A stretch of 64,000 nucleotides of DNA from Octopus bimaculoides (Eukaryota). The notes under the pieces are model-generated. The model saw only the letters and a program-made list of their open reading frames with translations, did not search any database and was not told the DNA's origin. Below, one piece after another: positions 1 to 64,000 of this stretch (position 1 is its first letter; the number at the start of each line of letters is the position of its first letter). The position numbers and the translations under genes were made by a program. The DNA is taken from contig NC_069004.1 in NCBI RefSeq assembly GCF_001194135.2, forward strand, positions 19,268,105 to 19,332,104, given 5' to 3'.

Positions 1-362
1 AAGGAGACAATTTTGTTAGTTTCAGCCATAAATCACCACGTTTTGTAATTTCAAGTCTGCTATCCACACAAGGGCATTAGACTAGCACTGCACTGCTGTA
101 CTGTAGCAATGTCTTCATACAATATGCTTGGTTGGAGGGATTGGTCTGGCTAGGCTGAGTATAGGTGTCGTATGCTTGTTGTGAAAAAAAGATTTTCGCA
201 ATTCCATGTCCTAGTAAAAAAGAAAAAACTTTGGATCCATTGCCCCACCGCAATTTTCCCCAGGCCTCACCGATGGAGATTATGTCCCACGTTAGGAATC
301 ATTGGGATCAATAGACAAACACGTGTGTGAGAATGCATGTGTGGAGACTATAAGGGCTTTAA

Positions 363-631
363 CCCTTTTGATACCAACTTGCTTGAGACCACTCTTGGTC
401 ATCTGACACAAACTTTTTGTTTTGAAGTGATCTCTATTTAAACCTGCCATCAAAATTTCATGTTATGTTCTAAACACCAACTAAATAATGAGTTATTTTA
501 CTAAAGCCATAAGTTCTATATTTAAGAGATGAAGAATTATGTACAAATGTAAATAATGTAAAGCCATAAGTATTTTCAAACTTAACTGGAACAAAGAGTA
601 TTTAAACAGAAAAATTATGGTAAGAAAGGGG
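363..631. mobile_element. piggyBac-like MITE
   Basis: TTAA at 359-362 and 632-635 flanking CCCTTT...AAAGGGG termini; no ORF. Confidence 0.7.
514..558. mobile_element. 45-bp Penelope-like insertion with 12-bp TSD, nested in the MITE
   Basis: taaagccataag duplicated at 502-513 and 559-570; the insert matches the termini of the element at 46337-46575. Confidence 0.7.
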
Positions 632-794
632 TTAATGAGACATCATCGTTATGAATGGGACACTGGGATGTCAAATTTCATGAGCTGATTTGAAGGCTTC
701 ACCACAATCACAACTAATGCTGTGATGATTTTGGGTTTCTTTTACTTGGAAGAAGAAATATTTTTTTAATATAATTAATTTTTTTAAAAGAATA

Positions 795-960
795 TACCAT
801 ACTTTACCATGTATAAGGAATCCCCTACTTTGGGGTGCTTGAAATATGGAAAAAGGTTTTGTAAGGGATTATAAATACTATCCATGTATAAGAAACTCCC
901 AAATTTTTTAACCTAATTTTTGACAAAAAAGGGTTCCTTTATACATGTTAAAATACAGTA
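795..960. mobile_element. Short MITE with imperfect TIRs (Tc1/pogo-like)
   Basis: taccatactttaccatgtataagga versus the reverse complement of cctttatacatgttaaaatacagta. Confidence 0.5.
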
Positions 961-1757
961 ATTAAATTTTTTTTTTTTTTTTACATTTGAATACAAATGT
1001 AAAAACTAAATAAAATGAGACAACAACAAAAAAGACATTTAAGAAAAAATTTGATTTTGTTTTAAATAATATATTTGTCAGCATTAGAAAATAAAATTAC
1101 AGGCCGAACNNNNNNNNNNNNNNNNNNNNNNNNNNNNNNNNNNNNNNNNNNNNNNNNNNNNNNNNNNNNNNNNNNNNNNNNNNNNNNNNNNNNNNNNNNN
1201 NNNNNNNNNNNNNNNNNNNNNNNNNNNNNNNNNNNNNNNNNNNNNNNNNNNNNNNNNNNNNNNNNNNNNNNNNNNNNNNNNNNNNNNNNNNNNNNNNNNN
1301 NNNNNNNNNNNNNNNNNNNNNNNNNNNNNNNNNNNNNNNNNNNNNNNNNNNNNNNNNNNNNNNNNNNNNNNNNNNNNNNNNNNNNNNNNNNNNNNNNNNN
1401 NNNNNNNNNNNNNNNNNNNNNNNNNNNNNNNNNNNNNNNNNNNNNNNNNNNNNNNNNNNNNNNNNNNNNNNNNNNNNNNNNNNNNNNNNNNNNNNNNNNN
1501 NNNNNNNNNNNNNNNNNNNNNNNNNNNNNNNNNNNNNNNNNNNNNNNNNNNNNNNNNNNNNNNNNNNNNNNNNNNNNNNNNNNNNNNNNNNNNNNNNNNN
1601 NNNNNNNNNNNNNNNNNNNNNNNNNNNNNNNNNNNNNNNNNNNNCCACTTTACAAGATAAATTTCCCCAGACATCATCATGCCATGCCAACCTCCTTGCA
1701 CAGCAAAATACTCTAATGAAGAGAATGTTCATTTCTTTTTAGCTTTTTCCCTAATGT

Positions 1758-1811
<54 letters not shown>

Positions 1812-3286
1812 AATTTCAACATATTTTATTTATTATTTTAATTATTATCATTATCAAAAAAATTTTCAAGAAATCAGTGCCATTATATTAATCAACATTA
1901 TCATTTCAATTATTAGTATTATTTTGATATTCAAATCCCATCAAGGTTAACTTTGCTTTTATCCTTTTGGGGTCAATAAATTAAGTACCAGTTGCATACT
2001 GGAGTCGATCTAATCAACTATCACCTCCCCCAACATTCAGGCCTTCTGCCTATAGTAGGAAGGATTATTATTATTATTATTACTGAAAAGAAAAATAATA
2101 CTACTAATTCTTTCTACTAAAGGCACAAGGCTTGAAATTTTCGGGTAAGGGACTGGTTGATTACATTGACCCCCAGCGTTTCACTGGTACTTAATTTATT
2201 GAGTTCAGTGGAATTTGAACTCAGAACATGAAGACAGACTAAATGCTGCTAATCATTTTGCTCAGTGTGCTAACGATTCTGCCAGCTCACTGCCTTGAAA
2301 TAGTAATAATAATAATAATGATTAATATAATAATAATTAAAATGATAATTTTTTTTCATCTTTTTTTCTTTTTCTAAATCCTCTCCTTCAAACACTCATA
2401 TGCCAAAATTGACAGGAGTGACCATTATTATTATTATTATTATTATCATTCATTTTATTATGATGCTGATTTTGATGTGGCATTTTAATTTTTTTTTTGC
2501 ATACACCCTTTGAAGTCAATGAGGATCTATAACAATCCAGTGTCATTTACAAAAATATATATAAAAACAAAGTTTTTATATATGCATTTACATACACACA
2601 GACAACGGTTATCATTATCATCATCATTATAATAATAAACATACAGTTATAATAACTGTTTCTAATTTAGGCACAAGGCCAGCAATTTTGAGGTGACAGC
2701 GGGGAGGTTACAGTTGCTATCATCAATGCCAGTAACCGACTGATTCTTTATTTTATTGACCCTGGAGAGATGAAAGGCAAAGTTGACCTCGGCAGGAGTG
2801 CTTCTTCTGAATGTTAACTCAAAGCGGATAATTTCAGTGAAGAGACCTCACTCATTCATTCGGACATCCAACAGATGGCAAAACACTGGACCTGTATTGA
2901 GGGAGCCAACTGCACAAAAGAACTTGCACGGCAGAAACACTGGTGCCGTGAAGATCTCAATTCTGTCTGTCTGTCTGTGATGACCATTTACTACAGAGTG
3001 TGTGAGCAAGAGGGTGAGTGTTGGTGTATCATCATCATCAGGACAGACATGCAACGATAGCAGCAGAAGTCAGGTGCATTTCCACAGGAACAGTAATGAT
3101 GCATCTCAGGTTTGTGGAAGATGTCTATGCATATGTGCATATTTGTGTGTGTGTGTGTGTGTGTGCATATAAATATCTGTAAGTATGCCTCACATTCATA
3201 TATTAAGTATGTGTGTGTGAGTATGTGTATGCATATTCATATGAAATATGTGTATGTTGTGCACAATGTATATCTATGGATATATA

Positions 3287-3294
<8 letters not shown>

Positions 3295-3375
<81 letters not shown>
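3295..3375. repeat. (AT)n microsatellite
   Basis: Pure TA run, downstream of the TBC1D22 stop codon. Confidence 0.95.
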
Positions 3376-3377
<2 letters not shown>

Positions 3378-4065
3378 ATATATATGTATGAATATTTATA
3401 TATGTATGTATAAATATATATATATATTTGTGTATGTATAAATACATATATATATATATAAATATATATATGGAGATATATATATGGATATATATAGGTA
3501 TAAATGTGCATTGTGTACATATGCATATACATCTGTGTGCACATCTGATTATGCATACATATGTGCAATCGTCTATATGAGAATGTCAGTGTGAATACAA
3601 GTACCTGTGTGAACCCACACCCACACAGCATCAACCTATAATAGTATCACAGAAGGTAACGATGAAACCAGTTTAGTTCTTTACACAGGTAAAAACAATC
3701 TTTCTGTGGTACCAAAAAAAAAAAGCCTTCTCACTGGGAAAAGTCTTTTGATTAGGGGCAAGCCCTGTAGATAAACACAACTGCAAATGTGAGTCGTGCA
3801 TGAACAGGGGAGAGAGAGAGAGGGGGAAGAGAGAGAAGCAAAGAGAGAGAGATAAGGAGGTTGCGATAAAGACATCTGGTCAAAATTTTCGACAAGTGCT
3901 TGACCAAAATGAAGCAAAATTAAAGTCGAAAGCTTGATTTTATTATTGTTCATGGTGTTGTTGTAGTAGTAGTAGTAGTATTATTTTGTTCATTTGTTCT
4001 GCTTTTCTTTTAAATATATTTTTTTCAACAGTCAGCTTAGCAGTTTTTCAACAGTAGTGAGGACA

Positions 4066-4200
4066 TCATGACTTCTGAACTAAATGGTTGGGAGCATCGG
4101 CAAACATATACTTCAGCTTAAACGCCTCGGCCAATAACTCGCCAATTTCTTCATTCTGCCAGTGGTGAGTGGGAAGGTTTTGGAGAAACATCAGTATACC
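4066..4200 (-). CDS. TBC1D22: TBC1D22 last coding exon (GILMFLQNLPTHHWQNEEIGELLAEAFKLKYMFADAPNHLVQKS*)
   Basis: Acceptor ctctttttag, phase 0, 44 codons then TGA; matches the C-terminus of the family. Confidence 0.96.
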   Translation of the reverse strand, partial: GILMFLQNLPTHHWQNEEIGELLAEAFKLKYMFADAPNHLVQKS

Positions 4201-4506
4201 CTAAAAAGAGAAATAAAATAATAATAAAAATAATCAATTATCAAGAGACATTTGAACACTACAAACAGGTGTTTATATATATAAATCACACACACATACG
4301 TATACAAGCATAATATCTAAGTTGTTGAGCTGCTAGAAATGGCAACCAAATCCCCATCAAATCACACCCCACTGTCTTAAAATTGGAAAGGGCATTAAGA
4401 TAACGTAGTTCTAGACACTCCTGAATAAACAGGTGGTCATGACTGGAATACCTCTGATTGTAGACCTCTTCAATCAGGGTTGGCCTGGAAGCTAAATAAG
4501 AAAAAC

Positions 4507-4905
4507 GGGCTGTGTGGTAAGTAGCTTGCTTACCAACCACATGGTTCTGGGTTCAGTCCCACTGCGTGGCATCTTGGGCAAGTGTCTTCTACTATAGCCT
4601 CAGGCCGACCAAAGCCTTGTGAGTGGATTTTGTAGACGGAAACTGAAAGAAGCCCGTCGTATATATGTATATATATATATATGTGTGTGTGTGTGTATGT
4701 TTGTGTGTCTGTGTTTGTCCCCCCAATATCGCTTGACAACCGATGCTGGTGTGTTTACGTCCCCGTAACTTAGCAGTTCGGCAAAAGAGACCGATAGAAT
4801 AAGTACTAGGCTTACAAAGAATAAGTCCTGGGGTCGATTTGCTCGACTAAGGCAGTGCTCCAGCATGGCCACAGTCAAATGACTGAAACAAGTAAAAGAG
4901 TAAAG
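4507..4905 (+). mobile_element. tRNA-derived SINE with internal (AT/GT)n, representative full copy
   Basis: Head gctgtgtggtaagtagcttgc...gggttcagtcccactgcgtggc and tail gactgaaacaagtaaaagag. Related copies near 31520-31830 (-), 44400-44900, 52240-52620 and 55200-55650. Confidence 0.8.
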
Positions 4906-5465
4906 AGACAGAGACGGACAGGCCCATATGTGCAGGAAAACAGATGTAAAAAAAGCACAGTGAACACACTTGAAACAGTAGTTGTATGCTGTCAATTTAA
5001 TATGACAGTCCCCTGAAGGGAATAATACTACTGTTGGTTAGACCTAGGAAGCTGCACTGCTTCCTGTCAGCCTTGACACAGTCTTAAATTAAAATCTGTC
5101 TCTGAATCATACTACATGCCCTGCTGAGTTGTTGAAAACAAAACTTGGTGCATGCAACTGAAAGAGCTTTAAGTTAAAATTGCCATCTGTGTATCATACT
5201 AAATGTATACACAGTTAAAAGACAACCTTTTGTTGATGTAATTAATGCACCTGCCACATTGAATGTATTAGTACTTACTTTACTATCAAAAACAGTAAAG
5301 TGAGCACTAACACATTCAATGTGGCAAAATAGTGTGTATTAAAATGCATACAAATCTGGTAAAAATGAATAATGTAAAATATGACACACACACACACACA
5401 CACACACATACATACAACAGATGATAGTTAGCACCTAGAGAAGGAAGTAAATTATATAGACAAAC

Positions 5466-5561
5466 CTGAAAATCTTTTTCACGTTGAATATCAATGGAAA
5501 ACCGTGTAAGAAAGGCAGCACAGAGATAAAGGTGGAAATCTGCAAAACCATTTATTTCTGC
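5466..5561 (-). CDS. TBC1D22: TBC1D22 exon 11 (AEINGFADFHLYLCAAFLTRFSIDIQREKDFQ)
   Basis: aattcctag acceptor, cag|gtttgt donor, 96 nt, phase 0-0; FHLYxCAAFL motif. Confidence 0.95.
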
Positions 5562-6312
5562 CTAGGAATTTAGACACAAAAAGAAAAAATGAGATGAATT
5601 CAAACAAACAGAATATGTGTCTTGGTCAAAAAAAAAAAGAAAATTTACAAGATTTCACTAATAATCACTAGTCTCTTATCCTCTTCAGTCGTACAATGAT
5701 TTCATAATTGCCTTGACTATGATGACAACAGTTTCTTCATGTCTGAAGATCACAAGCAAGAGCAGCATGTCCTCAATTGACTAAATCAATCCTTGATGCT
5801 GCAGGGTTTTCCTTCCTTCCTTTGCCCAGTAGTTGTAAAGTGAGAATCAATCCACACAACCCAATCCCACTTTTTAGACTTGGAGGTCCAACCTCAGTGG
5901 CTCAGACGACTAAGATGGCTGTGGTGACCAGCAAGCTGTGGGTTTTAAATCGGTAGTAGCTTTCCCCTAGGTGAATTGCCTCAAGGGGCCGGGGAGCTCC
6001 ACCTACCCTGGAATTGCCAGAATGGTGTCAAAGTGGGTATTGAGCAACCTGAAAGACTTTACTCCTTGATTTGCTGTCCAGGTTGACTCCCCTCAACATT
6101 TTCTTTCCCATGGCACTGACAAGACTGAAGGTTTATGCTTGTAGTTTCTTCAATAACATGCTAATTAACCCATAGCAATCCAATCCCACTTTTCACACTT
6201 GGAGGTCTGACCTCAGAGGCTCAGAGGGCTACGATGGCTGTGGTGCCTCAACAACATCTGTCTGTAATACGAGGTGAAATGGTCAGAGATTTCATGGAGT
6301 CTCCTAGCTTAC

Positions 6313-6440
6313 CTGATAAGTGTCCCACAAACGAATGGTACAGCGCAAAGGAATTTCTCTCATCAGCAAGTTGTTCATCCATCGGAAGGCAAATTGGAGA
6401 AATTCTACATTGTGTTTTTCTAAATGTTTATATAATGGAA
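6313..6440 (-). CDS. TBC1D22: TBC1D22 exon 10 (VPLYKHLEKHNVEFLQFAFRWMNNLLMREIPLRCTIRLWDTYQ)
   Basis: ctgcctttcag acceptor, cag|gtaagc donor, 128 nt, phase 1-0. Confidence 0.97.
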
Positions 6441-6598
6441 CTGAAAGGCAGAGTAGTACATACATTTACTGTAAACAACAATTATGACGATTTCTTTATT
6501 AACCACTAAGGGTTTACAAACATATCGAGGACAGTACAAAACAATACAATATGATATGATATGATATGGGGTTACATGACGGCATGCTGGTAAAATGA

Positions 6599-6752
6599 AT
6601 CCCTGTAGTTATAGGTGCATTAGGGAACTATCCCTAAAGATTTGAACAAATGGATAGAGGAAATAAACAAAAAACCTAGTTTACGGTAGATTCAGAAAAC
6701 AGTATTATTAGGGACAGCTAGGATGGATACTTAGGAAGGTTCTTGGCATCTA
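6599..6752 (+). mobile_element. 3' remnant of an RLE-type (R2/R4-like) non-LTR retrotransposon
   Basis: Frameshifted IPVVIGALG/TIPKDLNKWIEEI...IQKTVLLGTAR/ILRKVLGI*, the typical C-terminus of restriction-like endonuclease elements. Confidence 0.65.
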
Positions 6753-6894
6753 AGGTTACTTGTTGTAGCCCAATGTTATAATTTTTTTTTTATTTCCAAC
6801 AGTCTAATCTTTGAAAGGTTTAGTCCACTTTGAACTTCTAAACTCAAACCTAAAGATAACAAAGGAGATCTACTGCAAGTCAGCACTAGAAGAA

Positions 6895-7313
6895 AAATGA
6901 CCATCTTTGGTTTCAAGACAAAAGGTGTTCTTCCATCAGGATAATGCTTGTCCACATACGGTGAGGATGACATTGCAAAGGCTGGAGCAGTTTGAATGGG
7001 AAACGATGCCCCACCCACCATATTCACCAGACATTACCCCATCTGATTATCATTTATTCCACAGTCTTCAAAATCATTTGGACGGAAAAAATATGAATTC
7101 TGTAGACAAGGTCAGAACAGTACTGGAGGAGTATTTTTCATTGTGGACAAGTGAATTTTGGAAGAGGGGCCTTGCAAGTCTACTAGACAGATGGAAGAGC
7201 ATTGTAGAAAATGAAAGACAGTATATTTTAGATTAAAAAAGAACTTGGTTTATCTTAATTTTGAAATATAAAAGAAGTATAATAAAAACCGCATTATTTA
7301 TGGGATGACCCCA
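6895..7313 (+). mobile_element. Mariner transposase C-terminal fragment with right end
   Basis: ORF 6907..7236 contains FHQDNACPH and PHPPYSPDITPSDYHLF (D34D-type); tatgggatgacc TIR-like end. Confidence 0.88.
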
Positions 7314-8042
7314 ATATATATATATATATATATATACACTGGAGTAAGCACATAAAATGTGCAACAAGGTGGAAAAAAGAGTACTCAAATACCAAAGGTA
7401 GAGTAATATGCTTTATTTAAAAGCAACAGTTATATTTCTGCTGCTTTTAAATAAAGTATATATATATATATATATATATACAATATTTTATGTTCAAATC
7501 CCACCTATAAAATCAAATACTAGGGACAATACAATCAATAATTTCAAACTTTCTTTTCTACATAGGAAACAGTTATTATTTATTATTATTATTATTATTA
7601 TTATGATTAACATCCATTGTCCATGCTGGCATGGGTTGGACTATATATATATACACACACACACACACACATATATAATATATACGATGAGAATAGAGGG
7701 ATAAATCATCCAGGCAGGTACCATACGAGCAATCAGGTATAGTCTGGGTTCAGGCCAACTGCACCAGGTAGTAATGAGCACCTAAGATTACCTGGGGCAA
7801 GCAATACCACTGTATTTCATCCAATGAGTGAATCCAGGCTGTTCCGTTGATCGGATCAACTGGAACCCTCGACGTCGTAAGCGACGGAGTGCCAACAACA
7901 ACAACAACATGTATTGCTATGATTTATAAAAAAGATATTTTAATGCATGGCTGCAGTCCATTGACTGAAAAGAATAGGTGTGGTCAGTTTATTTATAATC
8001 TAAATTCAATCCTGGTCTGCAATACTTCACTAATGTACTTAC

Positions 8043-8225
8043 CATCTATCCGTTTCACTAATTCTTTCAAAGCATTCACTTTCATCTGAATACCAGGTTG
8101 AGCAAATGTGTAGTTGTCTTGGATACCATCCAGTAATCTCGTTGTACACCAGAAACTGTCGGCTTCGATGATGTTTAATGTGTCAGCTGAGAGCTTGCTT
8201 AAGTCACAGTTCTCCACTTCTATAT
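8043..8225 (-). CDS. TBC1D22: TBC1D22 exon 9 (DIEVENCDLSKLSADTLNIIEADSFWCTTRLLDGIQDNYTFAQPGIQMKVNALKELVKRID)
   Basis: cttcctcag acceptor, g|gtaagt donor, 183 nt, phase 1-1; lies inside ORF 7993..8256. Confidence 0.97.
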
Positions 8226-10029
8226 CTGAGGAAGAAAACAGAAATAATACTACCAATTTGCAGGGTCAAAGACCAGGTTGCAGTTGTGTGCCAAAATTTT
8301 AACACCCCATGAAATAAATTTGAAGTGAATTAAAACAACTTTGTGATTTATTACTAATTCATTCATCTACCATGTAGTTGCTTCAGTGTAAAAACACAAA
8401 CTCAGACAAATCATTGGCTAAACAAGTACAATTACACACACAATGAGTTCTTTCAGTTTCCATCAACCAAATCCATTCACAAAGCTTTGCTCAGCTTGGG
8501 GTTATAGTAGAACACCTGCCCAAGGTGCCACACAGTGGGACTGATTGTGATGATAGGTATGCTTAATCAGCTGTGCAATATAGTAGTAATATAGGTCAGT
8601 TAAACAATTTGTCTATCTATATCAAATATCAATCTACCATCACACAGTTATAATCAAATTGGTGAAATGCAATGTAAAAGGTGTCTTTTGTCACATAGCA
8701 CCATCTGGTTCATGGGTACATTATTCAACTATTATTGCTCTGTAGATTGTAACATCAGTGACTAGGTTGTAAATGTACATAACAAGTGACTTTGATACTT
8801 AATAACACATCATTGTAAAATAAAATAATAATTTCCAGTACTAACACAACCACAAACAATTTGTGTGTGTGTGTGTGTGTGTATAGGGGGGGTTATAATT
8901 AACTAGGTGACAAAAGATTCTTTTACATTGCATCTAACCAATTTGATTATAACTGTATGATGGTAGATTGATATTTAATATAGATAAATGTCAGTAAAAA
9001 TATTTATTAACCATGCATGTACCTTCATAAACTGTTCAAAGTAAATTTTTTTTTTTTGAAGTCCATGTTGCNNNNNNNNNNCAATTGTCTTCCACGCACA
9101 CACACAGTTCCTTTTTTTTTTTTGAAGTCTATGTAGCATTGTGTTCACAGATTTGCACTTAAATTTGCATGTTTTTAATCAAAACCTGTTAGTTACTAAG
9201 CCAGCAACACCACCTATTCATCTTTCACATTCTCTCTCTCTCTTTATCAACAACTTTTTCTCCTCCCCTTCTCCCCTCTCTCTGTACAGATGTTGTTATG
9301 GGCAAAATGATGAAAATCAGCTTCCCTTTTATAATATAAGATTGAATCAGCCTCTCTGCTTGATTAGTATTTTATTTTTATCAACACTTACTGTCAACAT
9401 TGTACTCAGAAGTTAGACCAGTGGTTCCCAAACCATGCACTGCAAGATGTGACTAGGTGCGCCTCGAAAAAGTACGATTATATTTCAAAAATATGAAAAA
9501 TACAAACCATTGTTCACTAGAAAGTTCATATATAAATGTCTAAGAGGCAAAAAACTAAATACTAAGTTCTAACCTAAGAATGAGAGGCAGTTGTGTCATT
9601 CAATTCATTTAGGCTAATTATGGTATGACAGTGTTATTCAATTTTGAATCTGAAATTTCATAAAGATAAGAAATAAATTGGCATCAATCTATCCTTGAAA
9701 TTATCATCTTATGAACATATTCAGTGCACGACTATGTTTTAGTTTATTTCGGTTGCAGCCTCAGCAGTTTTCTACGATGTTGAGTTAAATCTTTTAATAC
9801 GTCCTCACATATTGCGACTGAATTTCAATGTTTTTCATTCATATAATGGCAAGAATGTTCGTCTTTTCAATGAATTTTGAAAGGCTTCTCAAATGAGTCC
9901 AATAATATGTAACATGCTGCCACTTTTCACAACTCCCTGGTCACTTGTCTCAGTTTGACTGTTAGTAATCTGTGTTCTTTGTGCAAGAGGATTCATTATT
10001 AACAGACTAAATTACCCATAAAATGGATA

Positions 10030-10625
10030 AGTTTGTAAAGAGAAGACGAGATACAGTTTGGGTTTGTGCCAGGGAAAAGCACCACTGATGCTATATTTCT
10101 GGTAAGACAGCTGCAGGAGAAATACCTAGCCAAAGATAAACCTCTGTACCTGGCTTTCGTTGACATGGAGAAAGTCTTTGACAGGATCTCCTGTCAACTA
10201 GGGATAGATGAGTGGTTAGTGAGAGCTGTACAAGCCATGTACAGAGATGCTGTCAGTAAGGTGAGGATTGGCAACGAGCATAGTGAAAAATTCTGGGTAG
10301 GGGTCCACCAACGATCAGTCCTCAGCCCCCTTTTATTCATCATAGTCCTCCAGGCCATAACAGAGGAATTCAAACAGGATGTCCCTGGGAGCTTCTCTAT
10401 GCTGATGACCTTGCTCTAATAACTGAGTCACTATCAGAACTAGAGAGGTTTCAGGTGTGGAAGCAAGGTCTAGAGTCTAAGGGCCTTAGAGGCAATCTAA
10501 CAAAAACCAAAGTCTTAATAAGTAGGAAGGCAGACAAATCACAAATCCCTTCAGGTAGATGGCCCTGCTCAATCTGTAGAAAAGGCGTTGGTATAAACTC
10601 CATAAAATGTACCTGGTTTAAGCTA
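10030..10625 (+). mobile_element. RTE-like LINE reverse transcriptase remnant
   Basis: GFVPGKSTTDAIFLVRQLQEKYLAKDKPLYLAFVDMEK, out-of-frame LYADDL, LESKGLRGNLTKTKVL. Confidence 0.9.
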
Positions 10626-10888
10626 ATTAAGCTATATAATCAAAGCCTTACGAGTGAATTTGGGAGATAAAAACTGTGAGAAGCCTGTTGTGTGTGTATG
10701 AGAGAGAGAGAGGTCATGGCTTCATCTTTCCATGTTCACTTTAGCCTACAAAGACATAAAACCACTTCAGAATCATCCAGACCAACTATAAAAGCATTTA
10801 CCAACCCCTGCTTTGGGGTATAAAGAAAATGCTGCAAGTAAGAAACACCAGCCCGTTCTACAAAACAACTCTATAACAAATACATTAA

Positions 10889-11105
10889 CCCTTTAGCATC
10901 CAGATTTTTCTGTCAAATACAATGCTTATTTATTTACGTTGTTTTGAATTAATCATGCATTACCTTTTTGTATTGAGATTTCAATGATGTGCTTGTTTAT
11001 ATTTAGTATGACATTGTAGGGTAGGTGTGAGAGGCTGAGTATGACCAGTCTATACATAAAACAGGTATATTTGGACCAGATATGGCTGGTTTATATGCTA
11101 AAGGG
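10889..11105. mobile_element. piggyBac-like MITE
   Basis: TTAA-ccctttagcat ... atgctaaaggg-TTAA, an 11-bp perfect TIR; related copies near 20070-20250 and 45650-45860. Confidence 0.8.
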
Positions 11106-11172
11106 TTAAAAAAAAAAAAGTGACTGATACTCGACCGACATCAGTGAAACCAGAAAAGTGGGCAATACATAC

Positions 11173-11293
11173 CATTGCTAATGTACTCAGAAAGATAGAC
11201 AACAAAAAACGGCGTTACAAGATCATTAATTCCTTGTACATAGCCACTGGCTGGATGGCGGATGGCCCATATAAACAGGATTCTTTCAAATAT
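11173..11293 (-). CDS. TBC1D22: TBC1D22 exon 8 with glutamine finger YxQ (IFERILFIWAIRHPASGYVQGINDLVTPFFVVYLSEYISN)
   Basis: cattcttttag acceptor, g|gtatgt donor, 121 nt, phase 0-1. Confidence 0.97.
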
Positions 11294-12628
11294 CTAAAAG
11301 AATGAAGAAAAAAAAAAAAGAAATTTTAGCATGTTTAAAAAAAATAACCAAAATAATAATTTTCCATATAGATACAAAGGCATCAATTTTGAAGGGAAGT
11401 GGGTAAGTCACTACTGGGGATCCCAGTACAGGACTGGTATTTCATTTTATCAATCTTAGAAGCAAAGGTGACCATGGCAGAATTTGAATTTAAAATGTAA
11501 AGTCCTAGAATGTATTTTTTTCTGATACTCTTCTGATTCTGCCAATTCATTGCCCTAATAATAACGAGGTCATTTGCCACGAGGGCAAATGATGAAAGGG
11601 ACAATACACAAACAGGCATAAAGTTTACATAAAATCATCTGAATTAAAATAAAACATAAGAATACATGGTAAATGACATTAAAAAAGATGAAGAAACTGC
11701 AATCCTCCAAATACAGGAGGACATCTAGGATCAATCGAGAAATCACATCATTAAACATTTTCCCCAAACACTAAGAACGATTGCCCTCTCCACTTGTTGT
11801 GCTCCAATTTACAGGCATGGTCTGATCCACTACCCTCATCCGCCTCTCAATAAATATTAGCAGTCTGCACCTCCCTCCCCACCTTCACCTTCCTTTTCAA
11901 GTGAAACTTTAAAAAAACCCAACCATAGATAGAGAATTTTTTTTTTTTCAACCAATCAAAAATATTCTGTGGGGGTTGCATAACTTGCTAGAAAATGTAA
12001 CCAAATCTGCAAATCACACCATCTTCAAAAAGTGAAGGATACACTAGATTATTTAACCTTAAAATATACAAGAGAGTCACTAAAGAAATTCCTTTGATCT
12101 TAGTTCTTCTTAATTAGCACTGGTCCTGGAGCTAAACGCTAACTAATTGGTGGAGCAGAATGAATCTTTCTACAAACTCCAAGTATCTTAGCATCTTAGT
12201 TCTGGCTCTCCATGTTTTTAGAGCTTACAAGTTAAACTAAAAGAAGAGACAAGTCTTCACACAGGACAGGATTACAATCTACCATTAAATAATACTGGCC
12301 ATAACTTCACCCCTCACACTTGGCAACATAATAAGGATAATACTCAGTTTTGTATGTATGTGTCAATTAGATCATTATTACCCTCATTTTAACATTCATT
12401 TTTGCATGCTGGCACAGGTCAGACAAATTTCACTGCAACAGAGTTTCTGCCACTGAATGCTCTTCCTGTCAGCTCTCACCCGTTTCCAAGCAAGTTAATA
12501 CTTCCTCTCCCACCAAGTCCTTTCAATACAAACAGCTCAATGGCCAGGCTAGGTTCAAGGAAAATTGCAAACAAATGACACCATCTTTGTATGAACAGTA
12601 ACTGTTCATACAATCAGTGCATTATGCC

Positions 12629-12690
<62 letters not shown>

Positions 12691-12699
12691 NNNNNNNNN

Positions 12700-12810
12700 N
12701 TGGGGATATTTCAGTTTCTATCTTAGATGAACAATAACCACTGTTAGCTGCAGGAGTTTCAAACAGGCCAGTTACTGAGTCACTGCAGTTCTTAAAGTGA
12801 ATGCGACAAG

Positions 12811-12844
<34 letters not shown>

Positions 12845-13224
12845 ATGCGTGCTTGCGCAGCACACAGTTTTAACAGTGGACAGGTCAGTTTCAAAGCAGC
12901 AAAAATATTTTGACACGAATTTAAATGTTGGAGTGAATTTAACGTTTTTTTTTTTTTTGTGTGTGTGTATGTGTTCTTAAGTGGCTTATAAACATCTTCC
13001 ATGCTGCAACTGTATATATATTNNNNNNNNNNTACTTGCATAGCGGGTGTCCTGGTCTGAGGTCGTATGCTGGAGCGAAAACAATTGCTGCATGGAAGGT
13101 GTTTATAAACCATTCAAGAAACACACAAGAACCGTTAGATTCACTTCAGCATTTAAATTTAAATTTACCAAAATATTTTCATCACTTTGAGACCGCAACC
13201 TGTTCACTGACAAAATTCTGTGCT

Positions 13225-13262
<38 letters not shown>

Positions 13263-13590
13263 ACATATACATATGTATACATACACACATATATATACAT
13301 ATATGTGCATATATACACATATACATATATATACATACACATATATACACACACATATACACATACACACATATATAAATAACTGCTGTGTGCACGTGTA
13401 TATTTTCCATTGGTGCAAGAAAACTGAAAAACCACTGCTTTGCAAACAAAATGTTTTGACATATTTGTTCTGCATTGAGTTACAAACACTCCCTTGTCAC
13501 TTTTACTCTAGGAACTGCAGTGAACTACTAACTGGTCCACTGGAAATTCCTGTAACCAACCAACTATTGTTCATCTAGATAGAAACTGAA
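12700..13590. repeat. About 0.9-kb imperfect foldback element
   Basis: Three nested arm pairs: 12710-12811 with 13490-13590, 12860-12945 with 13130-13225, and 12970-13015 with 13080-13125. Confidence 0.75.
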
Positions 13591-14370
13591 AGAAGCCCAT
13601 TATATATANNNNNNNNNNNNNNNNNNNNNNNNNNNNNNNNNNNNNNNNNNNNNNNNNNNNNNNNNNNATATATATATATATATATATAGATATATATGAG
13701 GATGAAGGGTCCTTCCTGAGCTACAGGCTCATAAGACTGGTTTCCCAGATCTGGTAGCATATATATTTACCCCTGGATAGGATGCTGTTCCATTACAGGA
13801 TTACTCATTTTTAGTCAGCTGAGGGGACTGGAGCAACATGAAATGAAGTATTTTGCTCAAGGATACAATGCATTGCCAGGTCCAGGAATCGAAACTACAA
13901 TCTTATGATCATGAGTGCAACACCCTAACGACTAGGCTACACAAACACACGTAATTATATAAAGAGGGTAAAAAAAGTTGTAACATCACCTGCAGGATTC
14001 AAACATTGCATCAGTTGTAAAATGTATAGTTGTACTAATCACTACAAAAACACTACATACACACACACACACACACACAATCATCATCATTGGTGTTTAA
14101 CATCTGTTTTTCCATGCTTGCATGGGTTAGACAGGTCTTCTTCAGCAAAACATCTCAACACTTGTGGCGCTTTTGTCATCTCCTTCATGAGGGTCAACAG
14201 TACCCTAAGATCACATCTAATCACCTCCTCTTGGTCTTCTTTCTACTTGGACCATTTGACCATTCTTTACCCAACTGCCATACTCCATAAGCAATACATA
14301 TCCACACCAGCAAAATCTCTTCTCTTGCACACCACAGACAATTCCTCTTACATCCAGTTTGCTCTCTCTC

Positions 14371-14401
<31 letters not shown>

Positions 14402-17400
14402 ATACTTGTGAAGAATCACTTATTCAAAAATGCTAAAATACTTCTCAGTGTTAATACTGCCTCGATCATTAATATATATATATTTTGACAAGCACACTGG
14501 CTAATTGCAACACCAGTGCCTATTCTAGCACTGACATTCTTTATATCGCTGGCAGGGAGATGAGTCACTACTATCTCCAGTCGTCAAACATCCATCATTG
14601 ATGAAACCAAAGACGGTCAGAATCCTGTAATCTGATGGTCTCTGGGGGGTGGCAAGGATTAATCTCCCCACTAGTGAGATAAACAAGAGTGCATCTGACA
14701 CTAAAAGCCAATATGAGAGGTTCTCTCATGGTATCTACCTGCAGTATAGTTTGTTCTAACAGAACATCCATATTTAAGTGGGGGATAAAAATTACCTCTT
14801 GCTAAACTGATAATTATAATGATGATAATGTCCCTGCACTGCAGGCTGCAGCTGCCTGGGTCACGCATTCATGCCCCAGTTACACTTACATGCAACCTAC
14901 TTTGCTGCATGAAGTCATCTACTGCCACCTGCTTCTGCATCTACCCTTCAATGCCTAACTCCGCACAATGGTTATAATGCTTCCTTTTACCTTGCTGGTG
15001 TGTCAGAGCCAACTGCAAACGTACATCATCTGCATTTTATACCCATGTTATGCTAATGTAGAATATCACACGTGCACATGCATTCTATGAGCAGCAGTTA
15101 GTTTATTCAGAGAAAGATGGAATCTCTGCAAGTCGGGTTAAGGGCTCATAGAACATTTTCAAATGCATCCCTATTTTAGCAATCATGTTTTCGGGACACT
15201 TATTTCCATTGCTGAACATACATATTTACATGATGGGCTTCTTCAAGGTTTCAATTAAATTTCTATTCATGATGCATTTGGTTAACCTAAGGCTACAACA
15301 AAGAACAGTAGCTCAAAGAGCCATGCAGCATGAATCAAATCTAGAACCACACGGCTGCAAAGCAAAACTTCTTAATCACAGAACCATACCTGCAATATAT
15401 TTTCATGCATTCAGACATTATGCTTTTAAGCTTCAAAGTTAGGGGCAGGTTTCTAGACTAATTTAAAACAAAGGAAGTTAGTAAAATTATATACATATTT
15501 ATATGTAATTCCATGATGCATTTCAGCTTAACCAAGATTTAGGTTAGGTTAATCGCAGGAAGGACACCCACCCACCCCACCTCCACAAAACAAGGATGCT
15601 GAAACCATGCAGTTATTTCAACCAAATAAACATGCATCCACGTGAGGCTTTACAACTGTCTAAAAAAAAACAAAAAAAATTTCCAACAAGATTCAAGACT
15701 CAGTCTCCAACCGTTTCCTTTCCAACAATCATAAACATTGGTTTCTTATTTTACCACAAAGACTATTTCGTCTAATTCGTTTAGCCTTTTCAGGCAAAAC
15801 TGACTGAGACCGCTCTTCATAGTATGACGCTATTTTCCTGTTTTAAAATTATTTAAATCAAAACTTCCCATTGAAATTTCATGTTAATTTATGGTCCAAA
15901 CCATGGCTTAATAATGACACAGTTATTTTACCAAATTCTTCATCGTGTTTTCAAAATTAATTGAAACAAAGACAATGCATTTCAACAGAAATATGACAAT
16001 AAAAAGATTAAACAGACAAGAATTCAAAATGATGCCTTTGTTACCTATTTATCAAACTACAAATGACAGCTAAGTCCCTGAGCACTAAATAGTTGTGATT
16101 AATGAATCTGGAAAGGTTTTTAACTCAGAAACATTATGTATAAAACTGGAAACCACAGAACATTTCATCTTGATCACACTGTTCCTACTATTCTTACAAA
16201 GAAACAAAGTCTTTCATTTATTGTTTATGGACATAATTGACTGTCCCTCAGTATATTACAGGTATCTAAGAGAAAAATGAAAGGCGGAAAGAAACGAGTT
16301 GGTATCAAGATTTAATAATAATGGTTTCAAATTTTGGCACAAGGCCAACAATTTTGGGGAAGTGGCTAAGTTGATTACATCAACCCCAGTGCTCAACTGG
16401 TACTTATTTTATTGGCCTCAAAAGGATGAAAGGTAAAGTTGATCATGGCCACATTTGAACTCAGAATGTTCAGAGTCAGAAGAAATGCAGCTAAGCATTT
16501 TTTTCCCCCGGAATGCTAACAATTCTGCTAGCTCGTTGCCTTAATAATAATAAAAATAATCCTTACTGCTAAAGGCACAAGGCTCGAAATTTTGGAGGAG
16601 GGGACTAGTCGATTACATTGACCCCACTGGTACCTAATTTATCGACCCCAAAAGGATGAAAGGCAAAGTCAACCAAGGAATATAAACTCAGAACATGAAG
16701 ACAAACAAAATGCTGCTAAGCCTTTTGCCCAGCATGGTAACATTTCTGCCAGCTCACTGCGTTAAATAATAACAATGATAATAATAATAATAATAGCTGA
16801 AACAGAGCCAGGGCATGTTTCTGATTGGCAAATGATCTTTCCAGAATACAACATTGGTTTCATCACAGTTCCACACAAGGTTGAGGTAGAGAGATGCAAT
16901 CTGGTACTGAAGATTAGCCACAAGGATTTAGCTCTCATGTTTTACACTGATTAAAGGCTTATGGGTTGTATTGTGTTAATGGAGATCCTAAAATCTCTCG
17001 GAGCCAATCCTTTCAGCTGTGAGGAAAGGTGATACAATTCACCATTGTCGTCAGAGGATGCAAGATATGATTAGCAACCATTTTCTAATTGGTCACAACT
17101 GTCACTATCATTGTCACCACCACCACCACCATCACCACCATCACATGATCAGGAAAGAAGCACTGAAAAGTTACACCCTTCTATCTAACCTATAAGAATG
17201 GATACCTCTATCCCACCACTCTCCTCCAATTATGGTAAAAGGAAATAGTTACCCACTGTTAATTAACACATGAAAATAGGGAAAATAAAACAAATCAGCC
17301 TAATTACCTTACTATGAGACATTTTCTTTCCTTTTATTTTATTTTTTGCTAACATATTTGATGACAATAAAAAAAAATTTACGTTAAAGCAAAATATATA

Positions 17401-17539
17401 AATATGAATAGTAATAGGATTTCAAAGCTTCTTTTGTGTAAAACAATACAATGAAGAATTCTTTAACTTACCTGCCAGAAGTTATTGTGAAAAAAGATGA
17501 TTAAACAAACAAAACTGGTTGACATATTAGATAAATATT

Positions 17540-18540
17540 TTGGCACAAGGCCAGCAATTTCGAGGGCAGATGTGTAAGTCAATTACATCAAACTCCCCAG
17601 TGCTCAACTGGTGCTTATTTTATCAATCCCACAAAGGTGAAAGGAAAAGTCAACCTCAGTGCAATTTGAACTCAGGACACAAAGGCAGACAAATTGCTTA
17701 GCAGCATCTTGTCCAGCATGCTAATGATTCTTATTTCTTTATTGCTCAGAAGGGGCTAAACATAGAGGGGACAAACAAGGACAGACAAAGGGATTAAGTT
17801 GATTAGATCGACCCCAGTGCGTAACTGGTACTTAATTTATCGACCCTGAAAGGATGAAAGGCAAAGTCGACCTCAGCAAAATTTGAACTCAGAATGTAAT
17901 GGCAGACGAAATACCGCTAAGCATTTTACCCGGGGTGCTAACGTTTCTGCCAGCTCGCCGCCTTAGACTGGATAAATATATTGAATGATCATATGAAATA
18001 GGTTAAAAGCCAAATAACATTGGTTTCAAATTTTGGCACAAGATCGGCAATTCCAGGCAAGGAATTTAGACGATTACATTAACCCCAGTGCTTGACCGGT
18101 AGTTGTTTTATCAAACTTGCAAGGATGAAAGGCAAAGTTGACCTTGGTGGAATTTGAACTCAAAATGTATAAAGACAGACAAAATACTGCTAAGCATTTT
18201 GCTTGGTGCTTTAATGATTCTTATTTCTTTATTGCCCACAAGGGGCTTAAACATAGAGGGGACAAACAAGGATAGACAAAGGGATTAAGTCGATTACATC
18301 GACCGCAGTGCATGACTGGTACTTAGTTTATCGACCCCAAAAGGATGAAAGGCAAAGTTGACCTCGGCGGAATTTGAACTGAGAACGTAAAGACAGACGA
18401 AGTACTGCTAAGCATTTCGCCCAGCGTGCTAACGATTCTGCCAGCTCGTCGCCTGGTGTTTTAATGATTCTGCCAGCTCACCACCTTAGATTAGATAAGT
18501 ATGTTGATAGAATGAATGAAATAGATTAATTAAAAGCCAA
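17540..18540 (-). mobile_element. Tandem pair of SINE-in-SINE composites
   Basis: Each unit of about 500 bp has an old SINE interrupted at tgattct by a young SINE, with similar unique flanks; 17/18-identical TSD at 18204-18221 and 18454-18471. Confidence 0.7.
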
Positions 18541-20759
18541 GTAATATTGAGACAGAAGGAGTCTAAGTAGGAGAGAGAAAGGAAATAGTGCAAAGAGTAT
18601 AGAAAACAGAACTAATTGTAACACTGACCCTGATGCCATTCTAAAGGAATCAATTTTGTAATCTAAGCCAATAACAGGTTCATATATTATCTCTATTCAA
18701 AAAAGGACAAATTTTCAAAATGTTAGACTCTTTCACTACTCCCAAGAAGTCAACTTGTTGAATTCTTCTACAAACTCCCTCATCACTCTTAAACAGCAAA
18801 CATCATCGATTGTTGCTTCATTATAGAACACTGGATACCATTAACACTGATATATATTTGTACAATGCAGGAGTTTCAAATGAATTTTATGCTCAATACC
18901 AGATGCAAAGGAAAGTGTATATTTTACAGCACTTTTCAATGAGATTGTCAATTTTATTGTGCAAGAGACTAACAATTTATCATCATCATTTAACGTCCAT
19001 TTTCCATGCTGGCATGGGTTGAACAGTTTGACTGAGGTCAGCCAAGTCAGAAGGCTGCACCAGGCTCCAATCTGATCTGGCAAGGTTTCTACAGTTGGAC
19101 GCCCTTCCTAATGCCAACTACTCCAAGTTTGTAGTGGGTGCTTTTATGTGCCACCAGCACGGGAGCCAATCAGGCGGCACTAACATCAACCACATCCAGG
19201 TGATGCTTTTTATGTGCCACAGGCACAGGAGCCAGTAAGGGGGGGCTGGCATTGACCACATTCCGATGGTGCATATTACGTGCCACTGACAGATTTTTTG
19301 GGGTCTTTTTTTTGCTTGCTTAGGGTTTTTTTTTTTTTGCCTACTTACACATTCATGCATCCCCTTCCTTCTGTTTAAAGGCTAAATACTGTCAGAAATG
19401 GAATAAAACATGGCAGTTGAGACAATGAAAGAGCCTCTGCAGGGCCATTCAACAAGCTAGGAATAACAACTAAATTTCTCTCAACTAGCTTTAAATAGCT
19501 TTAAAAAGGACACAGTGGACAATCTAATCATAGGAACAATAGCTGGAACAATAAGGATGGTCATGGCTGGAATGCCTTCAAATGTTAATCAAAATAATTT
19601 CATTTCAGCCTAATTTAATTACTAGAAATAACTCAATAATTCATCATCGATACAATTGACATCAGTTTTTGAGGGCTTCAAGTGGCTTTTGCACAGGTTT
19701 GCTCTTACAGAACAAGCGTCCACTTTGTAGGCACTGATGTTACTTTTGCCAGTGTTTCTAGCTAGACTGCTTTGACTGAGGACAAAACCAGAAACTCTTC
19801 CTTTTATCAGCCACAGTGACAGACTGGTGTATGTGTGTGTGTGTGTGTGTCCAAGAAATATTCTTACCAGACTTTGTGGCCTGAAGTCTCAGCGACTGTA
19901 GTCATATAATCAAAAGACTGGCCTTTCTTTAGATCCTTTTATAGACTCAGTTGCTTGTTCTTAACATTAACCATTCAGCCATGAAGCGAGAGTGACTCCC
20001 TATATTTAAACTAGGTTAGACAAAGAATAAGTAACTTGTCAGAAACTACAAGGTAATGCAAAATGAGATTTAACCATTTGGCATTTAAACCAGCCATATC
20101 CAGTCCAAATGTTCAATCTGTCTTATGTTCAAACCAGCCAGATCTGGCCTCTCACACATCATCAATATCTCAAAGCTAAGAAATAAGACAGGATTAATTC
20201 AAAACCACATGAATAAACAAACATTACATTTGACAGGATAATCTGAACAATTAAACTTATGGTGATGATTATGGTTTCTTTTTTAATTATAAAACTGTCC
20301 TTAAAAGAGATGATGCAATCAGAAAATAAAGAACATTGATTTTTAAAAAAATAAACAGCTAAGTTTCTTTCAGCTAAAATTCTCTTAAATTAAGATGTTA
20401 AGAGAAATAAAGCGATAATGAAAGGTTTCCAATGATGATATATATATTGGCAGCATGNNNNNNNNNNNNNNNNNNNNNNNNNNNNNNNNNNNNNNNNNNN
20501 NNNNNNNNNNNNNNNNNNNNNNNNNNNNNNNNNNNNNNNNNNNNNNNNNNNNNNNNNNNNNNNNNNNNNNNNNNNNNNNNNNNNNNNNNNNNNNNNNNNN
20601 NNNNNNNNNNNNNNNNNNNNNNNNNNNNNNNNNNNNNNNNNNNNNNNNNNNNNNNNNNNNNNNTGGATGTGATGTCAAGTGAAAGAAACAGTTAAGAAAA
20701 TATTAAAAAAAAAAGTGAATAAGAGATGGCAGCTGTAAAGTTGACTAACTGATACTCAC

Positions 20760-20825
20760 TTCCTGCACGGCATTCTGCTGGAACAAGTGTGCAACAGAAG
20801 TCATTCGAGGGATATCTTTAAGAAT
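20760..20825 (-). CDS. TBC1D22: TBC1D22 exon 7b, divergent duplicate arginine-finger exon (ILKDIPRMTSVAHLFQQNAVQE)
   Basis: ccctgtttttgcag acceptor, gaa|gtgagt donor, 66 nt, phase 0-0, no stop codon; 12/22 aa identical to exon 7a and keeps DxxR. Confidence 0.88.
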
Positions 20826-22318
20826 CTGCAAAAACAGGGAGCAGGGTGTTTTTGAAGAAGACAGTAATCTACTACTAACCATCAAAGAGCTACGGTGCTA
20901 CACTCGTTGAGTAAGAGTGAAGTCAACATGGAAATGACAAACCAGACAATAACTTACAAAATTAGAAAATATTTTTGTTTTCATTTGTTTGGGAAAGAAA
21001 GGTTTGTTTGCTTGTTTTTTGTTTTTTAAGAATTTTTTTTTAAGAATTTTTTTTTATGAATATTTAAAAAAAAACAATTCATTCCTCATTTGTATATCAA
21101 CATAGGTTAAATAAATCTAAAAATCCAGACAACTGCACAAATTGCAGTGGATGCTTGCTCTTTGAAACCAGTAGCCACCAATAGAATTATAGAGCATGAC
21201 ATGGAATGATGTACAAGCTGAAGAAGTATCAGCTTATTGAGTGATAACAATGTATTTTAAAAGTTTACATCAACAAATTTAAGGACCAATTATTAGTCTT
21301 GACGAAGGATTAATTAATCATAAGCATATATAAATCACCAGTGCTAAACAGCTACATTTCCAGTATTATGCTAGCTGTAATAACATACATAAACTGTAAA
21401 ATATTTACAGCTCTGTTAATTAATACTGAAAGATGGAAAGGTGTTACCAACAGTATCAGGGGTAACGGATAATTTTTTAAAACCAAAATCTGATTGTAAG
21501 TTTAGACAAAGCCTGTCTGGTTTCTCGAAAATGTTAACTTTTCTCATATGGCCTGAAAAAAAAGACAAACACATTAGTTATTAAGAGAGAAGATACAACA
21601 AAGCCCCAGCAATGAAAAACAAAAATTAAAAAACAGAAAAAGCCAACAAAATACACCCAAATATAAATGTTAAATTGCACAGCCACCTTGATTCAAATGT
21701 AACATCTGAACTAGCAAGGGCAGGGTGCTAAGACATCCATAGTGCAGCATGCTGGGTAGGGATTAAGGGGCACAGTAGAAAAATATTTAGCTAGTTGGAC
21801 AGCAAAATGCAGCAACTTGTGTCTTTCCCTTCAACCAAATTCTACCAAAGCAACATCTTAACAACTGGGTTTTCATTTATACACAGTTTCATATTAACTT
21901 GGAAAAAAAATACACATTAAAATTAAAAACTAAAATTAAACAGGAATTTAGTAGGTCAAAATTAATGTTTTTATCATTTTACTTAAAATATTTTTGTAAG
22001 TGAATTTCCAGTGAATAGTTGTCACAACATCATTTAACATCCATTTTCCATGCTGGCATGTATTGGACAGTTTGACAGAAGCTGGCAGGCTAGAGAGCTG
22101 CACCAGGTCTCAGTCGTCCATTTTGGCATGGTTTCTACAGCTGGATGCCCTTCCTAACACCAATCACTTTACAGAGTGTGTTGCGTGCTTTATATGGCAC
22201 TAGCATGGGTACTTTTTTATGTGATGCCAGCATGCAACACTTTAGTTAAAAATAAAAATGTTCTACAACTATTTTCAGTATAGCTAATGTGGTACAAAAT
22301 GACTAAGAGATATATTTT

Positions 22319-22355
<37 letters not shown>

Positions 22356-23550
22356 CAAGAAGGGCTACGTTCTTCCCTGTAGCTAAATTACTCCAGGAAT
22401 TCTTTCTGAGTATATTCATAAATATCTGTACTTATATACACCTCAACATCATTCCAACTTTTTTTATGTCAGTAAATTCTATGTCAGCATAGGTTATGTG
22501 AATTTATTATTGAGGTTTTGTTTTACAGCAGGACAATCTTTCTGCTGCTAATCTTTAACAATTTTTAAAGTAAGGGATGCCTTATTTCACACATCTTTGA
22601 AGGTATGAAGCTGACAGATGATTTGTTGACAAGAGAAATAACAACATCACTTTTAGCTCACTTATAGTGAAAATTGTTGAGCTAAAGGAGGTGGTACTGT
22701 TGTCATCTTCCCTGAATACACACAAACACAGACAATGACATATATATCTACGCAATATGCACATACATATATTTATATATATATATATATATTGTTACAC
22801 TTAGAAATGATATGCGGTACCAGTATTTTTTACTCGAGTCAAATATAATGCACCACTCCAAATTGTTGGAGTGTCCACATAGGCAGGGTTTGGACTGGCT
22901 AGTTTCCACTAGCATTGAGTTGAAAAAGTTGTAATAATGGAGTCAAACCAAACACATCTTGCATAGTGGATGCATTTCCTATTACTTACTAAGCAGGCCT
23001 AAAGCATAAGTGTTAAATGATTTTCGAATATCACTATTTGTTTTGACACCATTATTATAACTTTTTTATATCATCATCCTTTAACATTTGTTTCCCATGC
23101 TGGCATGAGTTGGAAAGTTTGACCAGAGCTGGCAAGCAGGAGAACTGCACCCAGGTCTAGTCTGATTCAGTTTGGTTTCTATGGGTGGATACCTTTCTCA
23201 ATGCCAACCACTTTACAGTGTGCGCTGGGTGCTTTTAAGGTCGCACCAGCATGAGCGCTTTTACATGGCACCAGCTTGAGTGCTTTATACATGGCACCAG
23301 CACAGGGCTCTTGCAGGCCAATCCTATTCAGCAGAGGAAGTGGCATTAACATTTCTGCTTTGGAGGACAGGTTTTTTTGAGTGATACATCATCATCATCG
23401 TTTAACGTCCGCTTTCCATGCTAGCATGGGTTGGACGATTTGACTGAGGACTGGTGAACCAGATGGCTGCACCAGGCTCCAATCTGATCTAGCAGAGTTT
23501 CTACAGCCGGATGCCCTTCCTAACGCCAACCACTCCAAGAGTAGTGGGTG

Positions 23551-23586
<36 letters not shown>

Positions 23587-24774
23587 CATACAGAGAGAGA
23601 GAGAGAGAGAGTATGTAGATACATATATTGTTAAGTATATGCATATGTGCATGTATAGAACTGCAGAGGGTCGCAGTTCTAGGGAGTCAGAACTGGGTAA
23701 TGTTTTGTGCAACTTGGTTGATGAAAGATGAGAAGTAGTGCAGTTAATGAAAGGGAAGTTGGAATCGAACACCATTTGTTAACTGATACAGGAACCACTG
23801 TAGCAACGGTTAGAAGTATCAGATGATAATAATAATAATAATATGATGCATGTAAAAATAAAATTAACATCATCAAATATTAAGCATCAAATATTTACTA
23901 AATAACATAAATCTATTTTTAACGTGAAGGAGAGCACTTCAACATTTCAAGTAAACCTCTTCATCTGAATTAGAGATGAAATGTCTACTCACAGAAAAAT
24001 GTGCCAGCTTCGCAGAGTGAATCTTATTAAGTTTTCAAATTTACGTGATTCATTTACAAGGTTACATAAAATTCAACAGTTGCAGATAAGGCGCAGGAGT
24101 GGCTGTGTGCTAAGTAGCTTGCTTGCCAACCACATGGTTCCGGGTTCATTCCAACTGCGTGGCACCTTGGGCAAGTGTCTTTTACTATAGCTCTAAACCA
24201 CTGAGCCATGCACCTTCATATATACAAATATATATATATAGATGTTTTCGATATAGTTTGGATTCTTTGCCATCAAATTTGATGGCAGAGAATCCAAACT
24301 GGATCGAAAACATCTATATATATATATATATACATATATATATAAGAGAAAGAGAGGAAGAAAAAAGCATGATAAACACACATGATGCAGTTTACTATAC
24401 TTTTTCTAAATTTTCCTCTGTATATCATAAGTAATAACACCACTAAGTTCAGTAGTAACCATGCCACATCTCTGGCAGTTGGCTGGGTGATAGTCTATGT
24501 GGAGCCCTAAATACACATGCAGCTATTGTACATCTAACCTTGTGGGTGTGGGGGTGTATGTGTAGCATAACAAAAAGCCCTGAAATTTCAATATTTTAGT
24601 AACAAAGACACTGGATATTCAAGCTTGCTGTGTAAAGATTTAGCTGCTTTTTTTTTTATTAGTCTTTTACTAAACTATTGAACTTGCTTGTCTGCAGAAC
24701 TGGTGGATGTATGATAAAAAGGTCCCAAATTGCTGCATTTTGTTGAACTGGCTATTTATTGGGGGCATACTTAC

Positions 24775-24840
24775 TTCCTGAACTACCTTCAGTTGAAACA
24801 GAGGGACTAAAGGGTTCATTCGGGGAATGTCTATGTGAAT
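24775..24840 (-). CDS. TBC1D22: TBC1D22 exon 7a, canonical arginine-finger exon (IHIDIPRMNPLVPLFQLKVVQE)
   Basis: gttcctgattttag acceptor, gaa|gtaagt donor, 66 nt, phase 0-0; matches family IHIDIPR...PLFQ...VQE. Confidence 0.95.
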
Positions 24841-25014
24841 CTAAAATCAGGAACATTGAAGAGAAAGAAAACAAAACAAAAACAAAATAAAGACTTTACT
24901 TCCAAAGATGCAGCACAATCAAAAATGGTGCAAATATAGACAGATGTAAAAGTATTTTAAATTTCAACATGAAATAAAACTTACATTCTTAGCATATACA
25001 AGCAATAATAATAA

Positions 25015-25039
<25 letters not shown>

Positions 25040-25045
<6 letters not shown>

Positions 25046-25259
25046 TCCTTTCTATTGGAGACACAAGGCCTCGAATTTAGTGGAAGGGGACTAGTCGATT
25101 AAACTGACTCCAGTCTTTCACTGGTACTTAATCTAACGACCCCCAAAAGGATGAAAGGTAAAGTCAACCCCGGCAGAATTTGAACACAGGACATAGGGAC
25201 AGGCGAAATATCGCTAAGCATTTTGACCAGCATGCTAACAATTCTGCCAGCTCGCTGCC

Positions 25260-25295
<36 letters not shown>

Positions 25296-25950
25296 TTAAT
25301 AATTTTAAATTTTGGCACAAAGCCAGCAAATTTAGGGGGAAGCGTAAGTCAATTATATCAACCCAAGTGCTTAACTGGTACTTATATTATTGACACCAAA
25401 AGGATGAAATGCAGAGTCAACCTCGCTGGGATTTGAATCTAGAACATGGATGAAATGCCGCTAAGCATTTTTTGCCCAGCATGCAAATGATTCTGCTAGC
25501 TCATTGCCTTAATAATAATAATCCTTTCTACTAAAGACACAAGGTCTGAAATTTGGGGTGAGAGGACTAGTCGATTACATCAACCGCAGTGTGTAACTGG
25601 TACTTATTTCATCGACTGCAAAAGGATGAAAGACAAATTTGACCTCAGCAGAATTTGAACTAACATAGCAATGGACGAAATATCGCTAAGCATTTTGCCC
25701 AGAGTGCTAACAATTCTGCCAGCTCACCATAATAATAATAATCCTTTCTATTATAGACACAAGGCCTGAAATTTTGCAGGAAGAAGCTAGTTTATTTCAA
25801 CCTCAAATGGATGAAAGTTAAAGTCAACCTCAGTGGAATTTGAACTCAGAATGTAAAGAGCCAGGAGAAATACTACAAAGCATTTGGTCTGGTGTGCGCA
25901 TGATTCTGCCAGTTCCCTGTTCTTAATTCAGGTACAAGGTCTGCAATTTT
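25040..25950 (-). mobile_element. Head-to-tail array of tRNA-derived SINEs separated by (AAT)n
   Basis: At least four copies of aaaggatgaaag..aagtcaacc...gaatttgaac...ctaagcattt...ctgccagctc; the core resembles the Nin-domain type (recalled, not verified). Confidence 0.8.
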
Positions 25951-27009
25951 GGAAAGGAAGGATTCTGTCAGCTCACCGCCTCAGTAGTAATCATCATCGT
26001 TTAACGTCCGCTTTCCATGCTAGCATGGGTTGGACGATTTGACTGAGGACTGGTGAAACCGGATGGCAACACCAGGCTCCAGTCTAATTTGGCAGAGTTT
26101 CTACAGCTGGATGCCCTTCCTAACGCCAACCACTCAGAGAGTGNNNNNNNNNNNNNNNNNNNNNNNNNNNNNNNNNNNNNNNNNNNNNNNNNNNNNNNNN
26201 NNNNNNNNNNNNNNNNNNNNNNNNNNNNNNNNNNNNNNNNNNNNNNNNNNNNNNNNNNNNNNNNNNNNNNNNNNNNNNNNNNNNNNNNNNNNNNNNNNNN
26301 NNNNNNNNNNNNNNNNNNNNNNNNNNNNNNNNNNNNNNNNNNNNNNNNNNNNNNNNNNNNNNNNNNNNNNNNNNNNNNNNNNNNNNNNNNNNNNNNNNNN
26401 NNNNNNNNNNNNNNNNNNNNNNNNNNNNNNNNNNNNNNNNNNNNNNNNNNNNNNNNNNNNNNNNNNNNNNNNNNNNNNNNNNNNNNNNNNNNNNNNNNNN
26501 NNNNNNNNNNNNNNNNNNNNNNNNNNNNNNNNNNNNNNNNNNNNNNNNNNNNNNNNNNNNNNNNNNNNNNNNNNNNNNNNNNNNNNNNNNNNNNNNNNNN
26601 NNNNNNNNNNNNNNNNNNNNNNNNNNNNNNNNNNNNNNNNNNNNNNNNNNNNNNNNNNNNNNNNNNNNNNNNNNNNNNNNNNNNNNNNNNNNNNNNNNNN
26701 NNNNNNNNNNNNNNNNNNNNNNNNNNNNNNNNNNNNNNNNNNNNNNNNNNNNNNNNNNNNNNNNNNNNNNNNNNNNNNNNNNNNNNNNNNNNNNNNNNNN
26801 NNNNNNNNNNNNNNNNNNNNNNNNNNNNNNNNNNNNNNNNNNNNNNNNNNNNNNNNNNNNNNNNNNNNNNNNNNNNNNNNNNNNNNNNNNNNNNNNNNNN
26901 NNNNNNNNNNNNNNNNNNNNNNGAGATAGAAGTTGTTTCCTGTTTGTTTACAGTCTTTATTGCACCTGAACATCTGCCACAAACAAAAACTAACTTGCTA
27001 GTTAACCTG

Positions 27010-28019
27010 CCTTTAACAATCCTTTCTACTAAAAGCCCAAGTCCTGATAGTTTGAGGAAGGTGGCTAGTCGATTACATCAACCTCAGTGTTTCCCTGGTA
27101 CTTATTTTATCAACCCTGAAAGGATGAAAGGCAAAGTCAACCTCGGTGAAATTTGAACTCAGAACATAGACACAGAAGAAATCCCTCTAAAAATTTATAA
27201 TATGTTTCCTCTTGGTGTAAATGATGGGCTATAGCAAACAATTTGCTCAATACCACAGATTTACTTGTCAGTTATTTCACCTTAAACAGCTGAGCATGTT
27301 TCTTAGTGGCTAACAATACGTGCATCTCTGATCACAAGCAGGAGTAGTGAGTTGGGGGCATTATAGCCATGTGTTGATAGGGATTGGGGCTTGAATAATT
27401 CACCTCTGGAAACATGGGTGTATTATTCATCAACCTTAAACAACTCTTATTCAGGGACCTTTTGAATGGGATAGGCTACTCAACCTGAAGAAAATTCTAA
27501 CTGGGCCCCACCTGCAAAGTCGTGCACTGTTTATCTCAATATGTGATCACTATGTTGCATGCATTTATGGTTGTGATGCATGTACTTGATGTACCCTTAA
27601 TCAGACAGGTAGTCATGATGGGTATATTAGGCTTCTTATGTTCATATCTCAGTGTCACTTTGATGGAATGCACTGCTCTCTCACTCAATAACCCTTTCTA
27701 CAAATTGGTGGAATTTGAACTTAGAATATAAGGGGAGATGAAATGCTGTTCAGCATTTTGCCTTCTGTGCTACCAATTCTGCCAGCTTGCTGCCTTAATA
27801 ATAATCCTTTCTACTATAGGCACAAGAGCTGAAATTTAGTGGGAGGGAACTAATCGATTACATCGACCCCCAGTATTTCACTGGTACTTAATTTATCAAC
27901 CCCCAAAAGGATGAAAGACAAAGCTGACCTTGACGCAATTTGAACTCAGCACATAAGGGCAGATGAAATGCCACTAAGCATTTTGCCTTCTGTGCTAATG
28001 ATTCTGCCAGCTCGCTGCT

Positions 28020-28057
<38 letters not shown>

Positions 28058-29000
28058 CAACAGCAAAAATAATAATGGAAATAATACTAAAAACATCATG
28101 GTGACAACAATTAAAAAAACAAGACTCATTGAAAGCAAATACAAACAGCTACAACAGCCACAACAATCTTATAAGCAGTGTGATTAACAATATCAGTTAA
28201 TTAAAATATTTCTCCAAATAAAACTGACAGTCACACATTGTCATTATACTATTTTATAAATAGAATACTGTAAATACTAGTATAGAATTCCATACTAACA
28301 GTATAGTAAATTTTGGTGATAACTAAAAGATAGTGGTTTCCTAAGTAAGCTAGGAGAAACACCAGATTTCTATAAAAAAAATTCTGGAGTTCTGCAAGAC
28401 AAAGTGCCTTTTATTAAAATTTAATCACCATTTTCAAAATAAGTAATAATGGTTTTAAATTCTGGCACAAGGCCAGCAATTTTGGGGGTGGGGTTAAGTC
28501 AATTACATCAACCACAGTGTTCATCTGATACTTATTTTATCAAGCTCAAAAGGATGAATGGCAAAGTCGACATTGGTGAAATTTTCTCAAAATAATAATA
28601 ATAATCCTTTCTGCTATAGGCACAAGACCTGAAATTTGGGAGGAGAGGGACTAATTGATTACATTGACCCCAGTGTTTCACTGGTACTTTTTTTATTGAC
28701 CTCAAAAGGATGAAAGACAAAGTCGACCCCAGCAGAATTTGAACTCAGAACATATAGATAGACAAAATTCTGTGAAACATTTTGCCCAGCATGCTAATGA
28801 TTCTGCCAGCACTATAGGCACAACGCCTGAAATCTGGGGGAGGGGAACTAGTGGATTACTTGAGAACCAGTATTTCACTGGTACTTAATTTATCAACCCT
28901 GAAAGGATGAAAGCCAAAGCCAACCTCAGTGGAATTTGAACTCAGAATGTAAAGACATGAAATACTCCTAAACATTCTGTCTGGTACACTAACAATTCTG
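27010..29000 (-). mobile_element. Second SINE cluster of the same family, with another repeat at about 27360-27660
   Basis: At least five copies of the same core in the same orientation. Confidence 0.75.
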
Positions 29001-29575
29001 CCAGTTACCCACTTTAATAATAATAATGACATATATACATAAGTTCTATATCTGAAACAGTTTTGTTACATTTACTGTCTTATCAAAATTTGGGGTGGGA
29101 GGCAGTCCATAAAATTTATGGTGTGGCTTCTGCAATTTCTGGAAAATCATGTAAAATTTTCCTCAATGAAATAACTCAGTTAACCATTGTTCTATTACTC
29201 TCTATCCATCTTCACCCACTGTTCTTGAGAGGGTAGAGTCTTCAGGCACTTCCTCCACAGGATCCTATCAGGAGTAACCATCATTACACTCTCTGGCTGG
29301 AATCCCAAAGATGACCAACTGTGACTATGGACGTTAACCAGCCATTTCAATCTTGGTCTACCCTTAGGTCTCCTGCTGGTTAGCTAAGTTTGAAGAATCC
29401 GTTTTGGCAATTCTTTCCTGTGACATTCTAATCACATATCTGTAGTGCTAGAGATGTGACTGTTCAATACAGAGAAGCCACTATTTTACACACATTTTTC
29501 AATAAAACATATAAATATATAATTTTCTAGTTTTCCTTTCTTTGTGTGGAGTTTATTTTGTAAACTGAAACTGAC

Positions 29576-29704
29576 CTGTCGAAACGTATCTTGATGTTCA
29601 ACTTGATGTCGTGTCCCATAATACTGTTCAACAAAACTGAAATATTCCTTCCGCTTACGTTCTAAAGTGGGCTGTCTCCGATCATAGCTTGCAGGAAGAT
29701 AACC
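29576..29704 (-). CDS. TBC1D22: TBC1D22 exon 6 (GYLPASYDRRQPTLERKRKEYFSFVEQYYGTRHQVEHQDTFRQ)
   Basis: ttcttcttcag acceptor, cag|gtcagt donor, 129 nt, phase 0-0. Confidence 0.96.
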
Positions 29705-29902
29705 CTGAAGAAGAAAAAAAGAAAATATTGCATATAGGATCAAGAAGGGCAGTTTGTATGTGCCTATACAGGACATAATGTCACCATTACTGAGGTGGTA
29801 TCAGGGCAAAAAACACACATATCCATCCACACACACACACGCGAGCTTCTTTACAGTTTTCATCTACCACATTTCACTTACAAGTTATTGGACAACCTGA
29901 AA

Positions 29903-30335
29903 CAGTGTTTCCCAACCTATTTTCCCTGAGGGCCCACTATAACTTTCCAGAAAAATGTATGCCCCCACAAAAAAAAAAAAATACATTATTGACTAAGAAA
30001 AAATAAGTGAATCACTTTTATGAGAACCTTGTGCCTGGTGATTATGGCAGATTTCCTTGATTCAATTTTGTTCACTTCAGCCATAAATCACCACATTTTG
30101 TAATTTCAAGTCTGCTTCTCTTGGCTTGAAGCAAATCGTCAACAGTATCAAAGTCACACTGAACTAAATAAGAGTTGGGGAAATTAATCAAAAGTTCCTT
30201 TGCTGAAATGGCAGTGTTCAGGTAATTCTTTTTAACTTCATCACATAGCCACATTTTGGAACTGTTCACAGATTCTTTTGTATCAGATAATGGATCCCAG
30301 GCCCCACCAGTGGGGTGTATGCCTCACGCTGGGAA
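29903..30335 (-). mobile_element. hAT (Charlie-like) deletion derivative with transposase C-terminal remnant
   Basis: cagtgtttcccaacc terminus; ORF 30072..30269 LLINFPNSYL...KRSRLEITKCGDLWLK resembles the hAT dimerisation domain. Bases 1-60 of the window match 30065-30120. Confidence 0.7.
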
Positions 30336-30484
30336 TTAATGATATAATAGAATACACTACTTGTTGATGGTGCCATGCAGTAGAAACAAAGCTGAAACTA
30401 TGTGGTTGGTTGTGAAGTGAACCTCTTAACTATGCAGTACCTAGAAAAATTCATAATTAATTTTATAATTTCTCTCTTTATATA

Positions 30485-30519
<35 letters not shown>

Positions 30520-30716
30520 TCATCATCGTTTAACGTCCGCTTTCCGTGCTAGCATGGGTTGAATGATTTGACTGAGGACCGGTGAACTAGATGGCTACAC
30601 CAGGCTCCAATCTGATTTGGGAGAGTTTCTACAGCTGGATGCCCTTCCTAATGCCAACCACTCCGAGAGTGGAGTGGGTGCTTTTACGTGCCACAGGCAC
30701 AAAGGCCAGTCATATA

Positions 30717-30769
<53 letters not shown>

Positions 30770-30790
30770 AGCATATAGAATATAAAAGCA

Positions 30791-30991
30791 AGTCGGGAGG
30801 TATGAGATGAATATATTTATTTCAGCAGTTGATATCCATAGGATGACAACTGTTTCACAGCCAACATCATGCAAAAATAATTTATTTTAGTAGATAAATT
30901 ATTTTGCATGAATGCATTAGTATGCAAAACAGCCATCATCCTCTAGGTATCAACTGGTGAAACAAATATGTCTATCTCATACCTCCTGACT
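30791..30991. repeat. 200-bp foldback element
   Basis: Outer arms of about 57 bp (agtcgggaggtatgagat... / ...atctcatacctcctgact) and an inner catgcaaaaataatttat / ataaattattttgcatg hairpin. Confidence 0.8.
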
Positions 30992-32422
30992 TTTTTTGTA
31001 ATCTGACTAGATTTACTGGATTTCAACTGTATAGGGTTTACTACGTGGTATGTAGCCAAGTCCACTAAAGGAGCTTTTTTGTGAGGACCACTGAATTATA
31101 TAAATCCATATGTTATACATTAAATTTATATATAAGATAAGTACCTTTACAAATTTATAATTTTCTATAGATTTAACTTCAGTTTTAGGGCTTATATTTA
31201 CAGTATTTACATCTACATTATGTTTCAATTGATTTCATGTCTGATCAAACATCAAATGTCTTATTTGTGGATGTGTTACATATTTTCAGCTAAGTTTTGA
31301 ATTAGGAGCATTCATTTCTAAAGTGAAACTTCGCCCAAACTACTCTATACTGAAGTTAATAACTTCCTTGTCCACTAGAAGTATAAAGAAGACAGTTAGA
31401 AATTGGACAATTTCTGATGAAATTGAGAGAAACAGTGTAGACATAAATATTGTAAATATGCACTCTAATTTGGAAAATTATCTTATTAACAACAACTCTT
31501 CTTAAATATTAATCTTTTACTTGTTTCAGTCATTTGACTGCGGCCATGCTGGAGCACCACCTTTACTTGAGCAAATCAACCCCAGGACTTATTCTTTGTA
31601 AGCCTAGTACTTATTCTATCGGTCTCTTTTGCCGAACTGCTAAGTTACGGGGACATAAACACACCAGCATCGGTTGTCAAGCGATGTTGGGGGACAAACA
31701 GACACACAAACACACACACACATATATATACATATATATATACAACGGGCTTCTTTCAGTTTCCATCTACCAAATCCACTCACAAGGCTTTGGTCGGCCC
31801 GAGGCTATAGTAGAAGATACTTGCCCAAGGTGCCNNNNNNNNNNTTTTTATTTCAACTTTAGTTGAGGATGGTTTCAACATTGAGAATTCAATTGTTTAA
31901 TCAACTTAATTCTGCTCCTGAACTAACATAAGAGACTGGGTATTCTACAGACACATGTACCCTTAACACTTATGCATTTAATCCATCTATATCTAGCCCA
32001 AATATTTTATCTGTTTTATGTTAAAACTGACCAGATCCACCTCTAAGACAGTTGGGAAGCAAGCCACACATCATCATCACCATCATTTAGCATCTGCTTT
32101 TCATGCTGGCATGGGTAAGACAGTTTGACTGAAACTGGTAAGCTGAAGAGAGCTGCACCAGGCTCCTGTCTGTTTCGGCTTGATTTCTATGGCTGGATGC
32201 CCTTCCTAATGCCAGCCACTCCACAGAGTGTATCAAGTGTTTCTTTTTATGTGTCACCAGCATGGGTACCTTTCATGTGTCACTGGCACTGACCCTGACT
32301 ATAATTTCACTTCGCTTGATGTCTCTTCTCAAGCAGAGCAACTCACCAAAAGTCTCAGTCACCTGTCATCACCTCGTATTAATAATGCTTTATAAAGAAA
32401 AAGAATGAAAAGTTTCACTTAC

Positions 32423-32493
32423 AGATAAAATTTTCCATGCTGTGGGTCTCACTGATTTTGGGATGCCAGACCAACTGAGTTTACGTAATTCTT
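32423..32493 (-). CDS. TBC1D22: TBC1D22 exon 5 (EELRKLSWSGIPKSVRPTAWKILS)
   Basis: ttttgttattcag acceptor, tct|gtaagt donor, 71 nt, phase 1-0; start of the TBC domain. Confidence 0.96.
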
Positions 32494-32892
32494 CTGAATA
32501 ACAAAAGAAAAATATATATGTACAGTCAAAATCATAGTGATTTATATCATAGGCACAAAGTCGAGATATATACACACACACAGAAAGTATACCACTCATC
32601 TTAGTCATTTCATATCCATTTTCCATACAGGTACTGGGTTGGATGGGTTGCCAAGCTTGGAAATGGCACTTATTCAGGAGGTGGTGGTCACCAGATGGGC
32701 AGGAGGACCACATCTTAGTCGTATTTCATTTCTGGCTTGGATTCTATGTTTGGCTTCCTGTCACAAACCGCTTTACAAAACACTGATTACATTAATAGTT
32801 GTGTATTTTAGAAGAGCACTTTTCAATAAGGTGGAAATTTGGTAGATAGAAACTTTTTAAAATGCTCATGTGTGGGTGTGTGTGTGTGTGGG

Positions 32893-32927
<35 letters not shown>

Positions 32928-33046
32928 CTATATAAATAAGGATAAGATCTTTATTCTAAATAGCAATCACATCAAGTGGCAGCATGGAAAGAAAAAATTG
33001 TATAGGTTATAATAATTATTAAAATTATAAATAATTAATATATATA

Positions 33047-33745
33047 CAGGGCTTGGACAAAATAATGGAAACACCTTAAAATTTCAAACAAATTTATTTT
33101 AATATGGGGTAGGACTGCCTTTGGCAGTAATTACAGCTTGAATTCTATGAGATATGGACTCATACAAAGTTTGAATTGTTTCCAAAGGAATTTTTGTCCA
33201 CTCTTCAGCTAAAACAGTCTCCAGTTCTTGTAGTTATGATGGTGGAGGATATAGACTCCTTACTTGTTTTTCTAAAATGTACCATAAATGTTCAATAATC
33301 TTGAGATCTGGGGAATGTGGTGGCCAGATAAGATGTTCAACTTCACTAGAATGTTCCTCGTGCCATTCAGTAATAACTTTAGCTGTGTGAATTGATGCAT
33401 TATCATCCTGAAAGATTGTGTTTCCTTCTAGAAACAGTTTCCCAACCATAGGATGTATTTGATCAGATACAATGCTTAAATAGTCCTGACTATTAATTCT
33501 GCCATGAAGGGAAACCATTGGGCCAGCGGATTTCCAAGATATAGCCTCCCAGATCATCACAGATCCTCCTCCATGTTTAACAGTTGGAAGAAGGCAGTCT
33601 GGGTCAAATGCTTCTTTTGGCTGTCTCCACATGTATACTCGGCCGGTGGTCAGAAATATGGTAAACCTTCTTCCACTGCTCTAGGGACCAATTTTATTAA
33701 ATCTTCACAACTGTCCAACAAATGGAAATGTGAAACTGAGTAACA
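33047..33745 (-). mobile_element. Tc1-like transposon, truncated
   Basis: TA-cagggcttggacaaaataatggaaacacc TIR; ORF 33234..33632 has KHGGGSVMIW, FQDDNASIH and WPPHSPDLKIIEHLW (DDE). Confidence 0.9.
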
Positions 33746-34384
33746 ATTTGTGAAGATTTTTTTCTGCTTTAATAAAAAGCATATTACTCTACCTTTGGTA
33801 TCTGAGTACTATTTTTCCCACCTTGTTTTGCATTTATGTGCTTACGCGTGTGCGCGCGTGTGTGCGCGCGCGCGCGTGTGCGTGTGCGTGTGTGTCACCA
33901 TTTCAACAACCACTTTTCCATACTTACAAGGAGCAAATGGGATTTGTTGAAGCAGATTTTTCTATAGTGAGATGCCTTCCCTGTTGCCAACCCTTATCTG
34001 TTGATATAATATTTCCCCCATGGCTGGACATATTTCCATGGAATACTGGGAGCGGAGGATACTGCTTCTAAGATAGTGAAGCTTTTTTAAAACTATCAAG
34101 CAACATCAAAACAAGTACACACACATCTATGTATGTACACACACAGTTTCTGTCTACCAAATCTGTTCACAAGGCTTTGGTCAACCTATGTCTATAACAG
34201 AAGGCACTTGCCCAAGGTAATCAAAGATACTGTATCTGAAAAGATACTGGATAATATAATCATAGACATACACAATGACTCAAAGGACTCACTGGTTAAT
34301 GTAATCATAGTATACACACTGTCTGAAAAAGACACTTGTTAATGTAATCATAGATATACACTGTATCTCAAAAGAAAGACCAGA

Positions 34385-34613
34385 GGCGAGCTGGCAAAAA
34401 CGTTAGCATGCCGGGCAAAATGCTTAGCGGTATTTCGTCTGCCGTTACGTTCTGAGTTCAAATTCCGCTGAGGTCGACTTAGCCTTTCATCCTTTTGGGG
34501 TCGATTAAATTAGTACCAGTTACACACTGGGGTCGTGTAACCGACTTAATCCATTTGTCTGTTCTTGTTTGTCCCCTCTATGTTTAGCCCCTTGTGGGTA
34601 ATAAAGAAATAAG
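34385..34613 (+). mobile_element. Young full-length tRNA-derived SINE
   Basis: ggcgagctggc...gttagcatgccggg (A box), gagttcaaattcc (B box), gcctttcatccttttggggtcgattaaattagtacc core, aataaagaaataag tail. Confidence 0.85.
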
Positions 34614-34773
34614 AAAGACCAGATTGTGATGAGTAGAACATTTTTTATCATAGACAGATCTGCCCTATCAGGGATAACCTGGGGTTAACATCAAACTACA
34701 GAAAAACAAAACAAAATAATAAAAATAGCAATAATAATATTAAACTGAATATTAATTTCAGAATCATTCTCAC

Positions 34774-34965
34774 CTAAATCTGCATTTGATGATGTTAGTA
34801 AAGTGTGAAATTTTTCTAGTTTAGCAGATTCCCGATCTGGTACTGATGGCTGACCAAATCGCAAAGGCGTAATTCTAGGAGGCTGCCAGTGACTGTTGAG
34901 ACGCACACCTACACCCGGTCCAGCACCTAAAGAAATAGCTGACGGAATTGCAGTCATGTGACATC
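34774..34965 (-). CDS. TBC1D22: TBC1D22 exon 4 (GCHMTAIPSAISLGAGPGVGVRLNSHWQPPRITPLRFGQPSVPDRESAKLEKFHTLLTSSNADL)
   Basis: tttctttcccacag acceptor, ttag|gtgaga donor, 192 nt, phase 1-1; the RExxKLEKF motif matches the family. Confidence 0.92.
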
Positions 34966-35224
34966 CTGTGGGAAAGAAAAGAAGAAGAAAAATCAAATGA
35001 AAGAAAGAAACAAAATTATTTAAGCAACATAGAGAAATCCAAACAAAAACCAAAGATAAAGACACGAGTTCATTCCCAGCCTGAGCTGATCAAGTTAACA
35101 AACGAAAACATTTTCTATCAGCAGTTGTTGTGGTAGCAGCAGCAGCAGCAATGTAAAATGGGCAAAAGTATTTTGATAAGTTTCGGTGCTGAGTTCAGTT
35201 CCAACTGAGTGTGTTGTTTTTAGC

Positions 35225-35430
35225 CTGTGGTAACTGTTGAATGCAAAGCTGATTGCAGTACGTGTTGACTGCAAAGCTGACAGTGGTACCCATTGACTGC
35301 AATGTCGACTGTGGTACTTGTTAACCGCAAAACTGACTGCAGTACCTGTTACTGGTGGTATCTGTTGAGTGTGGTACCTGTCGACTGCAATGTTGACTAT
35401 GGTACCTGTTGACAGCAAAATTGACTGTCC
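35225..35430. repeat. Degenerate tandem repeat with a unit of about 28 bp (tgactgcaaagctgactgcagtacctgt)
   Basis: About 7 recurring gactgc / ggtacctgt units. Confidence 0.6.
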
Positions 35431-35760
35431 AGCTTCTTTACCAGGCCAATTTGTTTCAGATGATCTAATACAGTCGGAATCAAAACATCAAACCTTGCAG
35501 CTAACTCACGTGTAGTTTGAGATGTATCCGCTTTCACTCCAGTTTCAATTTCATCATTATCCACCTTGGTCTCAGGTCTACCACGGGGCTGATTTTCAAG
35601 AGTAAAGTCACCAGACCGGAACTTCTCAAACAATCGACGTACAATGCACTCATTCGCCACATCTTCACCAAACACCTCATTGATGTTTCAAGCTGTTTAA
35701 GATGCATTGGTTCCACGATGGAACTCATATTCATAAACAATTTGAATTTTTTATCCATCC
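35420..35760 (-). mobile_element. Mariner transposase N-terminal (HTH) fragment
   Basis: FGEDVANECIVRRLFEKFRSGDFTLENQPRGRPETKVDNDE...TTRELAARFDV...LKQIGLVKKLD. Confidence 0.85.
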
Positions 35761-36155
35761 ATGGGTTCACAAAATTTGATTTACAAGAGAAAACTCACAA
35801 TATAATCAGACACCATGAATTGCATTTCGAAAAAACTTGGTGCATAAGAAAATTGGACATTTCATTCTTAATATACATACGCGCAAGCTTTTTTTGGTTT
35901 CCATCTACCAAATCCACTCATGGATTTCATCAGCCTAGGGCTATAGTAGAAAATACAGTAGGACTGAAGCTGGAACCATGTTGTTGGGAAGTAAACTTCT
36001 CAAACACGCAGCCATGTTTGCACGCATGCATATGTGTGTGTATGTGTGTGCGTGTGTGTGTAATCAAAGGTACAAAGACAAAGAGTAGCATAATCCAAGG
36101 GTAATCCAGTGTAAGGAGATCCAAGAATCAGGTCCCCCAAATCATCATATACATA

Positions 36156-37355
36156 TCAGGTCATTCCATAAGTTCTGTCCGAATTTTGAATAAAGAAAAC
36201 AAGTGATCAAATGTTATATTTAATTGAAATTTAATCATCAATGTACTTTCCCTGATTATCTATGACTTCTTTCCATCTATTTACAAGCTTTTTAATCCCA
36301 TCAATGTAAAATTCTTTTGGTTTCAAAACGAAGAACTCTGAAATGTCAGTTTCGACCTCCTCCTAGCTTGCGAAAGTTATGTCCCCCAAATGATTCTGTA
36401 AACTACGAAACAAATGGTAGTCTGAAGGGGCAAGGTCGGGAGAATAAGATGGGTGAGGAATTTTTNNNNNNNNNNGTCTTATTTTTCTTCAAAGCTTGGT
36501 TCAAACGCTCTAATTGCTGACAGTAGACTTGAGCATTGATTGTTGCATTAGGTGGTAAGAATTCAAAGTGAATTACTCCTTTGCAATCTCACCAGATTGA
36601 GAGAAGAACCTTTTTCCCATGAAGTTCCCTTCTCGGTTGTGGTTGAGCTTTTTCCCTTTTACCAAGCCACTGTTTATGACATTTAACATTTCGATAGAAG
36701 ATCCATTTTTCATCACAAGTCACAAGTCTATCCAAAAAGGGTGAAATGAGTTCGCGAGAATGGAGAGAAGAGCAGATGTCGACTCGCAATTTGCAGCTGC
36801 TTTCAGACAGTTCATAAGGCACCCATTTTCCAATTTTAGGAATCTTTCCAAGTTGTGGAAGATAATGATGAACAGTTGTATGGTTTGAACTAAGCTTTAT
36901 TGCCAATTCTTTAACTGATAATGCAAGATTTTCTTCAATTAATGCCTCAAGGAGCTTATCATCAAACTCAACTGGACATCCTGTTCGATCTTCATCTTCA
37001 AGGCTGAAATCTCCACTTCTAAAATTTTACAAACCATCTCCTGCAAGTTCTTTCATTCAAGCATTCTTTCCCATAAGCTGAGTGTATATTTCGAGACACT
37101 TTGGCTGCAGAGTTTCCTTTTTTGTACTCATAAAGCATTATGTGCCTCAAATGCTTTTTGGATACTTCCATGTTAGAAAGGATTTTAATCAAAGAAATTT
37201 TAATTCTACTATTCTGTAAAATAATATTCAATTAGTTCAAATGTACACAAATGCATAAAAATAATTTTTAATTCCATTAGACATTCTAAAATACTATTAA
37301 ATTTCATTCAATTTTAAAAAAGGTAAAATCAGACAGAACTTATGGGATGACCTGA
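36156..37355 (-). mobile_element. Full-length mariner element with decayed transposase
   Basis: TIRs tcaggtcattccataagttctgtc / gacagaacttatgggatgacctga with TA at 36154-55 and 37356-57. ORF pieces: HIMLYEYKKG, WVPYEL, LVTCDEKWIFY, HPSYSPDLAPSDYHLF, GIKKLVNRWKEVIDNQGKY. Confidence 0.92.
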
Positions 37356-37478
37356 TACATACATATAATTGATCTATTAATAAAATTAGTCTAAAACTAT
37401 AAGTCCAATAATAAAAATAATAAAATATGTTTAAAAATAAAATTGGTCTGAAAGCAAAAATTGTGCAAAAGCACCAAC

Positions 37479-37723
37479 CTGATGGGGATTTAACTGGAGA
37501 TCCCTGTGAGGTACCATTAAGGGCTTGAAACTGTTTACTGTGATTGTCAAGTACAGCACGTGCAGTCGACTGGACATCCTTTAAGGACATTTGAACAGTG
37601 GCCATCAATATTAGATCATCATCGCCATCATCCCAAGCATCTGATGTCTCATTTTCAAAGTCCTGGAAGGCGTCCTTTGACTTGTTTTTTAGCTTGTCAT
37701 CTTTCTTTGGTGTTCCTGGGTTA
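37479..37723 (-). CDS. TBC1D22: TBC1D22 exon 3 (NPGTPKKDDKLKNKSKDAFQDFENETSDAWDDGDDDLILMATVQMSLKDVQSTARAVLDNHSKQFQALNGTSQGSPVKSPS)
   Basis: tttcctaatttag acceptor, tcag|gttggt donor, 245 nt, phase 2-1; TSDAWD and VLxNHSK motifs. Confidence 0.93.
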
Positions 37724-38065
37724 CTAAATTAGGAAAACAAGAGGGGCAAAATATAAAAAATATCAACAAGAAGTAGGTATGCATGCATGCATGGACAGAT
37801 GGATAGATAAATAGTGTGTGTGTGTGTTTCTAAAAAAAACAAGGTTTCTGAAAAAATAAAAATGACAAAAAAATTAAATAGTGTTATATATGATTACCAC
37901 TGATTAGAAATTTTATGAAATTTTTAATAAGCAAACTAAAAAAACAACTAAGAAAAATGGAATGTTTATATTCTATGCATCTTTTTTTACTTAATTTCAA
38001 ATCCAAATCCCACCTATCATGAAGAAATTATTATCTCCCTTGTAATAACAATCAGCTCAGTGACA

Positions 38066-38067
<2 letters not shown>

Positions 38068-38148
<81 letters not shown>
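38068..38148. repeat. (CA)n microsatellite
   Basis: Pure CA run. Confidence 0.95.
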
Positions 38149-38151
<3 letters not shown>

Positions 38152-38550
38152 TAGTGAGAGAGAGAGAAAGAGAAAGGAATATAAATACTAAAGAGAAAAC
38201 AACTTAGGACAAACAATAATATTGGAAAAGGTTAGGACAGCAAAGGTTAGGACAGAATCATTAGCAAGCTGGGCAAAATTCTTTGTGACATTTTGTCTGT
38301 CTATGTGTGCTTTTAGGATCAATAAAATAAGTACCAGCTGAGCACTGGAGTTGATCTAATCGACTTAGCTCCTTCCCCAAAATTGCTGGCCTTGTGCCTA
38401 AATTTGAAACCAATATTGGAAAAGGTTGTAAACATATAGAAAATAAAATAAGTAAAGTTAGAGTAATTTTAAAGTATATTGCAGAAATTATTGTTTCATG
38501 TATATGTGTATAGAGGCATGCATTAGATGTGTAGTTATATGGATATATGT

Positions 38551-39119
38551 GGAGGCGCAATGGCCCAGTGGTTAGGGCAGCGGACTCGCGGTCATATGAT
38601 CGTGGTTTCGATTTCCAGACCGGGCATTGTGAGTGTTTATTGAGCAAAAACACCTGAAAGCTCCATGAGGCTCCGGCAGGGGATGGTGGCGAACCCTGCT
38701 GTACTCTTTCACCACAACTTTCTCTCACTCTTACTTCCTGTTTCTGTTGTGTCTGTAATTCAAAGGGTCAGCCTTGTCACACTGTGTCACACTGAATATC
38801 CCCGAGAACTACGTTAAGGGTACACNNNNNNNNNNGAGCAAAAACACCTGAAAGCTCCATGAGGCTCCGGCAGGGGATGGTGGCGAACCCTGCTGTACTC
38901 TTTCACCACAACTTTCTCTCACTCTTACTTCCTGTTTCTGTTGTGTCTGTAATTCAAAGGGTCAGCCTTGTCACACTGTGTCACACTGAATATCCCCGAG
39001 AACTACGTTAAGGGTACACGTGTCAGCCACTTGCACGTTAATTTCACGAGCAGGCTGTTCCGTTGATCGGATCAACTGGAACCCTCAACGTCGTAAGCGA
39101 CGGAGTGCCAACAACAACA
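38551..39119 (+). mobile_element. tRNA-derived SINE of a different family; internal part duplicated across the N gap
   Basis: ggaggcgcaatggcccagtggttagg...ggtttcgatttcc head; the structured tail gttgatcggatcaac...cgtcgtaagcgacg(aac)n also occurs at about 7835-7905. Confidence 0.8.
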
Positions 39120-39914
39120 TATGGATATATATATGTAGGGAGAAGGATTTATGAATTCAATGTCTACTTTGATTCCTTTTGTTCCATATCCAAATATATC
39201 AGAGCCACTTTTCATAAAAGTACATTTGTTTTATAAAATTTAGACCAGGTTAAAAGAGGAAGTGCCAGATATCCATAGAAGACATTCCAGACTGATAACT
39301 TGATCTTATACAGATTAATACCAGTAGGGGAAATGTGGGGAAGAGAGAGACTTGCTGAGAGTTGCAGTTCTAGAAAAGCAGAACTGGGTAATGTCTGGTG
39401 TGATTTGACAAGTGAAAAATGAGACACAATAAAGCTGATGAAAGAGAAGTTAGAATGGTGTACATACACATATGTATGACACAGAACCAAGATATGAGGC
39501 ACATTGCTATAGCAAGAAGACCTGCCCACTACAATCGAGATCCTAAAACCAAGGTGTCACATAAAAAGCACTGGTGTGGGTGCCGGTGCCACATAAAAAA
39601 TACTGGTGCTGGTGACATGTAAAAAGCACCCAGTACACTCTGTGAAGTTGTTGGTGTTAGGAAGGGCATCCAGCTGTAGAAACCAAACCAAAACAGACTA
39701 TGGAACCTGGTGTGGCTCCTGGCCTTAGCAGTTCCTATCGAGCCATCCAACCCAAGCCTGCAAGGAAAACAGATATTTCATTTCTGTCTACCAAATTCAC
39801 TTGTAAGGTTTTGGTTAGTCTGGGACCATGTGATTGAAAAACCTGTGCTTTGTGAATGAAATTTTGAAAACAGAAACTGTAAAACTCTTGTCAGATGCAT
39901 GTGCACATTCATGT

Positions 39915-39956
<42 letters not shown>

Positions 39957-42039
39957 TTGCATCTAATGAAAATACTAATGTGGTGCATAAGTATTGAGTT
40001 AGGCCACTTTATACCAACCAATAAACATCAATAAAACAAACACCAAATTAATCACAACGATCAATATAAACTAAAATCCCAGAAGACAGTGCACCAGCAA
40101 GGTCATAGTAAAAAGACTGAAACCAGTAAAAATATAGTATAATTGAGAACTAAGGGTCCTTCCTAAAATGCTGACTATTTCTTCTTACTATGAGACACTA
40201 GCAGATTTCCCTTTTCACCATTTACATTCTCCAAGCAGAGTAACTCCATTGATGTTCTGTTAAAGAACTTGACTGCTAAATACAATAAGGTACCAGTAAT
40301 CTCAGTGACATAAACTTTGAGTAGTACTGGTATTTGGTACTAGTTGGTACATAATCAGAGCTGGTTATAAGCCAATTAAATTTGTTCGAAGTAGAGGACC
40401 TCGTGCACAAGAGAGAGCCAAGTGAAAGCCCCAAGCACACCCTCGAGAAGAGGATGCTATGATAAACTTTTAGTACATCATTGTGGCTAATGATAGAGCT
40501 TCAAAATTTCAACACTTTTTTGCTGGGACTGGTGTACTACATGAAGCATAAAACCTCAATCTTCAGCATTTGTAGGGAAGAAAGCCCTACTGACAATTCT
40601 CTAACTGGGCCCTCATACTTCTTAGTGCTGGCCCTGCACATACAAACAATTAAACCAATTAGATAGACATGTTCAAACTGGGCCCTGCACCAAGAGAGGG
40701 CCCCACACACACAACTGAACGGAAGAATGCTATGATGAATTTTTAGTATATCATTGTGGCTAATGGTTGAACCTCAAGCCCTCAACACTCTTTGGCTGGG
40801 ACTGGTATACTACATGAAGCATAAAACATCAATCTTCAGCATTTGTAGGATAGAGGGCTCCAACTACAATTCTCTAATTGGGACCTGCACTTCCTAACAC
40901 CATCCCTGTCAATATAGAATAAGCAGTTCCATCATGAGTTCCAGTCCTTGTTGTAGTATGGTGGCTTGTGTGCCTCACTGTCCATAAGAACTATGCCAGC
41001 AGATCACAAATTCCTTGTAGGGCCTCCCATGATGGACAGGTCAAAACACAGAGGCCAGACTAAAAGGGATCACTTCTTCCCAGAGGTAGAAAAGGGTTTA
41101 TATAAGGGCAACATACCAACCTATAAAAATGCAAAGTTACAGATGCAGGCATGGCTGTGTGGTAAGAAGTTTGCTTCCCAGCTACACTAGTCCACAACTA
41201 TCACATAATGTCAAGACAAGGAACCGTAGAATAATTCTGATGTACTCAATACTATTTACAATCAAGAATGAGAAAAATCAATACATTTGAAGAGTAAAGA
41301 ATATTGTTGGATTTACAATTCCCACACTGGTATGAAATCACTGGTCATATAAAGTACTGACCCTTCCAATTCCAATAATATATATATAGACATACACACT
41401 CACATTGTAGACACTCAGTCAAGCACAAACACACGACAGGCTTTGATATAGTTTGTCTAATACAGTAGTTCTGACTGGGATCCATATGACCACTAGGAGT
41501 CTATTCAACATTTATGAGGGTCCGTAATAGTAAATTGGGGATCAACAGTAGTATTTTATTGGTCCATGAAAAATTTTGATTTAAATGTATTTGTTGGAAG
41601 AAACAGTTGGGTTTCTTTCTCTAACATTTTACATAGTTCAGCCTACACAAGTGAATGTATGATAAACAAAATAGGAATTTTTAAAAAAAGTATCTATAAA
41701 ACTAGTTTTCAAACATTGAATAGCTATGAAGTTCCACTAGAACAAAATGGTAATCAAAGGAGTCCATAAAGAAAAAAAAAACAGTTGAGAACCACTGGTC
41801 AAATAAATTCCATTCACAAGGTATTGGTCCATTCTAGACAATGATAGAAGACATTATTTGCCCAAAGTGTTGTACAGAGGGATCAAACTTAGAACTGTAG
41901 TTACAGAGCAAACTTATTAACTACACAACCATATCTATTTGGTAAGAGAATATCAACCTATTTAGTATGTGCCATGCTGACTAATCAGGTCTTTTTTTAT
42001 ATTTTACATTTGTTTATCCATGAATGGGTTAGACAACTC

Positions 42040-42480
42040 TTCCCAAGCACAGCATCTAATCCCCTGTAACAGTCCTATGTCATAATCTTTACTGAAACCA
42101 CCTTTCATCAGTTCTGTCCACATCTATCTTGGTTTTCCTCTGCCACAAGTTCTTCCCAAATGAATTGCTTGGCACTTTTTTGTCGTTCTCCATACGCATC
42201 ACGTCATTCATATCAGATGAGTTTTTTTTGTTTTTTTTCTATCTCTCTCTTTCTCTCTTGCATACTACTTTTGATTCCTCTTGTACACAGTTTTTCTCTC
42301 AACTCATTTGTGCTCCATTGTGTTCATGCACACTAACAATTGTTCAACATAAACCCACAATTCTGAAAGTTTCAAACACTGCACAATTGTGTGCAGAACA
42401 GTTTAACTGTTCTGTTCACATCTTGGAGAAAGTGGGCAAACACAAAGAGCCATGCCTGGTGAGTTTATCCCAAAATGGTA
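42040..42480 (-). mobile_element. RTE-like LINE 3' remnant
   Basis: Minus-strand LREKL...GIKSSMQERK and RTCGRGKP-like segments. Confidence 0.5.
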
Positions 42481-44370
42481 AGGCTCCTCGGTAACATTGT
42501 CATGCCAGGGACTTTTGGAAACTGTCCATAGGCCCTGGCCCAAATGTTCTCCATGCTGTCTGAAGGTCTAACAAGTGATTCAGATTGAAGGAGACACGGA
42601 CACACCAAGCAGTTCTGATTTAACAACTGAATGTTAAGTGATCATTCGTGTCTACTTTTCATATTGGTGGTTCTCATTGCAGTTGAATTAATTCAACTGG
42701 TGCAGGTACCAGGTTTCTCATGAAGACCCAAAACATCTCATGGCATAAATACAAGACCAATGCAGAGATTAATGGGACTCACTCTGTCCACCTCTACTAC
42801 TATTGCTCAATACAAGCTAGGCTTTACTGGCCACTGACTGCTATTGTAGTGAACAACAAGACTTTAGATGTTTTATCTTAGAGATGTCCACACTCTAATA
42901 GAGAAAGACAACCACTCAGTTATATTGATGTTACTGGCAGACACACATATCATGAAATTGATGAGCTACCAAAACTAAAAAGAACCAGAGTTTCCTGCTG
43001 CAAAATTGTGAACTGTATCTCTGTTGTAAACATTTGAAGAAGAATTCGACTGCAATAACAATGACACAAGTTTTTTCAAGTCTCTTTGGTAAATAAGCAT
43101 TTCATCTGATACAAGTAGGCACTGACTGGATAGAACTATTGTTAAATATGTTCCAGCCATAACCATCCTGTCTTTTTGTACAGAACGAGACAATTGAGCA
43201 TGGCTGTTTGGCTGCTGGTGATTCGGCATGGCTGAGAGGATCCAGAATCTGATTTGGTGACAATACTTTTTGGTACCGTAGGCAAGCATATGCTTTCACA
43301 CAAACACACAGGTGTACATGCATAGAAATGCACACATACAGGTAAAAGAGAAATATGTTCATACACATAAACAGAGAGAATGGATGGGAGAGAAACAATA
43401 GAATGTCTAATGACAAATAAGTGAGCATTGAATCAGTGACACTAAATAAGCAGAGCTAAAACATCTGATAATCCTTTTTATGGACCCATGACAACATTGT
43501 GTTGCTTCATTTTCTAAGATAGTGCCATTTGATAGAGCTTTGACTTATTACAAGCAGGTCAAGCAACTGTATAGAACCTCTCTTTTTGTCATATACATGT
43601 TAAATTCATTGTGTATATAATGTCAGAATTACATTAACCCTTTTTTGTTACCAAATTTCTACTGAAATGCATGGCTTTTCATCATCATCATCATTTAATG
43701 TCCGTCTTCCATTACTTTTGTTACAATTAATTTTTTTAAATAATGAAGAATTTTTGTAAAATAACATTGTCATTATCAAACTGAGTATGGACCATAAATT
43801 AACACAGAAATTTCAATGAAAAGTTTCAGATTACTTTTAAAACAGTAAGTTTAAATCACAGAACCAAGGGCAGTCTCAAGCAACTTGTAATCAAAACAGT
43901 TATATAATGCTGTTAGATACAAAATATTAATTCTTTTTCAACTATGTAAATATTGATCTCTATCATGTTATGTCAATCAATAAGTTTTATTTGGAGAAAA
44001 ATAAAGACAAAAAAAAAACAAAACAAAGACATCACTTTTGAAACAGATGGCGATACACATTGAGATATTAAATAGAAGAGACACGTATGAAATTTGAGGC
44101 ATATCCCAACACCCATTCAGTTATATAACTGGCAGAATTATTTCACTGAATATCCACCAAATGGTTAACAAATGAATAACTAGAATAAAAATTTCCTATA
44201 CCTATCTATATGGTAGCTGAATGTATTTTATAACCCCAACTATTATAATTATGTACATGGTGAGAACCTGGGTACATTTTGTACAACTAATAAATACACA
44301 TATGGAGTCAGTATTTGCACATTCAATTTCAACCACCAAAAGCTGCAGATAAGTTCTGATCTTTGTAGAT

Positions 44371-44406
<36 letters not shown>

Positions 44407-44655
44407 CACAAGCATAGCTGTGTGGTGAGAAGCTTGTTTCCCAACCACACGGCACCTTGGGCAAGCATCTACTATAGTCTTGGGCTGACCAAAGCTTTGT
44501 CAATGGATTTGGCAGACAGAAACTGAAAGATGTCCNNNNNNNNNNNNNNNNNNNNNNNNNNNNNNNNNNNNNNNNNNNNNNNNNNNNNNNNNNNNNNNNN
44601 NNNNNNNNNNNNNNNNNNNNNNNNNNNNNNNNNNNNNNNNNNNNNNNNNNNNNNN

Positions 44656-44698
<43 letters not shown>

Positions 44699-44939
44699 TG
44701 CGCGCGCATGTCTTTGTGTATGTTTGTCCCCACTAACACTAGTTGATAACCGATGCTGGTGTGTTTCTGGCTCTGTAACCTAGTGGTTCAGCATAAGCGA
44801 CTGATAGAATAATTACCAGGCTTTAAAAAAAGAACAAGTACTGTTCTTGAATCACACAACTAAAAATTCCTCAAGGCAGAGCTCCAGCATGGCTGCAGTT
44901 TTATGACTAAAACACACAAAAAAACAGAAGCACACTGAT

Positions 44940-45210
44940 GTTGCACATGCAGCAAAGATTGCTAGCTTCATTTCTTTCTAGTCTTCACACGACCTCTGCA
45001 TTCACAAACCAAGTTTCACAACTTCATAGCATTGCCGTTCATACACAAGCATTATATAATCTGTCTTTCAGAATGAAAGACAGCCCTTTCGTTATCAACA
45101 GAGTTAATAATTCTCTGAACTTTCTCCAGCCAGTTCTTATTCTAGCAACAATACTTTCAGCATATCCACCACCACCAACAACAACAACCCCTGCTAATTA
45201 GTTTTCCTTG
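44940..45210 (-). mobile_element. RTE-like LINE remnant
   Basis: Minus-strand ESIVARIRTGWRKFRELLTLLITKGLSF...LYNACV...SCETW. Confidence 0.75.
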
Positions 45211-46336
45211 GTCACCGAGACTCTCTACTTACTAGTATTGAGGACACAGTATGAAATTTCTATAAACACCTCTTTTACACATCAATCGAGGCCATTTATA
45301 CAAAGGGATTAGTGTTCTGCCTGTTTCGCTGTTAACTAGCGGTGAATGCTGACCTCAAAATGTTGAGCTTCATTGGAGGAGACGACAAGGAACCAAGATG
45401 AACAGAGATATACTGTGCTTAAGAATATCCATCTATCTCAGCATAAATGATGTCCAGTTAAGCCTTGCCCGCATCTCATCTTTTAACACCCATCCCTCCA
45501 TCAATCTTGTAACTTTAATACTACTCACTCAGATGCTGTAAATGACACCATCCCCCTACACTATCCCTATTACTGTTACTTATCACATCTCTGACTCCTT
45601 TTTCCTTCACTTCCCCTCTCCCAAACTGATATTCCCTGTGTCTACTTCTAACCCTGCAGAATTCAGATTACTCAGTCAAATGCAATACTTATTTATTCAC
45701 ATTGTCTTGAATTAATCATGCATTATCCCATAACTTCCAGATTTCAATGATATGACTTTATTTTCAAAATGACATTGTATGGTAGGTGTGAGAAGTCAGA
45801 TCTGGCCAGGTAGAATGTTTTGAACCGATATGGCTAGTTTTAAATACTAAAAGGTTAACCATCATCTCTCATCTCCCACATTCTTTTCCACTCTAGCACA
45901 CTTATCTACCAGTTCATCTTTTCTGCTTCTCTATCCCTATTATATCTCTTATATTCACCTTGTTTCCTTGGCAAGAGTCTTCTATAAGTTTGGTTTACCA
46001 AAGCCTGGTGAGTGGATTCAGTAGGCAGAACATGAAAGAAGCCTGTCGCGCGCACGTGTGAGTATGCACATATTGGTCTCTTTGTCTTGACATCACATGA
46101 CAGTTGTAAGTGATGTCCTTTGTTTCTAATCTCCCATGATGTCTGGTCACGGGGATATATTACTTTGCTTGCTTAAAGGTGAGGGTTGGAAACAGAAAGG
46201 GCATCCAGCCATAGAACATCCACAACAAATTCCATCCAAACCATGCAACCATGAAAAAGTCTATGTTAACACGACAATGATATTGATGATGTGGTCAAGT
46301 ACTTGAATTAACTACAATACCAACAGGTATGGTGAG

Positions 46337-46575
46337 CATTATTTACATTATTTACATTATTTACATTTGACAGATATATGTCTTGTCTTCTCTTGTTTGT
46401 TGTTAACACAACGTTTCGGCTTAGGAATGAGGACCCAGGTTCAAAATTTCCCTAAGATACCTGATGAAGGCTGGAGGGTATATCAGCCGAAACGTTGTGT
46501 TAACAACAAACAAGATGAGGACAAATATCCGTCTAATGTAAATAACGTACATAATTCCTCATCTCTTAAATATAG
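46337..46575 (+). mobile_element. Penelope-like (pLTR) insertion with partial inverted copy and 15-bp TSD
   Basis: aacaggtatggtgag at 46322-46336 and 46576-46590; a perfect 31-bp inverted repeat at 46391-46421 and 46485-46515; internal hammerhead motif. Confidence 0.75.
46456..46501 (+). ncRNA. Minimal type I hammerhead ribozyme motif
   Basis: Stem I GAUAC/GUGUU, core CUGAUGA(+A), stem II GGCUG/CAGCC, GAAA, palindromic ACGU stem III, predicted cut after GUU (46496). Confidence 0.65.
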
Positions 46576-49500
46576 AACAGGTATGGTGAGTATTTGAATA
46601 TATTTTTGCACTACTAACAACCATAACCACCAATATTAGAAAGAAATTCACGTTGCTATGTAGCTTTGCTTATGTGCACATATATTAATTGCATTTTCCA
46701 CTACAAACTATTATAGTCACCAACACCTCAAACAAATCTTGTTGCTATGTAACTACACAATGTAAACATATTCGCAATGGATGTATAACTAATTTCATTT
46801 TGCATACAACCTGTATTTCTACTGAGTAATATATAATGCATTGTACATGATTTTTTGTATAAATCGTAACTGTCCATATATACACAATCAAAATAATTAC
46901 TAGAAGAGCAAAAATTTCAAAATAATAAAAAGAGTATTTTCTAATTTGCTTAGTAATCAGTGATAGAACTTGTATATTCTGGTTTCATCAGCCTAGAATA
47001 ATGAAAAACATTATCGTTGTATATAATTAAATAAAAACTTCTTGAGAACCTTTCAGTTTTAAATAATAATCTATCAATACTGTAATTTAAACAATTCAGT
47101 TACTGGTTTATTATTTGGATAAAAGATCATACGTGTGTAATGGGNNNNNNNNNNNNNNNNNNNNNNNNNNNNNNNNNNNNNNNNNNNNNNNNNNNNNNNN
47201 NNNNNNNNNNNNNNNNNNNNNNNNNNNNNNNNNNNNNNNNNNNNNNNNNNNNNNNNNNNNNNNNNNNNNNNNNNNTTAGTGAACAAACTAAACACAAACA
47301 AATTGCTGAGGTGAATTACTCAGAGACTCCATCTGCACAAAAACACAATAGTTAAGTTACTATTAACATATTGAGTTAGTATTGATTAGTTTATTATTTA
47401 ACCAAAACTTTCACAATTAAGAAGCTTTCATTTAATTATATAAAGTAAATGGTTCTCAAATGTTTCTCACCATTCAAGATTAAAGAAGCCAAAACATACA
47501 AATTTTATCACTGATTGCTATGAAACGTTAGCACACCAGACAAAATGTTTAGAGGCATTTCCTGTTTTTACATTCTGGGTTCAAATTCTGCTGAGGTCAA
47601 CTTTGCCTTTCATCTTTTCAGAATCAATGAAGTGAGGACCAATCAAGCACTGAAGTCAACGTAATCAACTAGCCCCCCCCCCTCCCCCAAAATTGCAGGC
47701 CTTGTGCCTATAGCAGAAAGGATTATTTTGAAACTTTGCACTTCTTGTAATTATTTTGGTTCTTTACTTAAATAGTTATGGTTTGTACAAAATTTGAAAT
47801 ATACAATGGAAGCAGATCTGTAATGAAAAAAACTATGCTTCTTCCTTAAAGGAAGAAGCATGGAGTTTTTTTCATTACAGATCGAAGCCCAGAGTTTCCC
47901 CTAGGGAGTCGTCACACTTGGCCTCTACCGACCCTCTACAGACTGACGAGGTGGAACCCCCACCGCTAGCTGATCTGATGTTTTGGAAGTGATAAAAATA
48001 TACTGCAAAGCTGCAAAAACAGAGAAATACATATCTGTCAATCTCACAGTCACTTCTGATGTGATCTTGTTTTGCCTAACCCTGAAGTATCTTTTATTCG
48101 TTTCAGTCATTAGACTATAGCCATGCTGGGGCACCAACTTCAAAGTGATTTTTTTTCTCAAGATTATTCCACACATCTTCAAAAGAGCAGAACTAGGAGG
48201 CAGTTCACTGGCACGGAATTTTAAAAAAAGTTCAGTTTGTCACTCAGCATTGTTTTGATAGGTGCGTCAACACACACACACACACGCTTTCTACAGTTTC
48301 CAACTAACAAATATGTTTACCAGGCACTGACCAGCCTGGGGCTACAATAAAAGACACTCAACCCAAAGTGCCATGCGATGGGACTGAACTGGAGACCATG
48401 TGATTAAGAAGCAGATTCTCGGCCACACATGTGTGTTTATACTTGTCTCATAACTTAGCAATTTTATAAAGAGGCTATAGAAGCTGTACTCTCCTCAAAA
48501 ATAAGTAATGGGTTTGTATGATCATCTAAACCCTTGAAGTCCTTGCCCAACAAGACGATTCCCCAATAACAGAAACCAGTGAAAATAATCAACCTATCCC
48601 TCCCCTGAAATTGCTGGTCTTGTGCCAAAATTTGAAAGCACCATTATTATCATTACTACTACTGAGTGAGAGAGCAGTGTATGTCATCAAAGTGACACTG
48701 GGGTAAAATATACAAAGCCCAGTATACCCATCATGACTACCCAACTGATAAGGGTACACATGCATCACAACCACATGTGCATGACATGGTGATCTCATTT
48801 CAAGATAAACAGTACATGACCTTGCAGGTGGAGCTCAATTAAAATTTTCTTCAACTGGAGTAGCCCATCTTGTTCAAAAGGTCCCTGAATAAGGGTTAAG
48901 GATGTCAAACAAAACACCAATGTTTCCAGAAGTGTATTACCCAAAACCCAAAGAATTCCATTCAATACATAGCTATGATGCTCCACCACTACATCTGCTC
49001 ATGATCAGAGATGCACATATCATCAAACACCAAGGAACATGCTCAACTGGTTATGGTCAAACAACTGACAAACAAACCAGTGGTATTGAGCAGAATATTT
49101 GCTGCAGACCATCTCTTTTATACCAAGGCAAAACAATGTACATGATAACACTTCCAATCAGCTCAGATCAGAAGCCATGAGAGCCACTGCCTGATTATTA
49201 TCATCTTAAAGCAGTGAGATGGCAGAATTGTATGTAGGGCAAAATGCTTAGTGGCATTTTGTCTGTTCAAATGCCACCGGAGTCAACTTAGCCTTTCATC
49301 CTTTGGGATCAATAAATTTGAGCCAAAATTTGAAACCACCACCATTATTATTATTATTATTATTATTATTAAGGTGGTGAGCTAGAAGAGTCGTTAGCAT
49401 GCCAGGCAACATGCTTAGCGGCATTTCGTCCATCCTTACATTCTGAGTTAAAATTCTGCCAGAGTCGACTTTGCCTTTCATCCTTTTGGGGTCGATAAAA

Positions 49501-50153
49501 TAAATACTAGTTACACACTGGGTTAAATGTAATTGACTTTCTCCCTCCCTCAAAATTTCAGGCCTTGTGCCTAAATGTTTTTGCAAGTCATTTTCAGGTC
49601 TTAGTCTATCAACAAAAAGATCTTTAACTCTGAAACATTTGATAACAACAAACATTTGATAACAACAAACATTTGATAACAACAAACTTCACATAGTCAT
49701 CTTTCGAAACATGTCTGGTTTAGATATTTACTTTATCAACATCATCATTCTTTAACATCCGTTTTCCATGCTGACAAGGTTTGACCAGAACTAGCAAGCA
49801 AGAGTGCTTCACCAGGCTTCAGTCCGATTTGGCTTGGATTCTACGACTGGATGCCCTTCTTTACACCAACCACTTATCAGTGTGTGCTGGGTGCTTTTAA
49901 CATGGCACTGGTACTTAACTTCATTTGGAAACATGTCTTTACCAGGATAGGATGCATTCGTGTGAGATTACAGGTATACTCTTCTATTAAAGGATTTGTA
50001 AAAAGCGATTTATTTCGACCCTGTTCATGTGCAACTGAAGTATTTTCTTTGAATAGATTTAATAAAAAAAAAGAAAGAAAAAGCAGTAATGTCATTCATT
50101 ATAAAAACAAATCAGCTTCTCGTGAAAATAAACAACTCAATTTGTATACATAC

Positions 50154-50207
50154 CTGATAGGTCGTTCAATACGTGGTGGGTGTTGTGCGCCATAAACTGG
50201 CTTGATA
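50154..50207 (-). CDS. TBC1D22: TBC1D22 exon 2 (IKPVYGAQHPPRIERPI)
   Basis: cgcttttttag acceptor, ag|gtatgt donor, 54 nt, phase 2-2; PVYGAQHPP is family-conserved. Confidence 0.94.
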
Positions 50208-51029
50208 CTAAAAAAGCGAAAGAAGGAAAAATTTCAGTAATTCATAACTCAGTGTTCAGCAATAAAACCCATTTAACAATTTCACAATAAAAATTTTCAA
50301 ACTATATTTATTATTTACATTTACATGACCAATGTGTTTGTTTTGTAACGATAAGAAAGAGATATAAGGTGTTAGTAAAGAAGCCTGGGTGGTATTAGAG
50401 CAGGAAAACAAGGTTGAAAGTCAGGTAAGGTTTCAAAGCTTAATTGGATTCTTGGTCCTGTATTTTGAAGATGTTGTTCCGATAACCAACAGCTGTGAAG
50501 CTGCGGTTTAATAAAAGCGTTTGATTACTTCAGCCTTTCCAAGTGATAGCACCCCTAAAATAATACACTTTAATCTGTATCATCTTGATTTAGCATAAAA
50601 GGGTGAGGTGGGTTATTTTTAAGACAATGGTTTAATACCTGTAGTAGAAAAAATAAAATAAAATTGCTGTCCATCAGCTAGGAATTTGCTAGGCTTTTCA
50701 ATTTCCAAATAACAATGATTTTCGAAATTGTGATCAAGAGTTAGCTTTGCTATGCAGGAGAATGATAAACCAAGAGGCTGTCATGCCTTTCTGAAAGGCA
50801 TCAGAGAAAGAAAGAAATAGATGCACAAAATAAGGTCATAAACTGGCTTTCAAAAGACGGATGACTGTTTTGAATGTCAAAAGTTTAAAGCAAATGAAAT
50901 TTAGTAAATCGTCCAGAAATTAAACTGGGTAAAATAAAGTAACATATATGTCAATGCCAAAACCCATGGGAAGGAAACTTTGATTTCAATGAGGTGAAAA
51001 TATGATTAAATATATTTACATATATCAAG

Positions 51030-51570
51030 AATTTGTTTGTGGAAGATGTGAGCAAGGAGCTGGAGAGCTGATGGAACCAGTGAAAATGCTATGTGATGAG
51101 GTGGAAACAGTAAGAGGGTTTTGTTATTTGAGAGATAGGGTAGGTGTAAATGACGGATGTGAAGCAGATGTGACAGCAAGAGCGAGACTTGGCTGGGTGA
51201 AGTTCAGGGAATGTGGAGTGTTTTTATAGAGGGAAAAGATTCTCATTAAAGATGAAAGGAAGGGTCAATAAGAGTTGTTTGAGAGCTGCAAGGCTGAATG
51301 GGAGTGAGACATGGTGTCAGAGGGAGAGAGAGATGGTAATCTTGAAAAAGACAGAGAGCAATGGTGAGAGAAATGTGTGGGATGAAGCTGTTTGATAAGA
51401 GGAGGACTGAGGACTTGATGGGGATGCTGGGGTTGGAGGAATTGGTGGAATGGTTGGTAAGGGCAAATGGAGTGATGTGTTATGGGCATGTGCTGAGGAG
51501 GGATGAAGAGCATGTTCTGAGGAGGGTGATTGTGCTTGAGGTAAATGGAGCAAGAAAGTGAGGTAGACCA
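51030..51570 (+). mobile_element. RTE-like LINE C-terminal remnant
   Basis: VETVRGFCYLRDR...GCEADVTARARLGWVKFRECG; RFSLKMKGRV...NGSETW; ANGVMCYGHVLRR. Confidence 0.85.
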
Positions 51571-53117
51571 AGGAAAAGGACAAGATTGGGAGGGTTGGTT
51601 TGAAAAAGAAGACACTCAAAACCGGGTTGCTACAGCATGGATGTAGATCCGGCCACGCCTGTTAACGGGGACAAAACCCAGATTTAAAACAATGGATAAT
51701 GATGATGATGAAATTTAATTTAATAGACCCACGTGTTGTGTGTTGCTTGAAATAACTTTCAAAGATATTCATACAATATTGGCGCCAATAGGTATTCTAA
51801 ATAGAATACAAATTTGACAAAATATGTATCAAATCATCACCATCATCATCATCCAGATGAGTGGCTGATAAAGAGCAATGCAACTCATCCAGGACAGATG
51901 TCCCAATCAGTATGATGCAGCATGAATATCTAGCCAGGCTTTTAGTCACATTGGTCTTTCACTAGCTGAAACACCTGCACATTCCATGACTACAGATAAT
52001 AGCAGTAGTTTGCTAACTAAACTGGTTGATCCTGGCCATTGTCAGCATCTGGTGATATTCACCATTGATTCAATGAATTCATTTGCCAAAATAGTTGTAC
52101 CAGAGACACATTATAATCATTGTAGTTTCAATGAGGATTAAGATTGTTATAGAAATTACTTTATAAAGGAGGCTTTGGTCAGTCAAATGAAACACAGTGG
52201 GCTGATGCTAGTTTAGTTGAATTTTTCCTCTCAGTGGGCATGGCTGTGTGGTAAGAAGTTTGCTTCCCAACCACATAGTTTTGGGTTCACTCCCACTACG
52301 TGGCACCTTGAGCAAGTGTCTTCTATTATAGCCTCAGACCAACCAAAACATTATGAGCAGATTTGGTAGACAGAAACTGAAAGAAGCCCATCAGATATAA
52401 ATGTGTGTGCGTGTGTCTTTGTGTCTGTCCCCCACCACTGCTTGACAACCAGTGTTGGTGTGTTTACATCCCCGTAACTTAGCAGTTCAGCAAAGAGACC
52501 AATGGAATAAGTACCAGGCTTAAAAAGAAAACAAGTACTGGGGCTGATTAGTTCAACTAAAATTCCTCGAGGTGGTGCCCCAGCATGGCCAGTCTGATGA
52601 CTGAAACAAGGAAAAGACAAAAGATATCCCACTGTACTGGTTTAGACGAGTGCTGATGTTGTATGGTATATATGCTGCAAGTAGATTTTTCTGCAAACAG
52701 AAGTTATGATAATTAAAATTTCCAATTAGAGTCGATTATTTTTCAATACCACATAGAAAATAAAGAATTTAGGCAGAGAAGGATTATCAAGCAGATTTTA
52801 CAAGCTACACCTTCTCCAGCAACTTGAAATTATCACAATCTCATTTAACAGCTTTCACTTTGATGGTGATGATCAGTGCTTCTCAACAGGGGTTCATACA
52901 AGATTTTGTAATTAAAATTCATGTGCAATAAATTGGTTATACTTCTACAATGCCCAAAACAGGCATGGCTGTATGTTAAGAAGTTTGTTTCCCAACCACG
53001 TAGCTCCAGGTTCCAGTCCCACTGCATGGTACCTCAGGCAAGTGTCTTCTACAATAGCCTCACGCTGACCAAAGCCTTGTGAGTGGATTTGGTAAACAGA
53101 AACTGAAAGAAGCCCAT

Positions 53118-53163
<46 letters not shown>

Positions 53164-53245
53164 AACTACTAACAACACACCATAACAACAACATCCTCTA
53201 GCTTGCAGTGAAATGTTAATCTTATAACTTTGAAGTCTATTACGT

Positions 53246-53348
53246 CACCTGATGAGGCTCCTTTGCACTGTGAGATGCATCTGATGCAATTATATCATTC
53301 CCCACTCACTCGGGAGTAGTGCAGTAGGCAGCCAAAACAATCGTTGTG
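53246..53348 (+). ncRNA. Degenerate hammerhead-like motif with long stem II (Penelope-type)
   Basis: CAC-CUGAUGA-GGCU...AGCC-AAAA(G12 lost)-C-aauc-GUU-GUG, followed by aaataaag. Confidence 0.4.
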
Positions 53349-55345
53349 CTAAATAAAGCTTCCAGTTACACTCTGTCTTCTGTATCAGTCATTTAGAATA
53401 TATATGTGTGTGTGTGTATGTGTGTGTGTGTTTGTCCCCCACCACAGTTTGACAACTGGTGTTGGTGTGTTTACATCCCTGTAACTGAGCAGTTCAGCAA
53501 AAAGAGACTAATAGCATAAGTACTAGCTTTAAAAAAAAGTCCTGGGGTCAATTTGACTAAAACCCTTCAAGTTAGCGTTCCAGCATGGCTGCAGTCAAAT
53601 GACTGAAATAAGTAAATTATAAAAAAATGAGACAATTCCTAAAAACATCTAATTATAAAAATATAAGATTCTTTAAAACATTGACTGGCTATGGAGGTCC
53701 ACAGGAGTAAAATGGGAATCAAAAGGGGTCCAAATGTTTGAGAATCACTGATGATAATGGTTGTCATCAGTGTCGTCATCACTCCTACCTAACACAGGCA
53801 AAAGGCCATAAATTTGGGAGTAGAGAAACAATTAAATTTGACCTCAAATACTTATTTTAGTGAGCAAAGATGGATAATAGGCAAAGTCAATCTCAGCGAG
53901 GTTTGAACTTGGAATAAAAAGCACCAAAATAAATACTACAAAGCATGTTGCTTGATGTTCGTGACAACAATTTCTCAATTAGGCACAAGACCTCAATTCT
54001 TGGAGAAGATTGTTGATGATACTAACCCATACTAATTGAAAGGTACTTATTTTACCAACCCCAAAAAGATGAAAGACAAAGTCAACATAGTCACGCACCT
54101 TAACTTTTACTTGACTAACATTTCATCCAGATGAATGAAAGGTGAAGCTGACCTCAGCAGGATTTGAACTCAGAATGTAAAAGCATGCGAGTAAATAATA
54201 CAAGCTTTTTATCCACAGCTCTACCAATTCTGCTAATCCACCAAGAATAACACAGGCATAATGTGAGAAATTCAGTAAAGGAGGTGGGGTAGTCAATCAC
54301 ATTACCTCTACTAACATTAGTAAGTTGTTCCAGAGACACAAGGCCAGAATCTGGGAGGGAGGGGCAGTTGATCATATCTGCACTAGTACTTGACTGTTAA
54401 TTTTTACATGTCACCAACACTCGCCAGGCCCACAATTTCAAGTAGTTTGAGGCTATGTAGTTAGTATTTAAATGTTTTGTGGCTACTACTAACAATATAC
54501 ACATACATAGTCAATACTTTAATGTATTTCAACACTATTAACTTTTCGTAAATATGTGATCAGTATTTGAATATATTTTGAGTACTTCTATTATTCGCCA
54601 ATATCTGAAAAAAAAAAATTCTTGTTATATATATCTATGAACATCAACATATTTTTCTACATGTGTAGTTGGTAGTTCAATGTATTTTGCACAGTTATTA
54701 TAAGCACCAATATCTGAAAATAAATTGTGTTGCTGACAACATTTGAGTATGAACCTGTTTCTGTTGCCTTTCATTTAATGGTTAACTGATTTTATTTCTT
54801 GTACAACCTGTTGCTTCATTATTATATATATCTCAATAACTTGTGGCAAAAAAAGAAAAGGGAAAATTTTAAAACAAAATTTTAAAAAAGCAAGAAGAAA
54901 TTCTATTTTGGTAAGCTGTCACTGATAAAAGAAACTTCAGTTTCTCAGCTTGTAGTAGCTTCTGAGAGACTATGGTGGTTTACAAGTCAACCAACCAAAC
55001 TGATAAAAACAGACATTTTCTTATTTTTTATAGTTGTCTTTTTTTTATAGTAGTAGTTTTTTTTTTTTGGTTCAACAGAAATGTGATCAAAAGCATCCCA
55101 CTGAGAACCGCTGTCATCTGGTGCATCTAGGATTACATTATCCAATGTGCTCTCCCCAACTTTTATATTTTATCTTATGTTATTTTACACATATGGTTGT
55201 GTGATTAAGAAGCTCACTTTGTAATCATGTGGTTTTGGGTTCCAACCCACTGCAATGTACCTTGGGCAAGTGTCTGTTACTATAGCCCCAGGTCAACCAC
55301 AGCCTTGTAAGTGGATTTAGTAGATAGAAACTGTGGGTAAGCCCG

Positions 55346-55397
<52 letters not shown>

Positions 55398-55430
55398 NNN
55401 NNNNNNNGTGTGTGTGTGTATATATATATA

Positions 55431-55464
<34 letters not shown>

Positions 55465-56519
55465 CTCCCACTGCTTGACAAGTGGTGTCAATTTGTTTAC
55501 ATTCCAGTAACTTAGAAGTTTCAACAAAAGAAATTGACAGAATAAGTACCAGATTTAAAGCATAAGAACAAGTGTTGATTTGTTCAACTAAACCCTTCAA
55601 AGTGGTGCCCCAGCATGGCTGCAGAGCAATGACTGAAACAAGTGAAAGATAAGAGACAAGACAGTGAGATTTGAGAGAAATTTGACTGCTATTTCTAACA
55701 GACTGAATAATTATGTACATCTTTTTTTTTTTTTTTTAGAACATGGTTTTAATTTTAGTAGGTAAATGTGCTAGCTTGAGGAACACATGATAGCACTACA
55801 ATATAACAATAGTGATATTATGTTAATGATTATATATAGAGATACCACATATTTAATGATGTAGAAGGACATTTAAAACACAGAAATTTGCCATAACATG
55901 CCCCCTACACACAAGCACATCTTACAAGCACAAAGCGACATACACACATCAACTGTCGACCTCTAATCACAACCTCATCTATCGTTCATATCAGTAGCGT
56001 TTTTCACCATTCTAAGTGTGACCATTTAACACTGCTGGGTGGAGATTTTCTAAAAATAAATTCCTGTAAAAAGATGTCAGTAAAACCAGTCACAAACACT
56101 GGATGTGAACATCATTTTGAAGTCGTATTTTCAACACAGAACCAGAAACCAAGAAATCAGCCCAAACTTTGGTAACATGCAATATGAAACTCCACAACTA
56201 TTCAGTGTGTGTGTTTGTACACGGATGTGAAATATTACCTACTTTTCATGAACTACAGGGGCTCATGAAACTTAAGGTTCGATCAAGATTAAGGAAGGAA
56301 GAGAAAATAATAAGTTTCTCTTCCCTTCTATATATATCTATGTCTGTCGAGCTGTCAATCAATTCATCCATCCATCCACCCAACCACTCAATTATTTATT
56401 TATCTGGCAATAATCAACTGAGGGGAAAATTCTCAAAATCTGATATCTTTTCCCAAGTCAAGTGTTTTTGTGTGTGAGTGTGTGCATGTGAGAGAGAGAG
56501 AACAAGCATGTGTGAATGT

Positions 56520-56555
<36 letters not shown>

Positions 56556-57294
56556 AAGAGAGAACAAGCATGTGTGAATGTGTGAGCGAGAGAGAGAAAG
56601 AGAACATATATGAATGTGTGTGTGTGTAAGTCAACATGTGTGTGTTTGAAACAAAAACAATAAACCTTCATCACAAAAATTCTATAGATTTTTAATGGGT
56701 TTTCTTTTACAAATTCATTGCTATTTTTAATTCACAAATAATTCATTGCTATTCTCTGAACAGTTTAGCAGGAACAACTTGTACCATAACTAAAACACCC
56801 ACACAATACATGTAATGTTAATGGCATGCAGGAATTCTGTTGAACAGCCTAGAAATATCACTGCAAATATCTTTATATCTACAGGGTATAGTCTTAAGTT
56901 TTCAAAACAAAGTGGACTTCAGTTTTCAATCCATATTGAGCATTACACACAGAAACACAATGCCTTGACAATGAAATTTAGTGGATGGAAACCTATAAAG
57001 AAAGTCATCCTATATATGTCTGCGTGCATGCTTGTGTATATGTGTGTGCGTGTGTATAAGTGTATCCATTCATGTCTACTCATGTAAGGCAATATTTATT
57101 CGTTCGTGTCAAACAAAACAAATTGCTGATTCAATAAACACTGACCTACAAAACTATGCATCAGACTGAAATAAGTATTGAGGGAGGAAAGAACCTCCTT
57201 GGAAAGGCAGTGCACCAGGGTGGTCCCAGTCAAATGACTGGGACCAACAAAAGAATAACAGAATAATATAAATACACACACACACAAATACATA

Positions 57295-57327
57295 TCTACA
57301 CATACATACATACATACATACATACAT

Positions 57328-57360
<33 letters not shown>

Positions 57361-57392
57361 TACATACATACATACATACATACATACATACA
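57295..57392. repeat. (TACA)n/(CA)n microsatellite
   Basis: Repeated catacata units. Confidence 0.9.
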
Positions 57393-58584
57393 CGTAGATA
57401 CATGCACATGACTTTTATAAAACATTGCAGCTTTATATTTGTCTGAAAGTGTAAGCTTGACTGAACTGTACCATCATACTAGAACAACACTACAACAAAA
57501 TGTTATCAAGAGAAAACAAAAGAACAGAAGATCAACTGCTCCATCGTTGTACCACAAGTGGATGGATTTCATTGTCAGTAATAATAAATAAAATTAACTT
57601 TCAATAAAACTGAATAGGATTAATAAGAATAAAATCCCCAAAAATGCAACAACCTAAAGTGTTATTAGTAGCAGTAATACAAAGAGATACTAATGTTAAA
57701 CAAGGTACAGAAAGCAAGAAACTTGAACCAAAGCTGTTAGTAGTAGAGATTAAGCGGATTTACAACAAGGGAGACATGGAATAAGGCAGAGGACTTCAAA
57801 AAGTGGATTTGGGGAAAATAAAGATACAGGAGTTCATCAAATAAATTTCAGACAGAGAGAGAAGTGATATTTTCCACATTTTACATTTGAAACAATACAA
57901 TTTTTAAAAAAATAAGGTTTGTAAAAAAAAAAAATAAAAAATAAAAAAAAAACATTGTAGGACAAAAATATTTTGATTTATGATTTTGTTGTTTTTAGAA
58001 AAAATTCTATAATATTGAACACATTAGTGATTAACTCAAAACAACTTTTTGGGGATTGGGGATAACCATTTTCAAAACTAGGTACAAACTAGTAAACATC
58101 ACTATGGTAGCCTTGTGCTACAACAAAACTTAAAACTATTCAATATTGCTACAGAGCTGCAAAATTTCTAAAACCAAGAACAATTTTTTTTTCTTTATCA
58201 TTAAGGTCTTGCAATCATAAAGTTGTGAGTTCATTTCCTGGACAAGGTAATGTGTGTTGTGATCTTGAGCAAGGTACTTCATGTTACATGCTGCTTCAAT
58301 CTACTCAGTTATAAATGAATAGCAGTTGAATGCTGATGTAGCTCTCATTATTCCCATATGCCATTCTCTGGATGTGCTGCTGGGTCAAAAATGGGAAGGC
58401 TGAGAGGGTGTCTGTGTGTCAGTTAGCAACTACACTGATACTAAAAGTATTTAGCAAAAGCATTGTACATATTACTAAGTTATACTCATTCACAAGAAAC
58501 AGCTGACTGTACAATAATATTACAGCAATGATAACTGTAATAAGGAGTACAGATGTACAAATTTAGAATGCTTTTGCTCTAAGC

Positions 58585-58831
58585 CAGGCGTCCCCAACCA
58601 TTTTTTGCCTATGGACTCCTTTGATTCCTATTTTATTTGGATGGACCCTCATAGCCATTCACTGTTTAAAAAAAAGATCCTTCTGAATTTTTATAATTAA
58701 CTATTATTGGAAATTGCATTTTAAAAAAATGTTGTGCATTGTAAAAGTATAAGCAATTTATTGCAGATAAATTTTAACAAAATTTTATGAGGACCTCAAA
58801 GAGCCATATGGACCCTGGTTGAGAACCACTG
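58585..58831. mobile_element. hAT-type MITE
   Basis: caggcgtccccaacc...ggttgagaaccactg; 8-bp TSD ctctaagc / gtctaagc. Confidence 0.8.
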
Positions 58832-60495
58832 GTCTAAGCAATGCCACATACTTTCGTCTGTGCCCCAGCTACTTTATTAGCTCATACAAACATCTACCAT
58901 TTTCAGGGTTCTGCCTCTCCACAATGCAAGAGCTGTTGATAGCAACATATTTTGATGCAGGCAGAGACTCAGAGACAGCATCAACTTAAACACCAGGACT
59001 CTGTGTGTGTGTGTGTGCGCGCGTGCGCGTGTGTGCCTATATCACCTTCCTTTAACAGCCACTTGTCCATGCTTGTATGGGTCAGATGGAATTTATTGTG
59101 ACAGATCTCCAATGGCCAGATGCTCATTTGCAACCATGTCACTAACACACACACACACATATATATACAGCAGACTAGGACATATATATTTAGCAGTGTG
59201 TGTGTGTGTGTGCGTGCGTGTGTGTATATATATATACACGCACATGTATATACACAGACACATATGTATGATTTTATTTACGTGTGTGTGTGTGTGTGTG
59301 TGTGTGTAAATATTGCATTGTGGGTTGATGCAGTATGCCAAACGCAGATGGTTCAAACCACTTATAAACAAATCATTTGTCACTTAAAAAACAATGTAGA
59401 AGAAACAAGCAAATGAGTTAACAATGTAAATATTCTTGTTGCTAACTTTAAATTATAAAACATTATAGAGCAAGTACTTTTGAATTACATTTCCTTTTCA
59501 GATAGACTGGTATGTTGAGTTAATATTGACAACTGAAAGTTGTAAATGTTGGACACATAACCCTGTACTTTCACCCCCAACCTATCTCTTCCCTACTTCC
59601 TGCAGTCAGCATTAGCTCCCTAAACGGTTTCAGCAATCTTCAGATTCAATGACTCTTGAGGCTTCAGCAAAATCTCAATTGTTAGATATTAAAAAACTGC
59701 CTCTGGTAGTGTTTTGAAGCATCATTCTGTTATTCTTATTAGTAGTTGCCCCTTTTTGTTGAGCCATGGTAACAGGGCAGCTGGTGAACCACAGTGGAAA
59801 GAACAGCCAAGGCAGTTTTCTTGTTTGTGGCTCTCTGCTCCCAAAGGGACAGCCACTAAGCTGGTACTTTTGTAGTCATTGTTAGGCAATGACTACAACT
59901 ACTGCCTAAATAACATCATCTTAATATTATGACAAGTTCAGATCCTTTTAAGCAGCTCCTTTATCTATTCTCCACCTGCTCCTAATAACAGAGTACACCA
60001 ATATAGATCCCATCCTTATCAATCCTTTTCATCTGCTACAGATCCTGAAGTACTGTGTGTCCATCCCATAGCTAGTGCAATGAGGCTAAGCACTTGAGAT
60101 CCAAAAAACCTTCAGGCTGATATCTGCTAGCTACTACAAACAGTGTTTTGTGAGGCAAATGTACTTCATGCCAGAGAGAGAGATCTAGAGGGGAGAGGAA
60201 TAAGTTAAAACCATGGGTTATCACTGTTAATCTAACACTATAGACATGGGCTAAAATTGTTGGTTACTGAGCACCAGATGTTTTCATTAAACATTAAGTT
60301 TTGCTGAGAAAAAAATAAAGTTTCTTAGGTGTATGTGTTGGGGTGTGGGTTAGATTCTTTAAGATCTAACCTTGGTCCTTATGTTACTCTTCCAAACTAT
60401 CCAGCCATCACTTATAATTCTGCTGCATTGCAACAATACTTTACTCAGTGCTTTGTCAGGATGTAACAAATGGAAAGTAAACACAGACTCTAAAT

Positions 60496-60751
60496 CAGTG
60501 GTTCTCAACCATTTTTTTTTTTTTTTTTGCCCATAGACCCCTTCGATCCCTATTCTACTCTGGTGGATCCTCGTAGATGTTTAAAAATCCTATTATACTT
60601 CAATAATTAAATGTTTTTAGGAATTGTATAAAAAAATATTAAAATATTTTGTGAATTGTAGAAGTATAACTAATCTATTGCAAATAAATTTTAACAATGA
60701 ATTTTTATATGGACCCCCAAGGAGCATAGAGACCCCGGTTGAGAACCACTA
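60496..60751. mobile_element. hAT-type MITE
   Basis: cagtggttctcaacc...ggttgagaaccacta; perfect 8-bp TSD ctctaaat at 60488-60495 and 60752-60759. Confidence 0.85.
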
Positions 60752-62009
60752 CTCTAAATGATATCAAAGTTAATATCAATATCTGGAAGCTATTCCACAA
60801 AACAAAATGGGTCAGGTAAAATAAAGTGCTTTGTTGTGATAAATAACAAAAAACTAGCAGGACTAAGAAATATGAACCCAAGACTTAGGTCTTATACCTA
60901 ACATATAAACATTAATCCATTGTCTTAGAACTAAGATTTACCATGGACTGAAGTTAACTGGCTGCCAGTTTCCTGGCTCAAGAACCAACAACTTGCCCTC
61001 CTATGATCAGTACTACTTTGTGGCCATATCCAAGATATACAAAAGCTATTGGTGAAGTCTTAGTGGATTTTGATAGAAGACTGAAGAAGATACAACACAC
61101 CAATGTATAACTGGTGATTCATTTCTTGGCAGTACTGAATTTGAATTCTCTCTTGAGAGAGAGAGAGGAGCAAGGAAGAGACAGGCAGAGAGGGGGCGAG
61201 GAAGAGAGCCAGACAGAGAGGGAGGGAGGGGAGGGAGAAAATGGTAGATTCTGCCAGGCTAACTAGCTCTAGTCAGGCAATCTTTTATGAGAAGCAAGCT
61301 GCATGAGATTTGGCTCATCTTCAGGTGGGCCACACTACTAAAAAACTTCAACATTATTCTTCATCAGGTGCGCCATTCAGAAAGTCCCACAGGCAACAGT
61401 TTACTTGTGACTGTTCTAACTGATAACGAGCTCTATAAGCCACTTGGTTTGTAAGGACACTGCTAACTAGAGGATTGTTTAAGGCAAGTCAACTTGACAA
61501 AGCACGAAGCTCAACACTTCTTAATCCACAGCACTGTTTACAAGTAGAATGAGTTGTTAATTTAAGGTGTTTTGACCACATACTGAATACAAACAGAAAC
61601 CACTGGTGACAAGATAGAAACAAACTGACCAGCTCTCAACTGATTGACCAGTAGTAACCAATATCAACTTGGCTGACCTACTACATGCACTGACTTGCTC
61701 TAGATAGAGTACACAAAGACAAACTTTACATGACAAAGCTACTGTGAAAGATCTGACGAACAGCACTTCAGGAGTCACCAGTCAGATAAACCCAAGTTAT
61801 ACAATAAAATTAGTCAATAATGAAAATATATTTAGCTCAAAATCAAATACATGTTTGTACAAACACTGCATGAAAAAAAAAAAGAAAAAAAACATCCTTC
61901 TGAACACATTGGATTTCAAGTGGGTGGGTGAGTATCTATGTTTAATTTCTTTTTTTTTTTTATTTTATTTTTTTTTTTTTATTAAGGAGTGGTAGTGAGT
62001 GAATCTTAC

Positions 62010-62029
62010 CGTGTCCGAGTCGGTTCCAT
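62010..62029 (-). CDS. TBC1D22: Candidate (alternative) first coding exon, MEPTRT(R)
   Basis: Strong donor acg|gtaaga. ATG at 62029 is preceded by an in-frame TAA, and the phase 2 end joins exon 2. No homology to the usual FWK..PGS first exon. Confidence 0.45.
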
Positions 62030-63004
62030 CAGTTAGCGGGGCAGCAAAGCAAGCAATGCTAGAAAATTCAGTCATCCGATACAGCAATGTCCAGCAGAAT
62101 GGTACTGTTTAATCTGAGGAGAATTGTAGGAAAGTCACTGCAACAGGCATGGTAGACACAGACACAACACTTTGAACAAATTTTTTATTTCTCCACACCA
62201 AAAACACCAACAGAGAGAAGACAAAAGAAGCTTTATAGGCCAGCTCAAAGAATATTCATTATTGCTGTGGCTACTATGTTTGGTCCAAGACCAGCCCTGG
62301 TTGAGCAGACCTATGATCAAAGGCACTCCAGCTGTGACCATCCCATCGTTTCAGATGTGCCTAGGGCTATATGATCTGATGTCCCTTTTCTTTGTCTAAG
62401 ACAGTATGGTGCAAGTTGAGAAAATTTTGGCTGCTCTTTCTGTTGTCACTCAGAAATTACAGTTAATTTATTTTCAGTGAAAGGGAAACAAATTGCATTT
62501 CAAGAGAACTTTGAGTAACAGAATTGATTGAGAAGTTTAACAATTTGGTAATAAATAAAAACACAAACAAAACATAAAAAAAAAGAACACTGAAAATCAA
62601 ATGTAATATCACAGGTGTTAATTAAATCAAACAAAATAAAAATTAAATATTAATTAACGAAATTGAATAATAATATAGTTAATACTCTCATTGTCTTTAC
62701 ATTTAAGAATAAATGTGTAGGTGTAAGTATAACTGCTATTTTGTGAGAGAAAGTTTTAGGATAGAGACAGTCACATTTGTGAGAAAAAGAGAGAAGTGTC
62801 TTTGCATAAAATGAGAGGAGGAATAGGAGAGGGAGTGAATACCTCCACCTGGAGTTTGATTTACACCTGTGTTTCCAGTTACATTTCTTCATTAAATGAA
62901 GGGTGGATGGAGATCTATCACCCCAAGTAAGACTGAATAAGGAAACAGGTTCATTGAAAGAAAGCTAGGGAGAGAGAGAGAAGGAAATATAGATAATGCA
63001 TGAG

Positions 63005-64000
63005 ACAGATAGACAGAGAGCTAGACATATAGACAGAGAGCTAGACAGATAGACAGAGAGCTAGACATATAGACAGGGAACTAGACATATAGACAGGGAA
63101 CTAGACAGATAGACAGAGAGCTAGACATATAGACAGAGAGCTAGACATATAGACAGAGAGCNNNNNNNNNNGAGACAGATAGACAGAGAGCTAGACATAT
63201 AGACAGAGAGCTAGACAGATAGACAGAGAGCTAGACAGATAGACAGAGAGCTAGACATATAGACAGATAGCTAGACATAGACAGGGAGCTAGACATATAG
63301 ACAGAGAGCTAGACAGATAGACAGGGAGCTAGACAGATAGACAGAGAGCTAGACATATAGACAGAGAGCTAGACATATAGACAGAGAGCTAGACATATAG
63401 ACAGAGAGCTAGACAGATAGACAGAGAGCTAGACAGATAGACAGAGAGCTAGACAGATAGACAGAGAGCTAGACAGATAGACAGAGAGCTAGACAGATAG
63501 ACAGAGAGCTAGACAGATAGACAGAGAGCTAGACAGATAGACAGAGAGCTAGACAGATAGACAGAGAGCTAGACAGATAGACAGAGAGCTAGACAGATAG
63601 ACAGAGAGCTAGACATATAGACAGGGAACTAGACAGATAGACAGAGAGCTAGACATACAGACAGAGATCTAGACAGATAGACAGAGAGCTAGACATATAG
63701 ACAGAGAGCTAGACATATAGACAGAGAGCTAGACATATAGACAGAGAGCTAGACATATAGACAGAGAGCTAGACAGATAGACAGAGAGCTAGAGAGATAG
63801 ACAGAGAGCTAGACATATAGACAGGGAGCTAGACAGATAGACAGAGAGCTAGACATATAGACAGGGAGCTAGACAGATAGACAGAGAGCTAGACATATAG
63901 ACAGAGAGCTAGACATATAGACAGGGAGCTAGACAGATAGACAAAGAGCTAGACATATAGACAGAGCTAGACAGATAGACAGAGAGCTAGACATATAGAC
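63005..64000. repeat. 20-bp minisatellite (agacagagagctagacakat)n
   Basis: About 50 near-identical units running to the window end. Confidence 0.97.

What the first reader, a model, noticed from the sequence alone, without database searches (positions are those of the whole stretch)
20760..24840. Duplicated, probably mutually exclusive exons encoding the catalytic arginine finger of the Rab GAP TBC1D22
Seen: two 66-nt phase 0-0 exons lie between exons 6 and 8, each with good AG/GT sites and an identical CAGGAA|GT end. Exon 7a encodes IHIDIPRMNPLVPLFQLKVVQE and exon 7b encodes ILKDIPRMTSVAHLFQQNAVQE (12/22 aa identical). Several conserved residues use different synonymous codons (GAC/GAT, ATT/ATC, CCC/CCT, TTT/TTC, CAA/CAG), and the flanking introns show no similarity I could see. 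That fits an old duplication kept under selection rather than a recent copy. Established: TBC GAPs use a dual-finger mechanism, with Arg from IxxDxxR and Gln from YxQ (here GYVQ in exon 8); vertebrate TBC1D22A/B carry IHIDIPR. Inference: alternative use swaps the active-site helix and following loop while keeping D and R, giving two GAP isoforms that may differ in Rab specificity or kinetics from one gene. I do not recall this being described for TBC1D22, but I cannot search.
Basis: partly seen in the sequence, partly recalled or inferred. Interest (0 to 1): 0.88.

Follow-up and report, generated by a model that had tools for sequence, protein, structure and literature searches.

The report
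Alternative arginine-finger exons in octopus TBC1D22
The octopus gene for the Golgi Rab-switch-off enzyme TBC1D22 carries two alternative 66-base copies of the exon that holds its catalytic arginine; the pair is real, is expressed, dates back at least to the common ancestor of octopuses, snails and bivalves, and is already in RefSeq as isoforms although no paper I could find describes it.

Summary
On the minus strand, exon 7a (24775-24840, IHIDIPRMNPLVPLFQLKVVQE) and exon 7b (20760-20825, ILKDIPRMTSVAHLFQQNAVQE) are both 66 nt and phase 0-0, with AG/GT splice sites. They lie between exon 6 and exon 8 of the Octopus bimaculoides TBC1D22 (Gyp1) orthologue.

- **Already annotated.** RefSeq lists a 7b isoform (X1, X3) and a 7a isoform (X2).
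- **Expressed.** RNA-seq contigs from a second cephalopod differ only inside this 66-nt block.
- **Ancient.** The b-type exon (ILKDIPRMTSLAHLFQ...) is nearly invariant across bivalves, gastropods and cephalopods. Related I-x-K-D-x-x-R-M exons sit next to the canonical exon in a brachiopod, two nemerteans and two annelids.
- **b is the usual form.** Every mollusc transcript-assembly protein I opened outside cephalopods is b-type.
- **Not strictly exclusive.** RefSeq and other gene models also include both-exon and neither-exon forms, and including both exons keeps the reading frame. I found no mechanism that would enforce exclusivity.
- **Function untested.** Whether the two isoforms differ in Rab specificity or kinetics is unknown.
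- **Novelty.** This is a new, deeply conserved member of a known kind: homologous alternative exons produced by tandem exon duplication.

The parts
24775..24840 (-). Exon 7a (a-type, canonical): IHIDIPRMNPLVPLFQLKVVQE. 66 nt, phase 0-0. Carries the IxxDxxR arginine finger.
   Evidence: Used in RefSeq O. bimaculoides isoform X2 (P0242).
20760..20825 (-). Exon 7b (b-type, derived): ILKDIPRMTSVAHLFQQNAVQE. 66 nt, phase 0-0. Keeps the catalytic D and R.
   Evidence: Used in RefSeq isoforms X1 and X3 (P0121, P0245). Orthologous exons occur across molluscs.
20826..24774 (-). 3,949-nt intron between 7a and 7b. Contains SINE-like repeats and microsatellites. No similarity between the flanks of the two exons.
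   Evidence: It is 2,512 nt in O. sinensis, 503 nt in Crassostrea and 400 nt in Saccostrea.
29576..29704 (-). Exon 6 (GYLPASYDRR...HQDTFRQ), phase 0-0. Its donor is joined to either 7a or 7b.
11173..11293 (-). Exon 8 (IFERILFIWAIRHPASGYVQGINDLV...). Carries the YxQ glutamine finger.
32423..32493 (-). Exon 5 (ELRKLSWSGIPKSVRPTAWKILS), the start of the TBC domain.
8043..8225 (-). Exon 9.
6313..6440 (-). Exon 10.
5466..5561 (-). Exon 11.
4066..4200 (-). Exon 12, with the stop codon.
34774..34965 (-). Exon 4.
37479..37723 (-). Exon 3.
50154..50207 (-). Exon 2 (IKPVYGAQHPPRIERPI).
62010..62029 (-). Coding part of the alternative first exon (MEPTRTR) used by isoform X3. Exon 1 of X1 and X2 lies outside the window.
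   Evidence: The same type of N-terminus is found in the second cephalopod.

Best explanation
**Shown.** The window holds most of the Octopus bimaculoides orthologue of TBC1D22/Gyp1, a Golgi TBC-domain Rab GTPase-activating protein. The exon that encodes the IxxDxxR arginine-finger segment, the loop after it and the first turn of the next helix exists as two tandem 66-nt copies. These are 7a (canonical a-type) followed by 7b (derived b-type). Both are spliced into mRNA, usually one per transcript. Both keep the catalytic Asp and Arg, and both fit the TBC fold. The pair arose by tandem exon duplication before cephalopods, gastropods and bivalves diverged. Both copies have stayed under purifying selection since.

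**Likely.** The duplication is older still. It is probably shared with brachiopods, nemerteans and annelids, which carry an I-x-K-D-x-x-R-M exon beside the canonical one. In molluscs b is the default isoform and a is the minority or regulated one.

**Inferred, not tested.** The swap changes 10 of 22 residues: H-I becomes L-K just before the catalytic Asp, and the loop changes from NPLVP to TSVAH, losing both prolines. These residues lie next to the active site. The two isoforms are therefore expected to differ in Rab substrate preference, catalytic rate or regulation. One gene would then supply two GAP variants.

**How the choice is made.** Reading frame does not decide it, because 66+66 nt stays in frame. 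A too-short intervening intron does not decide it either, since that intron is 0.4-3.9 kb in molluscs. All sites are ordinary GT-AG, so splice-site type is not the cause. The choice must rest on regulated splice-site competition or RNA structure, neither of which I could identify. The choice is probably leaky.
For: **Identity of the gene**
- The model is 100% identical to RefSeq 'TBC1 domain family member 22B isoform X1 [Octopus bimaculoides]'.
- Pfam RabGAP-TBC scores 153.2 bits (7b isoform) and 152.4 bits (7a isoform).
- It matches human TBC1D22B (6D0S) at E 2.3e-146, and also 2QFZ, 1FKM and 2G77.
- AlphaFold models of both isoforms match 2QFZ with TM 0.86-0.88.

**Use in mRNA**
- O. bimaculoides: X1 and X3 carry 7b, X2 carries 7a. 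O. sinensis: X2 carries 7b, X3 carries 7a. O. vulgaris has one model of each.
- Six RNA-seq contigs from a second cephalopod have an unbroken 490-aa coding sequence. They differ from one another only at 20 nt inside the 66-nt block, apart from one extra substitution in one contig. Five are b-type and one is a-type.

**Age and selection**
- Both exons are 66/66 nt identical between the two Octopus genomes, against 88-93% in the introns.
- Octopus versus oyster: 7b has 10 synonymous-only and 3 amino-acid-changing codons; 7a has 7 and 4.
- The a and b exons lie in the same order and are the same size in oysters.
- a/b isoform pairs are annotated in Pecten, Mizuhopecten, three Haliotis species, Mercenaria, Ruditapes, Aplysia, Mytilus and Magallana.
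- Among distinct mollusc sequences, a-type exons average 83% identity to each other and b-type exons 80%, but a versus b only 53%.
- Outside molluscs, the order is a then b in Lingula, Tubulanus and Capitella, and b then a in Owenia. Lineus has isoforms of each type, with the order not determined.

**b as the usual form**
- 21 of 21 informative Logan/ENA proteins in the five transcript-only mollusc clusters I opened are b-type. So are the scallop (8 contigs) and two mussel Logan members.
- In the second cephalopod, b-type proteins come from 11 contigs and the a-type from 1.
Against: - I had no junction read counts for O. bimaculoides itself. A 62-aa exon6|7b|exon8 peptide search found no Octopus fragment.
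- Gene models with both exons in tandem exist for O. sinensis X1 and X4, Crassostrea, Magallana, Mytilus coruscus, Aplysia, Tubulanus, Nucella and Candidula. Models with neither exon exist for O. vulgaris, Mercenaria X3 and Aplysia X4. Exclusivity is therefore not strict, or those models are artefacts; I cannot tell which.
- No enforcing mechanism was found. RNA duplex searches between the conserved oyster intron blocks gave nothing beyond z = -2.
- Nothing here measures GAP activity or Rab binding.
- The AlphaFold models have only moderate confidence over the exon 7 segment (10-residue block means of pLDDT about 60-87 over and around the segment).
- Homology of b exons across phyla rests on about 8 shared positions and exon order. 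Owenia has the reverse order, a chiton has no b exon, and one transcript-derived hit of unidentified origin has IQKD on an otherwise a-type exon (P0195). The K signature could therefore be convergent.
Confidence: 0.8

Rival explanations
1. The two exons are independent cassette exons rather than a mutually exclusive pair. Transcripts with both, either or neither are all produced in meaningful amounts. The both-in and both-out forms would be inactive or regulatory variants: a duplicated finger, or a GAP with no arginine finger.
For: - Including both or skipping both keeps the reading frame, because each exon is 66 nt.
- Models with a+b and with neither exon are annotated in several species.
- The intervening introns of 118 nt (Capitella) and 0.4-3.9 kb (molluscs) do not sterically prevent double inclusion.
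- No docking or selector RNA structure was found.
Against: - None of the roughly 35 transcript-assembly-derived proteins I inspected carries both exons or neither.
- Tandem inclusion would insert a second IxxDxxR helix and loop into a conserved helical core.
- Many of the a+b entries are not RNA-supported RefSeq variants. They are 'hypothetical' or 'unnamed' products, for example Nucella, Candidula and Mytilus coruscus.
Confidence: 0.15
2. Both isoforms are made but are biochemically equivalent. The pair is kept because expression has been divided between them, for example through different splicing regulators in different tissues, and not because the proteins differ in Rab specificity or rate.
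For: - The catalytic D and R and the end of the segment (VQE) are retained in both exons.
- Both score the same against Pfam.
- Both models fit the same fold.
Against: The b-specific residues (L-K, TSLAH) are nearly invariant across bivalves, gastropods and cephalopods. They are consistently different from the equally conserved a-specific residues (H-I, NPLIP). That pattern points to selection on the amino-acid differences themselves.
Confidence: 0.2
3. 7b is a decaying pseudo-exon or an assembly artefact next to the N gap, picked up only by ab initio gene prediction.
For: A 206-N gap lies 97 nt from 7b.
Against: - The same exon, 66/66 nt identical, sits at the same place in the independent O. 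sinensis assembly.
- It is present in spliced RNA-seq contigs of another cephalopod.
- It is orthologous across molluscs, with mostly synonymous change.
Confidence: 0.01

Closest known systems
TBC1D22A / TBC1D22B (vertebrates) and Gyp1p (yeast): Golgi TBC-domain Rab GAPs using the dual-finger mechanism
   Same: - The TBC domain is about 70% identical to human TBC1D22B.
- The IxxDxxR and YxQ fingers are present.
- The models match the fold of 2QFZ, 6D0S, 1FKM and 2G77.
- Exon 7a matches the canonical IHIDIPR(M/T)NP(L/H)(I/V)PL(F/Y)Q segment that is conserved from yeast to human.
   Different: - The octopus gene, like other lophotrochozoan genes, also offers a second finger exon (ILKDIPRMTSVAH...) that is absent from the solved proteins.
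- Vertebrates have two paralogous genes. Molluscs have one gene with two finger exons.
Homologous mutually exclusive exon pairs from tandem exon duplication, such as ATE1 7a/7b, sodium-channel SCNalpha 5a/5b and OGDH 4a/4b (PMC7797038, PMC12772994, PMC7969005; human survey PMC5740500)
   Same: - The two exons are adjacent, of equal length and equal phase, and are sequence homologues.
- Transcripts usually carry one of the two.
- The pair is deeply conserved.
- The swapped segment lies in a functional site.
   Different: - In those cases an enforcing mechanism is known, either competing RNA structures or distant branch points. None was found here.
- Frame-preserving both-exon and neither-exon models are annotated here.
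- TBC1D22 is not listed in the supplements of the human MXE surveys I could search.
The alternative finger exon pair of vertebrate TBC1D22A (gar and teleosts)
   Same: - It is the same exon of the same gene family, in two alternative versions: IHIDIPRMSPE(S/A)LILQPKVTE and IHIDIPRTNPLIPLFQQASVQE.
- Single-exon, both-exon and neither-exon isoforms are annotated (gar X1-X4; Tachysurus).
   Different: - The derived exon lies upstream of the canonical one.
- It keeps IHIDIPRM and diverges only in the loop, and it is 63 nt long.
- It is probably an independent duplication.
- I did not see whether tetrapods keep both versions. Only the derived type appeared in the reptile and mammal TBC1D22A hits.
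NF1 exon 23a, an alternative exon inside a GAP catalytic domain (PMC12352984)
   Same: Alternative splicing alters the catalytic domain of a small-GTPase GAP.
   Different: NF1 exon 23a is a cassette insertion in a RasGAP domain. It is not a homologous swap of the arginine-finger segment.

Membership tests
TBC1D22/Gyp1 subfamily of TBC-domain Rab GAPs | RabGAP-TBC domain detectable by profile | tested here: met
   Pfam PF00566 scores 153.2 bits (7b isoform) and 152.4 bits (7a isoform), against a cut-off of 25.2.
TBC1D22/Gyp1 subfamily of TBC-domain Rab GAPs | Arginine finger in IxxDxxR and glutamine finger in YxQ | tested here: met
   IHIDIPR in 7a, ILKDIPR in 7b and GYVQ in exon 8.
TBC1D22/Gyp1 subfamily of TBC-domain Rab GAPs | Closest solved relatives are TBC1D22A/B and Gyp1, with the same fold | tested here: met
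   Sequence search: 6D0S E 2.3e-146, 2QFZ 3.4e-141, 1FKM and 2G77 about 1e-85. Foldseek TM 0.79-0.88 for both isoform models.
TBC1D22/Gyp1 subfamily of TBC-domain Rab GAPs | GAP activity on Rab33/Rab1-type Rabs | not testable with these tools
   This needs recombinant protein and GTPase assays.
Homologous mutually exclusive exons (MXE) from tandem exon duplication | Adjacent exons of the same length and phase with significant sequence similarity | tested here: met
   66 and 66 nt, phase 0-0, 12/22 aa and 65% nt identical. The exon block is the only similarity between the two regions (E 6.5e-5).
Homologous mutually exclusive exons (MXE) from tandem exon duplication | Both exons expressed, each in transcripts that lack the other | tested here: met
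   RefSeq X1/X3 versus X2. Spliced RNA-seq contigs of a second cephalopod differ only in this block.
Homologous mutually exclusive exons (MXE) from tandem exon duplication | Exactly one of the two in (nearly) every mature transcript | tested here: inconclusive
   No transcript-assembly protein has both or neither. However, a+b and neither-exon gene models are annotated in O. sinensis, O. vulgaris, oysters, Aplysia and Mercenaria. Read counts were not available.
Homologous mutually exclusive exons (MXE) from tandem exon duplication | A mechanism that enforces exclusivity (frame/NMD, steric intron, U2/U12 incompatibility, competing RNA structure) | tested here: not met
   Double inclusion stays in frame. 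The intervening intron is 3,949 nt in octopus and 400-503 nt in oysters. All sites are GT-AG with U2-type consensus. No significant conserved duplex was found. RNA structure or trans-acting factors remain possible.

The most novel reading that the evidence does not exclude
The arginine-finger exon of TBC1D22 may have been kept as an alternatively spliced pair since before molluscs, brachiopods, nemerteans and annelids diverged. It may also have been duplicated again independently in vertebrate TBC1D22A. On this reading the derived cassette (I-x-K-D-x-x-R-M...) is the default in molluscs and redirects or retunes the GAP towards a different Rab. A single gene would then encode two Golgi Rab GAPs that differ at the catalytic site. 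That would be a splicing switch placed directly on a GAP's arginine-finger segment.
Probability: 0.3. Interest if true: 0.7.

Novelty: new member of a known kind. Interest (0 to 1): 0.5.

Why it matters
- **A natural experiment on Rab specificity.** What makes a TBC GAP choose its Rab is poorly understood. Here evolution has kept, for hundreds of millions of years, two versions of the 22 residues around the arginine finger in an otherwise identical protein. Comparing the two isoforms on a Rab panel would test directly whether this segment and loop contribute to substrate choice or rate.
- **A caution for annotation.** In molluscs the textbook IHIDIPR form seems to be the minor one.
- **Probable mis-joined database entries.** Many entries that carry both exons in tandem, or neither, may be wrong models.
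- **A candidate unannotated exon.** At least one genome, Capitella, appears to have a b exon missing from the one protein model I had for it.

Tried and rejected
1. **Junction-peptide search.** A 62-aa exon6|7b|exon8 peptide search, meant to catch short Octopus RNA-seq fragments, returned no cephalopod and no b-type fragment.
2. **Competing RNA structures.**
   - Only exons, about 35 nt of their flanks and one microexon are conserved between the Crassostrea and Saccostrea introns.
   - Duplex folding between those blocks gave nothing beyond z = -2 in either species (an earlier attempt timed out).
   - The O. bimaculoides and O. sinensis introns are too similar (88-93%) for footprinting.
3. **Octopus microexon.** I looked for an octopus counterpart of the oyster 21-nt microexon and found no candidate.
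4. **Species of the second cephalopod.** A search for its SRR run numbers in papers returned nothing.
5. **Literature.**
   - No paper combines TBC1D22 with mutually exclusive exons or exon duplication in this sense.
   - TBC1D22 is not in the held supplements of two human MXE surveys.
   - Rak et al. 2000 was not held.
6. **Contig look-ups.** Look-ups of non-longest isoforms found nothing on record, so I used the longest isoforms instead.
7. **Pseudo-exon or assembly artefact.** Considered and rejected on the O. sinensis, transcript and cross-mollusc evidence.
8. **AlphaFold secondary structure.** The models differ around IxxDxxR: in the b model the helix runs through the motif, while in the a model the motif is coil after a shorter helix. 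I do not interpret this, because confidence there is only moderate.
Full report
**What is in the window.**

The gene lies on the minus strand. Reverse-complementing the two ends of the reported interval gives two 66-nt open segments with canonical splice sites:
- Exon 7a, 24775-24840: ttcctgattttag|ATT CAC ATA GAC ... CAG GAA|gtaagt, encoding IHIDIPRMNPLVPLFQLKVVQE.
- Exon 7b, 20760-20825: cctgtttttgcag|ATT CTT AAA GAT ... CAG GAA|gtgagt, encoding ILKDIPRMTSVAHLFQQNAVQE.

The neighbouring exons fit. Exon 6 (29576-29704) ends ...HQDTFRQ in phase 0. Exon 8 (11173-11293) begins IFERILFIWAIRHPASGYVQ in phase 0. I mapped exons 2-12 and an alternative first exon inside the window. Exon 1 of the long isoforms lies beyond the window.

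At nucleotide level the exons are 65% identical.

The two regions share only the exon block, at 69% over 87 nt and E 6.5e-5. A scan of the entire exon 6 to exon 8 interval for AG|I..D..R...|GT finds exactly these two exons. The N gap 97 nt downstream of 7b corresponds to about 225 nt of plain intron in O. sinensis.

**What the gene is.**

A spliced model using 7b is 100% identical over 308 residues to RefSeq 'TBC1 domain family member 22B isoform X1 [Octopus bimaculoides]'. The window therefore comes from that species.
- Both isoforms hit Pfam RabGAP-TBC equally, at 153.2 and 152.4 bits.
- The nearest solved structures are human TBC1D22B (6D0S), TBC1D22A (2QFZ) and yeast Gyp1 (1FKM, and 2G77 with Rab33).
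- AlphaFold models of a 7b isoform and a 7a isoform both superpose on 2QFZ with TM 0.86-0.88.
- In the models, exon 7 supplies the IxxDxxR arginine-finger segment, the loop that follows it and the first turn of the next helix. The glutamine finger (YxQ) comes one helix later, from exon 8.
- The dual-finger mechanism is established for Gyp1-Rab33 (reviewed in PMC5902221).

**Are both exons used?**

The isoforms are already annotated:

| Species | 7b | 7a | both | neither |
|---|---|---|---|---|
| O. bimaculoides | X1 XP_014783420.1; X3 (other N-terminus) | X2 XP_014783421.1 | – | – |
| O. sinensis | X2 | X3 | X1, X4 | – |
| O. vulgaris | one model | one model | – | one model |

There is independent transcript evidence from a second cephalopod. 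Its protein is 82% identical over its full length and shares the X3-type N-terminus. The species is unknown.
- Five RNA-seq contigs from different runs carry ILKDIPRMASIAHLFQQTGVQE, and one carries IHIDIPRMNPLVPLFQLKVVQE.
- Their 1,473-nt coding sequences differ only at 20 positions, all inside the 66-nt block, apart from one extra substitution in one contig.
- That is a clean exon swap in mature mRNA.

**Age and selection.**
- Both exons are 66/66 nt identical between O. bimaculoides and O. sinensis, while the collinear introns are 88-93% identical. At about 8% divergence, zero changes in 132 nt has a chance of roughly 1 in 60,000 (my arithmetic).
- Against the second cephalopod, 7a shows 6 synonymous and 0 replacement codon changes. 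7b shows 3 synonymous and 4 replacement changes.
- Against an oyster (Crassostrea angulata), 7b shows 10 synonymous-only and 3 replacement codons. 7a shows 7 and 4.
- Orthologous exons are closer (a-a 79%, b-b 73% nt) than the paralogous exons within a species (62-67%).
- Oysters have the same layout: a then b, 66 nt each, with 503 nt (Crassostrea) or 400 nt (Saccostrea) between them.
- The b-type peptide ILKDIPRMTSLAHLFQ... is almost invariant across bivalves, gastropods and cephalopods.
- a/b isoform pairs are annotated in Magallana, Mytilus, Pecten, Mizuhopecten, three Haliotis species, Mercenaria, Ruditapes and Aplysia.
- A chiton (Liolophura) has only the a exon, with introns too short to hide another.

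**Beyond molluscs.**

A second finger exon with the signature I-x-K-D-x-x-R-M sits beside the canonical exon in several other phyla:

| Species | Phylum | Order | b-type exon |
|---|---|---|---|
| Lingula | Brachiopoda | a then b | 66 nt, IQKDCNRMVNVLELTREKTVQE |
| Tubulanus | Nemertea | a then b | 57 nt, IQKDLCRMTLLTNRPKASE |
| Lineus | Nemertea | order not determined (isoforms only) | 57 nt, IQKDLCRMSVLTNRRPIEE |
| Capitella | Annelida | a then b, 118 nt apart | 63 nt, IGKDVPRMSQIPILHQPIVQS; absent from the protein model I had |
| Owenia | Annelida | b then a | 60 nt, IEKDINRMERFIAENSWVSQ |

- A trematode protein carries IQKDLTRMTLLYRHPDMLA, which is very like the nemertean exon.
- A single origin early in Lophotrochozoa is plausible. 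It is not proven, because the shared signal is short, Owenia has the reverse order, and one transcript-derived sequence of unidentified origin has IQKD on an otherwise a-type exon (P0195).
- Vertebrate TBC1D22A has its own pair: the derived MSPE(S/A)LILQPKVTE upstream of the canonical TNPLIPLFQQASVQE. Gar isoforms X1-X4 cover both, each alone and neither. This looks like a separate duplication of the same exon.

**Which isoform is usual?**
- In the five transcript-only (Logan/ENA) mollusc clusters I opened, 21 of 21 informative proteins are b-type. So are the scallop Logan protein (8 contigs) and two mussel Logan proteins.
- In the second cephalopod, b-type proteins come from 11 contigs and the a-type from 1.
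- Assemblers tend to keep the dominant path. b is therefore probably the major form and the canonical a exon the minor or regulated one.
- This evidence is suggestive, not quantitative.

**Is the pair mutually exclusive?**

The predominant pattern is one exon per transcript, but I cannot call it strict.
- Double inclusion or double skipping keeps the reading frame.
- The intervening intron is long enough for both exons to be spliced in.
- All splice sites are ordinary GT-AG.
- Gene models with both exons, or with neither, exist in several species.
- No transcript-assembly protein shows either of those forms.
- I searched for competing RNA structures among the few conserved oyster intron blocks and found nothing convincing.

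**How it most likely works.**
- Shown: two catalytically plausible isoforms differ only in the 22 residues around the arginine finger.
- The a-specific residues (H-I before the Asp; the NP-L-I/V-P loop, which is conserved from yeast Gyp1 to human) and the b-specific residues (L-K; T-S-L-A-H, with no prolines) are each conserved within their type.
- That argues for selection on the differences themselves.
- Inferred: because this segment borders the catalytic groove, the swap tunes Rab recognition, rate or regulation.
- No tool here could test this.

**Novelty.**
- The isoforms are in RefSeq, so the bare fact is not new to databases.
- I found no paper that describes it. A TCGA-based paper lists an unspecified 'ME' event in human TBC1D22A.
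- It is a new, unusually deep member of a well-known class. Its distinguishing feature is that the swapped piece carries the catalytic arginine of a Rab GAP.

Noticed in passing
L008:4715-4735 (Crassostrea angulata); L012:17114-17134 (Saccostrea cucullata): A conserved 21-nt, phase 0-0 microexon (QQLGLGT / QHLGLGT) lies between exon 6 and exon 7a in oysters. Its flanks are 89% identical between the two genera. It inserts 7 residues directly before the IxxDxxR motif, in b-type and in a+b gene models. Scallops have GLGLGA/T at the same place. I found no counterpart in the octopus intron.
   Followed up: partly
L014:3383-3445 (Capitella teleta): A candidate 63-nt b-type exon, IGKDVPRMSQIPILHQPIVQS, lies 118 nt downstream of the canonical exon. 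It has a good polypyrimidine tract with AG, and a gtatgt donor. It is not in the protein model I had (P0180), and its expression was not checked.
   Followed up: partly
L010:20594-20653 and 24441-24506 (Owenia fusiformis): In this annelid the b-type exon (IEKDINRMERFIAENSWVSQ, 60 nt) lies upstream of the canonical exon. Every other lophotrochozoan I examined has the opposite order. This points to an independent duplication or a rearrangement.
   Followed up: no
Proteins P0264-P0268 (Lepisosteus oculatus TBC1D22A X1-X4), P0015 (Tachysurus): Vertebrate TBC1D22A has its own alternative pair at the same exon: IHIDIPRMSPE(S/A)LILQPKVTE upstream of IHIDIPRTNPLIPLFQQASVQE. Isoforms with both, either and neither are annotated. 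The reptile and mammal TBC1D22A hits showed only the derived type. A TCGA SpliceSeq 'ME' event is listed for human TBC1D22A (PMC12886300), but the exons involved are not stated.
   Followed up: partly
L011:6808-7832 (Liolophura sinensis, chiton): Only the canonical exon is present. The flanking introns (about 600 and 358 nt) contain no b-type exon in any frame. The b exon was either lost in this chiton or arose after chitons split from the other molluscs.
   Followed up: yes
window 62010-62029 (-): An alternative first coding exon, MEPTRTR, is used by RefSeq isoform X3. The second cephalopod's transcripts start with the similar METTRAR, so this alternative start is also conserved.
   Followed up: partly
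window 33234-33632 (-), 36589-36906 (-), 37019-37231 (-), 35397-35675 (-): Remnants of Tc1/mariner transposases sit in the introns. Pfam hits are DDE_3 at 1.2e-12, Transposase_1 at 1.1e-07, Mos1 HTH_48 at 3e-19, and a weak IS630-type HTH. SINE-like repeats and microsatellites fill much of the introns around 7a and 7b.
   Followed up: partly
L013 (Lingula anatina), about 1180-3030 versus 3651-5506, and 5827-10370 versus 10758-15500: Blocks of exons of the Lingula gene occur twice in the assembly, with near-identical sequence. One MetaClust protein (P0250, 902 aa) concatenates two copies. This is probably an assembly duplication rather than biology.
   Followed up: no
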